From Scyliorhinus canicula (lineage: Eukaryota), in the NCBI RefSeq assembly GCF_902713615.1, contig NC_052164.1, forward strand, positions 40,349,091 to 40,413,090: DNA of 64,000 nt, written 5' to 3'. How positions within the stretch are numbered: the stretch's first letter is position 1; each line of letters starts with the position of its first letter. The translations under genes were made by a program, and so were the position numbers. Below, one piece after another: positions 1 through 64,000 of the stretch. The notes under the pieces were generated by a model. The model did not search any database and was not told where the DNA came from. It worked only from the letters and a program-made list of their open reading frames with translations.

Positions 1-171
1 CGGAGCACCGGGAGGAAACCCAAGCAGACACGGGGAGAACGTGCAGACTCCGGACAATCACTAGAGGCTGGAATTGAACCTGGGTGTGAGGCAGCAGTGT
101 TAATTACTGTGCCAGGTGCTGCCTCTATGATCTGCTGGTAACTTTAACCTCACTTTTCCTCTCTGTCCAAA

Positions 172-390
172 GTAGCACAGTGGTGCAAAGGTCAGCACTG
201 CTGCCTCAGGGCACCGAGGACCCGGGTTCGATCCCGGCTCTGGGTCACTGTCTGTGTGGAGTTTGCATATTCTCCCCGTGTCTGCATGGGTCTCATCTCC
301 ACAACCAAAAGATGTGCTGGTTAGTTGGATTGGTCACACTAAATTGCCCCTTAATTGAAAGAAAGTAATTGGTACTCTATAGTTCTAAAA
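172..390 (+). mobile_element. HE1-like V-SINE (duplicate ~23915-24135)
   Basis: tRNA-like head with GGTTCGATCCC B box and V-domain GTGTGGAGTTTGCA..TTCTCCCCGTGTCTGC. Confidence 0.75.
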
Positions 391-944
391 ATAACTTTTC
401 CTGTCTGTCCCTCTCCCCCGGGACACACTTTTAGATTCCCCTTGAATATCTGCAATGACCGAGGGGATTGCTTTACTGAGGAAGCGAATTCTAAAGACTA
501 ATGAGCCACTGAGACAAACAAATTCCTCCTTACTTCCATCATAAATGGGAGAGTCTTTATTTTTAAACTGTGCACCTTAGTTCTAGAATCCTCTGGAAGA
601 GGGTGCCCTCCTGTCAGCTTGTATCCAGCCAACCCCCCTCAGATTCTGAGACGTTTCAATATTCGAATTAGTTTGATCAGCACACCGGGTGTTTTGAGAT
701 GATGTCATTGAGAGGTAGCATGCAGCTGAGAAATGGGAGAGGTCAAGGATTGATTCTTAGGGGACACCAGAGGTAATGCAGCCGTCCTTCAGCAGGAAGA
801 GAAGCCACTGCAGGAAATTATCTGCCTACGTTGAGATAGATGATAAAAGCAAACGAGGACAGCCCCCCTTCCAGCCCCATCCACCCAGCCTAAAACTTGA
901 CCATTGTGCAGAGGCCTGACCGACCCGTGTCAAGGTGCAGACAT

Positions 945-1074
945 GATATGGAGATGCTGGCGTTGGACTGGGCTGAGCACAGTGAAAAATCTCAACTGAG
1001 GAAGGAGCAGTGCTCCGAAAGCTAGTGTTTGAAGCAAACATGTTGGCCTTTATCCTGGTGTTGTAAGACTTCTT
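945..1074. mobile_element. Short inverted Penelope-like cassette (duplicate at ~24686-24815)
   Basis: Flanked by AAGGTGC(A/T)GACAT repeats (932-944, 1075-1087); contains CTGAGGAAGGAGCAGTGCTCCGAAAGCTAGTG at 996. Confidence 0.75.
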
Positions 1075-1254
1075 AAGGTGCTGACATATAGAGAAGGATC
1101 TGAAGGGGAGGTTAACCTTTGTTACAGCCAAACCGTTCTAACCAACTGCCCCCTTATTGTGCACTTGATGTGAATCCGTTCAAATTGAAGGAAATCATCT
1201 GCTTTTCCAAAATTGATATTAATAATATTGATCCATATTCTTGGAGCTTTGAGT

Positions 1255-1480
1255 TAGAACCGGGCGCTGTTTGTGTTTTTCTATTTGGGATCTTCCCGGC
1301 CCTGGTTGAGGAATTTCCAGCTTTCAGATTCCTTCCCTCACACAGGGAGCAGACTAACTATTCGCATTGTAAAAGAAACAACCGAAAGCAGAATTCACTT
1401 TCCCAACGTAACACCGCACATCGCCAGACCCTCCTCTTAACACGGAGAGCATGGCAGAGAGAGATCCTCCCAACACAGTC
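1255..1480 (+). promoter_or_regulatory. Putative core promoter of IFN gene A
   Basis: kB-like GGGATCTTCCC (1287) and GGAATTTCC (1310); IRF-like AGCTTTCAGATTCC (1319), AACCGAAAGC (1380) and TTCACTTTCCC (1394). Motif order is collinear with the B promoter. Confidence 0.65.
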
Positions 1481-1553
1481 CAGATACACACAGACACACA
1501 TAGAGACAGAGACACACAGATTGACACTGAGAGACAGAGACACACAGAGTGAC

Positions 1554-1811
1554 NNNNNNNNNNNNNNNNNNNNNNNNNNNNNNNNNNNNNNNNNNNNNNN
1601 NNNNNNNNNNNNNNNNNNNNNNNNNNNNNNNNNNNNNNNNNNNNNNNNNNNNNNNNNNNNNNNNNNNNNNNNNNNNNNNNNNNNNNNNNNNNNNNNNNNN
1701 NNNNNNNNNNNNNNNNNNNNNNNNNNNNNNNNNNNNNNNNNNNNNNNNNNNNNNNNNNNNNNNNNNNNNNNNNNNNNNNNNNNNNNNNNNNNNNNNNNNN
1801 NNNNNNNNNNN
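1554..1811. other. Assembly gap following an AC/AG-rich microsatellite
   Basis: N run preceded by ACACAGAGAC-type repeats at 1483-1553. Confidence 0.95.
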
Positions 1812-1968
1812 AGACGCACAGGAGGGTTTAGGCGGTTGCTCCTGCTGAAAGCGGTTGCATTTTCACTCCCGGTGATTCTTTCGGTGAAAATACATTTGTT
1901 CGGAGTTGAACCCGGTTACGGTCAGTGTGTGATCCTCAGCTCCGTGTCTCACTCTGGCTCGGTTCCTC

Positions 1969-4900
1969 ATGTCTCTGGCCAGTATTTGGAGGTTTGGGAC
2001 GGTGTTGTTCCTCTTGTCCGGGACCCTCAGTCTGGGCTGTGAGAGGCTGCAGTTACAGCAAGTTCTCAACACAGAGACACTCAGCAAACTGAATGAAATG
2101 GTGAGTTGAAGCTGGAGCCAGAAACAATTCCCCATCGCACTGGGTCCATTTGTTTTGAAGCATTCTCTCAGGAAAATGGTTTTGGGGTTTGCAGCGCTGC
2201 ACAATTTATGACGTGGAGATGCCGGCGTTGGACTGGGGTGAGCACAGTAAGAAGTCTTACAACACCAGGTTAAAGTCCAACAGGTTTGTTTCAAACACGA
2301 GCTTTCGGAGCACGGCTCCTTCTTCAGGTGAATGGAAAGGCTTGTTCCAGAAATGTTTATATAGACACAGTCAGAGATGCCCCGGAATGCGAGCACCTGC
2401 AGGCAATCAAATCATCAAAGATGCAGAGAGAGAGGTAACTCCAGGTTAAAGAGGTGTGAATTGTCCCAAGCCAATTGTCCCAAGCCAAGCCAATGTGTCT
2501 ATATAAACATTTCTGGAACAAGCCTTTCCATTCACCTGAAGAAGGAGCCGTGCTCCGAAAGCTCGTGTTTGAAACAAACCTGTTGGACTTTAACCTGGTG
2601 TTGTAAGACTTCTTACTGTGCACAATTTATGGTCAGCGAATCTGCAGCATTACTGTTTCTGATCTGGGTTGACACAGTGTTTGTCTTTGCTCTCAGGGCG
2701 GTCGCTTCCCTCGGCAATGTGTCAGGGAGAGGTTTGCGCTGACAACAAAGCCCTTGAATCTGGTGAAACTGTCTGAGGGTTTGCAGGTGAGTGAACACTG
2801 GGGCTTATTATCGTTTATTCCATCAGAAATGTGCGAAAAACACGATAAAGATCAACCACCGTAATCCAGGATGGACAGAGCAGGTCGCTCATTGAAGTTG
2901 TCAGTGGAAATGAGGGAGATCCTGCTTTGAACTCAAACCCCCGGGTAAAGACTCTCTTCCTCGTTCCCTCAGACTGATGTAGGGAATGGAACCTCATTGA
3001 GCTGTGATGCACCCTGTTGGGGGAGCCTGCCAAGTCTGCAGCACCATTCAAAGGTTACTTGTGCCTGCTAATCATCTCAATTCCTTTCATCACCTCACTA
3101 CCCATTAGCATCTCTGTCTTCTCCCTCTTACTCCCTCACTGTCTATCCACTTCTTACCATCAATCGTCCTATACAGTTCAGGCAGGGCCCTTTCATCTGT
3201 GGATTCCACACAACATACCTGTCCACTCTCCATTGCATTCACTCGATGGTCACTGTGTTGATATTGGTGGGATGGTTAGCTCATTGGCTAGTCCAGGATG
3301 CTGCCACCAGCGCTGGTCCAATTCCTGTCTGACTGAGGAAGTGTGAGACCTGCCTCTGCGCCCTTCCCTGAGAGTCGAAGACAATGACAGACTCCCTCTA
3401 CAAATAAACAAAATCAAACTGCCCAGAAAGCAACTCAGGGTGAAGCATCAGATGCCACAGCGTCAGAGGCCCAGGGTGACCGTGAGGAGTTTTCACGTTC
3501 GCTGCGTGTGCGTGGGATTCCTCCGGGTGCTCTGGTTTCCTCTCACAGTCCAAAGATGTGCAGATGAGGTGGATTGGCCATGATAAATTGTCCCTTAGTG
3601 CCCAAGGGTTTGGTGGGGTTATGGGGATGTGGCAGCGGAGTGGAAGGGGAGCTCCATTATTCTAATACTGTCCAGGGTGGCCTCTCAATTTATGTCCTCT
3701 ATAAACTGGAACACAATCCAATAACTATTGTAATATAACATAACTCAATTATCTCTGGTGCAGCACGGTGGCACAGTGGTTACCATTGCTGCCTCAGGGT
3801 GCCGAGGTCCCAGGCTTGATCCCGGCTCTGGGTCATTGTCAGTGTGGAGTTTGCGCATTCTTTCCATGTTTGCGTGGATTTCGCTCCCACAATCCAAAGA
3901 TGTGCAGGGTAGGTGATCTGCCGTGCTAAATTGCCACTTAATTCGAAAAAATGAATTGAGTACTCTAAATTTATTTTTTTTAAACTCATCATCTCTAAAT
4001 ATTCCAACAACACAAACTCCCAGTCAGCCATCACCTCTGCATTCTCAGATTAGATTCATTCAGATATCACCAAGTTCACAACTTTGCAAAATGGATTTTT
4101 CCGATATTCCCCGTGGTGCCACCAAAATATCGAATGGAGAGAGTTCTTTCACTCACAGGGTCCGAGGAAGGAGATATTAATGGATAGGTCTTGTCAGGAG
4201 ATTTTGTGTCAGTGGAGGGGGTTAAGTCTATGTACGAGGAGAAGTTGGGGCCCATATTGAATGACGAGGTGTGAGGCACTTCGCAGGGTGAACTCCACAT
4301 CCACCTGGGCCAGGTTTGGTTTCATCCAGCCTCGGGTAGTTTTGAGGGCGCATTTGACCAATTTCAGAATGAGTCACTTCTTTTTAGGGGGGGGGGGGGG
4401 GGGGACGACAGGTTTACAGTGCTGTTTACATGGTCCGGGTAACAACGTGCATATGTTCTGGTTTTGTCCCGAAGTCATGGGTTTTGGGGTCTCCTTCTTT
4501 AGCACCATGTTGGCGATCCTGAAGATTGAGCTGGAGCCCTAACCTTTAGCGGCCATACTTTGGGTGTCAGACTTATCAGAGCTGCAAACGGGCGCAGGGG
4601 CCAATGGCGTCGCCTTCTCCTTGCTCCTTGCTCGGAGGTGAGTTCTGCTGGGATGGAGTTCTCCGCCTCCATCCAGTGCCTCGGTTTGGCTTGGGGACCT
4701 GATTGAGTTCCTATTCCTTGAAAAAGTCAAAGAAAAGTTGAGGGGAGCAATCGACTGGATTCTATGGGAGATGAAGCCTTTTACTGTCTTTTTCAAGGAA
4801 ATTGTCACCTTTTGTTACTGGGGGTGGGGGGGGGGGGGGGGGAGTTGACGGGAGGGGAGTGGCAGGTTTCATGAGAGGTTGTTTTATGTTTCTGTTTTTC

Positions 4901-5476
4901 ATGTCTGTAGATGTGTTTATTTTTCTTGTTATTTTGAATTTCATAAATGAATTATATTAATGAAAATATTTATTAAAAAAACAAAAATGCATCATCTTTA
5001 ATCTGATTGTGTATATATTCCCTAGACACAGGACAGGATGCAGATTGTCCATCAGACCCTGCGTCATATCAGCAAGATCTACAGCATGAACCTGGGTTCA
5101 GTCACCTGGGACCGGAACAAGGTGGAAAACCTCCGCCTTCTCCTGGACCGACAGCTCAGTGAGCTGGAAGAATGTGTCAGGAAACAGGGCTCAGAGGCCA
5201 GACTGAGGAAAAACTCCACCATTCAAAAATACTTCAGGAAACTGAGGAAGTTTCTCAAACAGAAGGTGGGACAATTGATAATTGAATGTGTGATTATTGG
5301 ATTGTAGTTTATTTGACCGTATTTAGATCTGTTCATTTTCCAATTAGGTTTCCTTAAAATATATTCTGTTTTTCCAGACATTCAGCAACTGTGCTTGGGA
5401 AATAATCCGCGCTGAGACCAGGGCCCGTTTACAACAGCTCCTTTACTTAATGGCACAAGTCCGCAGAAGAAATTGA
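1969..5476 (+). CDS. Type I interferon, subtype A copy 1 (4 exons, 186 aa, 4 Cys)
   Basis: Exons 1969-2100, 2697-2786, 5026-5265, 5378-5476; all introns GT..AG, phase 0. Translation: MSLASIWRFGTVLFLLSGTLSLGCERLQLQQVLNTETLSKLNEM/GGRFPRQCVRERFALTTKPLNLVKLSEGLQ/TQDRMQIVHQTLRHISKIYS...WD...LEECVR...YFRKLRKFLKQK/TFSNCAWEIIRAETRARLQQLLYLMAQVRRRN*. The signal peptide, FP..C, YF..L..FL and CAWE motifs are type I IFN hallmarks; an ATTTA-rich 3' UTR follows. Confidence 0.95.
2296..2330 (-). ncRNA. Minimal hammerhead motif, mirror copy
   Basis: Exact reverse complement of 2533-2567. Confidence 0.7.
2533..2567 (+). ncRNA. Minimal type I hammerhead ribozyme motif (Penelope-type)
   Basis: CAC-CTGAAGA-A-GGAGC-CGT-GCTCC-GAA-AGCT-C-GTG: stem I, CUGANGA core, 5-bp stem II, GAAA, palindromic AGCU helix III, CUC cleavage triplet. 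Confidence 0.75.
3762..3980 (+). mobile_element. HE1-like V-SINE (intron 2 of A; another partial copy at ~3455-3640)
   Basis: GCAGCACGGTGGCACAGTGGTTA head plus V-domain. Confidence 0.75.
4085..4988 (+). mobile_element. L1 3' fragment in intron 2 of gene A (duplicate ~27400-28303)
   Basis: RVNSTSTWARFGFIQ..HMFWFCP remnant, G-run 3' UTR, A-rich tail. Confidence 0.8.
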
Positions 5477-6489
5477 AATAAAATCCAACCGCATGTTCAG
5501 CAGAGACTGGAATAATTTATTTAAATTGGCTGTTATTTATATAATAACAGAATTCTGTGATGACTGACAAAGAGCAAAGAATATCTTGATGTAATTTTCT
5601 ATTTGATTATTTATTCTAATTTATTAATATTTATCGCTGCAATATTTTTATGTTGTGAAATCTTCATCATCTGTGTGCTGAGCTAAATGGATGGCCATGA
5701 TGTCTTTGTACAACAGATGTTAGATTTTTACGGTTGTGAACTCACAAATGTAAAGAAGGTATTTCGATAACACATTTCATACAGACTGAAACAAGAAATA
5801 GTTCTTTCAAAGCTTCACGTTTTTGAGAAGTATTATATTTTATGTCTACAGTACGTCTGGAATTACAATTCTGACAGCTTGGCTCGATGATAACACTGAT
5901 TGGTGGGTCAAACCCCACTTAATTCTCTCTGGGCTCCTTATTGTAGCTGCTGAACCTCCAATCACAATTCTGCACTGGGAATGGTCCAGCCAATCCTCAG
6001 CTCTGCTTTCCCGGTTTCCTCAGTCTCAAGGGTCGGTTGCAGACAAACGACCCCTGACCTCATTCCTGTTTCAGACTCACCTTTACTTTCTGTTCACCAC
6101 AAGGTCAACATTTCAATTAATTCCTCCTCATTTTAATTTATTGATATTTATCATTGTGTTGGCTTTGTGTCATGGATTGCTTAAGTTTTGTACAATGTAT
6201 GAAAAATAAATGTTAATTTATTGATTTTTATTAAATTTTGGGAAATAAATAATATTTTTTTATAAACCTGGCAACTTTTTATACTGAATGAAAGCATATT
6301 TGTTCAAATAAATTGTTTTTGATATCACGCATTTGCTGGAGTAATATTTATTTTTCATGGGTCTTCTCAGGGTTTCCTCAGTCTCAAGGGTGGGTTGCAG
6401 ACAAACGACCCCTGACCCCATTCCTGTTTCAGATTCACCTTTACTTTCTGTTCACCACAAGGTCAACATTTCAATTAATTCCTCCTTTT

Positions 6490-6820
6490 CATAGAATTTA
6501 CAGGGCAGAAGGAGGCCATTCAGCCCATTGAGTCTGCACCGGCTCTTGGAAAGAGCACCCTACCCAAGGTCAACAACGCCACCCTATCCCCATAACCCAG
6601 TAACCCCACCCAACACTAAGGGCAATTTTTGGACACTAAGGACAATTTATCATGGCCAATCCACCTAACCTGTACATCTTTCGACTGTGGGAGGAACCCG
6701 GAGCACCCGGAGGAAACCCACGCACACACGGGGAGGATGTGCAGACTCTGCACAGACAGTGACCCAAACCGGAATCGAACCTGGGACACTGGAGCGGTGA
6801 AGCAATTGTGCTATCCACAA
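6490..6820 (-). mobile_element. HE1-like V-SINE (duplicate ~29806-30135)
   Basis: Reverse complement of the SINE body with LINE-derived tail ..AAATTCTATGA. Confidence 0.8.
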
Positions 6821-7144
6821 TCCTCATTTTAATTTATTGATATTTATCATTGTGTTGGCTTTGTGTCATGGATTGCTAAAGTTTTGTACAATTTATGAAA
6901 AATAAATGTTAATTTATTGATTTTTATTAAATTTTGGGAAATAAATAATATTTTTTTTATAAACCTGGCAACGTTTTATACTGAATGAAAGCATATTTGT
7001 TCAAATAAATTGTTTTTGATATCACGCACTTACTGGAGTAATATTTATTTTTCATGGGTCTCTTCACTATAAATGTGTTATAATTGAACAAGGTAGCATT
7101 AGGATGGAAAAGGTATTAATGATTTTAGTGCACTTAAGAGTGGT

Positions 7145-8600
7145 GATTATCTGCTTTCACAGCTATCAAAGGAAGGAGAGGGTCTTGGAGTTGGTGAATA
7201 TTGACTAGGATGGGCACACGGTGTGGATATATCAGAACATTAGGATTGAGCTGGCGCAGAGCTGTGCGGACTTCAACAAGGTGAAGGTGATGCAATTTGC
7301 CATGGTTTACCTGGTGTGATTGTGGGTCACAATGGACTCGAAAGATTATTTTTTCAACATGCTGGAGCTGGCAGAGGCCTTCACCAGAGAGAAGAAGCTG
7401 GGACTGGTCTGAGGAGCATGATTTGGGATTCTGAGTTTGAAGGTGGATGATTTTACAGTGTATTTATGCCTCATTTTAGTATATTTCTTTCTCTTGGGGT
7501 TTGGGCTGTAAGAACGTGGGATTGACACATTTCTTGGCTCAGAGACAAGCTTGCTAATAATGTTGGGTTTTGGGTTTTGGGAGTTCGTCAGAAGGGAGTG
7601 GGTGGTTGTTGCTTTTAGGGAAGTAATGCAGGGTGACACTGGGAGGGGCTCACCTTGCTAGCGGAAGGAGACGGTGTGGCTAGTGAATGAGAGAGGAGTG
7701 GAGGAAGAGGCTGTTGGGCTAGATCATGTGAGGCACAATCAGTCGAGCTGTTTTACTGTTTGTTTGGTAGGGGCATGGGGCCCGGTATGGTGTTCCTACA
7801 AGAAACTCACCTGTGAGTGCCGGACCATCCAGGTTGGGGAAGCCCTGGGTGAGCCAGGTTTTCCACTCAGGGTTTGACGGATGGGTCGGGGGGGAGTGGA
7901 TTTCGGTCAGCAAAATTATTCGCTTTCAGTCGGGGACTCTGGCTGATCAGGGGATGGTTATGTGATGGTTACAGGTATGCTGGGGGGGGGGGGGGGGTGG
8001 GGTCGCCATGGGCTGGTTTACATCACTCGGCTAAATCGCTGGCTTTTAAAGCAGACCAAGCAGGCCAGCAGCACTGTTCGATTCCCATACCAGCCTCCCC
8101 GGACAGGCGCTGGAATGTGGCGACTAGGGGCTTTTCACAGTAACTTCATTGAAGCCTACTCGTGGCAATAAGTGATTTTCATTTCATTTCATGGTGTGAG
8201 TGAATGTGTATGCCCCAAATAGGAGCAATGTCAAGTCTATGGGGTGCTTGCTGGCTGCAATACCGGAGATGGACACCCACCAATTGATTTTAGGGGCGAG
8301 ATTTTAATTTCGTCTTAGATCCGAAGCTGGACTGTTCCCGATTGAGGTCACTAACCCAATCAGGAATTACAAGGGTGTTGGCTGCATTCATGGAGGAGAC
8401 AACAGACAAACCCTTAGCATGGTTTAGTGACTTGATTGAGCTTTAGTATCTCAAGAAGTTCAAGTTTACAGTGAGGGGGTTGTTAGATGGGTTCCACCGT
8501 AGATGACGACTCTTCATATTGTTCTTTAAGGAATGGGTCACTGCTGGCTGTTAGTGAGGTTAGGGGTGTGTGTTATTTGGGTTGTATTTCTGTTACTGGG
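7145..8600 (+). mobile_element. Highly degenerate L1 fragments with nested SINE (duplicate ~30460-31900)
   Basis: Patchy resemblance to the ORF1 end, endonuclease and 3' end of the L1s in this window. Confidence 0.5.
8010..8192 (+). mobile_element. Second tRNA-derived SINE family (related copies at ~31325-31497 and ~49145-49325 minus)
   Basis: GTTCGATTCC B box and (TTTCA)n tail. Confidence 0.6.
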
Positions 8601-9564
8601 GTTATTGTTATGTTGCCTGGACAGGAGTTATGAAGCGAAGCTGGCCAGGCTGGGGTTAGTTTCCTTCGAGCAGAGAAGGCAGAGTGGAACCTGATTGAGC
8701 TGTGTAAAATTATGTGGGACATAGACAGGACAAATAGGAAGAAACGTTCCAAAATATTATTGAAAGTTGTGGTTTATTTCTTCTCTCTCTTCCGCCTCTG
8801 CTCGCTGAACTTGGATTCAAACCATCTGGGCACACTGCATTTTCTACTTCTAGACACATGCAAAATGTAATCCTTCACTTCCTCTATTCCATTGTTTCTC
8901 ACTTCAGCCTTTCATTTGGTCGTTCCATTCTACAACTCGATGGCTCATCTTTCACTTTGCTCTGCAAAGCACTGAGCTATGAGTCTGATTGTTGCCGTTT
9001 GATCACACTCGAGTATAATTTGTCTTCATTCATCTACAAATGGTGCTAGTATTTTAGAGGATTATGTTTTACTTATTATTATCAAATATCCCCTGTCTTT
9101 GTCCTCATTCAATTAATAAATTACCTTTGTTTTACATACAAGATGGAGAGACTTCAAAACTTTTTCTAAAGAATTTTTCTCCATATTCAAAATGTTTTTT
9201 TGGAATTATAGAGTATGTAATCCTGTCTTGGATTCAGAGGTTGGAGGGTTCAAATGCACTTGAGAGTCATGGTTCAGACATGACCCCTGGCTCTGAATTA
9301 TGGGTTGTCATCCAACCACACATTTGTGCCCAATGATCAAGATTCTCAGCTCTCCATTGTATTATCTGGACGATTGCATAAAATCTCACTGATTTACAGG
9401 ATCCTTTCAAATCAGCCTCTCAACTCAGATAAAGATGGTCATGGCCAAGAAAATAATGTACAAGTATGAATGGTTAATTTGCTTGTGACTCCTTCCTTTA
9501 CTCCGGAGGGGGAGAATATGAGGTTTTGTGTCAACTAGATTAATGTCAGGTTGTCCTTCTGTTT

Positions 9565-10075
9565 TTTAAAATAAATTTAGAGCACACAATTCATTTTTCC
9601 AATTGAGGGGCAATTTTGCGTGGCCAATCCACCTACCCTGCACATCTTTTGGGTTGTGGGTGCAACCCACGCAAACACGGGGAGAATGTGCAAACACCAC
9701 ACGGACAGTGACCCAGAGCTGGGACCACGGTGGCGTGCGCCCGCAGTACTAACCACTGCGCCACCATGCTATGCTATCCATCTGTTTTTTTAATTAACAA
9801 TCTTTATTGTCACAAGTAGGCTTACATTAATATTGCAATCAAGTCGCTGTGCAGATCCCCTCGTCTCCACTTACCGGCGCCTTTTCAGGTACACGGAGGG
9901 AAAATTCAGAATGTCCAAATTACCTAACAGCACGTCTTTCGGAACTTGTGGAAGGAAACCGGAGCACGCAGAGGGAACCCACGCAGACACTGGGAGAACA
10001 GACTGTGCACAGTGATCCAAGCTGGGAATCGAACGTGGGACCTGTCGCTGTGAAAGGAGAGTGCTAACCACTGTT
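9565..10075 (-). mobile_element. Two adjacent V-SINEs (duplicate ~32775-33290)
   Basis: Reverse-complement V-domain motifs. Confidence 0.7.
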
Positions 10076-10369
10076 GGTTTTAGATTGTTGTCTGTACCTT
10101 TACATACTTCAAACAGAATACTATTGAAACGTTTAACCCAGGTGCCCTTATATTTGAGATGAACAAAGGACAAACACAAGTGCACACTTAAATCCAAGTT
10201 TATTTTCAATCATAATAAAACAGTTATCCCTTAAATTACCCCAGCTATAGTATGGCTTAATACAACATGAGCCGGGGGCAGCAGAGTCTTGCAGTGTTTG
10301 GCAATGCTGCCTCAGGGCCCCGGGTCACTGTCCTTGTGGAGTTTACACATTCTTCCCATGTCTGTGTGG

Positions 10370-11470
10370 GTTAGAAATGGATAGAACCCAGAGATCCTTG
10401 TGAAGCTAGATTTGGCGCTCTTGGTGTACAAGGCATTTTACAAGAAGGTGGGCATGGTGACAGAGAACTGTGTGGAGTCCAAACAAAAGGGGAGGTCTCG
10501 CTCTTCATGTTTCGGGAGGCATTGAAGGCAGTGGTCTGGCAGCAGTAATAACCTATATGGTCCACAGGGACAAGGTTAAGAGCGCAGAGAGACAGAGGTT
10601 GGTGGGTGACATTGTGGAAGTGGACTGACTGCATTCAGTGGCTCTGACTAGAGAGTTGTTAGCAGAGAGGAAGAACTACAAGTAGAGTTTGATCTATTAA
10701 TGTCATTCATCGCTCAACAGGGTTATTTTATGAGTAGGCCAGCAACCTGCTAACCCATCAGTTGAGGTCATAGGCGGCCATGTGGGACATAATGCAGGTG
10801 ATGGATGAGGAAGGAGGTTTAGCGACGACACCGGAGAAAACTAATGAAGCATTCAAGGTCTTTTACCCGGGGCTGTATTTGTCCGGGCCCCGAGGGGAGG
10901 ACGCAGAGCTGCTGCACTTTTATATTCCCGGAGGTGGAAAGGGGGAAGGGACAGGGTTTGGAGGCATCACTGGGACTGCCGGAGATAATGGAGTCCGTTG
11001 GGTTGATGCCGTCGGTGAAGGCACCAGGGCTGGATGGCTTTCCGGTTGAATTTTATAAAACAGTTTTGGCTGCGTTGGCACCCATCTCCAGCGAAAGTAT
11101 AAAGATTCACTGGCACGGGGGCAAGCTGCCCACTAGGCTGGCTCAGGCATCAATCTCACTGATCCCAATGAAGAAAAGGGACAAAGTGGAGTGTGGGTCT
11201 TACAGGGCCATCTCCCTTCTAAACACTGGTGTGACATTGTCGGCTGTTGTTCTCTTCTCAAGCATTTGCTTGTCACCAGTGGATGGGGCGGGTGGCGGGG
11301 GGTTTCTGGAATGGGAGCAGTGGGAGGGGTGATGCAAGGGGGGTTGATTTGGGGGAATGGCTGTGTTAGTCAAGGGGAAAATGGACAAATGACAACCTGT
11401 TTGTAATTTGGTTGTATCTTCGGCTGACTCTGTGATTTGTTGATGGTAGAAATAAAATATATATATTTTA
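10370..11470 (+). mobile_element. Degenerate L1 ORF2 fragment (duplicate ~33585-34695)
   Basis: KAPGLDGFPVEFYK..QASISLIP..CGSYRAISLLN. Confidence 0.85.
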
Positions 11471-11530
11471 AAATACTCACTAACACTTCTTCAACAGCAG
11501 CAGCCAAACCCACCACCTCTGTGACTAGTG

Positions 11531-11865
11531 TGGCATGGTGGCACAATGGTTAGCACTGCTGCCTCATAGCTCCAGGGTCCCAGGTTCAATTTCAGCCTCG
11601 GATGACTGTCTATGTGGATTTTCTACTTTCTCCCTGTGTCTGTGTGGGTTTCCTCTGCGTGCTAGGGTTTCCTCCCACAGTCCAAAGATGTGTGGGTTAG
11701 GTGGATTGGACCTGCTAAATTGCCCCGAGTGTCTAAAAGGTTAGGTGGGGTTCCTAGGTTACGAGGATGGGGTGGAGTCATTGGCTTAATTAGGGTGCTC
11801 TTTCCAAGGGCCGGTACAGACTCAGTGGGCCAAATGGCTTCCTTCTGCACTGTATATTCTATGAT
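11531..11865 (+). mobile_element. Full-length HE1-like V-SINE (duplicate ~34755-35090)
   Basis: Head, V-domain and tail present. Confidence 0.8.
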
Positions 11866-12839
11866 TTTATTGTTCTTGAAGATGAAGGGTAGTAGATATA
11901 TGTGAACCTGAACTTGCCCTTCAATCTCACATTCTGACTTGGAAATATATCAACTTCCCCTGACTGTCACTGGATAGAAATTCTGGAAATCCCTTCCCAA
12001 CATGTCTGTCAGTTTAGCGAGACCACATGGACTGCTGGGGTTCAAGAAAGTGGCTCAGACCTGCTTCTGAAGGACAATTAGAGGGGAGAAACATACCTTG
12101 GCCTTGCCAGCAATGTTCACATATCAGCTACAATGTTCTCGAATGGTGGGGTAGAATTGCGAGGCCGAGTGGCTGATCATGCTCCTGATTTATTTGTTGT
12201 GGTGTTTGTCTGTTCATGATCACATTGCTGGTTGTTGGTGAGTGAAGCTCAAATTGGCTAACATGTTACCTATATTACCACAGTGACAATACCTCAAAGG
12301 TACTTGATCAGCTGTCAACTACTTTGTGATGTTCTGTGGTCAAGAAGGTCGCTACATGAATGTAAGTCTGTTTTCAAATCAAAGACATATTGAAAACAGG
12401 CCCCACACACAAAACTGACCTCAGCTCAGGATCAATGGATCATCACTGACATTTTTTACAGGCCTTTGAGGAGGCTTCAAAAACTACATTTGACAATGTG
12501 GGTGTGGGGACAGTAATACTTACACAAATTAACTTTTTAATTTGGAAACATGAAGAATATTAAACCCCAGTGTCAGCAGAGATTGAGCCAGTATTATTTT
12601 CAGTGATGTTCAATTGGGTTTCTAACAGAGGATAAATCGATACTGTAAACATGCTTAAATATATGCATCAATATTTTGAGATCTTTTCAAAAATTCAATT
12701 TTACTATTCAGTCTGATTGTGCTGGTTCATGGCAGATGTGACGTTTGGTGATTGGCAACGAATTGCAGTGGAAATTCTTTCAGACGGTTGGTGCAGTCTC
12801 GATGGGCCGAATGGCTGCCTTCTTCACTCTCAGGATTCT

Positions 12840-13380
12840 ATGATGTGGAGATGCCGGCGTTGGACTGGGGTGGGCACAGTAAGAAGTCCAACAAGTTTGT
12901 TTCAAATCACTAGCTTTCATACCTCTTCATTCACCGGATGAAGGAGCAGTGCTCCGAAAGCTAGTGTTTGAAACAAACATGTTGGACTTTAACCTGGTGT
13001 TTTAAGACTTCTTACTGTGCTCACCGCAGTCCAACGCCCGGCATCTCCACATCATGACTAGCTTTTGGTGCATTCCTCCTTCCTCAGGTGAATGGAGAGG
13101 TAGGTTCCAGAAACATTTATACAGACAAAGTCAAAGATGCAAGATGATACTTTGAATGCGGGTAAATAAGTCTTCACAGAGCCAGAGACAGGGGTAACCC
13201 CAGGTAAAAGAGGTGTGAATTGTCTCAAGCCAGGACAGTTGGTAGGATTTCGCAAGCCCCCCAGGTGGGGGGGGGGGGGGGGGGGGGGGGGGGGTGAATG
13301 TAATGCGACATGAATCCCAGGTCCCGGAACTTGGCTATAAGTTTCTGCTCTGCAATTCCGCGTTGTTGCGCGTCCTGTGA
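12840..13380 (-). mobile_element. Penelope-like 3' fragment with a nested opposite-orientation copy
   Basis: Same terminal repeat; the nested piece 12918-13056 is flanked by ACTAGCTTT repeats. Absent from the paralogous site at ~21020. Confidence 0.75.
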
Positions 13381-13499
13381 ATTAGAGATGAGAAACCTTG
13401 GCCTTGCCCGCGACCCTCACATCCCATCAATGAATTAAAAAAGTCAAATTTTGCAGAGAAATGTGTGAATGAGCATGCGATTTTTATTTGGTGAAGGTG

Positions 13500-13900
13500 G
13501 AAAAGCTGATTTCAATCCGAGTTCCAGCTGAGAGGGTGACATTCCCTGTGGAAGCTGGGATATCCCGAATATCCGGAACCCTTTCCCATTTCCCCCTCAG
13601 GCCTCTCAGTGACGAGCCGCTCGCTTCACAAACTCTCCTCCCTCTCGGAAATGACAAAACGCCTTCACTTTCCCTGAGGCACTTTCGCTTTTGGAACAAA
13701 CTGACAACAATGTTCATTTCCAGAGAGAAAGTGAGGCGGCCGCTTTCCCGGGAGACAGAGAGAGAGACAAGAAAGAAACGGGGTGAAAGGAGAGGGAGCG
13801 GATTCACTTTCACCCTCGGAATCGGAGCAGATGAAATATTCTTTCAGTCAAATTCTTGAAAACGGCTCCAGAAAGCAGCGGGAAATGAGCAAGTTGTGCC
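13500..13900. promoter_or_regulatory. Distal kB/IRF motif cluster (putative enhancer) upstream of gene B
   Basis: GGGTGACATTCCC (13534), GGGATATCCC (13557), GGAACCCTTTCCC (13575), TGACG (13610), TTCACTTTCC (13664), ACTTTCGCTTTT (13681), GAGAAAGTGA (13725), TTCACTTTCAC (13803). Present in 5 paralogous copies. Confidence 0.65.
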
Positions 13901-14186
13901 AGTGAAAGAGCAGATTGTGGGACAGCTCAATGGGAGCGGAGTCAGTGTCCATGAAGCGGGGAGCCTGGGCTCTGAGCCGGGCTCTCTGCAATGTTCAAGC
14001 TGTGAAGTGTGGAGAGGACAAGCGCGATGTGAACACACCGGGTCCCGGTGCATTTCAGAGGCAATGGGGCCCCGGGTCAGCTCGAGAAGCCGCCGCACCG
14101 GATTCCCGTTCTCGGTGTCGCTGTAATCCGGATGATCAAATCCAGCCCCCAATGCATGTTCCCCCTGCCCCCCCCCCCCCCCCAGC

Positions 14187-14542
14187 AATACTGAGCCTCC
14201 CTCTACACCACCAAACTGCCCCCCCCCCCACAAAACTGACCCTCCCTCTGCACCTCCTTACTGCCCCCCCCAATACTGAGCCACCCTCTACACCACCATA
14301 CTGCCCCCCGAATACTCTGCCCCCCTCTACACCACCTTGCTGCCCCCACAATACTGAGTCCTACTCTACACCACCGTACTGCCCCCCCAATACTGAGCCT
14401 CCCTCTACACCACCCTACTGCCGCCCCCAAATACAGAGGCCCCCTCTACACTACCTTACTGCCCCACAATACTGAGCCTCCCTCTACACCACCTTACTGC
14501 CCCCAATATTGACCCTTCCTCTAATCCACCATACTGCCCCCC
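14187..14542. repeat. Promoter minisatellite, 9 units
   Basis: Unit AATACTGAGCCTCCCTCTACACCACCTTACTG plus a C-run (~37-40 bp). Confidence 0.95.
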
Positions 14543-14544
14543 GG

Positions 14545-14965
14545 GTGATGAGAAGCTTCACAACACTGAGCTGGAAGCCAGCGCTGCTTGGGATTTTCTC
14601 GCAGGGATTTCCCACTCACTGCTTCCGGAGTCTCCAGCTTTCAGCTTCCTGACCTCAAAGAGAAACCGCACAAACTATTGATCTCCTGCAGCTCGAACAC
14701 AAATCCTCCAGCCCATTTTCACTTTTCCAATGTCATGTCCACACCTTAAAGGCGTCAGCATGTCAGAGCCAGTGCCAGCTCCCAGCAGAGTCCACACTCA
14801 CACTCACTCCATTCGCCAACAGAGGCGTTCGCTCCCGGATCACAATCGGCTCCCATTCGACTTTCCCACTTTCATTCGCTTCACAAGAACCTTTCTCGCC
14901 GCTGAACCACGAAGCCGCCGCTTTCTCATCTTTTACATCGGTGTGTGACTCTGGCTCGGTTGCTC
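14545..14965 (+). promoter_or_regulatory. Proximal promoter/5' leader of gene B
   Basis: GGGATTTCCC (14604), AGCTTTCAGCTTCC, TTTTCACTTTTCC (~14716), TTAAA (14746), TTTCCCACTTTCA (14862). Confidence 0.7.
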
Positions 14966-17098
14966 ATGGCTCTGGCGAGTATTTGGAGGTTTGTGACGGT
15001 GTTGTTCCTCTTGTCCGGGACCCTCAGTCTGGGCTGTGAGAGGCTGCAGTTACAGCAAGTTCTGAACACAGAGACACTCAGCAAACTGAATGAAATGGTG
15101 AGTTGAAGCTGGTTTCTGAGCAGCCTGTGAATCACATTGGGTCTAATTGCTGTGAAATGTTATTTCTGAAGAAATAGTTTGGGGTTTTTAATGAGATTTT
15201 ATTTTACTCCTCTCAGGGTGGTTCCTTTCCCAGACACTGTATAAAACACAGGCACGCGCTGAAAACCAAGCCCTTGAACCTGGTGAAACTTTCGAAGGGA
15301 TTAGAGGTGAGTGTGACAATGGTAGCAGCTTCTGTCGTTACATTTCACTCTGTAGTTAGAGCAACAACCTGATCGGAACCGGGAACATCAGGAATTTTCA
15401 ATTGAGAGATTTGTACCCATTGTGATAATGATAGCTGCTTCTGTCGTTATATTTCATTCTGTATCTCACCCATGAACTGTGTCACTCTCTCTTCCCGCAT
15501 TCACTATCTCACTATCTCTAACCCCTGAAAATATGCCCGTCTCTCATCAACTCTTCATTGCAAATTACTTTCTTGTTGCAACTATCGGATTGCTTGAACT
15601 ATCTTAATCTCCCAATGTCACTGTTTCTGAGCCTGTCATTCCTCTGATCAACAATTTCCTCCCGCAAAATATAATTATACTTAAAATCTGTGGACATATA
15701 TTCCAGAGTATTTCCACTTCAGATTGACATTAAGTGCAATCTTACGTGTACAATGCAATTATAATATTCCTAATGTTAACGAAGCACATCTCGTGTCAGA
15801 TATATAGCTTCAGTACAAAACCATTCATGATTATTGCTGATAGATAAGATAGACAAGGAAAAACTTCCCATTAGTTCATGGTACAAGGTCCAGGAGACAC
15901 AGATTTAATATCCACTTAAGGACATCATCCCCAAAGCCACTTTTACCAAATCAGTTGGAGTCAGGGAATTCAGAAATTGGACATCCACAAAACAATCTTG
16001 TCAGGTTTGTTTCCTGGTTGTTATTATTCGCGCGCGATCTCTGACGTTTCTTGCAGTCTTGGGCCGAGCAGTTACCATACCAGGCTGTGATGCAGCCAGA
16101 TATGATGCTTTCTATGGTGCACCTGTAAAAGTTGGTAAGTCATTGTGGACATTCCGAATTTAGGTTCCTGAGGAAGTATAGGCTTCTGTGGGAGGGTTAA
16201 AGTGGGTGGACCAGGACAGATTTTTGGTGATGTGCACACCTAGGAATTTGAAGCTGTCAACCATCTCCACCTCAGGTCCGTTGATGCAAACAGGGGTCTG
16301 TATAAGACTTTGCTTCCTAAAGTCAATGACCGGCTCTTTTATTTTGCTGGCATTGCGGCAGAGATTGTTGTTGTTACAGAACTCCACTGGATTCTCTATC
16401 TCCCTTCTGTATTCTGACTCACTGTTGTTCCAGATCCGACCCACTGTAGTCGTGTCGTCAGCAACACTGTAGATGGCGGTGGAGCCGCATTTTGCCACAA
16501 TCCTATGTGTATAGGGAATATAGTAGGGGGCAAAGTACGGAGTATTGCGTATTTGAGCATTTTAAGTTTGATTTATTTTTGTTCTTCGAAATAATTTATT
16601 CGAATGCTAAAGGTAACAGGTCTCTCTAATATCGTTTTGTATTCTGTACAGAAAGAGGATCAGATCCAGATTCTCCATCAGACCCTGCGTCACATCAGCA
16701 AGATCTACAGCATGAACCTGGGCTCAGTCACCTGGGACCGGGACACGGTGGAAAACCTCCGCCTTCTCCTGGACCGACAGCTCAGTGAGCTGGAAGAATG
16801 TGTCAGGAATCAGGGATCAGAGCACAAGATGAGGAGAAACTCCACCATTCATAATTACTTTAGGAAACTGGAGAAGTTTCTCAATCAGGAGGTGGGACAA
16901 TTGATAATTGACTGTGTGATTACTGGCTGGTCGATCATTTCACCCGATCAACATTAATTTATTTTCTAATACACTTTCCTGAATAATTTTCTTTTTCAGA
17001 AATTCAGTGACTGTGCCTGGGAAATAATCCGCACTGACACCAGGGCCCGATTACAACAGATGCTTTTCATAATGCTGCAAATCAGCAGAAGAAACTGA
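14966..17098 (+). CDS. Type I interferon, subtype B copy 1 (4 exons, 186 aa)
   Basis: Exons 14966-15097, 15217-15306 (GGSFPRHCIKHRHALKTKPLNLVKLSKGLE), 16652-16891 (KEDQIQILHQTLRH...FRKLEKFLNQE), 17000-17098 (KFSDCAWEIIRTDTRARLQQMLFIMLQISRRN*). Canonical splice sites, open frame. Confidence 0.95.
16040..16550 (-). mobile_element. Rex1/Babar-like RT fragment in intron 2 of gene B (duplicate ~39180-40050)
   Basis: VADDTTTVGRI..ESEYRREIE..C..NNL..N.SK.KE.VIDFRK..VEMVDSFKFLGVHI..NLSWSTH. Confidence 0.8.
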
Positions 17099-17832
17099 TA
17101 AATACATTGGTCCAGAATGGGAACAAAGAATGTTTATTTTGAAGACTTTTCATGTGCAGCTATATTTTTATATGGATATTTGAAATTCATTTTATACTTT
17201 ATTGTAATGATGAGAGAATAATGAGTGACTTGATGAAATTGTTCACTGTCTTTATTTATTTTAATTTATTGATACCTACAGTCGCGTTATTGTGGGTGGT
17301 GAGTCTGGTTTGAGAATTGTCTGTCAGGCTTTCAGGATATGGGTTTCCAGACCTTTCCTAAATGGACAACATTTCAAACTATATCAGGCTCTTTAATTGA
17401 TTGATATTTATTTTCATGATGTTTTTGTAGAATGAAATGTTAGAATTTTATTTAATGTGTAAAATGAGTTTAAAATGTTAATTTATTGATATTTATTAAG
17501 AATTGGGTTGTAGAAAATGTTTATCTAAACTGGAAAATTTTATACTGAATGAGAGCATGTATTTATATATTTAATATTTATAATAAATCGTTTTTAATAT
17601 TACACATTTCTAAAGTTATGTTCATTTTTGATTTCTGTCGGTTTGATTTCCACATTACAAATGGTCTGAATTCCCCTATCTGCTGCCTGTTGCTGTTGCT
17701 CATTCTCTGCTCCATTTTCCATTCTCTCCATCCTCTGATTTTCCCTCACCTGGCGGAATTGTAAATTCATTTTGAACTCAACTTACCCAGGTTCTCATAT
17801 TTTCTAAACTTCTGCACCTCAACAATATAGTA

Positions 17833-18168
17833 TCATGGAATCCCTACAGTGCAGGAGGAGGCCATTCAACCTATCGGGTCTGTCCCGACCCTCTGAAAGA
17901 GCATCTTAACGAGGTTCACTGCCCTCACCTATCCCTGTATCCCCGTAACCCTTCTTAACCTGCACATCTTTGGACATTAAGGGAAAATTTTAACAGAGCC
18001 AATCTACCTAACCTGCATGTTTTTGGACTGTGGGAGGAAACCAGAGGAAACCGAGGCAGACACGGAGAGAACATGCAAACTCCACACAGACAGTCACCCA
18101 AGGCTGAAACTGAAGCAGTGTCATGTGTGCCGCGATACAGTAACATTAACCACTGTGCCACCATGCCA
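17833..18168 (-). mobile_element. HE1-like V-SINE (inverted paralogue at ~41352-41700 plus)
   Basis: Head, V-domain and tail present. Confidence 0.75.
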
Positions 18169-18235
18169 TCCTTTGATGAAATTCTGGCACTGAGGCTGAG
18201 AGGACTTGGTATAACATCCAGAATAAGAAAGTGAA

Positions 18236-19594
18236 CTGGGCGGCTAACATAGCCATGATAAGGAAGTGGATGGTGGGTACGGGGTCTATCTGGGAGCGGG
18301 TGGAGGCAGCTTTGTGCAGGGGCACCAGTTTGGCAGTCCTGGTCATGGCTCCTCTACCGCTGTCGCCGGCCAAGTATTCCACCAGCACGATAGTGGGGGC
18401 GGCCCTGCGGATATGGGGCCAGTGGAGGAGGCATGTAGGGGAGGTAGGTGTGTCGGTCTGGGCTCCTATATGTGATATTGATTTGCCCCGGGAACATGGA
18501 TGGAGGTTTTCGAACATGGGGTTGGGCGGGGGGAGGAGTGTGGGCGATATGTTCCTGGAGGGGAGCTTTGCGAGTTTGAGGGGCTTGGAAGAGAAATTTG
18601 AGCTGGCAAGGGTAAATGACTTTAGGTACTTACAGATGCAGGACTTTGTCCGCAGACAGGTCCCATCCTTCCCACGCCTCCCGCCAATGGGGATTCAGGA
18701 CAGAATAGTCTTTGGGGGAGAAGGAGGAGATGGTAGAGTCTCGGATATTTACACAGTGCTCATGAAGGGGGAAGAGTCCCAGACGGAGGAACTGAAACTC
18801 AAATGGGAGGCGGAGCTGGGTGGGGAGATGGAGGACAGGCTGTGGGCTGAACCACTGAGTAGGGTAAACTCAACCGCAACATGTGCCAGGCTCGGCCTGA
18901 TTCAATTTAAGGTCGCTCACCATCCCACATGATGATATCTCGGATGAGCAAATTATTTGGGGTAGAGGACAAGTGCGCTAGATGCGCGGGAGGACCAGCG
19001 AACCATTTTCACATGTTTTGGGCATGTCCTAAGCTTAGGGGGTACTGGGAGGAGTTTGCGGGGATCATGTCCCGGGTGCTTAAAACAAGGGTGGTGATGA
19101 GTCCAGTGGTGGCAATGTTTGGGGTTTCGGAAGACCTGGGAGTGCAGGGGAGGAAGGAAGCTGATGTTTTGGCCTTTGCTTCCCTCGTACCCCGGCGGCA
19201 CATATTGCTGGCATGGAGGGACTCAAAACCCCCGAAGACCAAACTATGGCTTTCAGACATGGCTAGTTTTCTGGGTTTGTAAAAAATTAAGTTTGCCTTG
19301 AGGGTATCTGTACTGGGGTCTGCCCGAAGGTGGCAACCATTCATCGACTTCTTGACGGGAGAGTGAACGTCAGCAGGGGGGTGGGGGGGGGGGGGGTGGG
19401 GATTAGAGTAGAGTAGGGGGGATAAATAGGCAGGCACTGTCTATGGGAGAGGAGCGGGCCTGTGCAGTATGGGTCGATTGAGGCGTTGATTTTACGTTGG
19501 TTTTTGCATATTTTTGTCTTTTTTTACTGTTTGATATCTGTAACTGTTTACAATGCCGAAAAATACCTCAATAAAATTGTTTGTTTAAAAAAAA
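18236..19594 (+). mobile_element. 5'-truncated L1 with poly(A) and 16-bp TSD
   Basis: TSD AGAATAAGAAAGTGAA (18220-18235, 19595-19610); CARC..HFHMFWACPKL zinc knuckle. Confidence 0.93.
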
Positions 19595-21139
19595 AGAATA
19601 AGAAAGTGAAAGATGAAGGCATTAATTCAGAAGGGACAGAGAGAAATGGGATTGAGTTTGGAGATGTTGCAGTGTTGAGGTGACAATTTTGCGATCTAAT
19701 GATGCAGAAGTTCAGGCTTATGCTCAGAGGATGTTGGTGAAAATTACACAATTTGATGGGATTTGAATTTAGTTAATCAATCGCAGTAATAGTAAGCACG
19801 ATATTGTACGAAACACTTTCCTGATGCACTCATGTCTGTTCGGGAAGGAAATTGATGCCCCATCCCCGCTCTGGCCTACATGTGGCTACAACAATGTGAT
19901 TGCCTCTTCACAGCCCTCTGATGTGGCCTAGGAGCCATGAACCTCAAGGGCAATTAGGCATGGGCAACAAATGCTGGCCTGACTGGTGATATGGAATTGA
20001 TATGATAGAATTTTGAATACTGACTGTATGACATCAGAACACAAGGAGGAGCAGACCAATTCTGTTCCACCATTCAATTTTGTCTTAAGTGATCTGATTG
20101 TGGCCTTATCCCATTTCCTACTTACCCCCATCACTTTTACTCATTTGTTGATCAGACAACTGTCCAAATCGGGCTTGGATGTATTCAATGATCCTGCCTC
20201 TGTGCAGGTTGCAGAATTTGAAAGATTAATGGCACTTGGAGCAATCAGAGTTTACAATCAGATCGGAGAGGATGTTATCGAATGGTGGGATAGGATGCTG
20301 AGGGCGGGTGGCCTATGATGTTCCTAATTTATATGTTGGGGTGTTTTTCTGTTCATGATCACAACACTGGTTGTTGATAAGTGAAGCACAAATTGGCTAA
20401 TGTGTTTCCTATATTACGACAGTCACAATGCCTCAAATGTACTACATCAGCTGTCGAGTACTTTGTGATGTTCTGTTGTCAGGAAGGGCGCTACATAAAT
20501 GTAATTCTGTTTTCAAATCAAACTCATATTGAAAACTGTCCCCACACAAAAAACCCACCTCAGCTCAGGATCAATGGATCATCGCTGAAATTGTTTACAG
20601 GCCTTCGATAGGCTCCAAAAGCTAGTTTTGACAATTTGGGTCTGAGGACAGTTTTAGTTTCTGAAATTAACTTTTGAATTTGAAAACGGAAAGACAATTA
20701 CACCCCAGTGTCACCAGACATTGAGCCTGTATTATTTTCAGTAATGTTGAATCAGGTTTCCAACAGAGGTAAAATCGATACTGGCATTAAAATGCTTCTG
20801 CGTTTAAATAAAATTGCACGTGGCAACAATCTTAAATATATGCATCAATATTCTCAGATATTTTCAAAAATTCAATGTTGATGTGCAGTCTGATTTTGCT
20901 GGTTCATGGCAGATGTGACGTTTGGTGATTGACAATGAATTGGAGTGGAAAATCTTTCAGAGGGTCGGTGCAGATTGGATGGGCTGAATGGCTGCCTTCT
21001 GCACTGTAGGGATTGTATGATTTTATGAATTAGAGATGAGAAACACACAGTGGCCTTGCCAGCGAACCTCAAATCCCATCAATGAGTAAAATAAGTCAAA
21101 TTTGGCACAGATTTCAGTGAGTGGACCTGAGATTTTTAT

Positions 21140-22528
21140 TTGGTGACGGTGGACATGCTGATTTCTATCCGAGTTCCAGCTGTGAGGGATTGGGTGACAT
21201 TCCCTGTGGAAGCAGGGATATCCCGAATATCCGGAACCCTTTCCCATTTCCCCCTCAGGCCTTTCAGTGACGAGCCGCTCGCTTCACAAACTCTCCTCCC
21301 TCTCGGAAATGACAAAACGCCCTCACTTTCCCTGAGGCACTTTCGCTTTTGGAACAAACTGACAACAAGGTTCATTTACAGAGAGAAAGTGAGGCGGCCG
21401 CTTTCCCGGGAGACAGAGAGAGAAGAAAGAAACGGGGTGAAAGGAGAGGGAGCGGATTCACTTTCACCCTCGGAATCGGAGCAGATGAAATATTCTTTCA
21501 GTCAAACTCTTGAAAACGGCTCCAGAAAAGCAGCGGGAAATGAGCAAGTTGTGCCAGTGAAAGAGCAGATTGTGGGACAGCTCAATGGGAGCGGAGTCAG
21601 TGTCCATGAAGCGGGGAGCCTGGGCTCTGAGCTGGGCTCTCTGCAATGTTCAAGCTGTGAAGTGTGGAGAGGACAAGCGCGATGTGAACACACCGGGTCC
21701 CGGTGCATTTCAGAGGCAATGGGGCCCCGGGTCAGGTCGGAAAGCCGCCGCACCGGATTCCCGCTCTCGGTGTCTCTATAATCCGGATGATCAAATCCAG
21801 ACCCCAATACATGTTCCCCCTGCAACCCCAGCCCCCCCCCCCCAATACTGAGCCTCCCTCTACTCCCCCTTACTGCCCCCCCCCAATACAGAGCCTCCCT
21901 CTACACCACCTTACTGCCCACAATACTGAGCCTCCCTCTACACCATCTTACTGCCCCCCCCACCAATACTGAGCCTCCCTCTACACCTTACTGCCTCCCC
22001 CCCAATACTGAGCCTCCCCCTACACCACCTTTCTGCCGCAAATACTGAGCCTCCCTCTACACCCCCTTACTGCCCCCCCAAAACAGAGCCTCCCTCTACA
22101 CCACCTTACTGCCCCCTGGTGATGTGAAGCTTCACAACACTGAGCTGGAAGCCAGCGCTGTTTAGGATTTTCTCGCAGGGATTTCCCTCTCGCTGCTTCC
22201 GGAGTCTCCAGTTTTCAGGTTCCTGACCTAAGAGAGAATCCGCACAAACTATTGATCTCCTGCAGCTCGAGCACAAATCCTCCAACCCATTTTCACTTTT
22301 CCAATGTCATGTCCACACGTTAAAGGAGACACCAGTGCCAGCTCCCAGCAGAGTCCACACTCACACTCATTCCATTCGGCAACACAGGCGCTCGCTCCCG
22401 GATCACAAGCGGCTCCCATTCGACTTTCCCACTTTCATTCGCTTCACAAGAACCCTTCTCGCCGCTGAACCACGAAGCCGCCGCTTTCTCATCTTTCACA
22501 TCGGTGTGTGACTCTGGCTCGGTTGCTC
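21140..22528 (+). promoter_or_regulatory. Enhancer + minisatellite + promoter of stand-alone exon 1 (copy 1)
   Basis: Paralogue of 13490-14965 with the motifs retained. Confidence 0.6.
21843..22116. repeat. Promoter minisatellite, 7 units
   Basis: Same unit. Confidence 0.95.
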
Positions 22529-22660
22529 ATGGCTCTGGCGAGTATTTGGAGGTTTGGGACGGTGTTGCTCCTCTTGTCCGGGACCCTCAGTCTGGGCTGT
22601 GAGAGGCTGCAGTTACAGCAAGTTCTCAACACAGAGACACTCAGCAAACTGAATGAAATG
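22529..22660 (+). CDS. Stand-alone IFN exon 1 (signal peptide + helix A), candidate alternative first exon of gene A'
   Basis: ATG..GAAATG, 44 open codons, intact GTGAGT donor, preceded by a full B-type enhancer/promoter. No exon 2-4 homologue is visible before the A' promoter (~25000). Confidence 0.75.
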
Positions 22661-23572
22661 GTGAGTTGAACCTACAGCCAGAGCCGGATTCGAATCAAAC
22701 AGCGTCTGTATGTTTTACAAAGTCATATCAGGAGAGGAAGAAAAATGTGTGAAAAAACACATCAGGTCTGAGCGGTGAATAGAAGTTGGACACTGAGGCG
22801 AGGAGAATTTACAGAAAGGAGGGATTGTTATCTGGGGGCGGGGGTGAAAGAGGATTCAGAAACAAGCCATTCACATCAATAATCTGTGTTTAATGTAACC
22901 AAACAATCACAGTGTTATCAGGAACACAGTAAAGTAAATTTGACATCAAGTTACGTAAGAAGGTAAAAGAACAGATGGCTAAAAGCTGGTAAAAGAGGGA
23001 ACTTTTCAGGAAGGTCTTGCCGTAGGAAGGGGAGGTGGAGAAATGCGGAAGTTTACGGAGGGAATTCCTAATCTTAACGCTGAGATAGCTGAAGACTGCG
23101 CCTCAAAAATGAACATTGGAAACCAGGACGCCAGATCTGGAGGTGGACAGATATGTCAGAGTGTTTTCGAGGCTGGAGATGATTACAGACACAACAGAAG
23201 ACTTAAAAACAAGTAGGAGAATTTAAAGATGAAGGCATTGCTTAACTCGGCGTCAATATAAATCAGCAAACTCAGGTACAATGAGAGAACAAGATTCATG
23301 ATTTATGCCAAATCCATCTCAGACATAAATTACTACAGGTTTCGATTGGGGAGAAAGTGGAAAGTCGATCAGGCAGGTGTAGGAGTGACCAAACGAGGAG
23401 GTAACAAAGCTATGGATGGAAATTTCAGCTTCAGAGTTGCTCAGCCAGAGAGGGGGACAAGTGTGATTGGGGGGGGGGGGGGGGGGGAGTGGGCAGTCTT
23501 ACTTGTGGCGTCGATGTGGTCAGAAACTCATTTCAGGGTCAAATATCACACCTGCACATCTTGGGACTGTGA

Positions 23573-23719
23573 TGTGGAGATTTCGGCGTTGGACTGGGGT
23601 GAGCACAGTAAGAAGTCTTACAACACCAGGTTAAAGTCCAACAGGTTTGTTTCAAACACGAGCTTTCGGAGCGCAGCTCCTTCTTCAGGTGACCTAGTGT
23701 TGTAAGACGTCTTACTGTG
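23573..23719. mobile_element. Penelope-like cassette inserted in a SINE
   Basis: Flanked by CATCTTGGGACTGTGA repeats; has a short inverted tail. Confidence 0.75.
23657..23691 (-). ncRNA. Minimal hammerhead motif
   Basis: Minus strand reads CAC-CTGAAGA-A-GGAGC-TGC-GCTCC-GAA-AGCT-C-GTG; only the stem II loop differs. Confidence 0.7.
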
Positions 23720-24995
23720 CATCTTGGGACTGTGAGAGGAAACCGGAGCACCGGGAGGAAACCCAAGCAGACACGGGGAGAACGTGCAGACTCCGCACAA
23801 TCACCAGAGGCTGGAATTGAACCTGGGTGTGAGGCAGCAGTGTTAATTACTGTGCCAGGTGCTGCCTCTATGATCTGCTGGTAACTTTCACCTCACTTTT
23901 CCTCTCTGTCCAAAGTAGCACAGTGGTGCAAAGATCAGCACTGCTGCCTCAGGGCACCGAGGACCCGGGTTCGATACCGGCTCTGGGTCACTGTCTGTGT
24001 GGAGTTTGCATATTCTCCCCGTGTCTGCATGGGTCTCATCTCCACAACCAAAAGATGTGCTGGTTAGTTGGATTGGTCACACTAAATTGCCCCTTAATTG
24101 GAAAAAAGTAATTGGTACTCTATAGTTCTAAAAAAAACTTTTCCTGTCTGTCCCTCTCCCCCGGGACACACTTGTAGATTCCCCTTGAATATCTGCAATG
24201 ACCGAGGGGTTGCTTTACTGAGGAAGCGAATTCGAAAGACTAATGAGCCACTGAGACAAACAAATTCCTCCTTACTTCCATCATAAATGGGAGAGTCTTA
24301 ATTTTTAAACTGTGCACCTTAGTTCTAGAATCCTCTGGAAGAGGGTGCCCTCCTGTCAGCTTGTATCCAGCCAACCCCCCTCAGATTCTGAGACGTTTCA
24401 ATATTCGAATTAGTTTGATCAGCACACCGGGTGTTTTGAGATGATGTCATTGAGAGGTAGCATGCAGCTGAGAAATGGGAGAGGTCAAGGATTGATTCTT
24501 AGGGGACACCAGAGGTAATGCAGCCGTCCTTCAGCAGGAAGAGAAGCCACTGCAGGAAATTCTCTGCCTACGTTGAGATAGATGATAAAAGCAAACGAGG
24601 ACAGCCCCCTTCCAGCCCCATCCACCCAGCCTAAAACTTGACCATTGTGCAGAGGCCTGACCGACCCGTGTCAAGGTGCAGACATGATATGGAGATGCTG
24701 GCGTTGGACTGGGCTGAGCACAGTGAAAAGTCTCAACTGAGGAAGGAGCAGTGCTCCGAAAACTAGTGTTTGAAGCAAACATGTTGGACTTTATCCTGGT
24801 GTTGTAAGACTTCTTAAGGTGCAGACATATAGAGAAGGATCTGAAGGGGAGGTTAACCTTTGTTACAGCCAAACCGTTCTAACCAACTGCCCCCTTATTG
24901 TGCCCTTGATGTGAATCCGTTCAACTTGAAGGAAATCATCTGCTTTTCCAAAATTGATATTAATAATATTGATCCATATTCTTGGAGCTTTGAGT

Positions 24996-25219
24996 TAGAA
25001 CCGGGCGCTGTTTGTGTTTTTGTATTTGGAATCTTCCCGGCCCTGGTTGAGGAATTTCCAGCTTTCAGATTCCTTCCCTCACACAGGGAGCAGACTAACT
25101 ATTCTCCTTGTAAAAGAAACAACCGAAAGCAGATTTCACTTTCCCAACGTAACACCGCTGATCGCCAGACTCTCCTCTTAACACGGAGAGCATGGCAGAG
25201 AGAGATCCTCCCAACACAG
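24996..25219 (+). promoter_or_regulatory. Putative core promoter of IFN gene A'
   Basis: Duplicate of 1255-1480 with the same kB/IRF motifs. Confidence 0.6.
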
Positions 25220-25550
25220 NNNNNNNNNNNNNNNNNNNNNNNNNNNNNNNNNNNNNNNNNNNNNNNNNNNNNNNNNNNNNNNNNNNNNNNNNNNNNNNNN
25301 NNNNNNNNNNNNNNNNNNNNNNNNNNNNNNNNNNNNNNNNNNNNNNNNNNNNNNNNNNNNNNNNNNNNNNNNNNNNNNNNNNNNNNNNNNNNNNNNNNNN
25401 NNNNNNNNNNNNNNNNNNNNNNNNNNNNNNNNNNNNNNNNNNNNNNNNNNNNNNNNNNNNNNNNNNNNNNNNNNNNNNNNNNNNNNNNNNNNNNNNNNNN
25501 NNNNNNNNNNNNNNNNNNNNNNNNNNNNNNNNNNNNNNNNNNNNNNNNNN
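25220..25550. other. Assembly gap at the paralogous position
   Basis: N run. Confidence 0.95.
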
Positions 25551-25710
25551 AGACGCGCAGGAGAGTTTAGGCGGTTGCTCCTGCTGCAAGCGGTTGCATT
25601 TTCACTCCCGGTGATTCTTTCGGTGAAAATACAACAATTGTTCGGAGTTGAACCCGGTTACGGTCAGTGTGTGATCCTCAGCTCCGTATCTCACTCTGGC
25701 TCGGTTGCTC

Positions 25711-28700
25711 ATGGCTCTGGCCAGTATTTGGAGGTTTGTGACGGTGTTGTTCCTCTTGTCCGGGACCCTCAGTCTGGGCTGTGAAAGGCTGCAGTTACAG
25801 CAAGTTCTCAACACAGAGACACTCAGCAAACTGAATGAAATGGTGAGTTGAAGCTGGAGCCAAGAAACAATTCCCCATCGCACTGGGTCCATTTGTTTTG
25901 AAGCATTCTCTCAGGAAAATGGTTTTGGGGGTTGCAGCGCTGCACAGTTTATGGTCAGCGAATCTGCAGCATTACTGTTTCTGATCTGGGTTGACACAGT
26001 GTTTGTCTTTGCTCTCAGGGCGGTCGCTTCCCTCGGCAATGTGTCAGGGTGAGGTTTGCGCTGACAACCAAGACCTTGAATCTGGTGAAACTGTCTGAGG
26101 GTTTGCAGGTGAGTGAACACTGGGGCTTATTATCATTTATTCCATCAGAAATGTGCGAAAAACACGATAAAGATCAACCACCAGGATGGACAGAGCAGGT
26201 CGTTCATTGAAGTTGTCAGTGGAAATGCGGGAGCTCCTGCTTTGAACTCAACCCCCCGGGTAAAGACTCTCTTCCTCGTTCCCTCAGACTGATGTAGGGA
26301 ATGGAACCGCATTGAGCTGTGATGCACCCTGTTGGGGGAGCCTGCCAAGTCTGCAGCATCATTCAAAGGTTACTTGTGCCTGCTAATCATCTCAATTCCT
26401 TTCATCACCTCACTACCCATTAGCATCTCTGTCTTCTCCCTCTTACTCCCTCACTGTCTATCCACTTCTTACCATCAATCGTCCTATACAGTTCAGGCAG
26501 GGCCCTTTCATCTGTGGATTCCACACAACATACCTGTCCACTCTCCATTGCATTCACTCGATGGTCACTGTGTTGATATTGGTGGGATGGTTAGCTCATT
26601 GGCTAGTCCAGGATGCTGCCACCAGCGCTGGTCCAATTCCTGTCTGACTGAGGAGGTGTGAGACCTGCCTCTGCGCCCTTCCCTGAGAGTCGAAGACAAT
26701 GACAGACTCCCTCTACAAATAAACAAAAACAAACTGCCCAGAAAGCAACTCAGGGTGAAGCATCAGATGCCACAGCGCCAGAGGCCCAGGGTGACCGTGT
26801 GGAGTTTTCACGTTCGCTCCGTGTGCGTGGGATTCCTCCGGGTGCTCTGGTTTCCTCTCACAGTCCAAAGATGTGCAGGTGAGGTGGATTGGCCATGATA
26901 AATTGTCCCTTAGTGCCCAAAGGTTTGGTGGGGTTATGGGGATGTGGCAGCGGAGTGGAAGGGGAGCTCCATTATTCTAATACTGTCCAGGGTGTTCTCT
27001 CAATTTATGTCCTCTATAAACTGGAACAGAATCCAATAACTACTGTAATATAACATAACTCAATTATCTCTGGTGCAGCACGGTGGCACAGTGGTTAGCA
27101 TTGCTGCCTCAGGGTGCCGAGGTCCCAGGCTTGATCCCGGCTCTGGGTCATTGTCAGTGTGGAGTTTGCGCATTCTTTCCATGTTTGCGTGGATTTCGCT
27201 CCCACAATCCAAAGATGTGCAGGGTAGGTGATTTGCCGTGCTAAATTGCCACTTAATTCGAAAAAATGAATTGAGTACTCTAAATTTATTTTTTTAAAAC
27301 TCATCATCTCTAAATATTCCAACAACACAAACTCCCAGTCAGCCATCACCTCTGCATTCTCAGATTAGATTCATTCAGATATCACCAAGTTCACAACTTT
27401 GCAAAATTGATTTTTCCGATATTCCCCGAGGTGCCACCAAAATCTCGAATGGAGAGAGTTATTTCACTCACAGGGTCCGAGGAAGGAGATATTGATGGAT
27501 GGGTCTTGTCAGGAGATTTGGTGTCAGTGGAGGGGGTTAAGTCGATGTGCGAGGAGGAGTTGGGGCCCATATTGAATGACGAGGTGTGAGGCACTTCGCA
27601 GGGTGAACTCCACATCCACCTGGGCCAGGTTTGGTTTGATACAGCCTCGGGTAGTTTTGAGGGCGCATTTGACCAATTTCAGAATGAGTCACTTCTTTTT
27701 AGTGGGGGGGGGGGGGGGGGGGGGGACGACAGGTTTACAGTGCTGTTTACATGGTCCGGGTAACAACGTGCATATGTTCTGGTTTTGTCCCGAGGTCATG
27801 GGTTTTGGGGTCTCCTTCTTTAGCACCATGTTGGCGATCCTGAAGATTGAGCTGGAGCCCTAACCTTTAGCGGCCATACTTTGGGTGTCAGACTTATCAG
27901 AGCTGCAAACGGGCGCAGGGGCCAATGGCGTCGCCTTCTCCTTGCTCATTGCTCGGAAGTGAGTTCTGCTGGGATGGAGTTCTCCGCCTCCATCCAGTGC
28001 CTCGGTTTGGCTTGGGGACCTGATTGAGTTCCTATTCCTTGAAAAAGTCAAAGAAAAGTTGAGGGGAGCAATCGACGGGATTCTATGGGGGATGAAGCCT
28101 TTTACTGTCTTTTTCAAGGAAATTGTCACCTTTTGTTACTCGGGATGGGGGGGGGGGGAGTTGACGGGAGGGGAGTGGCAGGTTTCATGAGAGGTTGTTT
28201 TATGTTTCTGTTTTTCATATCTGTAGATGTGTTTATTTTTCTTGTTATTTTGAATTTCATAAATGAAATATATTAATGAAAATATTTATTAAAAAAACAA
28301 AAATGCATCATCTTTAATCTGATTGTGTATATATTCCCCAGACACAGGACAGGATCCAGATTGTCCATCAGACCCTGCGTCACATCAGCAAGATCTACAG
28401 CATGAACCTGGGTTCAGTCACCTGGGACCGGAACAAGGTGGAAAACCTCCGCCTTCTCCTAGACCGACAGCTCAGTGAGCTGGAAGAATGTGCCAGGAAA
28501 CAGGGCTCAGAGGCCAGACTGAGGAAAAACTCCACCATTCAAAAATACTTCAGGAAACTGAGGAAGTTTCTCAAACAGAAGGTGGGACAATTGATAATTG
28601 ACTCTGTGATTATTGGATTGTAGTTTATTTGACCGTATTAGATCTGTTCATTTTCCAATTGGGTTTCCTTAAAATATATTCTGTTTTTCCAGACATTCAG

Positions 28701-28773
28701 CAACTGTGCTTGGGAAATAATCCGCGCTGAGACCAGGGCCCGTTTACAACAGCTCCTTTACTTAATGGCATAA
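25711..28773 (+). CDS. Type I interferon, subtype A copy 2 (4 exons, 180 aa; C-terminus shortened by CAA>TAA)
   Basis: Exons 25711-25842, 26019-26108, 28342-28581, 28693-28773. The TAA at 28771-28773 lies 6 codons before the paralogous TGA. Confidence 0.92.
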
Positions 28774-31700
28774 GTCCGCAGAAGAAATTGAAATAAAATC
28801 CAACCGCATGTTCAGCAGAGACTGGAATAATTTATTTAAATTGACTGTTATTTATAGAATAACAGAATTCTGTGGTGACTGACAAAGAGCAAAGAATATC
28901 TTGATGTAATTTTCTATTTGATTATTTATTCTAATTTATTAATATTTATCGCTGCAATATTTTTATGTTGTGAAATCTTCATCATATGTGTGCTAAGCTA
29001 AATGGATGGCCATGATGTCTTTGTACAACAGATGTTAGATTTTTACGGTTGTGAACTCACAAATGTAAAGAAGGTATTTCGATGACACATTTCAGACAGA
29101 CTGAAACAAGAAATAGTTCTTTCAAAGCTTCACGTTTTTGAGAAGTATTATATTTTATGTCTACAGTACGTCTGGAATTTCAATTCTGACAGCTTGGCTC
29201 GATGATAACACTGATTGGTGGGTCAAACCCCACTTAATTCTCACTGGGCTCCTTATTGTAGCTGCTGAAACTCCAATCACAATTCTGCACTGGGAATGGT
29301 CCAGCCAATCCTCAGCTCTGCTTTCCCGGTTTCCTCAGTCTCAAGGGTCGGTTGCAGACAAACGACCCCTGACCTCATTCCTGTTTCAGACTCACCTTTA
29401 CTTTCTGTTCACCACAAGGTCAACATTTCAATTAATTCCTCCTCATTTTAATTTATTGATATTTATCATTGTGTTGGCTTTGTGTCATGGAATGCTTAAG
29501 TTTTGTACAATTTATGAAAAATAAATGTTAATTTATTGATTTTTATTAAATTTTGGTTAATAAATATATATTTTTCATAAACCTGGCAACGTTTTATACT
29601 GAATGAAAGCATATTTGTTCAAATAAATTGTTTTTGATATCACGCATTTGCTGGAGTAATATTTATTTTTCATGGGTCTTCTCAGGGTTTTCCTCAGTCT
29701 CAAGGGTGGGTTGCAGACAAACGACCCCTGACCCCATTCCTGTTTCAGATTCACCTTTACTTTCTGTTCACCACAAGGTCAACATTTCAATTAATTCCTC
29801 CTTTTCATAGAATTTACAATGGAGAAGGAGGCCATTCAGCCCATCGAGTCTGCACCGGCTCTTGGAAAGAGCACCCTACCCAAGGTCAACAACTCCACCC
29901 TATCCCCATAACCCAGTAACCCCACCCAACACTAAGGGCAATTTTTGGACACTAAGGACAATTTATCATGGCTAATCCACCTAACCTGCACATCTTTGGA
30001 CTGTGGGAGGAACCCGGAGCACCCGGAGGAAACCCACGCACACACGGGGAGGATGTGCAGACTCCGCACAGACAGTGACCCAAGCCGGAATCGAACCTGG
30101 GTCCCTGGAGCGGTGAAGCGATTGTGCTATCCACAATCCTCATTTTAATTTATTGATATTTATCATTGTGTTGGCTTTGTGTCATGGATTGCTAAAGTTT
30201 TGTACAATTTATGAAAAATAAATGTAAATTTATTGATTTTTATTAAATTTTGGGAAATAAGTAATTTTTTTTATAAATCTGGCAACTTTTTATACTGAAT
30301 GAAAGGATATTTGTTCAAATAAATTGTTTTTGATATCACGCATTTTCTGGAGTAATATTTATTTTTCATGGGTCTTCTTCACTATAAATGTGTTATAATT
30401 GAACAAGTTAGCATTAGGATGGAAGAGGTATTAATTATTTTAGTGCACTTAAGAGTGGTGATTATCTGCTTTCACTGCTATCAAAGGAAGGAGAGGGCCT
30501 TGGAGTAGGTGAATATTGACTAGGATGGGCACACGGTGTGGATATATCAGAACATTAGGATTGAGCTGGCGCAGAGCTGTGCGGACTTCAACAAGGTGAA
30601 GGTGATGCAATTTGCCATAGTTTACCCGGTGTGATTGTGGGTCACAATGGACTCGAAAGATTATTTTTTCAACATGCTGGAGCTGGCAGAGGCCTTCACC
30701 AGAGAGAAGAAGCTGGGGCTGGTCTGAGGAGCATCATTTGGGATTCTGCGTTTGAAGGTGGGACGATTTTATAGTGTATTTGTGCCTCATTTTAGTATAT
30801 TTCTTTCTCTTGGGGTTGGGGCTGTAAGAACGTGGGATTGACACATTTCTTGGCTCAGAGACAAGCTTGCTAATAATGTTGGGATTTGGGTTTCGGGAGT
30901 GCATCAGAAGGGAGTGGGTGGTTGTTGCTTTTAGGGATGTAATGCAGGGTGATGCTGGGAGGGGGTCACCTTGCTAGCGGAAGGAGACGGTGTGGCTAGT
31001 GAATGAGAGAGGAGTGGAGGAAGAGGCTGTTGGGCTAGATCATGTGAGGCACAATCGATCGAGCTGTTTTACTGTTTGTTTGGTAGGGGCATGGGGCCCG
31101 GTATGGTGTTCCTACAAGAAACTCACCTGTGGGTGCCGGACCATCCAGGTTGGGGAAGCCCTGGGTGAGCCAGGTTTTCCACTCAGGGTTTGACAGATGG
31201 GTCGGGGGGGAGTGGATTTCGGTCAGCAAAATGATTCGCTTTCAGTCGGGAATTCTGGCTGATCAGGGGATGGTTATGTGATGGTTACAGGTATGCTGGG
31301 GGGGCGGTTTCGCCATGGGCAGGTTTAGCTCACCAGGCTAAATCGCTGGCTTATAAAGCAGACCAAGCAGGCCAGCACTGTTCGATTCCCATACCAGCCT
31401 CCCTGGACAGGCGCTGGAATGTGGCGACTGGGGGCTTTTCACAGTAACTTCATTGAAGCCTACTCGTGGCAATAGGTGATTTTCATTTCATTTCATGGTG
31501 TGAGTGAATGTGTATGCCCCAAATTGGAGCAATGTCAAGTCTATGGGGTGCTTGCTGGCTGCAATACCGGAGATGGACACCCACCAATTGATTTTAGGGG
31601 CGAGATTTTAATTTCGTCTTAGATCCGAAGCTGGACTGTTCCCGATTGAGGTCACTAACCCAATCAGGAATTACAAGGGTGTTGGCTGCATTCATGGAGG

Positions 31701-34700
31701 AGACAACAGACAATGTTTTAGTGACTTGATTGAGCTTTAGTATCTCAAGAAGTTCAAGTTTACAGTGAGGGGGTTGTTAGATGGGTTCCACCGTAGATGA
31801 CGACTCTTCATATTGTTCTTTAAGGAATGGGTCACTGCTGGCTGTTAGTGAGGTTAGGGGTGTGTGTTATTTGGGTTGCATTTCTGTTACTGGGGTTATT
31901 GTTATGGGAAGGATGTGATTGCAGTAGAAAGAGTGCAGAGGAGATTCACCAGCATGTTGCCTGGACAGGAGTTATGAAGCGAAGCTGACCAGGCTGGGGT
32001 TAGTTTCCTTCGAGCAGAGAAGGCTGAGTGGAAGCTGATTGAGCTGTGTAAAATTATGTGGGACATAGACAGGACAAATGCAATCCTTCACTTCCTCTAT
32101 TCCATTGTTTCTCACTTCAGCCTTTCACTTGGTCGTTCCATTCTACAACTCAATGGCTCATCTTTCACTTTGCTCTGCAAAGCACTGAGCTATGATTCTG
32201 ATTGTTGCCGTTTGATCACACGCGAGTATAATTTGTCTTCATTCATCTACAAATAGTGCTAGTATTTTAGAGAATTATGTTTTACTTTTTATTATCAAAT
32301 ATCCCCTGTCTTTGTCCTCATTCAATTAATAAATTACCTTTGTTTTACAGACAAGATGGAGAGACTTCAAAACTTTTTCTAAAGATTTTTTCTCCATATT
32401 CAAAATGTTTTTTTGGAATTATAGAGTAAGTAATCCTGTCTTGGATTCAGAGGTTGGAGGGTTCAAATGCACTGGAGAGTCATAGTTCAGACATGACCCC
32501 TGCCTCTGAATTATGGGTTGTCATCCAACCACACATTTGTGCCCAATGATCAAGATTCTCAGTTCCCCATTGTATTATTTGGGCGATTGCATAAAATCTC
32601 ACTGATTTACAGGATCCTTTCAAATCAGCCTCTCAACTCAGATAAAGATGGTCATGCCAAGAAAATAATGTACAAGTTTGAATGGTTAATTTGCTTGTGA
32701 CTCCTTCCTTTACTCCGCAGGGGGAGAATATGAGGTTTTGTGTCAATTAGATTAATGTCAGGTTGTCCTTCTGTTTTTTAAAATAAATTTAGAGCACACA
32801 ATTCATTTTTCCAATTGAGGGGCAATTTTGCGTGGCCAATCCACCTACCTTGCACATCTTTTGGGTTGTGGGTGCAACCCACGCAAACACGGGGAGAATG
32901 TGCAAATACCACACGGACAGTGACCCAGAGCTGGGACCACCGTGACGTGCGCCCGCTGTACTAACCACTGCGCCACCATGCTGTGCTATCCATCTGTGTT
33001 TTAAATTAATAATCTTTATTGTCACAAGTAGGCTTACATTAATATTGCAATCAAGTCGCTGTGCAGATCCCCTCGTCTCCACTTACCGGCGCCTTTTCAG
33101 GTACACGGAGGGAAAATTCAGAATGTCCAAATTACCCAACAGCACGTCTTTCGGAACTTGTGGAAGGAAACCGGAGCACGCAGAGGGAACCCACGCAGAC
33201 ACTGGGAGAACAGACTGTGCACAGACAGTGATCCAAGCTGGGAATCGAATCTGGGACCTGTCGCTATGAAAGGAGAGTGCTAACCACTGTGTTTTATACT
33301 GTTGTCTGTACCTTTGCATACTTCAAACAGAATACTATTGAAACGTTTAACACAGGTAACTTTATATTTGAGATGAACAAAGGACAAACACAAGTGCACA
33401 CTTAAATCCAAGTTTATTTTCAATCATAATAAAACAGTTATCCCTTAAATTACCCCAGCTATAGTATGGTTTAATACAACATGAGCCGGGGGCAGCAGAG
33501 TCTTGCAGTGTTTGGCAATGCTGCCTCGGGGCCCTGGGTCACTGTCCTTGTGGAGTTTACACATTCTCCCCATGTCTGTGTGGGTTAGAAATGGATACAG
33601 CCCAGAGATCCTTGTGAAGTTAGATTTGGCGCTCTTGGTGGACAACGCATTTTGCAAGAAGGTGGGCATGGTGACAGAGAACTGTGTGGAGTTCAAACAA
33701 AAGGGGAGGTCTCGCTCTGCATGTTTCGGGAGGCATTGAAGGCAGTGGTCTGGCAGCAGTAATACAATATATGGCCCACAGGGACAAGGTTAAGAGCACA
33801 GAAAGACAGAGGTTGGTGGGTGACATTGTGGAAGTGGACTGACTGCACTCAGTGGCTCTGACTAGAGAGTTGTTAGCAGAGAGGAAGAAGCTACAAGTGG
33901 AGTTTGATCTATTAATGACATTCATCTATCAACAGGGTTATTTTATGAGTATGGGGAGTAGGCCAGCCACCTGCTAACCCATCAGTTGATGCCATAGGCG
34001 GCCATGTGGGACATAACACAGGTGATGGATGAGGAAGCAGGTTTAGCGATGACACCGGAGAAAACTAATGAAGCATTCAAGGTCTTTTACCCGGGGCTGT
34101 ATTGGTCCGGGCCCCAAGGGGAGGATGCAGAGCTGCTGCACTTTTATATTCCCGGAGGTGGAAAGGGGGAAGGGACAGGGTGTGGAGGCATCACTGGGAC
34201 TGCCGGAGATAATGGAGTCCGTTGGGTTGATGCCGTCGGTGAAGGCACCAGGGCTAGATGGCTTTCCGGTTGAATTTTATAAAACAGTTTTGGCTGCGTT
34301 GGCATCCATCTCCAGCGAAAGTATAAAGATTCGCTGGCACGGGGGCAAGCTGCCCACTTGGCTGGCTCAGGCATCAATCTCACTGATCCCAATGAAGAAA
34401 AAGGATAAAGTGGAGTGTGGGACTTACAGGGCCATCTCCCTGCTAAACGCTGGTGTGACATTGTCGGCTGTGGTTCTCTTCTCAAGCATTTGCTTGTCAC
34501 CAGTGGATGGGGCGGGTGGCGGGGGGTTTCTGGAATGGGAGGAGTGGGAGGGGTGATGCAAGGGGGGTTGATTTGGGGGAATGGCTGTGTTAGTCAAGGG
34601 GAAAATGGACAAATGACAACCTGTTTGTAATTTGGTTGTATCTTCGGCTGACTCTGTGATTTGTTGATGGTAGAAATAAAATATATATATTTTAAAATAC

Positions 34701-36063
34701 TCACTAACACATCTTCAACAGCAGCAGCCAAACCCACCACCTCTGTGACTAGTGTGGCATGGTGGCACAATGGTTAGCACTGCTGCCTCACAGCTCCAGG
34801 GTCCCAGGTTCAATTCCAGCCTCGGATGACTGTCTATGTGGATTTTCTACTTTCTCCCTGTGTCTGTGTGGGTTTCCTCTGCGTGCTAGGGTTTCCTCCC
34901 ACAGTCCAAAAATGTGTGGGTTAGGTGGATTGGACCTGCTAAATTGCCCCGAGTGTCTAAAAGGTTAGGTGGGGTTCCTGGGTTACGAGGATGGGGTGGA
35001 GTCATTGGCTTAATTAGGGTGCTCTTTCCAAGGGCCGGTACAGACTCAGTGGGCCAAATGGCTTCCTTCTGCACTGTAAATTCCATGATTTTGTTGTTCT
35101 CGAAGATGAAGGGTAGTAGATATATGTGAACCTGAACTTGCCCTTCAATCTCACATTCTGACTTGGAAATATATCAACTTCCCCTGACTGTCACTGGATA
35201 GAAATTCTGGAAATCCCTTCCCAACACGTCTGTCAGTTTAGCGAGACCACATGGACTGCAGGGGTTCAAGAAAGTGGCTCAGACCTGCTTCTGAAGGACA
35301 ATTAGAGGGGAGAAACATACCTTGGCCTTGCCAGCAAATTTCACATATCAGCTACAATGTTCTCGAATGGTGGGGTTGAATTGCGAGGCCGAGTGGCTGA
35401 TCATGCTCCTGATTTATTTGTTGTGGTGTTTGTCTGTTCATGATCACAATGCTGGTTGTTGGTGAGTGAAGCTCAAATTGGCTAACATGTTACCTACATT
35501 ACTACAGTGACAATACCTCAAAGGTTCTTGATCAGCTGTCAACTACTTTGTGATGTTCTGTGGTCAAGAAGGTCTCTACATGAATGTAAGTCTGTTTTCA
35601 AATCAAAGACATATTGAAAACAGGCCCCACACACAAAACTGACCTCAGCTCAGGATCAATGGATCATCACTGACATTTTTTACAGGCCTTTGAGGAGGCT
35701 TCAAAAACTACATTTGACAATTTGGGTGTGGGGACAGTAATACTTTCACAAATTAACTTTTTAATTTGGGAACATAAAGAATATTAAACCCCAGTGTCAC
35801 CAGAGATTGAGCCAGTATTATTTTCAGTGATGTTCAATTGGGTTTCTAACGGAGGATAAATCGATCATGTATACACTTTTAAATATATGCATCAATATTT
35901 TGAGATATTTTCAAAAATTCAATTTTAATATTCAGTCTGATTGTGCTGGTTCATGGCAGATGTGACGTTTGGTGATTGGCAATGAGTTGCAGTGGAAAAT
36001 CTTTCAGACGGTTGGTGCAGACTCGATGGGCCGAATGGCTGCCTTCTGCACTCTCAGGATTCA

Positions 36064-36630
36064 ATGATGTGGAGATGCCGGCGTTGGACTGGGGTGGGCA
36101 CACAAAGAAGTCTTACAACACCAGGTTAAAGTCCAACAAGTTTGTTTCAAATCACTAGCTTTCATACCTCTTCATTCACCGGATGAAGGAGCAGTGCTCC
36201 GAAAGCTAGTGTTTGAAACAAACATGTTGGACTTTAACCTGGTGTTTTAAGACTTCTTACTGTGCTCACCCCAGTCCAACGCCCGGCATCTCCACATCAT
36301 GACTAGCTTTTGGTGCATTCCTCCTTCCTCAGGTGAATGGAGAGGTAGGTTCCAGAAACATTTATACAGACAAAGTCAAAGATGCAAGATGATACTTTGA
36401 ATGCGGGTAAATAAGTCTTCACAGAGCCAGAGACAGGGGTAACCCCAGGTAAAAGAGGTGTGAATTGTCTCAAGCCAGGACAGTTGGTAGGATTTCGCAA
36501 GCCCAGGCCAGATGGTGGGGGGTGAATGTCATGCGACATGAGTCCCAGGTCCCGGTTGAGGCCGTACTCATGTGTGCGGAACTTGGCTATATGTTTCTGC
36601 TCTGCAATTCCGCGTTGTTGCGCGACCTGT
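36064..36630 (-). mobile_element. Penelope-like 3' fragment (duplicate), with GIY-YIG C-terminal remnant
   Basis: Minus strand 36629-36525 reads QVAQQRGIAEQKHIAKFRTHEYGLNRDLGLMSHDI, matching the R..E...I....T...G.N tail of Penelope GIY-YIG endonucleases. Confidence 0.8.
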
Positions 36631-36690
36631 GAATTAGAGATGAGAAACCTTGGCCTTGCCTGCGACCCTCACATCCCATCAATGAATTAA

Positions 36691-50492: not shown

Positions 50493-50767
50493 TAAATATA
50501 TATTTTTACAGATTTTAAGAATAAATTATATTTTGGGGCAGAAAGTCGTTCATCAGAGGAATGAAAGGTTAAGAGAGAGTGAGATAGGGAGATTAAGATA
50601 CTTCGAGCGGGCCCGATAGTTGCAGCAGGGAAAGTAATTTGAGAGGAAGAGTTGGTCAGAGGGAGGGACATAGTATCAGGGGTTAGAGATAATGCGATAG
50701 TGAATGCGATAAGAGAGTCACACGGTTAATGGGTTCGAGCTCAGTGTTGTGAAGCTTCACATCACCC

Positions 50768-50845
50768 GGGGGCAGCAAGTTGGTGTAGAGGGAGGCTCAG
50801 TATTGGGGGTGCAGTAAGGTGGTGTAGAGGGAGGCTCAGTATTGG
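50768..50845. repeat. Promoter minisatellite, 2 units (inverted)
   Basis: Reverse complement of the same unit. Confidence 0.9.
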
Positions 50846-51426
50846 GGGTGGGGGGGGGGGGGTTGCAGGGGGAACATGTATTTGGGGCTGGATTTGATCA
50901 TACGGATTATAGAGACACCTAGAGCGGGAATCCAGTGCGGCGGCTTTTCGAGCTGACCCGTGGCCCATTGCCTCAGAAATGCACCGCGACCCGGTGTGTT
51001 CACATCGCGCTTGTCCTCTCCACACTTCACAGCTTGAACATTGCAGAGAGCCCGGCTCAGAGCCCAGGCTCCCCGCTCCATGGACACTGACTCCGCTCCC
51101 ATTGAGCTGTCCCACAATCTGCTCTTTCACTGGCACAACTTGCTCATTTCCCGCTGCTTTTCTGGAGCCGTTTTCAATAGTTTGACTGAAAGTATATTTC
51201 ATCTGCTCCGATTCCGAGGGTGAAAGTGATTCCGCTCCCTCTCCTTTCACCCCGTTTCTTTCTTGTCTCTCTCTCTCTCTCCCGGGGAAGCGGCCGCCTC
51301 AGTTTCTCTCTGGAAGTGAACCTTGTTGTCAGTTTGTTCCAAAAGCGAAAGTGCCTCAGGGAAAGTGAAGGCGTTTTGTCATTCCCGAGAGGGAGGAGAG
51401 TTTGTGAAGCCAGCAGCTCCTCACTG

Positions 51427-51641
51427 GTCTCCCCGTGTGTGCGTGGGTTTCCTCCCACAGTCCAAAGATGTGCAGGTTCGGTGGATTGGCCATGATAAAT
51501 TGCCCTTAGTGTTGGGTCGGGTTACTGGGTTATGGGGATAGGGTGGAGGTGTGGGCTTGGGTGGGGTGCTCTTTCAAAGAGCCGGTGCAGACTCGGTGGG
51601 CCGAATGGCCTCCGTCTGCACTGTAATTCTATGATTCTATG
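51427..51641 (+). mobile_element. 5'-truncated V-SINE inside the enhancer copy of C
   Basis: V-domain and tail; absent from the other enhancer copies. Confidence 0.8.
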
Positions 51642-53835
51642 AGAGGCCTGAGGGGGAAATGGGAAGCGGTTCTCGATATTCGGGATATCCCAGATTCCAC
51701 AGGGAATGTCACCCAATCGCTCTCAGCTGGAAGTCGGATAGAAATCAGCATTTCCAGCTTCACCAAATAAAAATCTCTGGGCACTCACTGATATCTGTGC
51801 CAAGTGTGACCTATTTTACTCATTGGTGGGATGAAAAGATTTTCCACTCCAATTCATTGCCAATGACCAAAAGGGACATCTGCCATGTACCAGCACAATC
51901 AGTCTGAATATTAAAATTGAATTTGTAAAAATATCTCAAAATATTGATGCATATATTTAAGGGTGTTACCAGGTGCAATTTGACTTAAACGCAGAGGCAT
52001 TTTAAGGACATGATCGATTTATTGTCTGTTAGAAACCTGATTGAACATTATTGAAAGTAACACAAGCTCAATCTTTGGTGACAGTGTGGTGGAATAGTCT
52101 TTTTGTTTTCAAATTAAAATGTTATTTTATGCAACTATTACTGTCATCACACCCAAATTGTCAAATGTAGTTTTTGGAGCCTATCGAAGGCCTGTAAATT
52201 TTTCTAGTGATCATCCATTGATCCTGAGCTGAGATCAGTTTTGTGTGTGGGGCCAGTTTTCAATATGAGTTTGATTTGAAAACAAACCTACATTCATGCA
52301 GTGCCCTTCCTGACCACAGAACATCACAAAGTACTCGACAGCTGATGAAGTACATTTGAGGTATTGTGACTGTAGTAATATAGGAAACACGTTTGCCAAA
52401 TTTGTGCTTCACTTATCAACACCAGTGTTGTGATCAAGAACAGACAAACGCCCCAACACATAAATTAGGAGCATCATAGGCCACTCGGCCTCACCATCCT
52501 ATCCCACCATTCAATAGAATCCTATTTGATCTGATTGTAAACTCTGATTGCTCCAAGTGTCATTAATCTTTCAAATTCTCCACGCTGCACAGAAGCAGGA
52601 TCATTGAATACATCCAAGCCTGAGTTGGATAATTGTCTGATCAATAAGTGAGTCAAAGGTTATGGGGGTAAGTAGGAAAGTGGATAAGGCCACAATCAGA
52701 TCACTTAAGACAAAATTGAATGATGGAGCAGAATTGGTCTACTCCTCCTTCTTGTGTACTGATGTAATACAGTCAGCATTTAACATGCATATTTCAGGAA
52801 AGTGCAAATCATGATGCCACGTAAGCGATTTTCAGCCACACTCTCTACCCATTCTCTTTCTTACTCGTTGCCTGATATCTCTCCCAACCAGTTGTTTGGA
52901 TTTCCCAATCTTATTCTTTTGCTTTTTCAAAATTCTATCAGATGAATTGCACATCACTAGTCAGGCCAGCATTTGTTGCCCATCCCTATTTGCCCTTGAG
53001 GTACATTGATTCCAGGCCATATCAAGGGGCTGTGCAGCTGTTAAAAGGCAACCACATTGTTGTTGGTCTGCAGCCACATGTAAGCCAGAGCGGGGATGGA
53101 GTACCGATTTCCTTCCCTAACAGACATGAGTGAATCAGGCCGGTTTTTCAAACAATGTCATGCTTACCATTACTGCGATAAAAAAAATTATTCCACATTG
53201 ATTAACTAAATTTAAATCCCATCAAATACCATTGTGTGATTTGTACCAACATCCCCTGAGTATAAGCCTGGGTTTCTGCATCATTAGATCGCAAAATTGT
53301 CACCTTAGCTCTGCAACTGCAATTTTACAGGCCTACGAGGAGGCTCCAAAAAGTAAATTTGACAATTTGGCTGTGAGGACAGTAATTGTTTCACAAATTA
53401 ACTTTTTAATTTGGAAACAAAAAGACTAATACACCCCAGTGTCACCAGACATTAAGCCTGTTTCATTTTCAGTAATGTTTAAATAGGTTTCTAACAGAGA
53501 ATGAAGCAATGCTGTCATTAAAATGCATCTGCGTTTAAAACAAATTGCACCTGGTAACACCCTTAAATATATGCATCAAAATTTTGAAATATTTGTACAA
53601 ATTCAATTTTAATATTCAGTCTGATTGTGCTGGTTCATGGCAGATATCACGTTTGTTGATTGGTAATGAATTGCAGTGGAAAATCTTTCAGATGGTCGGC
53701 GCAGACTCGATGGGCTGAATGGCCATCTTCTGCTCTGTCGGGATTGTATGATTTTATGAATTAGAGATGAGAAACGCACCGTGGTCTTCCCAGCGACCCT
53801 CATATCCCATCAATGAATAAAATAAGTGAAATTTG

Positions 53836-56800
53836 TTCCAGTGGCGGCTACGTAGGAGTAAGTCGCACATCTGGTGGCTCCTGCTCTGGTCGGACATTTG
53901 GACCTTTTCCCCCGATATTTATAACGGACTTGAATTGTAGAACGGATGTTGGTGGCAATTCTCTACTCAATTCCCACTTCGGTGAATGGAGAAAAGGACT
54001 ATACGTGTTTGTAAGGGCAGAAACAAGAAGACAGAGAAGACTTGGGCTGTAGTTGCAAAACGGGCAGCATGGTGGAGGGGCGAACCTCTAGCTTGTTGAC
54101 CCAGCAGTCTATGGAGCAGCTGAAGCAAGTCATCCAGGAGGGCTTGGTGCCACAGAAACAGGACTGCTTGGATCCGATAAAAGCATTGATTGAGCGGTTG
54201 GAGCTCAGGTTGGACGCCCAGGATTGGGTTATCCAGAAGGTGGTGAAGGCGGTGGCTGAGCAGGAGGGGCATCAGAATGCAGTGGAGCTGGAGGTAGGGA
54301 TGCTGAGGGACCAGCAAAGAAAGCTACTGGAGAAGATGGAGGACCTAGAGAATAGGTCGCGCTGACAGAAACTAACAATTGTCGGGCTCCCAGAGGGGTC
54401 CGAAGGAACAGACACTGGGGCATGCATCGCAGGCATGTTTGAGAAGCTGCTGGGGGATGGGGCATTCTCCCAGCCCTTGGAGGTGGAGAGGCCTCACAGA
54501 GCACCTGCAAAGAAGCTGCAAATGGGAGACCCCCCCCCCCCCCCCGAGGGCTATGGTGGTGAGATTCCACAGGTTCTCAGATAAGGAGTGCATTCTGCAG
54601 TGGGCCAAGCAGACACGGAGCTGTAAGTGGGACAATAGCATCCTGCGGGTTTGCCAAGACCTGAGTGTGGAGGTGGCCAGGAGGAGAGCGGGCTTCAATC
54701 AGATCAGGGTGATCCTTTTCAAGAAAAAGGTGAAGTTTGGACTGTTATACCCAGCCCTTCTCTGCATGAGGATCAGCACTTTTACTTTGAGTCACCTGAG
54801 GACACGTTAGACTTTGCAAGAAAGAAAGGGCTGATGAAGGACTGGGAATTTTTTGAACTTGGCTGCAGCGTTTGTGTTTCTGTTTTCTCTGTTTCGTTTC
54901 TCTGTTTTTGTAAAAAGTTTCTTGTTTTGCTTGGAACCAGCAGTAGGGCTGAGTGAGTTTAGGTTTTCATTTGCACTGTTGGGAGATGGAGGTAGAACAT
55001 AGAACATAGAACAGTACAGCACAGAACAGGCCCTTCGGCCCTCGATGTTGTGCCGAGCAATGATCACCCCACTTAAACCCACGTAACCTGTACACCCGTA
55101 ACCCAACAATCCCCCCATTAACCTTACACTACGGGCAATTTAGCATGGCCAATCCACCTAACCCGCACATCTTTGGACTGTGGGAGGAAACCAGAGCACC
55201 CGGAGGAAACCCACGCACACACGGGGAGGACGTGCAGACTCCACACAGACAGTGACCCAGCCGGAAATCGAACCTGGGACCCTGGAGCTGTGAAGCATTG
55301 ATGCTAACCACCATGCTACCGTGGTGTGCTTGTTTTGATCTTGATGCTTTTCTGTTGGGAAATTGTGTGGAGTTTAATGTTTGATGCTGGATGTTGTAGT
55401 TTGTTTGCATGAGTGGAGGAGGAGGGTGGGGAGGGAACAATAGGTGGAAGACTATCTGGCGCCGGGGGTGGGGGCCACCAAGCTAGCTGGGCGAGCTAGC
55501 TCTCTGATGCTCAGTGGGGGTGTGCATATGTTTTGTTTAGGAAAGGGATTGGGTTACACGGTGTTGTTGCTAGGGGGGAGGGGGTGAATGTTTTGCTGTT
55601 GAGGGAGGGACTTGGACTGAGGGACAGAGAGGAGGTTGGTGTGGGGACTGCCTGGGGATGGACCAGTGGAGGCGCGGATCAAGGGCTGGTGGCAGGCCTA
55701 AAGAAAGGGGATAACTGATCGGCAGGGGGGTGGGGGGGGGCAATGAGCCCCCCAACTAGGATGATCACCTGGAATGTTTGAAGTTTATATGGGCTGGTGA
55801 AAAGGGCGCGTGTGTTTGCACATTTTAGGGGCTTGAAGGCGGATGTGGTAATGTTGCAGGAGATGCACATGAAGGTAATGGACCAGGTTAGACTGAGGAA
55901 AGGCAGGGTCAGCCAGGTGTTGCATTCGGGACTAGATTCAAAGACTAGAGGGGTTGCAATCCTGATCAGTAAGCGGGTGGTGTTTGAGGCAGGTAGAATA
56001 GTTTTTTCGGACGTGGGAGGGTGGTATATTATGGTCAGTGGGAAACTGGAGGGGGTGCAGGTGGTATTAGTGAATGTATACATGCCAAATTGGGATGATG
56101 TGGAGTTTATAAAGAGGATGCTGGGGAAGATACCGGATCTGGACTCACACAGGTTGGTCATGGGAGGGGACTTCAATACAGTTATGGACCCAGACTTAGA
56201 CCGGTCAAGCTCGAAAATGGACTGGGTGCCAGCAATGGTAAAGGAACTAAGAAGGTTCATGGAGCTGATGGGGCACTGGATCCATGGAGGTTTGGGCAGC
56301 CGAGGGCGATGGAGCTCTCCTTCTACTCATATGTGCATAAAATGTACTCCCGGATTGATTTCTTTATTTTGAGCAGGGTCTTTCAGGGTGGGGAACTGCA
56401 CACGGGGTACTCGGCGGTTACAATCTCAGACCATGCACTGCACTGGGTTGACCTGCAGGTTATTACAGACATTAATCAGTGCCCGCACTGGAGGTTGGTT
56501 GTGGGACTTTTGGTGGATGAAATGGTGTGTGAGTGGCTGAGGAAATGCATTCAGAGCTACCTGCAGGTCAATGATATGGGGGAAATTTCGGCAGCAGTGG
56601 TTTGGGAAGCACTGAAGGTGGTGGTAAGGGGGGAGCTGATCTCAATCCGAACTCATAGGGAGAATGTTGACAGGGCAGAGATGGACAGGCTGGTAAAGGA
56701 GATATTACAGATCGATAGGAGGTATATGGAGACCCCAGAGGCAGGGCACCTGAGGGAAGGATGGAGGCTGCAGGTGGAGTTTAGTTTGCTGACTACAGGG

Positions 56801-59560
56801 AGGGGCAATGGAGCAGCTGAGAATGGCGAGGGGACGATTTATGAACCTGGGTAGAAGGCCAGCAGAATGCTTGCACAGCAGCTTAGGAAGAGGGAGGCAG
56901 TTCGGGAGATAGGGAAAGTAAAGGATGGTGAGGGGAACCTGGTTGGTGAGTCGATAGGGGTGAATATGGCGTTTAGAAATGTTTACAGCAGGCTGCACAG
57001 GTCGGAACCTCCTATGTGGCCAGAGGGGATGAGGCACTTCTTGGAGGGCCTGAAGTTCCCAACAGTGGACGTAGAGCAGGTAAAAGGCCTGGGGGCCCCA
57101 ATTGGGCTGGAAGAGATAGTGGAGGGCTTGAAGGCCATGCAGGTGGGTAAGGCCCCGGGTCTGGACGTGTACCCAGTCGGGTTTTATTAAAAATTCTCAG
57201 GGAAACTGGGGCCAGTGTTGTTGAGGATGTTCAATGAGGCAAGGGAAAGAGGGGTGCTGCCCCTAACAATGTTGCAGGCAATGATTTAGTTGATTCTTAA
57301 GTGGGACAAGAACCCAGAGCTGTGTGGGTCCTACAAGCCGATCTCCCTGTTGAATGTGGATGCCAAGTTGCTGGTCAAAATCTTGACCTCCAGGATTGAG
57401 GGCTGTGTTCTAGACGTTATTGGGGAGGACCAGACGGGATTTGTTATGGGGAGGCAGTTGGTGGCCAATGTAAGAAGGCTGTTAAATGTGATCATGATGC
57501 ACCCGGAAGGTAGGGAGGTTGAGGTAGTGATCACAATGGATGCAGAAAAGGCTTTTGATCGGGTGAATGGGATTATCTGTGGGATGGTTTGGATTCGGGC
57601 TGGGTCAGGTTACTATATCAAGCTCCTGTGGCAAGTGTGCAGATGAACAGGACAACTTCGGACAATTTTTGACTGCCCAGGGGGCGAAACAGGGATGCCC
57701 CCTCTCCCCACTGTTGTTTGTGCTGGCTACAGAGCCGTTGGCAATTGCTCTGCGAGCTGCAAGGGGCTGGAGAACAGGGTTTCACTCTATGCGGATGAGC
57801 TGCCTCTGTACATTTCGGACCCAGTAGAAGGGATGGAGGAAACCATGAAGATCTTTGGGAAATTAGGCCGGTTGGCGGGGTGTAAGCTAAACATGGATAA
57901 GAGTGAGATATTTGAGGTTCAGGCAAGGGGATAGGAGGGGCAACTGGGGGGGCTGCCGTTTAGGTCAGTAGGGGGTAGTTTTAGGTTCCTGGGCATCCAA
58001 GTGGTGCGGGAATGGGATCGGCTGCATAAATTGAATCTGGCCTTTCTAGTGGACCAAATGAAGGACGATTTCCGGAGATGGGATGGGCTCCCGCTGTCGT
58101 TGGCCTGGAGGATACAAATGCTGAAAATGATGGTCCTGCCGAGGTTCCTATTTGTATTTCAATGTCTCCCCATTTTAATTCCGCATACCACTTTTAAGCG
58201 AGTCAACAGGGTGATCACAGGCTTTGTCTGTGTAGGCAAGACCCCGTGCGTAAGGAACATAATGCTCGAGCGGAGCCGGGAGATGGTGGGCTGGCGCTGC
58301 CAAGTTTTAGCAACGATTACTGGGCGGCTAACATAGCCATGATCAGCAAGTGGGTAGTGGGGGAGGGGTTGGCATGGGTGTGTATGGAGGTGACTTCTTG
58401 TAAGGGCACCAGTCTGGGGGCATTGGTAACTGTGCCTCTGCTGCACCCGCCGGCACAGTCTCCACCAGCCCCATGGTGGTGGCGGCCCTGAGAATTTGGG
58501 GCCAATGGAGGCGGCATGTGGGAGCAGTGGGAGCATCGGACTGGGCCCCAATTTGTGATAACTGTTGGTTTTCCCCGGGTAGTATGGATGGGGGGTTCTG
58601 GGTATGGCGGAGAGTGGGGATTGAGAGGATGGGGGATGTATTCATTAGAGGGGAGCTTTCCGGGTATGAGGGCGATGGAGGAAAAGTTTGGTCTTGCAAG
58701 GGGAAACAAATTCAGATATCTGCATGTGCGGGACTTCCTTCGTTAAACAGGTGGCAACCTTCCTGCTCCTACCGCTGAGGGGGATTCAGGACAGGCTAAT
58801 TTCCAGAGTGGGGATAGGGGAGGGGAGCATCTCAGACATCTATAAGGAGCTTATGGGCTCGGAGGAGATGCAGACTGAGGAGCTGAAGTGTAAGTGGGAG
58901 TAGGAGCTGGGAGGTGAGATAGAGGATGATTTATGGGCAGACACGTGGAGTAGAGTCAATGCATCCGCAACATGTGCCAGGCTCAACCTGATACAATTTA
59001 AGCTTGTGCACTGGGCTCACATGACAGTGGAAGTCAAATGTGCAAAATGTGCGGGAGGACCAGCGAAGCATGTGCACATGTTTTGGACATGTCCAAAGCT
59101 TCGGGGATTTTGGCAGGGGTTTGCAGGTGTCATGTCCAAGGTTTTGAAAACAAGGGTGGCGCTGGGTCCAGAGGTTGTAATTTTTGGGGTGTCGGATGAG
59201 CCGGAAATCCAGGAAGAGAGAGAGGCAGATGTTTTGGCCTTTGCTTCCCTGGTAGCCCGGAGACGTATACTATTGGCATGGAGGGTCACAAAGCCCCGAA
59301 GTCGGAGACCTGACTATAGGACTTGGGTAGCTTTCTCTGTATGGAGAAAATTAAGTTCACCTTGAGAGGTTCGCTGTTAGGGTTCCCCCGGAGGTGGCAA
59401 CCGTTCGTCAACTTTCTTGCGGAAAATTAATCGTCAGCAGACGGGGGAGTAATTTAGGTTAAAGTAGGGTTGTAATAAGGGTGGGGCCTGTACAACAGGT
59501 AAGCGCATTTTGCACAATGTTTATGGTTTCATGTATGTTGTCGATTTTGTTGTTGTTTCT
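53836..59560 (+). mobile_element. Near full-length degenerate L1-clade LINE, same family
   Basis: 5' end TTCCAGTGGCGGCT matches the other copy. ORF1 remnants at 54040-54850; ORF2 remnants at 55742-59430 ([35 protein letters not shown]); interrupted by a SINE. Confidence 0.92.
54993..55323 (-). mobile_element. Young V-SINE nested in L1
   Basis: Nearly identical to 50152-50492. Confidence 0.8.
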
Positions 59561-60039
59561 ATACCAAGGTGCTACTGAAGGAGGCTCGGCGAGAAACTGC
59601 AGTGCATCTAATGGATGGTTCGCATTGCTGCCACTGTGCACCAGTGTGGAGGGAGTGAATGTTTAAGGTTAGTGGACAGGGTGCCAATCAAGCGAGCTGA
59701 TTTGCCCAGCGTGGTGTGGGATGCTTCAGTGTTGTTGGTAGCCGCACTCATCCAGGCAAGTGGAGAGTATTCCACCATCATTCCTGCACCTTGTAGTTAG
59801 GAGACAGACGTTGGGGAGACATGAGGTGAGTCATTCGTTGCAGAATTCCCAGCTTCTGCCCTGCTCTTGTAGCCACAGTGTTTATAATGATGGTCTAGTT
59901 CTGTTTCTGGTCTGTGGTGCAACATTTTTGAATTCAACACACTAACATTCCTAATCTCAATGCTAGATTGTCATCTGCAAAATAAATGCGATGTAAAAAA
60001 TGAAAAAATGTGGCAGAGATATCAGTGAGTGGAGAATAT

Positions 60040-61860
60040 TATTTGGTGACGGTGGACATGCTGATTTCTGTCCGAGTTCCAGCTGAGAGGGATTGGGTGG
60101 CATTCCCTGTGGAAGCTGGGATATCCCGAATATCCGGAACCCTTTCCCGCCCCTCCCCCAAGCCTCTCAATGACGAGCCGCTCGCTTCACAAACTCTCCT
60201 CCCTCTCGGAAATGACAAAACGCCCTCACTTTCCCTGAGGCACTTTCGCTTTTCGAACAAACTGACAACAAGGTTAATTTCCAGAGAGAAACTGAGGCGG
60301 CCGCTTTCCCGGGAGAAAGAGAGAGAGACAAGAAAGAAACGGGGTGAAAGGAGAGAGAGCGGAATCACTTTCACCCTCGGAATCGGAGCAGATGAAATAT
60401 TCTTTCAGTCAAACTCATGAAAACGGCTCCAGAAAAGCAGCGGGAAATGAGCAAGTTGTGCCAGTGAAAGAGCAGATTGTGGGACAGCTCAATGGGAGCG
60501 GAGTCAGTGTCCATGAAGCGGGGAGCCTGGGCTCTGAGCCGGGCTCTCTGCAATGTTCAAGCTGTGAAGTGTGGAGAGGACAAGCGCGATGTGAACACAC
60601 CGGGTCCCGGTGCATTTCAGAGGCAATGGGGCCCCGGGTCAGCTCGGAAAGCCGCCCGGATTCCCGCTCTCGGTGTCTCTATAATCCGGATGATCAAATG
60701 CAGCCCCCAATACATGATCCCCCTGCACTCCCCCCCCCCAATACTGAGCCTCCCTCTACACCAGCTTACTGCTCCCCAATACTGAGCCTCCCTCTACAAC
60801 GCCTTACTGCTCCCCCCAATCCTGAGCCTCCCTCTACACCACCTTACTGCCCCCCCCCCCAACACGAAGCCTCCCTCTACACCACCTTACTGCTCCCCAA
60901 TACTGAGCCTCCCCCTATACCTCCTTACTGCCCCCCAATACTGAGCCTCCTCTACACCACCTTACTGCCCCCAATACTGAGGCTCCCTCCACACCACCTT
61001 ACTGCCCCCCCAATACTGAGCCTCCCTCTACACCACCTTACTGCCCCCCAATACTGAGCCTCCCTCTACACCACCTTACTGCCCCCCAATACTGAGCCTC
61101 CCTCTACACCACCTTACTGCCCCCAATACTGAGCCTCCCTCTACACCACCTTACTGCCCCCCAATACTGAGCCTCCCTCTACACCACCTTACTGCCCCCA
61201 ATACTGAGCCACCCTCTACACCACCTTACTGCCCCCCCCCCAATATTGAGCCTCCCTCTACACCACCTTACTGCCCCACCCCAATACTGAGCCTCCCTCT
61301 ACATCACCTAACTGCCCCCCCAATACTATGCCTCCCTGTACGCCACCTTACTGACCCCCCCCCCCCCCAATACTGAGCCTCCCTCTACACCACCTTTCTG
61401 CCCCCAATACTGAGCCTCCCTCTAATCCACCTTACTGCCCCCCGGGTGATGTGAAGCTTCACAACACTGAGCTCGAAGCCAGCGCTGCTTGGGATTTGCT
61501 CCCAGGGATTTCCCACTCGCTGCTTCCGGAATCTCCAGCTTTCAGCTTCCGACCTCAGAGAGAAACCGCACAAACTATTGATCTCCTGCAGCTCCAGCAC
61601 AGATCATCCAGCCCATTTTCACTTTTCCAATGTCATGTCCACACATTAAAGGCGACAGCATGGCAGAGCCAGTGCCAGCTCCCAGCAGAGTCCACACTCA
61701 CACTCACTCCATTCCCCAGGCGTTCGCTCCCGGATCACAAGCGGCTCCCATTCGAATTTCCAACTTTCATTTGCTTCACAAGAACCCTTCTCGCCGCTGA
61801 ACCACAAAGCCGCCGCTTTCTCATCTTTCACATCGTTGTGTGACTCTGGCTCGGTTGCTC
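60040..61860 (+). promoter_or_regulatory. Enhancer + minisatellite + promoter of stand-alone exon 1 (copy 2)
   Basis: Paralogue of 21140-22528. Confidence 0.6.
60739..61443. repeat. Promoter minisatellite, 18 units
   Basis: Same unit; central copies nearly identical. Confidence 0.95.
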
Positions 61861-61992
61861 ATGGCTCTGGCGAGTATTTGGAGGTTTGGGACGGTGTTGT
61901 TCCTCTTGTCCGGGACCCTCAGTCTGGGCTGTGACAGGCTGCAGTTACAGCAAGTTCTCAACACAGAGACACTCAGCAAACTGAATGAAATG
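61861..61992 (+). CDS. Stand-alone IFN exon 1, second copy
   Basis: 44 open codons and a GTGAGT donor. Downstream 62000-64000 parallels 22670-24510. Any partner exons would lie beyond the window end. Confidence 0.75.
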
Positions 61993-63054
61993 GTGAGTTG
62001 AACCTACAGCCAGAGCCGGATTCGAATCAAACAGCGTCTGTGTGTTTTACAAAGTCAGGAGAGGGAGAGAAAACAATCCTCTGGGGGAGATAGAATCTAA
62101 ATGTGTGAAAAAACACATCAGGTCTGACGGGTGAATGGAAATTGGACACTGAGGCGAAGAGGATGGACAGAAAGGACGGATTGTGATCTGGGGACGGGAG
62201 TGAAAGAGGATTCAGAAACAAGCCATTAACATCAATAATCTGTGTTTAATGTAATCAAACAATCACAGTGTTATCAGGAACACAGTAAAGTAAATTTGAC
62301 ATCAAGTTACGTAAGAAGGTAAAAGAAGAGATGGCTAAAAGCTGGTTAAAGAGGGAACTTTTCAGGAAGGTCTTACCGTAGGAAGGGGAGCTGGAGAAAT
62401 GCGGAGGTTTACTGAGGGAATTCCTGATCTTAATGCTGAGATAGCTGAAGACTGCGCCTCAAAAATGAACATTGGAAACCAGGAGGCCAGATCTGGAGGT
62501 GGACAGATATGTCAGAGTGTTTTCGAGGCTGGAGATGATTACAGACACAACGGAAGATTTAAAATCAAGTAGGAGAATTTAAAGATGAAGGCATTGCTTA
62601 ACTCGGCGTCAATATAAATCAGCAAACTCAGGTACGATGAGAGAACAAGATTTAGGATTTATGACAAATCCATCTCAGACTTAAATTACTTCAGGTTTAG
62701 GTTGGGGAGAATGTGGAAAGTCGATCAGGCAGGTGTAGGAGTGACCAAACCCGGAGGTAAAAGTGGATGAACATTTCAGCTTCAGAGCTGCTCAGCCAGA
62801 GAGGGGGACAAGTATGTTTGGGGGGATGGGAGTGGGCAGTCTTACTTGTGGGGCGGAATGGTCAGAAACTTATTTCAGGGTCAAAGATGACACCAAACCC
62901 AGGCAGTTTCCAGGGAGAGGGTTGGTGTCAGTGACTGGCAAAGATACATTGTATCGGGGACCATAGACAATCGTATCAGTGGTCTTAGAAGAACATGAGG
63001 AGCAGGAGCAGCCCATTCGGCCCATAGAACCCGCTGTGGCATTCAGTAAAATCC

Positions 63055-63610
63055 ATAGAATAGCATTCCTACAGTGCAGGAGGCCATTCGGCCCATCGAG
63101 GTACACCGACCCTCTGAAGAAGCATTGCCCTGATCTAACCCCATAACCTCACATGATCTGCGCATCTTTGGCACACAGGGGCAATTTAGTATGCCCAATC
63201 CACCTAACCTGCACAAAACCGGAGCGCCTGGAGGAAACCCATGCAGACACGGGGAGAATGAGCAAACTCCACACAGACAGTGACCCGAGGCTGGCATTGA
63301 ACCGGGGTGTGAGGCAGCAGTGTTAATCGCTATGCCACCGGCTGCCCCTATGGTCTGCTGGTAACTTGAACCTCACTTTTCCTGTCTGTCCATGGTGGCA
63401 CGGTGGCCCAGTGGTTAGCACTGCTGCCTCACTCGCTGAAGACCTGAGTTCGACCTGGTCCTGGATCACTGTCCGTGTGGAGTTTGCACATTCTCCCCAT
63501 GTCTCTGCGGCTTTCAGCCCCATAACCCAAAGATTTGAAGATTAGGCAGATTAGTCACACTAAATTGCCCCTTAATGGAAAAAAATAATTGGGTACTCTG
63601 AATATATTTT
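63055..63610. mobile_element. Back-to-back V-SINEs (minus then plus), paralogous to 1-390
   Basis: SINE motifs on both strands. Confidence 0.7.
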
Positions 63611-64000
63611 AAGAATCTTTTCCTGTCTGTCCCTCTCCCCCGTGACTCACTTGTAGATTCGCCTTGAATATCTGCAATGACCGAGGGGATTGCTTTTCTG
63701 GGGAAGCGAATGCCAAAGACTAATGAGCCGCTGAGACAAAGAGATTTGTCCTTACCTCCACCTTAAATGGCAGACTCTTTATTTTTAAACTGTGCACCTT
63801 AGACTTAGATCCTGCACAAGGGGGCATTCTCCATTCAGCCTGTATCCAGACAACCACCCTCATATTCTGAGATGTTTCAATAGATTCACCTCGAATTAGT
63901 TTGACCAGCACACCGGATGTTTTGAGATGATGTCATTGAGAGGTAGCATGTAGCTGAGAAATGGGAGAGGTCAAGGACTGATCCTTGGGGGACACCAGAG

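Follow-up and report, generated by a model that had tools for sequence, protein, structure and literature searches.

The window analysed is a stretch of 64,000 nucleotides of the Scyliorhinus canicula genome (NCBI RefSeq assembly GCF_902713615.1, contig NC_052164.1, positions 40,349,091 to 40,413,090 of the forward strand), and it contains a type I interferon gene, gene A, whose spliced open reading frame is intact. Exon 1 (1969-2100, + strand) includes the start codon and the signal peptide in 44 codons, and its frame is open up to a GTGAGT donor. Exon 2 (2697-2786, +) has 30 codons. The downstream exons were identified with the Pfam family Interferon (PF00143), exon 3 (5026-5265; residues 1-79 scanned) having an E-value of 2e-12 and the piece in which exon 4 lies one of 4e-5. 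Intron 1 (2101-2696, +) starts with GT at 2101, ends with a pyrimidine tract and AG at 2695-2696, and is 596 nt long, or 175 nt when the insert described below and one copy of its flanking duplication are left out.

Also the paralogue A' is located in the window. It holds the target of the insertion only once, TGCACAGTTTATG at 25941-25953, and both flanks of this empty site can be aligned with gene A. The proposal that A' would serve as a natural empty-site control stands as far as the empty site is concerned, but the control is an imperfect one, as 7 of the 186 compared codons differ between A and A', these including a stop in A' six codons ahead of the normal end. In the DNA run of a second sample, one contig fuses position 2197 straight to 2619, and its variants fit neither A nor A' of the assembly; it may represent an empty A allele, an A' allele or a third paralogue.

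The insert within intron 1 of gene A is 408 bp long (2211-2618) and is flanked by a target-site duplication, TGCACAATTTATG, the left (2198-2210) and right (2619-2631) copies of which are identical at 13 of 13 positions. It includes two inverted arms, 2242-2369 (-) and 2494-2621 (+), which are complementary at 128 of 128 positions and reach 131 nt if 99% complementarity is allowed. Both the 13-bp duplication and the perfect 128-bp arms had been described in the sequence-only reading, and both were recovered here. No open reading frame was found within the cassette.

The two halves of the insert are not symmetric. The left element copy (2211-2493, -) is 283 nt long, has the 3' end on its left side and consists of a 31-nt 'tail' of the Penelope-like element (PLE) type (2211-2241, -), the left arm and a spacer of 124 nt. 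The tail is element sequence without a partner in the right arm; it is present at this end only and missing from the right copy (2494-2621, +), which corresponds to the right arm alone and has its final 3 nt within the duplication. When the reverse complement of 2211-2493 is used as a 283-nt sense reference, the left copy covers its positions 1-283 and the right copy positions 125-252, the two being joined 5' to 5'. The spacer is further upstream element sequence, and it was multi-copy in the DNA and RNA runs of two organisms. Other family copies match the left copy from window-equivalent 2208 on. Since the junction triplets ATG (2208-2210) and TGC (2619-2621), three bases on each side, also fit the element ends, the true length of the duplication lies between 7 and 13 bp. 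Each copy has a TATATAA box, the left one (2357-2363, -) directed towards exon 1 and the right one (2500-2506, +) towards exon 2.

Direct reading of the core and the helices confirmed a complete minimal type-I hammerhead motif in each arm, one of them on the pre-mRNA strand as had been claimed. The motif on this strand (2533-2567, +) has its predicted cut after C2564. The motif of the left copy (2296-2330, -) is its mirror, the left position being 4863 minus the right position, and it is antisense in the interferon pre-mRNA; each motif is in sense orientation relative to its own element copy, with the 3' ends outward. On the + strand, the core stretch C3-A9 reads CUGAAGA (2536-2542), GAA is found at 2557-2559 and C17 at 2564. 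Helix I is formed by CAC/GUG (2533-2535/2565-2567) and helix II by GGAGC/GCUCC (2544-2548/2552-2556), and A15.1-GC-U16.1 occupies 2560-2563. The conserved nucleotides C3 U4 G5 A6 N7 G8 A9, G12 A13 A14, A15.1-U16.1 and H17 are all present. The features specific to PLE hammerheads (extra base, G10.1-C11.1 and palindromic helix III/loop 3, all taken from PMC4209133) were found as well, in agreement with the earlier assignment to this type: helix III is the palindrome AGCU (2560-2563), an extra A2543 lies between A9 and G10.1, and G10.1-C11.1 is G2544-C2556. Variants present in more than 10% of the family DNA fall at tolerated positions, namely C17 to A and the loop of helix II.

Rfam searches with the whole window and with 2100-2750 did not detect a hammerhead, either at gathering thresholds or at E-values up to 10, and produced only two chance-level hits. 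We infer that this is unsurprising, given that the motif itself has hardly any helix III. In its type I form, full core, extra base between 9 and 10.1, G10.1-C11.1, AGCU and short helix I, the motif resembles the minimal hammerheads of metazoan PLEs (Cervera and de la Pena 2014, PMC4209133). Also the pairing of minimal hammerheads on opposite strands, known since 2014, is shared with those systems, in which the two lie 100-700 bp apart (PMC4209133). It differs from the Schistosoma families in having 5 bp in helix II instead of 7-8 bp.

The window includes five independent loci of the same family, about one per 10 kb, and all of them are head-to-head pairs with the 3' ends outward. The tail is restricted to one copy at four of the five loci, the focal one included, and three of the other loci have duplications of their own, of 12, 13 and about 16 bp. 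From copy to copy, the arms vary in length (29, 86 and 128 nt), as do the positions of the inner junctions, and the copies in the window differ from each other by 3-10%. The tail-less end of the focal right copy recurs at the same position in the twins C1, C4 and C6. In the short family copies, the 5' ends cluster 31-33 nt downstream of the TATATAA box.

Outside the window the family is far more abundant. In the DNA run, the summed depth reached up to 1.8 million on the cassette compared with about 12 in the flanks, a difference of 10^4-10^5 times, and the number of family copies in the genome is estimated at 10^4-10^5, many of them fold-backs. The DNA depth drops from the 3' end of the element inward, as with 5' truncation, and the DNA contigs of the other sample contain many more arm-to-arm junctions. 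The description of the insert as a distinctive cassette could therefore not be maintained: the five window loci and the DNA contigs, together with published PLE insertions (PMC8557442), point to an insert in the head-to-head form that is standard for a hyper-abundant family. The insert is ordinary for the catshark genome, and there is no sign of an effect on the gene.

No link to a PLE reverse transcriptase or GIY-YIG domain was found, and Pfam did not detect a PLE domain in the ten long open reading frames of the window. The sole Pfam match among these ten was a LINE-type endonuclease fragment at 55797-56372. An element reading frame starting in the ribozyme box (CUGAUGA, as in the Anolis PLE) was considered, but the search with the corresponding frame of 38 codons (2211-2324, -) yielded no link to a reverse transcriptase. 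When this frame, which extends from the hammerhead to the tail, was compared with 1.8 billion proteins, one match was obtained, a spurious open reading frame of 175 aa across a truncated copy of the family in a metagenome contig of 1 kb.

A family copy common to A and A' (949-1082 and 24690-24816) has about 89-94% identity to the focal copy, whereas the arms of the insert are identical throughout, which suggests that the insertion is young. We consider it highly probable that the feature is the product of one recent retrotransposition of a short and abundant PLE-type element into intron 1 of gene A, after the A/A' duplication, and that it is most likely a neutral passenger. The Penelope-type origin already suggested for the insert gains support from the head-to-head truncated copies, the one-sided tail and the hammerhead marks of PLEs. 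PLE insertions are 5'-truncated and often have an adjoining inverted, 5'-truncated copy (PMC8557442), the 30-40-bp tail of PLEs is confined to one end (PMC8557442, PMC11167929), and the terminal repeats contain their hammerheads (PMC8557442). In work on Anolis, a purified PLE protein cleaved and extended both target strands, and its reverse transcription had two start sites with the tail being the sequence between them (PMC11167929).

According to the mechanism proposed here, a PLE enzyme would have made a nick in each strand of the target, at a spacing of about 13 bp or less, and both target 3' ends would have primed reverse transcription of family RNA. Priming at the distal start would have produced the left copy, with the 31-nt tail and 283 nt copied back, and priming at the proximal start the tail-less right copy, with 128 nt copied back. 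The two cDNAs would then have been joined 5' to 5' at 2493|2494, leaving a perfect fold-back between the target duplications. The distance from the predicted cut is 85-88 nt to the tailed end and 54-57 nt to the untailed end; the former agrees with the 85-92 nt of the distal start in Anolis (PMC11167929). The hammerhead and the TATA box occur in every family copy and would, if anything, serve the element's own RNA.

Another possibility, to which we give a clearly minor though real chance, is that the same element formed the palindrome by snap-back. A single cDNA of 283 nt from the left nick would have folded back 128 nt away from the untailed end and been copied outward, after which the TGC microhomology would have allowed its end to anneal to the second end of the target. 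The perfect identity of the arms, when the window copies otherwise diverge from each other, would suit a single snapped-back cDNA equally well as two primings, and both the three-base microhomology at each junction and the right copy stopping exactly at the end of the tail-less copies are consistent with it. However, identical arms are likewise expected if two RNAs were transcribed from the same young source copy, the recurrence of the tail-less end at C1, C4 and C6 suits a defined second start of reverse transcription better than chance annealing (PMC11167929), and extension of both target strands is the process demonstrated in vitro (PMC11167929). Private variants shared by the twin arms were also considered; the small number and the age of the copies in the window prevent these from separating two primings from snap-back.

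A fold-back DNA transposon or MITE instead of a retroelement would account for the long terminal inverted repeats and the flanking duplication, but it is contradicted by the 31-nt one-sided tail, the arms of 29, 86 and 128 nt, the duplications of 12-16 bp and the gradient in DNA depth, and we regard it as extremely unlikely. A retrozyme was rejected on the basis of the opposite-strand motifs and the lack of a tandem repeat, and, like the MITE and an assembly artefact, on the basis of the one-sided tail, the duplication and the recurrent layout.

The preferred reading, retrotransposition with priming from both target strands, places the insert close to the PLE insertions of the Penelope/Poseidon type, with which it shares the head-to-head 5'-truncated copies, the 31-nt tail at one end, the terminal-repeat hammerhead and the long and variable duplication (PMC8557442, PMC2377424). 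It differs from PLEs in that the cassette is without an open reading frame, the copies are tiny (283 and 128 nt) and the family appears gene-less within the window. The TATA box ahead of the shark motif is a difference from Drosophila Penelope, the promoter of which is TATA-less (PMC2377424). Metazoan retrozymes (PMC7229834) are similar in being short non-autonomous retroelements with type-I hammerheads and abundant transcription, but they are tandem direct repeats with hammerheads on the same strand and produce circular RNAs of 170-400 nt, whereas the motifs here are inverted, so that there is no unit with a sense cut on both sides.

RNA folding of the intron predicted the 128-bp stem that had been proposed for the pre-mRNA, with a minimum free energy (MFE) of -323 kcal/mol and a z-score of -21.8. 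Also the proposed sequestering of the ribozyme is favoured in the prediction, the hairpin having about -267 kcal/mol and the hammerhead -13 kcal/mol. Once transcription has passed through the right arm, the two arms would zip into the 128-bp hairpin, looping out the insert and burying the sole sense hammerhead. The hairpin would leave with the intron in the nucleus, where ADAR may edit it. The predicted structure resembles the inverted-repeat Alu dsRNAs of human introns and UTRs, substrates of ADAR1 and MDA5, in having two inverted retroelement copies in one transcript and a long intramolecular duplex; it differs from the Alu pairs, which originate from two independent insertions, in that the stem is perfect and derived from one insertion event.

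In the two RNA runs, no reads were found on the interferon exons or on the unique flanks of the intron, and only the repeat was covered; RNA-like runs carry about 30% of the query words in the run searches. In the raw-read RNA run, 85% of the placed reads continue into unlike sequence. The differences enriched in family RNA in comparison to DNA were T>C at 2271, T>C at 2323, A>G at 2540, C>T at 2306 and G>C at 2585. Three of these five are A-to-G in the element sense; the reads come from other loci and are without matched DNA. Since changes of other kinds than editing were enriched too, and genomic copies with G at N7 exist in the window (996-1020), strong expression of variant copies accounts for the pattern no less well than editing.

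The insert is most likely to be read as a neutral passenger, neutrality being the assumption, and three kinds of effect on gene A were weighed against this. The first is that the induced interferon pre-mRNA or the excised intron would supply 128-bp dsRNA to ADAR, PKR or RIG-I-like receptors, modulating the response or the output of A. The very large margin by which the long perfect stem is predicted and the intact interferon gene around it are in favour of this, and failure of splicing or debranching can let intronic inverted-repeat dsRNA into the cytoplasm (PMC8313407, PMC13189227). Against it, one further hairpin adds little to the dsRNA load of a genome with so many fold-back copies, and its placement is as chance predicts from the density of family loci. 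The suggested role as an ADAR, PKR or RLR substrate appears weakened also by comparison with human cells, in which inverted-repeat dsRNAs of introns were considered non-immunogenic, since they are spliced out within the nucleus (PMC12695637); the shark stem is intronic, while membership of the immunogenic ADAR1/MDA5 substrate class would call for a long duplex in cytoplasmic RNA (exon or UTR) with clustered A-to-I editing. We consider this reading very improbable. That the hairpin, in an interferon gene transcribed only on infection, might act as an induced self-dsRNA, either as a brake, through hyper-editing that keeps part of the IFN-A transcripts in the nucleus, or as an amplifier, through intron retention and PKR/MDA5, is likewise very improbable.

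The second is that the insert would work through DNA signals, the outward TATA boxes acting as intronic sense and antisense promoters or CTCCTTCTTCAG followed by GTGAAT at 2316-2333 leading to exonisation. The boxes at 2500 (+) and 2363 (-) are followed by family 5' ends at the distance expected for a transcription start, and the + strand has both acceptor-like and donor-like motifs. However, the raw-read RNA run had zero depth at 2648-2817, on the downstream side of the right arm, and upstream of 2172, the splice-like motifs are inside the stem, and exon 2 offers no start codon to a transcript initiated in the intron. There is very little chance, in our judgement, that this reading is right.

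The third and weakest is that the + strand hammerhead self-cleaves the interferon pre-mRNA after C2564 and so lowers or times expression. No core nucleotide is missing, both helix I and helix II are intact, and in an isolated piece of 67 nt the ribozyme-compatible fold is the MFE structure. Helix III is, however, one pair with a 2-nt loop, so that a partner motif is required. The dimer route suggested for the hammerhead does not hold here, since the two motifs are on opposite strands; the pre-mRNA has a single sense hammerhead and no dimer forms in cis. Single PLE minimal hammerheads showed undetectable cleavage in vitro, and the activity of dimers was low (PMC4209133). The motif lies about 40 nt inside a stem predicted to nucleate before the motif has been transcribed, and an intronic cut would be of little consequence after commitment to splicing. 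Family RNA reads from one oligo-dT run (depth roughly 30-220) did not have an excess of read starts at 2565 or at the mirror position 2298, and the same negative result has been published for Anolis (PMC11167929). Self-cleavage of this transcript with an effect on expression is a reading that we hold to be extremely unlikely.

The locus offers a clean and dated record of an insertion of the PLE type, in which both target strands were probably extended from two starts of reverse transcription and the tail was left on one side, and the A/A' duplication provides a built-in empty site. The locus is also a warning that the many hammerhead 'cassettes' of the catshark genome belong to one repeat family and are not gene-specific devices, and the present value of the finding is in annotation. 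If the reading as induced self-dsRNA were true, the output of A would differ from that of A', its twin with the empty site. Only through editing, retention or cleavage specific to A in induced cells, if real, would the locus become relevant to the ways in which interferon genes with introns tolerate or exploit self-dsRNA.

Copy A of the type I interferon gene, in which the insert lies, has its exons 1 to 4 at positions 1969-2100, 2697-2786, 5026-5265 and 5378-5476. Its open reading frame is intact once spliced, and the Pfam model Interferon (PF00143) matched both exon 3 (E 2e-12; residues 1-79 scanned) and the piece containing exon 4 (E 4e-5). Intron 1 (2101-2696) contains a perfect 13-bp direct repeat, TGCACAATTTATG, at 2198-2210 and 2619-2631, enclosing 408 bp; the insert and one copy of the duplication lengthened the intron from 175 to 596 nt, leaving 110 nt to the donor and 65 nt to the acceptor. 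The inverted arms (2242-2369 and 2494-2621) are separated by 124 nt and complementary at 128 of 128 positions, so that the palindrome and target site duplication described in the sequence-only reading were both confirmed. The same reading had placed an empty site in the paralogue A', and this also held: segment 1-8612 is duplicated within the window at 23744-31906 (A') with ~97% identity, and as the target occurs there once (25941-25953) with flanks alignable on either side, the A' site is empty. The asymmetric 31 nt of the insert (2211-2241, hereafter the tail) are element sequence, judging from the pairing of tailed and untailed copies at the family loci. Other family copies run three bases further, to the window equivalent of 2208, and ATG and TGC, three bases at each of the two focal junctions, are therefore common to element and target. 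Within the spacer, the 14-nt unit AATTGTCCCAAGCC is perfectly duplicated in tandem (2459-2486), and DNA depth was higher there. Runs of N occupy corresponding positions 5' of exon 1 in the two segments (1554-1811 in A, 25220-25550 in A').

The hammerhead motif on the + strand consists of helix I (CAC, 2533-2535, with GUG, 2565-2567), the core C3-A9 (CUGAAGA, 2536-2542), an extra base (A, 2543), helix II (GGAGC, 2544-2548, with GCUCC, 2552-2556, and loop CGU), G12-A14 (GAA, 2557-2559), A15.1, GC and U16.1 (AGCU, 2560-2563) and C17 (C, 2564); its mirror lies on the - strand at 2296-2330. The minimum free energy (MFE) structure of the isolated 67-nt segment was the ribozyme-compatible fold (-13.1 kcal/mol). 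The motif has the marks given by Cervera and de la Pena for the minimal hammerheads of Penelope-like elements (PLEs), namely a base between 9 and 10.1, pairing of G10.1 with C11.1, and a helix III that is palindromic (PMC4209133), which supports the earlier attribution to this type. The Rfam models gave no score for the motif, and it is therefore classified by anatomy. On the pre-mRNA strand the antisense of the hammerhead box (2316-2333, +) reads CTCCTTCTTCAG followed by GTGAAT, an acceptor-like tract with a donor-like site, as expected in every intronic copy so oriented.

The arm matched six further places in the window. Copies were compared with the reverse complement of 2211-2493 (283 nt, element sense), in which the TATA box is at position 131 and C3 at 167, the predicted cut follows position 195, and untailed and tailed copies end at 252 and 283, respectively. 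Each of the five independent loci in the window, i.e. 949-1082 (duplicated in A'), the focal locus (2211-2618), 12845-13050 (duplicated at 36069-36295), 23574-23720 and 38766-38973, is a head-to-head pair with outward 3' ends, and at four of them one copy is tailed (ending at reference positions 280-283) and its partner untailed (250-253). Three non-focal loci have duplications of their own (24673/24816, 23557/23720 and 38755/38982), the lengths in ascending order being 12, 13 and ~16 bp, and each pair is thus one insertion event. The fold-back layout is a habit of the repeat family. Among the short copies, 5' ends were concentrated at reference positions 162-164, 31-33 nt downstream of TATATAA, as expected for a transcription start, which suggests that short RNAs beginning just before the hammerhead serve as the family's templates. 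Each focal arm carries one such box (2357-2363, -, and 2500-2506, +), facing outward to the exon 1 side (antisense) and the exon 2 side (sense). A divergent copy of the element (13057-13232 and 36302-36477; 76% identity) with a decayed hammerhead (G12 to A, helix II broken) adjoins a younger pair, suggesting that the family has inserted repeatedly into copies of itself.

These features agree with published descriptions of PLEs. Craig et al. reported strongly 5'-truncated insertions, often with an adjacent inverted 5'-truncated copy, a tail of 30-40 bp that is often at one end only, and terminal repeats containing hammerheads (PMC8557442). In Drosophila Penelope, the commonest structure is flanked by inverted terminal repeats that vary in size (PMC2377424), and opposite-strand dual minimal hammerheads spaced by 100-700 bp have been on record since 2014 (PMC4209133). 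With the purified Anolis PLE protein, both strands of the target are cleaved and extended, and reverse transcription begins at two internal sites, the sequence between them corresponding to the tail; the ribozyme cut falls 26 bp past the start codon of the ORF, within which reverse transcription starts at 111-118 bp (PMC11167929), placing the distal start 85-92 nt past the cut. In the shark insert, the distance from the predicted cut is 85-88 nt for the tailed end and 54-57 nt for the untailed one. Neither a PLE reverse transcriptase nor a GIY-YIG gene could be linked to the family, and membership therefore rests on the four structural hallmarks present. A search with the frame from the CUGAUGA box through the tail returned only a spurious ORF over a truncated family copy in a metagenome contig, and the long ORFs of the window were without PLE domains. 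One ORF fragment (55797-56372, +) matched the Endonuclease/Exonuclease/phosphatase family (E 1e-8) and probably derives from a degraded LINE.

Judging by its anatomy and by the published in vitro results, the insert would have originated by staggered nicks at the target, both strands then priming reverse transcription, one per start site, and the two cDNAs being joined 5' to 5' between 2493 and 2494. A single cDNA snapped back into a palindrome is a live alternative that would account directly for the perfect identity of the arms, and the remaining pairs in the window, being few and old, do not separate it from the two primings. The insert is young and later than the A/A' duplication, since its arms are identical and identity between the focal copy and the family copy common to A and A' is only ~89-94%. 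A 354-nt contig from a second-sample DNA run joined 2086-2197 to 2619-2860, i.e. an empty site, on a third haplotype (2160A, 2163G, 2747C, 2797G, 2813A) matching neither A nor A'; it could represent an empty allele or a further paralogue outside the window.

In that DNA run, summed contig depth was 0.1-1.8 million on the cassette vs ~12 in the unique flanks, declining inward from the 3' end, and numerous contigs connected left and right arms at other points, clustered at 2319-2333 with 2530-2537. Summed contig depth does not equal copy number, yet values of this size point to some 10^4-10^5 family copies, many of them fold-backs. A DNA run from another organism and several RNA-like runs also contained the repeat. 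A JGI metagenome contig (L001, 1001 bp) carries, at 145-225, a truncated 3' end of the repeat with ~90% identity, as well as another repeat in common with the window, and is probably host fish DNA inside an environmental sample. In one RNA run, family reads differed at 2271, 2306 (hammerhead-core G12 to A), 2323/2540 and 2585 at frequencies of 11-47%, compared with <1% in DNA contigs, and the transcripts seem to be dominated by a few variant copies.

The sequence-only reading had proposed the cassette as a source of dsRNA, a potential substrate of ADAR, PKR or RLRs. Its competition between hairpin and ribozyme was supported by RNA folding (-267 kcal/mol for the hairpin alone vs -13 kcal/mol for the ribozyme fold), and in the predicted fold of intron 1 (MFE -323 kcal/mol, z -21.8) the stem was complete. 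Because the stem would nucleate at the loop end about 40 nt ahead of transcription of the + strand motif, the latter would have essentially no kinetic window. Only one sense motif is present per transcript, so the dimer required by such motifs cannot form in cis; in vitro, single PLE motifs were inactive and dimers only weakly active (PMC4209133). The hairpin would join the ends of the insert and so change the effective splice-site spacing little. As an intronic duplex it would belong to a class reported to be non-immunogenic in human cells because of removal by nuclear splicing (PMC12695637); leakage is known upon failed splicing or debranching (PMC8313407, PMC13189227).

Among the runs listed, there is no record of RNA from the locus, and exon 1, exon 2 and the unique intron flanks had zero depth both in an RNA-like contig set and in a raw-read RNA run. 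In the latter, 85% of the aligned reads extended into unlike sequence and thus derive from other loci. Family RNA reads, mostly from other loci, did not pile up with starts at 2565 or the mirror position 2298. RNA-enriched differences were few (three A-to-G in element sense, two otherwise) and are explained by variant expressed copies as well as by editing. A' had been put forward as a natural empty-site control, of which the empty site stands but not the equivalence: a stop codon in its exon 4 (28693-28791) at 28771-28773, where A has CAG, falls six codons short of the normal end, and six further amino-acid differences occur across the 186 codons compared, so that A' is not a like-for-like control. 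A role of the insert in interferon biology is unsupported and unlikely; it is a further member of a known element type, ordinary in the catshark genome.

What the first reader, a model, noticed from the sequence alone, without database searches (positions are those of the whole stretch)
21140..28773. Candidate dual-promoter interferon gene with two complete signal-peptide first exons
Seen: a full B-type enhancer, minisatellite, promoter and exon 1 (22529-22660, open, GTGAGT donor, phase 0) sits ~3 kb upstream of gene A', which has its own divergent promoter and exon 1 (25711). No exons 2-4 lie between them. The N-gap is unlikely to hide them, because the A' promoter is already left of the gap. 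The same module recurs intact at 61861 with homologous downstream sequence. Inference: the upstream exon could splice in frame to A' exon 2 (26019), so almost the same secreted protein would be made from two differently wired promoters. Known teleost IFN alternative 5' exons (zebrafish ifnphi1, salmonid IFNa) mainly change signal-peptide use; a duplicated whole coding first exon would be a different design.
Basis: partly seen in the sequence, partly recalled or inferred. Interest (0 to 1): 0.8.

Follow-up and report, generated by a model that had tools for sequence, protein, structure and literature searches.

The report
Spare interferon first exon upstream of gene
In the small-spotted catshark interferon cluster, an intact extra promoter plus signal-peptide exon sits 3 kb in front of a complete interferon gene and could serve as a second start for it. 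Whether it is ever used could not be tested, and gene conversion alone can explain why it looks so well preserved.

Summary
Window 22529-22660 is an intact 44-codon interferon first exon with a GTGAGT donor. It sits behind a B-type enhancer, a 38-bp minisatellite and a promoter, 3.05 kb upstream of exon 1 of the complete gene A' (25711). No exons 2-4 lie between them. The module recurs at 61861.

The window is Scyliorhinus canicula: A', B and B' equal RefSeq proteins exactly.

The assembly gap (25220-25550) lies in A' promoter or 5'UTR sequence, not in coding sequence. Its two flanks line up in the same order with one B/O-type promoter.

Homology of the orphan to B genes stops 13 bp into intron 1, so it is a partial gene copy that is carried in the repeated O-A-B unit. 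Exon 1 evolves in concert in all six copies: A-type versus B-type identity is 97-99%, against 82-84% for exons 2-4. Its intactness is therefore not evidence of use.

Splicing 22660^26019 is in frame and would give the same mature protein. RefSeq already joins such a distal exon to A-type exon 2 in sister units, including gene A of this window. A' itself is annotated from its proximal exon.

Use remains about even odds. First readers also noted this arrangement in two neighbouring windows of this genome.

The parts
21026..21836 (+). B-type distal enhancer block of the orphan module O1, with NF-kB palindrome GGGATATCCC at 21215-21224
   Evidence: It is 90-94% identical to the upstream regions of B, B' and pseudogene C, and 95.5% identical to O2. 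Motif scan.
21485..21595 (+). 37-codon ORF with a GTCAGT donor inside the enhancer. Its counterpart in another unit serves as first coding exon of RefSeq XP_038634690.1, a model with no signal peptide.
   Evidence: I think this is probably an annotation artefact; not tested.
21837..22116 (+). Minisatellite, 37-38 bp unit, 7.1 copies
22117..22528 (+). O1 proximal promoter and 5'UTR (B-type), with NF-kB site GGGATTTCCC at 22178-22187 and an IRF-type element (TTTTCACTTTTCC) at 22290-22302
   Evidence: Both sites are kept at the same offsets in O2, B and B'.
22529..22660 (+). Orphan exon 1 (O1): 44 codons covering the signal peptide and the start of the mature chain, phase 0, followed by GTGAGT
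   Evidence: It matches each of the other five exon 1 copies at 128-130 of 132 bases.
22661..26018 (+). Candidate distal intron (length uncertain because of the gap). It contains an O-specific stretch to about 23552, transposable-element copies, the A' promoter, the gap and A' exon 1.
   Evidence: Homology to the B genes ends at 22673. There are no exon 2-4 remnants and no AATAAA/ATTAAA on the + strand.
24991..25219 (+). Left half of the A' proximal promoter, with NF-kB-like GGAATCTTCC at 25028 and IRF element TTTCACTTTC at 25134
25220..25550 (.). Assembly gap inside the A' promoter or 5'UTR. Length and content unknown; not filled.
   Evidence: The paralogous gap at 1554-1811 has the same right edge.
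25551..25710 (+). Right half of the A' promoter or 5'UTR
   Evidence: Aligns to O1 22386-22548 at 66% identity.
25711..25842 (+). A' proximal exon 1
   Evidence: The RefSeq CDS of XP_038634703.1 starts here.
26019..26108 (+). A' exon 2, the shared acceptor for both first exons
28342..28581 (+). A' exon 3
28693..28773 (+). A' exon 4, ending in a TAA stop that comes six codons earlier than in gene A
60006..62894 (+). Second orphan module O2, with exon 1 at 61861-61992. It is followed from 63216 by A-type upstream sequence that runs off the window.

Best explanation
**Origin.** O1 is the 5' end of a B-type interferon gene: enhancer, minisatellite, promoter, 5'UTR and exon 1 with its donor. A partial duplication or deletion with a breakpoint within 13 bp of the start of intron 1 separated it from the rest of that gene. 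It now belongs to the repeated O-A-B unit of the catshark type I interferon cluster.

**Preservation.** Gene conversion keeps a roughly 160-bp island, from 18 bp before the ATG to 10 bp into the intron, nearly identical in all first exons. This includes the orphans.

**Likely action.** O1 keeps a promoter as well preserved as those of working B genes and a consensus donor. The next well-defined acceptor downstream is A' exon 2. O1 is therefore positioned to act as a distal alternative first exon of A'. Transcripts started there would splice 22660^26019 and yield the same mature interferon with a signal peptide differing at two residues, under B-type control.

**Shown and inferred.** Shown: the anatomy, frame compatibility, concerted evolution, and public gene models that use this join in sister units. 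Inferred: that the promoter fires and that the splice happens.
For: - Anatomy and open joined frame.
- Homology to B ends at 22673, and no downstream exons follow.
- The NF-kB and IRF sites sit at the same offsets in O1, O2, B and B'. O1's enhancer is as close to those of B, B' and C (90-94%) as those are to each other.
- No canonical poly(A) signal lies on the + strand in 22661-26018. About 2.3 would be expected by chance, so this is weak evidence.
- RefSeq XP_038634701.1 is gene A of this window. Its CDS spans 6,725 bp, starts 1,248 bp before the window, carries an exon 1 peptide identical to O1's, and skips A's own exon 1 at 1969.
- XP_038634692.1 does the same in another unit, with a 6,179-bp span.
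- Three S. torazame A-type genes span 6.14 kb, a length that fits a distal first exon.
- No homologue of the B-type enhancer block or minisatellite was detected upstream of A'.
Against:
- The RefSeq model of A' itself uses the proximal exon. So do XP_038634697 and XP_038634699, and partly XP_038634694.
- The mixed choice, together with a model that starts in an enhancer ORF, suggests to me a predictor choosing between equivalent exons rather than RNA support.
- O1 and O2 are 95-98% identical over exon and flanks alike, so the exon shows no conservation beyond its surroundings.
- Gene spans in other species are ambiguous without their DNA.
Confidence: 0.5

Rival explanations
1. O1 is a silent relic. 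It is a truncated B-type gene fragment copied along with the O-A-B unit. It looks intact only because the copies are young and gene conversion keeps overwriting exon 1. It makes no productive mRNA, and the RefSeq models that use distal exons are prediction artefacts.
For: - Exon 1 is 97-99% identical between A-type and B-type genes, against 82-84% for exons 2-4 (Fisher p from 2e-5 to 8e-9).
- Variant bases are shared in a mosaic pattern across gene types.
- O1 and O2 are 95-98% identical in the exon and in the flanking intron alike.
- The cluster holds another broken gene, C, which lacks its promoter, exon 1 and exon 2.
- RefSeq's choice of first exon is inconsistent among near-identical units.
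- Runs that hold the A' 3' end were not listed as holding at least 5% of the O1 5' region words.
Against: - The promoter motifs are intact.
- The donor is a consensus one.
- No poly(A) signal lies before A' exon 2.
- By general knowledge of alternative first exons, an active promoter with a strong donor upstream of a gene usually splices into that gene's exon 2.
Confidence: 0.38
2. The O module works mainly as an upstream enhancer for the A' proximal promoter, which shows no detectable B-type enhancer block of its own. Its exon 1 is a passenger.
For: No homologue of the 21026-21836 enhancer was detected anywhere in 22661-25219. The nearest copy is O1's, 4.5 kb upstream of the A' ATG. The NF-kB palindromes are conserved.
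Against: Not tested. It is not exclusive of either reading above.
Confidence: 0.07
3. Assembly artefact: units that are 97-98% identical were collapsed or wrongly joined at the gap, so O1 and A' are not really neighbours.
For: Gaps sit in front of both A and A' at the same point. The units are near-identical.
Against: - O1 and the left half of the A' promoter lie on one uninterrupted stretch (1812-25219).
- O2 and its A-type upstream sequence also lie on one stretch.
- The gap flanks follow one promoter in order.
- Three units show the same order of parts.
Confidence: 0.05

Closest known systems
Teleost group I interferon genes with two transcription starts (zebrafish ifnphi1, Atlantic salmon IFNa, rainbow trout IFN1)
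   Same: One interferon gene gives transcripts from two start regions that are regulated differently (review PMC5127012; PMC3828176).
   Different: In teleosts the alternative 5' end removes the signal peptide and gives an intracellular interferon. Here both first exons encode a complete, near-identical signal peptide, the second start is a duplicated whole promoter plus exon from a paralogue, and its use is unproven.
Alternative first exons with their own promoters spliced to shared downstream exons (general design, as in UGT1A and clustered protocadherins; from my own knowledge)
   Same: Each first exon has its own promoter and donor and no acceptor, and each joins one common acceptor.
   Different: In those clusters the first exons encode different protein parts. 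Here the two give the same mature protein, so only regulation could differ.
Truncated 5' gene fragments in tandem multigene families, homogenised by gene conversion
   Same: O1 lacks the downstream exons, is carried in the duplication unit, and shares a sharply bounded identity island with its paralogues.
   Different: O1 has no disabling change and lies in the right orientation and phase to feed a complete gene.
Shark type I interferons (PF00143; RefSeq 'interferon alpha-F-like' of S. canicula; Redmond et al. 2019, PMC6640115)
   Same: A', B and B' are exact RefSeq proteins of this family.
   Different: The paper reports only a partial B-type catshark sequence and says nothing about orphan first exons.

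Membership tests
Type I interferon gene (Pfam PF00143) | The product matches the interferon alpha/beta domain | tested here: met
   The database records PF00143 for the RefSeq proteins that are identical to A', B and B'.
Type I interferon gene (Pfam PF00143) | A complete open reading frame with signal peptide across all exons | tested here: met
   A, A', B and B' are all open at 180-186 aa, with four coding exons in phase 0. The signal-peptide cleavage site was inferred by eye and not computed.
Dual-start interferon gene of the teleost kind | Two transcription start regions used in vivo | not testable with these tools
Dual-start interferon gene of the teleost kind | The alternative 5' end changes signal-peptide presence (secreted versus intracellular form) | tested here: not met
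   Both first exons encode a full signal peptide. The joined products differ at residues 10 and 14 only.
Alternative first exon of a downstream gene | Own promoter, an intact donor, no acceptor, and phase compatible with the shared acceptor | tested here: met
Alternative first exon of a downstream gene | Junction observed in RNA | not testable with these tools
   Only RefSeq predicted models in sister units show the join.
Truncated gene relic (pseudogene fragment) | Lacks the remaining exons of its parent gene | tested here: met
   Homology to B ends at 22673.
Truncated gene relic (pseudogene fragment) | Carries disabling changes (stop, frameshift, lost splice site or lost promoter motifs) | tested here: not met
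   The ORF, the donor and the NF-kB and IRF sites are intact in both O1 and O2.
Gene-conversion island | Identity far above that of the neighbouring gene parts, with sharp edges and mosaic sharing of variants among paralogues | tested here: met
   The island runs from 18 bp before the ATG to 10 bp after the donor.

The most novel reading that the evidence does not exclude
Every A-type interferon gene of catsharks, and perhaps of carcharhiniform sharks in general, is a true two-promoter gene. A B-type virus-responsive module with its own signal-peptide exon was grafted upstream, and selection keeps it so that one mature cytokine can be switched on through two different regulatory circuits.
Probability: 0.2. 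Interest if true: 0.6.

Novelty: new variant of a known kind. Interest (0 to 1): 0.42.

Why it matters
If the distal exon is used, it shows a simple evolutionary route to rewiring a cytokine. A paralogue's whole promoter and first exon are copied in front of a gene, so the same secreted protein answers to two control regions. That differs from the teleost dual-start interferons, which switch between secreted and intracellular forms.

It also matters for practice. Public gene models of this cluster disagree on which first exon belongs to which gene. In addition, the last 57 nt of exon 1 are identical in all copies, so short junction reads cannot tell the two starts apart.

If the exon is not used, this is an ordinary gene fragment in a fast-duplicating immune cluster and a clear example of exon-limited concerted evolution.

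Tried and rejected
- **RNA reads.** No read evidence exists.
- **Run searches.** Both sequencing-run searches listed no holder that is on record as RNA. X1-X5 hold part of the A' 3' end. Only X25 holds 6% of the O1 region.
- **Transcript-derived protein fragments.** A search with the first 74 residues found nothing.
- **DNA of other sharks.** Every look-up of encoding contigs returned gene ranges but no DNA because the files are too large. I could not check whether S. torazame or Mustelus keep a proximal exon 1. Their long gene spans may simply reflect longer introns.
- **Redmond et al. 2019 supplements.** They hold only one partial B-type catshark sequence with a retained intron 1.
- **Rfam.** The search of 21000-29000 gave no match at gathering score.
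- **O1 intron homology.** The weak collinear similarity of the first 75 bp of O1's intron to A and B intron 1 (about 63%, E 0.002-0.04) rests largely on the shared first 10-13 bases. I do not count it as homology.
- **Hidden exons in the gap.** I rejected the idea that the gap hides exons 2-4 of O1. Both gap flanks belong to one promoter in order, and the interval is only 20-79 bp in B and O.
Full report
**What the window is.** The 64-kb window holds a tandem cluster of type I interferon genes. Each gene has four coding exons of 132, 90, 240 and 81-99 nt, all in phase 0.
- Gene A: 1969-5476.
- Gene B: 14966-17098.
- Gene A': 25711-28773.
- Gene B': 37877-40610.

All four are open. The products of A', B and B' are identical to the Scyliorhinus canicula RefSeq proteins XP_038634703.1, XP_038634700.1/702.1 and XP_038634705.1. 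The window is therefore small-spotted catshark, assembly GCA_902713615.2.

On the minus strand lies a fifth gene, C. It keeps the B-type enhancer (51832-50768) and exons 3-4 (47908-47465) but has lost its promoter, exon 1 and exon 2.

**The observation.** It is correct in every coordinate.
- O1 (22529-22660) is a complete 44-codon first exon followed by GTGAGT.
- Its upstream 1.5 kb is 88-93% identical to the upstream regions of B and B'.
- That region includes a 38-bp minisatellite of 7.1 copies, NF-kB palindromes at 21215 and 22178, and an IRF-type element at 22290. The 22178 NF-kB site and the IRF-type element sit at the same offsets as in B and B'.
- Homology to the B genes stops at 22673, 13 bp after the exon.
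- Three kinds of search found no remnant of exons 2-4 before A'.
- A second module, O2 (exon 61861-61992), has the same downstream sequence and is followed by A-type upstream sequence up to the window end.
- A third copy lies before the window. The RefSeq CDS of gene A (XP_038634701.1) spans 6,725 bp and starts 1,248 bp before position 1, with an exon 1 peptide identical to O1's.

**The gap.** The run of N at 25220-25550 lies 161 bp upstream of the A' start codon, so no reading frame crosses it.
- The left flank aligns to O1 22141-22307 and the right flank to O1 22386-22548, in order, at 62-66% identity.
- The same interval is 20 bp in B and 79 bp in O1.
- Gene A has a gap at the homologous place with the same right edge (1812 matches 25551). 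The 75 extra bases read on its left side are CACAGAGA-like low complexity.
- The simplest reading is an unassembled simple repeat inside the A-type promoter or 5'UTR. Its real length and content are unknown, and I did not try to recover them.
- O1 and the left half of the A' promoter lie on one uninterrupted stretch, so their linkage does not depend on the gap.

**What O1 is by origin.** It is the 5' end of a B-type gene, cut just inside intron 1 and carried in a repeating O-A-B unit.
- Units A-B and A'-B' are 93-98% identical.
- O1 and O2 are 95.5% identical in the enhancer and 95-98% from 22406 to about 23400. The A-type upstream sequence that follows is only about 78-83% identical between the two units. 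The module has therefore been homogenised or copied more recently than its surroundings.

**Concerted evolution of exon 1.** Between A-type and B-type genes, exon 1 is 97-99% identical while exons 2-4 are 82-84% (Fisher p from 2e-5 to 8e-9).
- The identity island runs from 18 bp before the ATG to 10 bp into the intron in all six copies.
- The few variable bases are shared in a mosaic across gene types. For example, B' carries the A-type bases just before the ATG and at codon 4, while B carries the O-type bases.
- This is the signature of gene conversion.
- The exon 1 peptide is also strongly conserved among distant sharks, so protein-level selection on the working copies adds to the effect.
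- Because the orphans take part in this exchange, their intact state does not show that they are used.

**Could O1 serve A'?** Structurally, yes.
- Donor and acceptor are both phase 0, and the joined frame is open.
- The product differs from A' only at V10G and F14L in the signal peptide. By my reading of the cleavage site after residue 23, the mature protein would be the same.
- No AATAAA or ATTAAA lies on the + strand between the donor and exon 2. About 2.3 are expected by chance, so this is weak support.
- A' exon 1 has no acceptor, so it would be spliced out with the intron.
- The two promoters are homologous but far apart (about 65% identity). A' has only a degenerate NF-kB-like site, and no counterpart of the B-type enhancer block or minisatellite was detected upstream of it.

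**Public gene models.** Among the seven A-type RefSeq models of S. canicula:

| Choice of first coding exon | Models | CDS span |
|---|---|---|
| Distal O-type exon | XP_038634701, XP_038634692 | 6.7 and 6.2 kb |
| ORF inside the enhancer, no signal peptide | XP_038634690 | 7.5 kb |
| Proximal exon, full length | XP_038634697, XP_038634699, XP_038634703 | about 3.07 kb |
| Proximal exon, last codon only | XP_038634694 | 2.9 kb |

- The counterpart of the enhancer ORF in this window is at 21485-21595.
- The model of A' itself is proximal (XP_038634703).
- I cannot see the evidence behind these models. The mixed choice among near-identical units, and the odd enhancer ORF, make me suspect arbitrary choice by the predictor.
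- A-type genes span 6.14 kb in S. torazame (three genes), 9.3 kb in Mustelus asterias and 1.25 kb in Chiloscyllium punctatum. No DNA could be fetched, so long introns and distal exons cannot be told apart.

**RNA.** I obtained none.
- Neither run search listed a holder that is on record as RNA.
- A search for transcript-derived N-terminal fragments was empty.

**Verdict.** The anatomy is real, and the proposed splice is possible and plausible. Use is unproven.
- About 0.5: the distal exon is used at least in part of the induced transcripts.
- About 0.38: it is a silent relic kept tidy by gene conversion.
- The remainder is split between an enhancer-only role and an assembly error.

Compared with the teleost dual-start interferons (PMC5127012, PMC3828176), this would be a different design, because both starts encode a full signal peptide. 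I found no paper describing it. First readers of this scan noted the same arrangement in two neighbouring windows of this genome. Those notes are unchecked.

Noticed in passing
window 47465-51832, minus strand: B-type interferon pseudogene C. It keeps the enhancer and exons 3-4, but the stretch homologous to B 14580-15468 (promoter, exon 1, intron 1, exon 2) is deleted at about 50730. RefSeq nevertheless annotates it as a 128-aa protein, XP_038634436.1.
   Followed up: partly
window 42367-46740 versus 59030-53836: A large inverted repeat, about 77% identical, flanks pseudogene C. This stretch between B' and O2 has no counterpart between B and O1.
   Followed up: no
window 1969-2100 and the sequence before position 1: RefSeq XP_038634701.1 builds gene A from a distal exon 1 that lies 1,248 bp before the window, and skips A's own intact exon 1 (which begins MSLASIW) at 1969. 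The protein from A's own exon 1 is not in the annotation.
   Followed up: yes
window 21485-21595; also 60392 (+) and 51202 (-): A 37-codon ORF with a GTCAGT donor lies inside the B-type enhancer. It is open in O1, O2 and C and frameshifted in B'. RefSeq XP_038634690.1 uses its counterpart as first coding exon of an A-type gene, giving a product with no signal peptide.
   Followed up: partly
window 1479-1553 and gaps 1554-1811, 25220-25550: Both A-type promoters are broken by an assembly gap at the same point, next to CACAGAGA-like low complexity. This suggests a long simple repeat between the core promoter and the ATG of every A-type gene.
   Followed up: partly
window 28771-28773 versus 5456-5476: A' ends at a TAA where A reads on for six more codons (QVRRRN). 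A' therefore encodes 180 aa against 186 in the other genes.
   Followed up: no
window 2209-2331 and 2532-2624; 23570-23692; 24684-24823: Copies of a short palindromic mobile cassette, 89-97% identical, lie in A intron 1 and twice between O1 and A'. The copy in A lengthens its intron 1 from 176 to 596 bp. Rfam gave no match at gathering score in 21000-29000.
   Followed up: partly
all four genes, e.g. 25711-28773: These shark interferon genes have three introns in the coding region. Fish and amphibian type I interferon genes are described as having four (PMC6640115). The 240-nt exon 3 may correspond to two fused exons.
   Followed up: no
proteins P0079, P0083, P0066 (rays): In rays, an IFN predicted from public sequencing-run (Logan) assemblies, with 17 cluster members and a longest contig of 902 bp, and a Mobula RefSeq isoform X1 both replace the signal-peptide exon with another N-terminus in front of exon 2. 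This resembles the teleost intracellular interferons.
   Followed up: no
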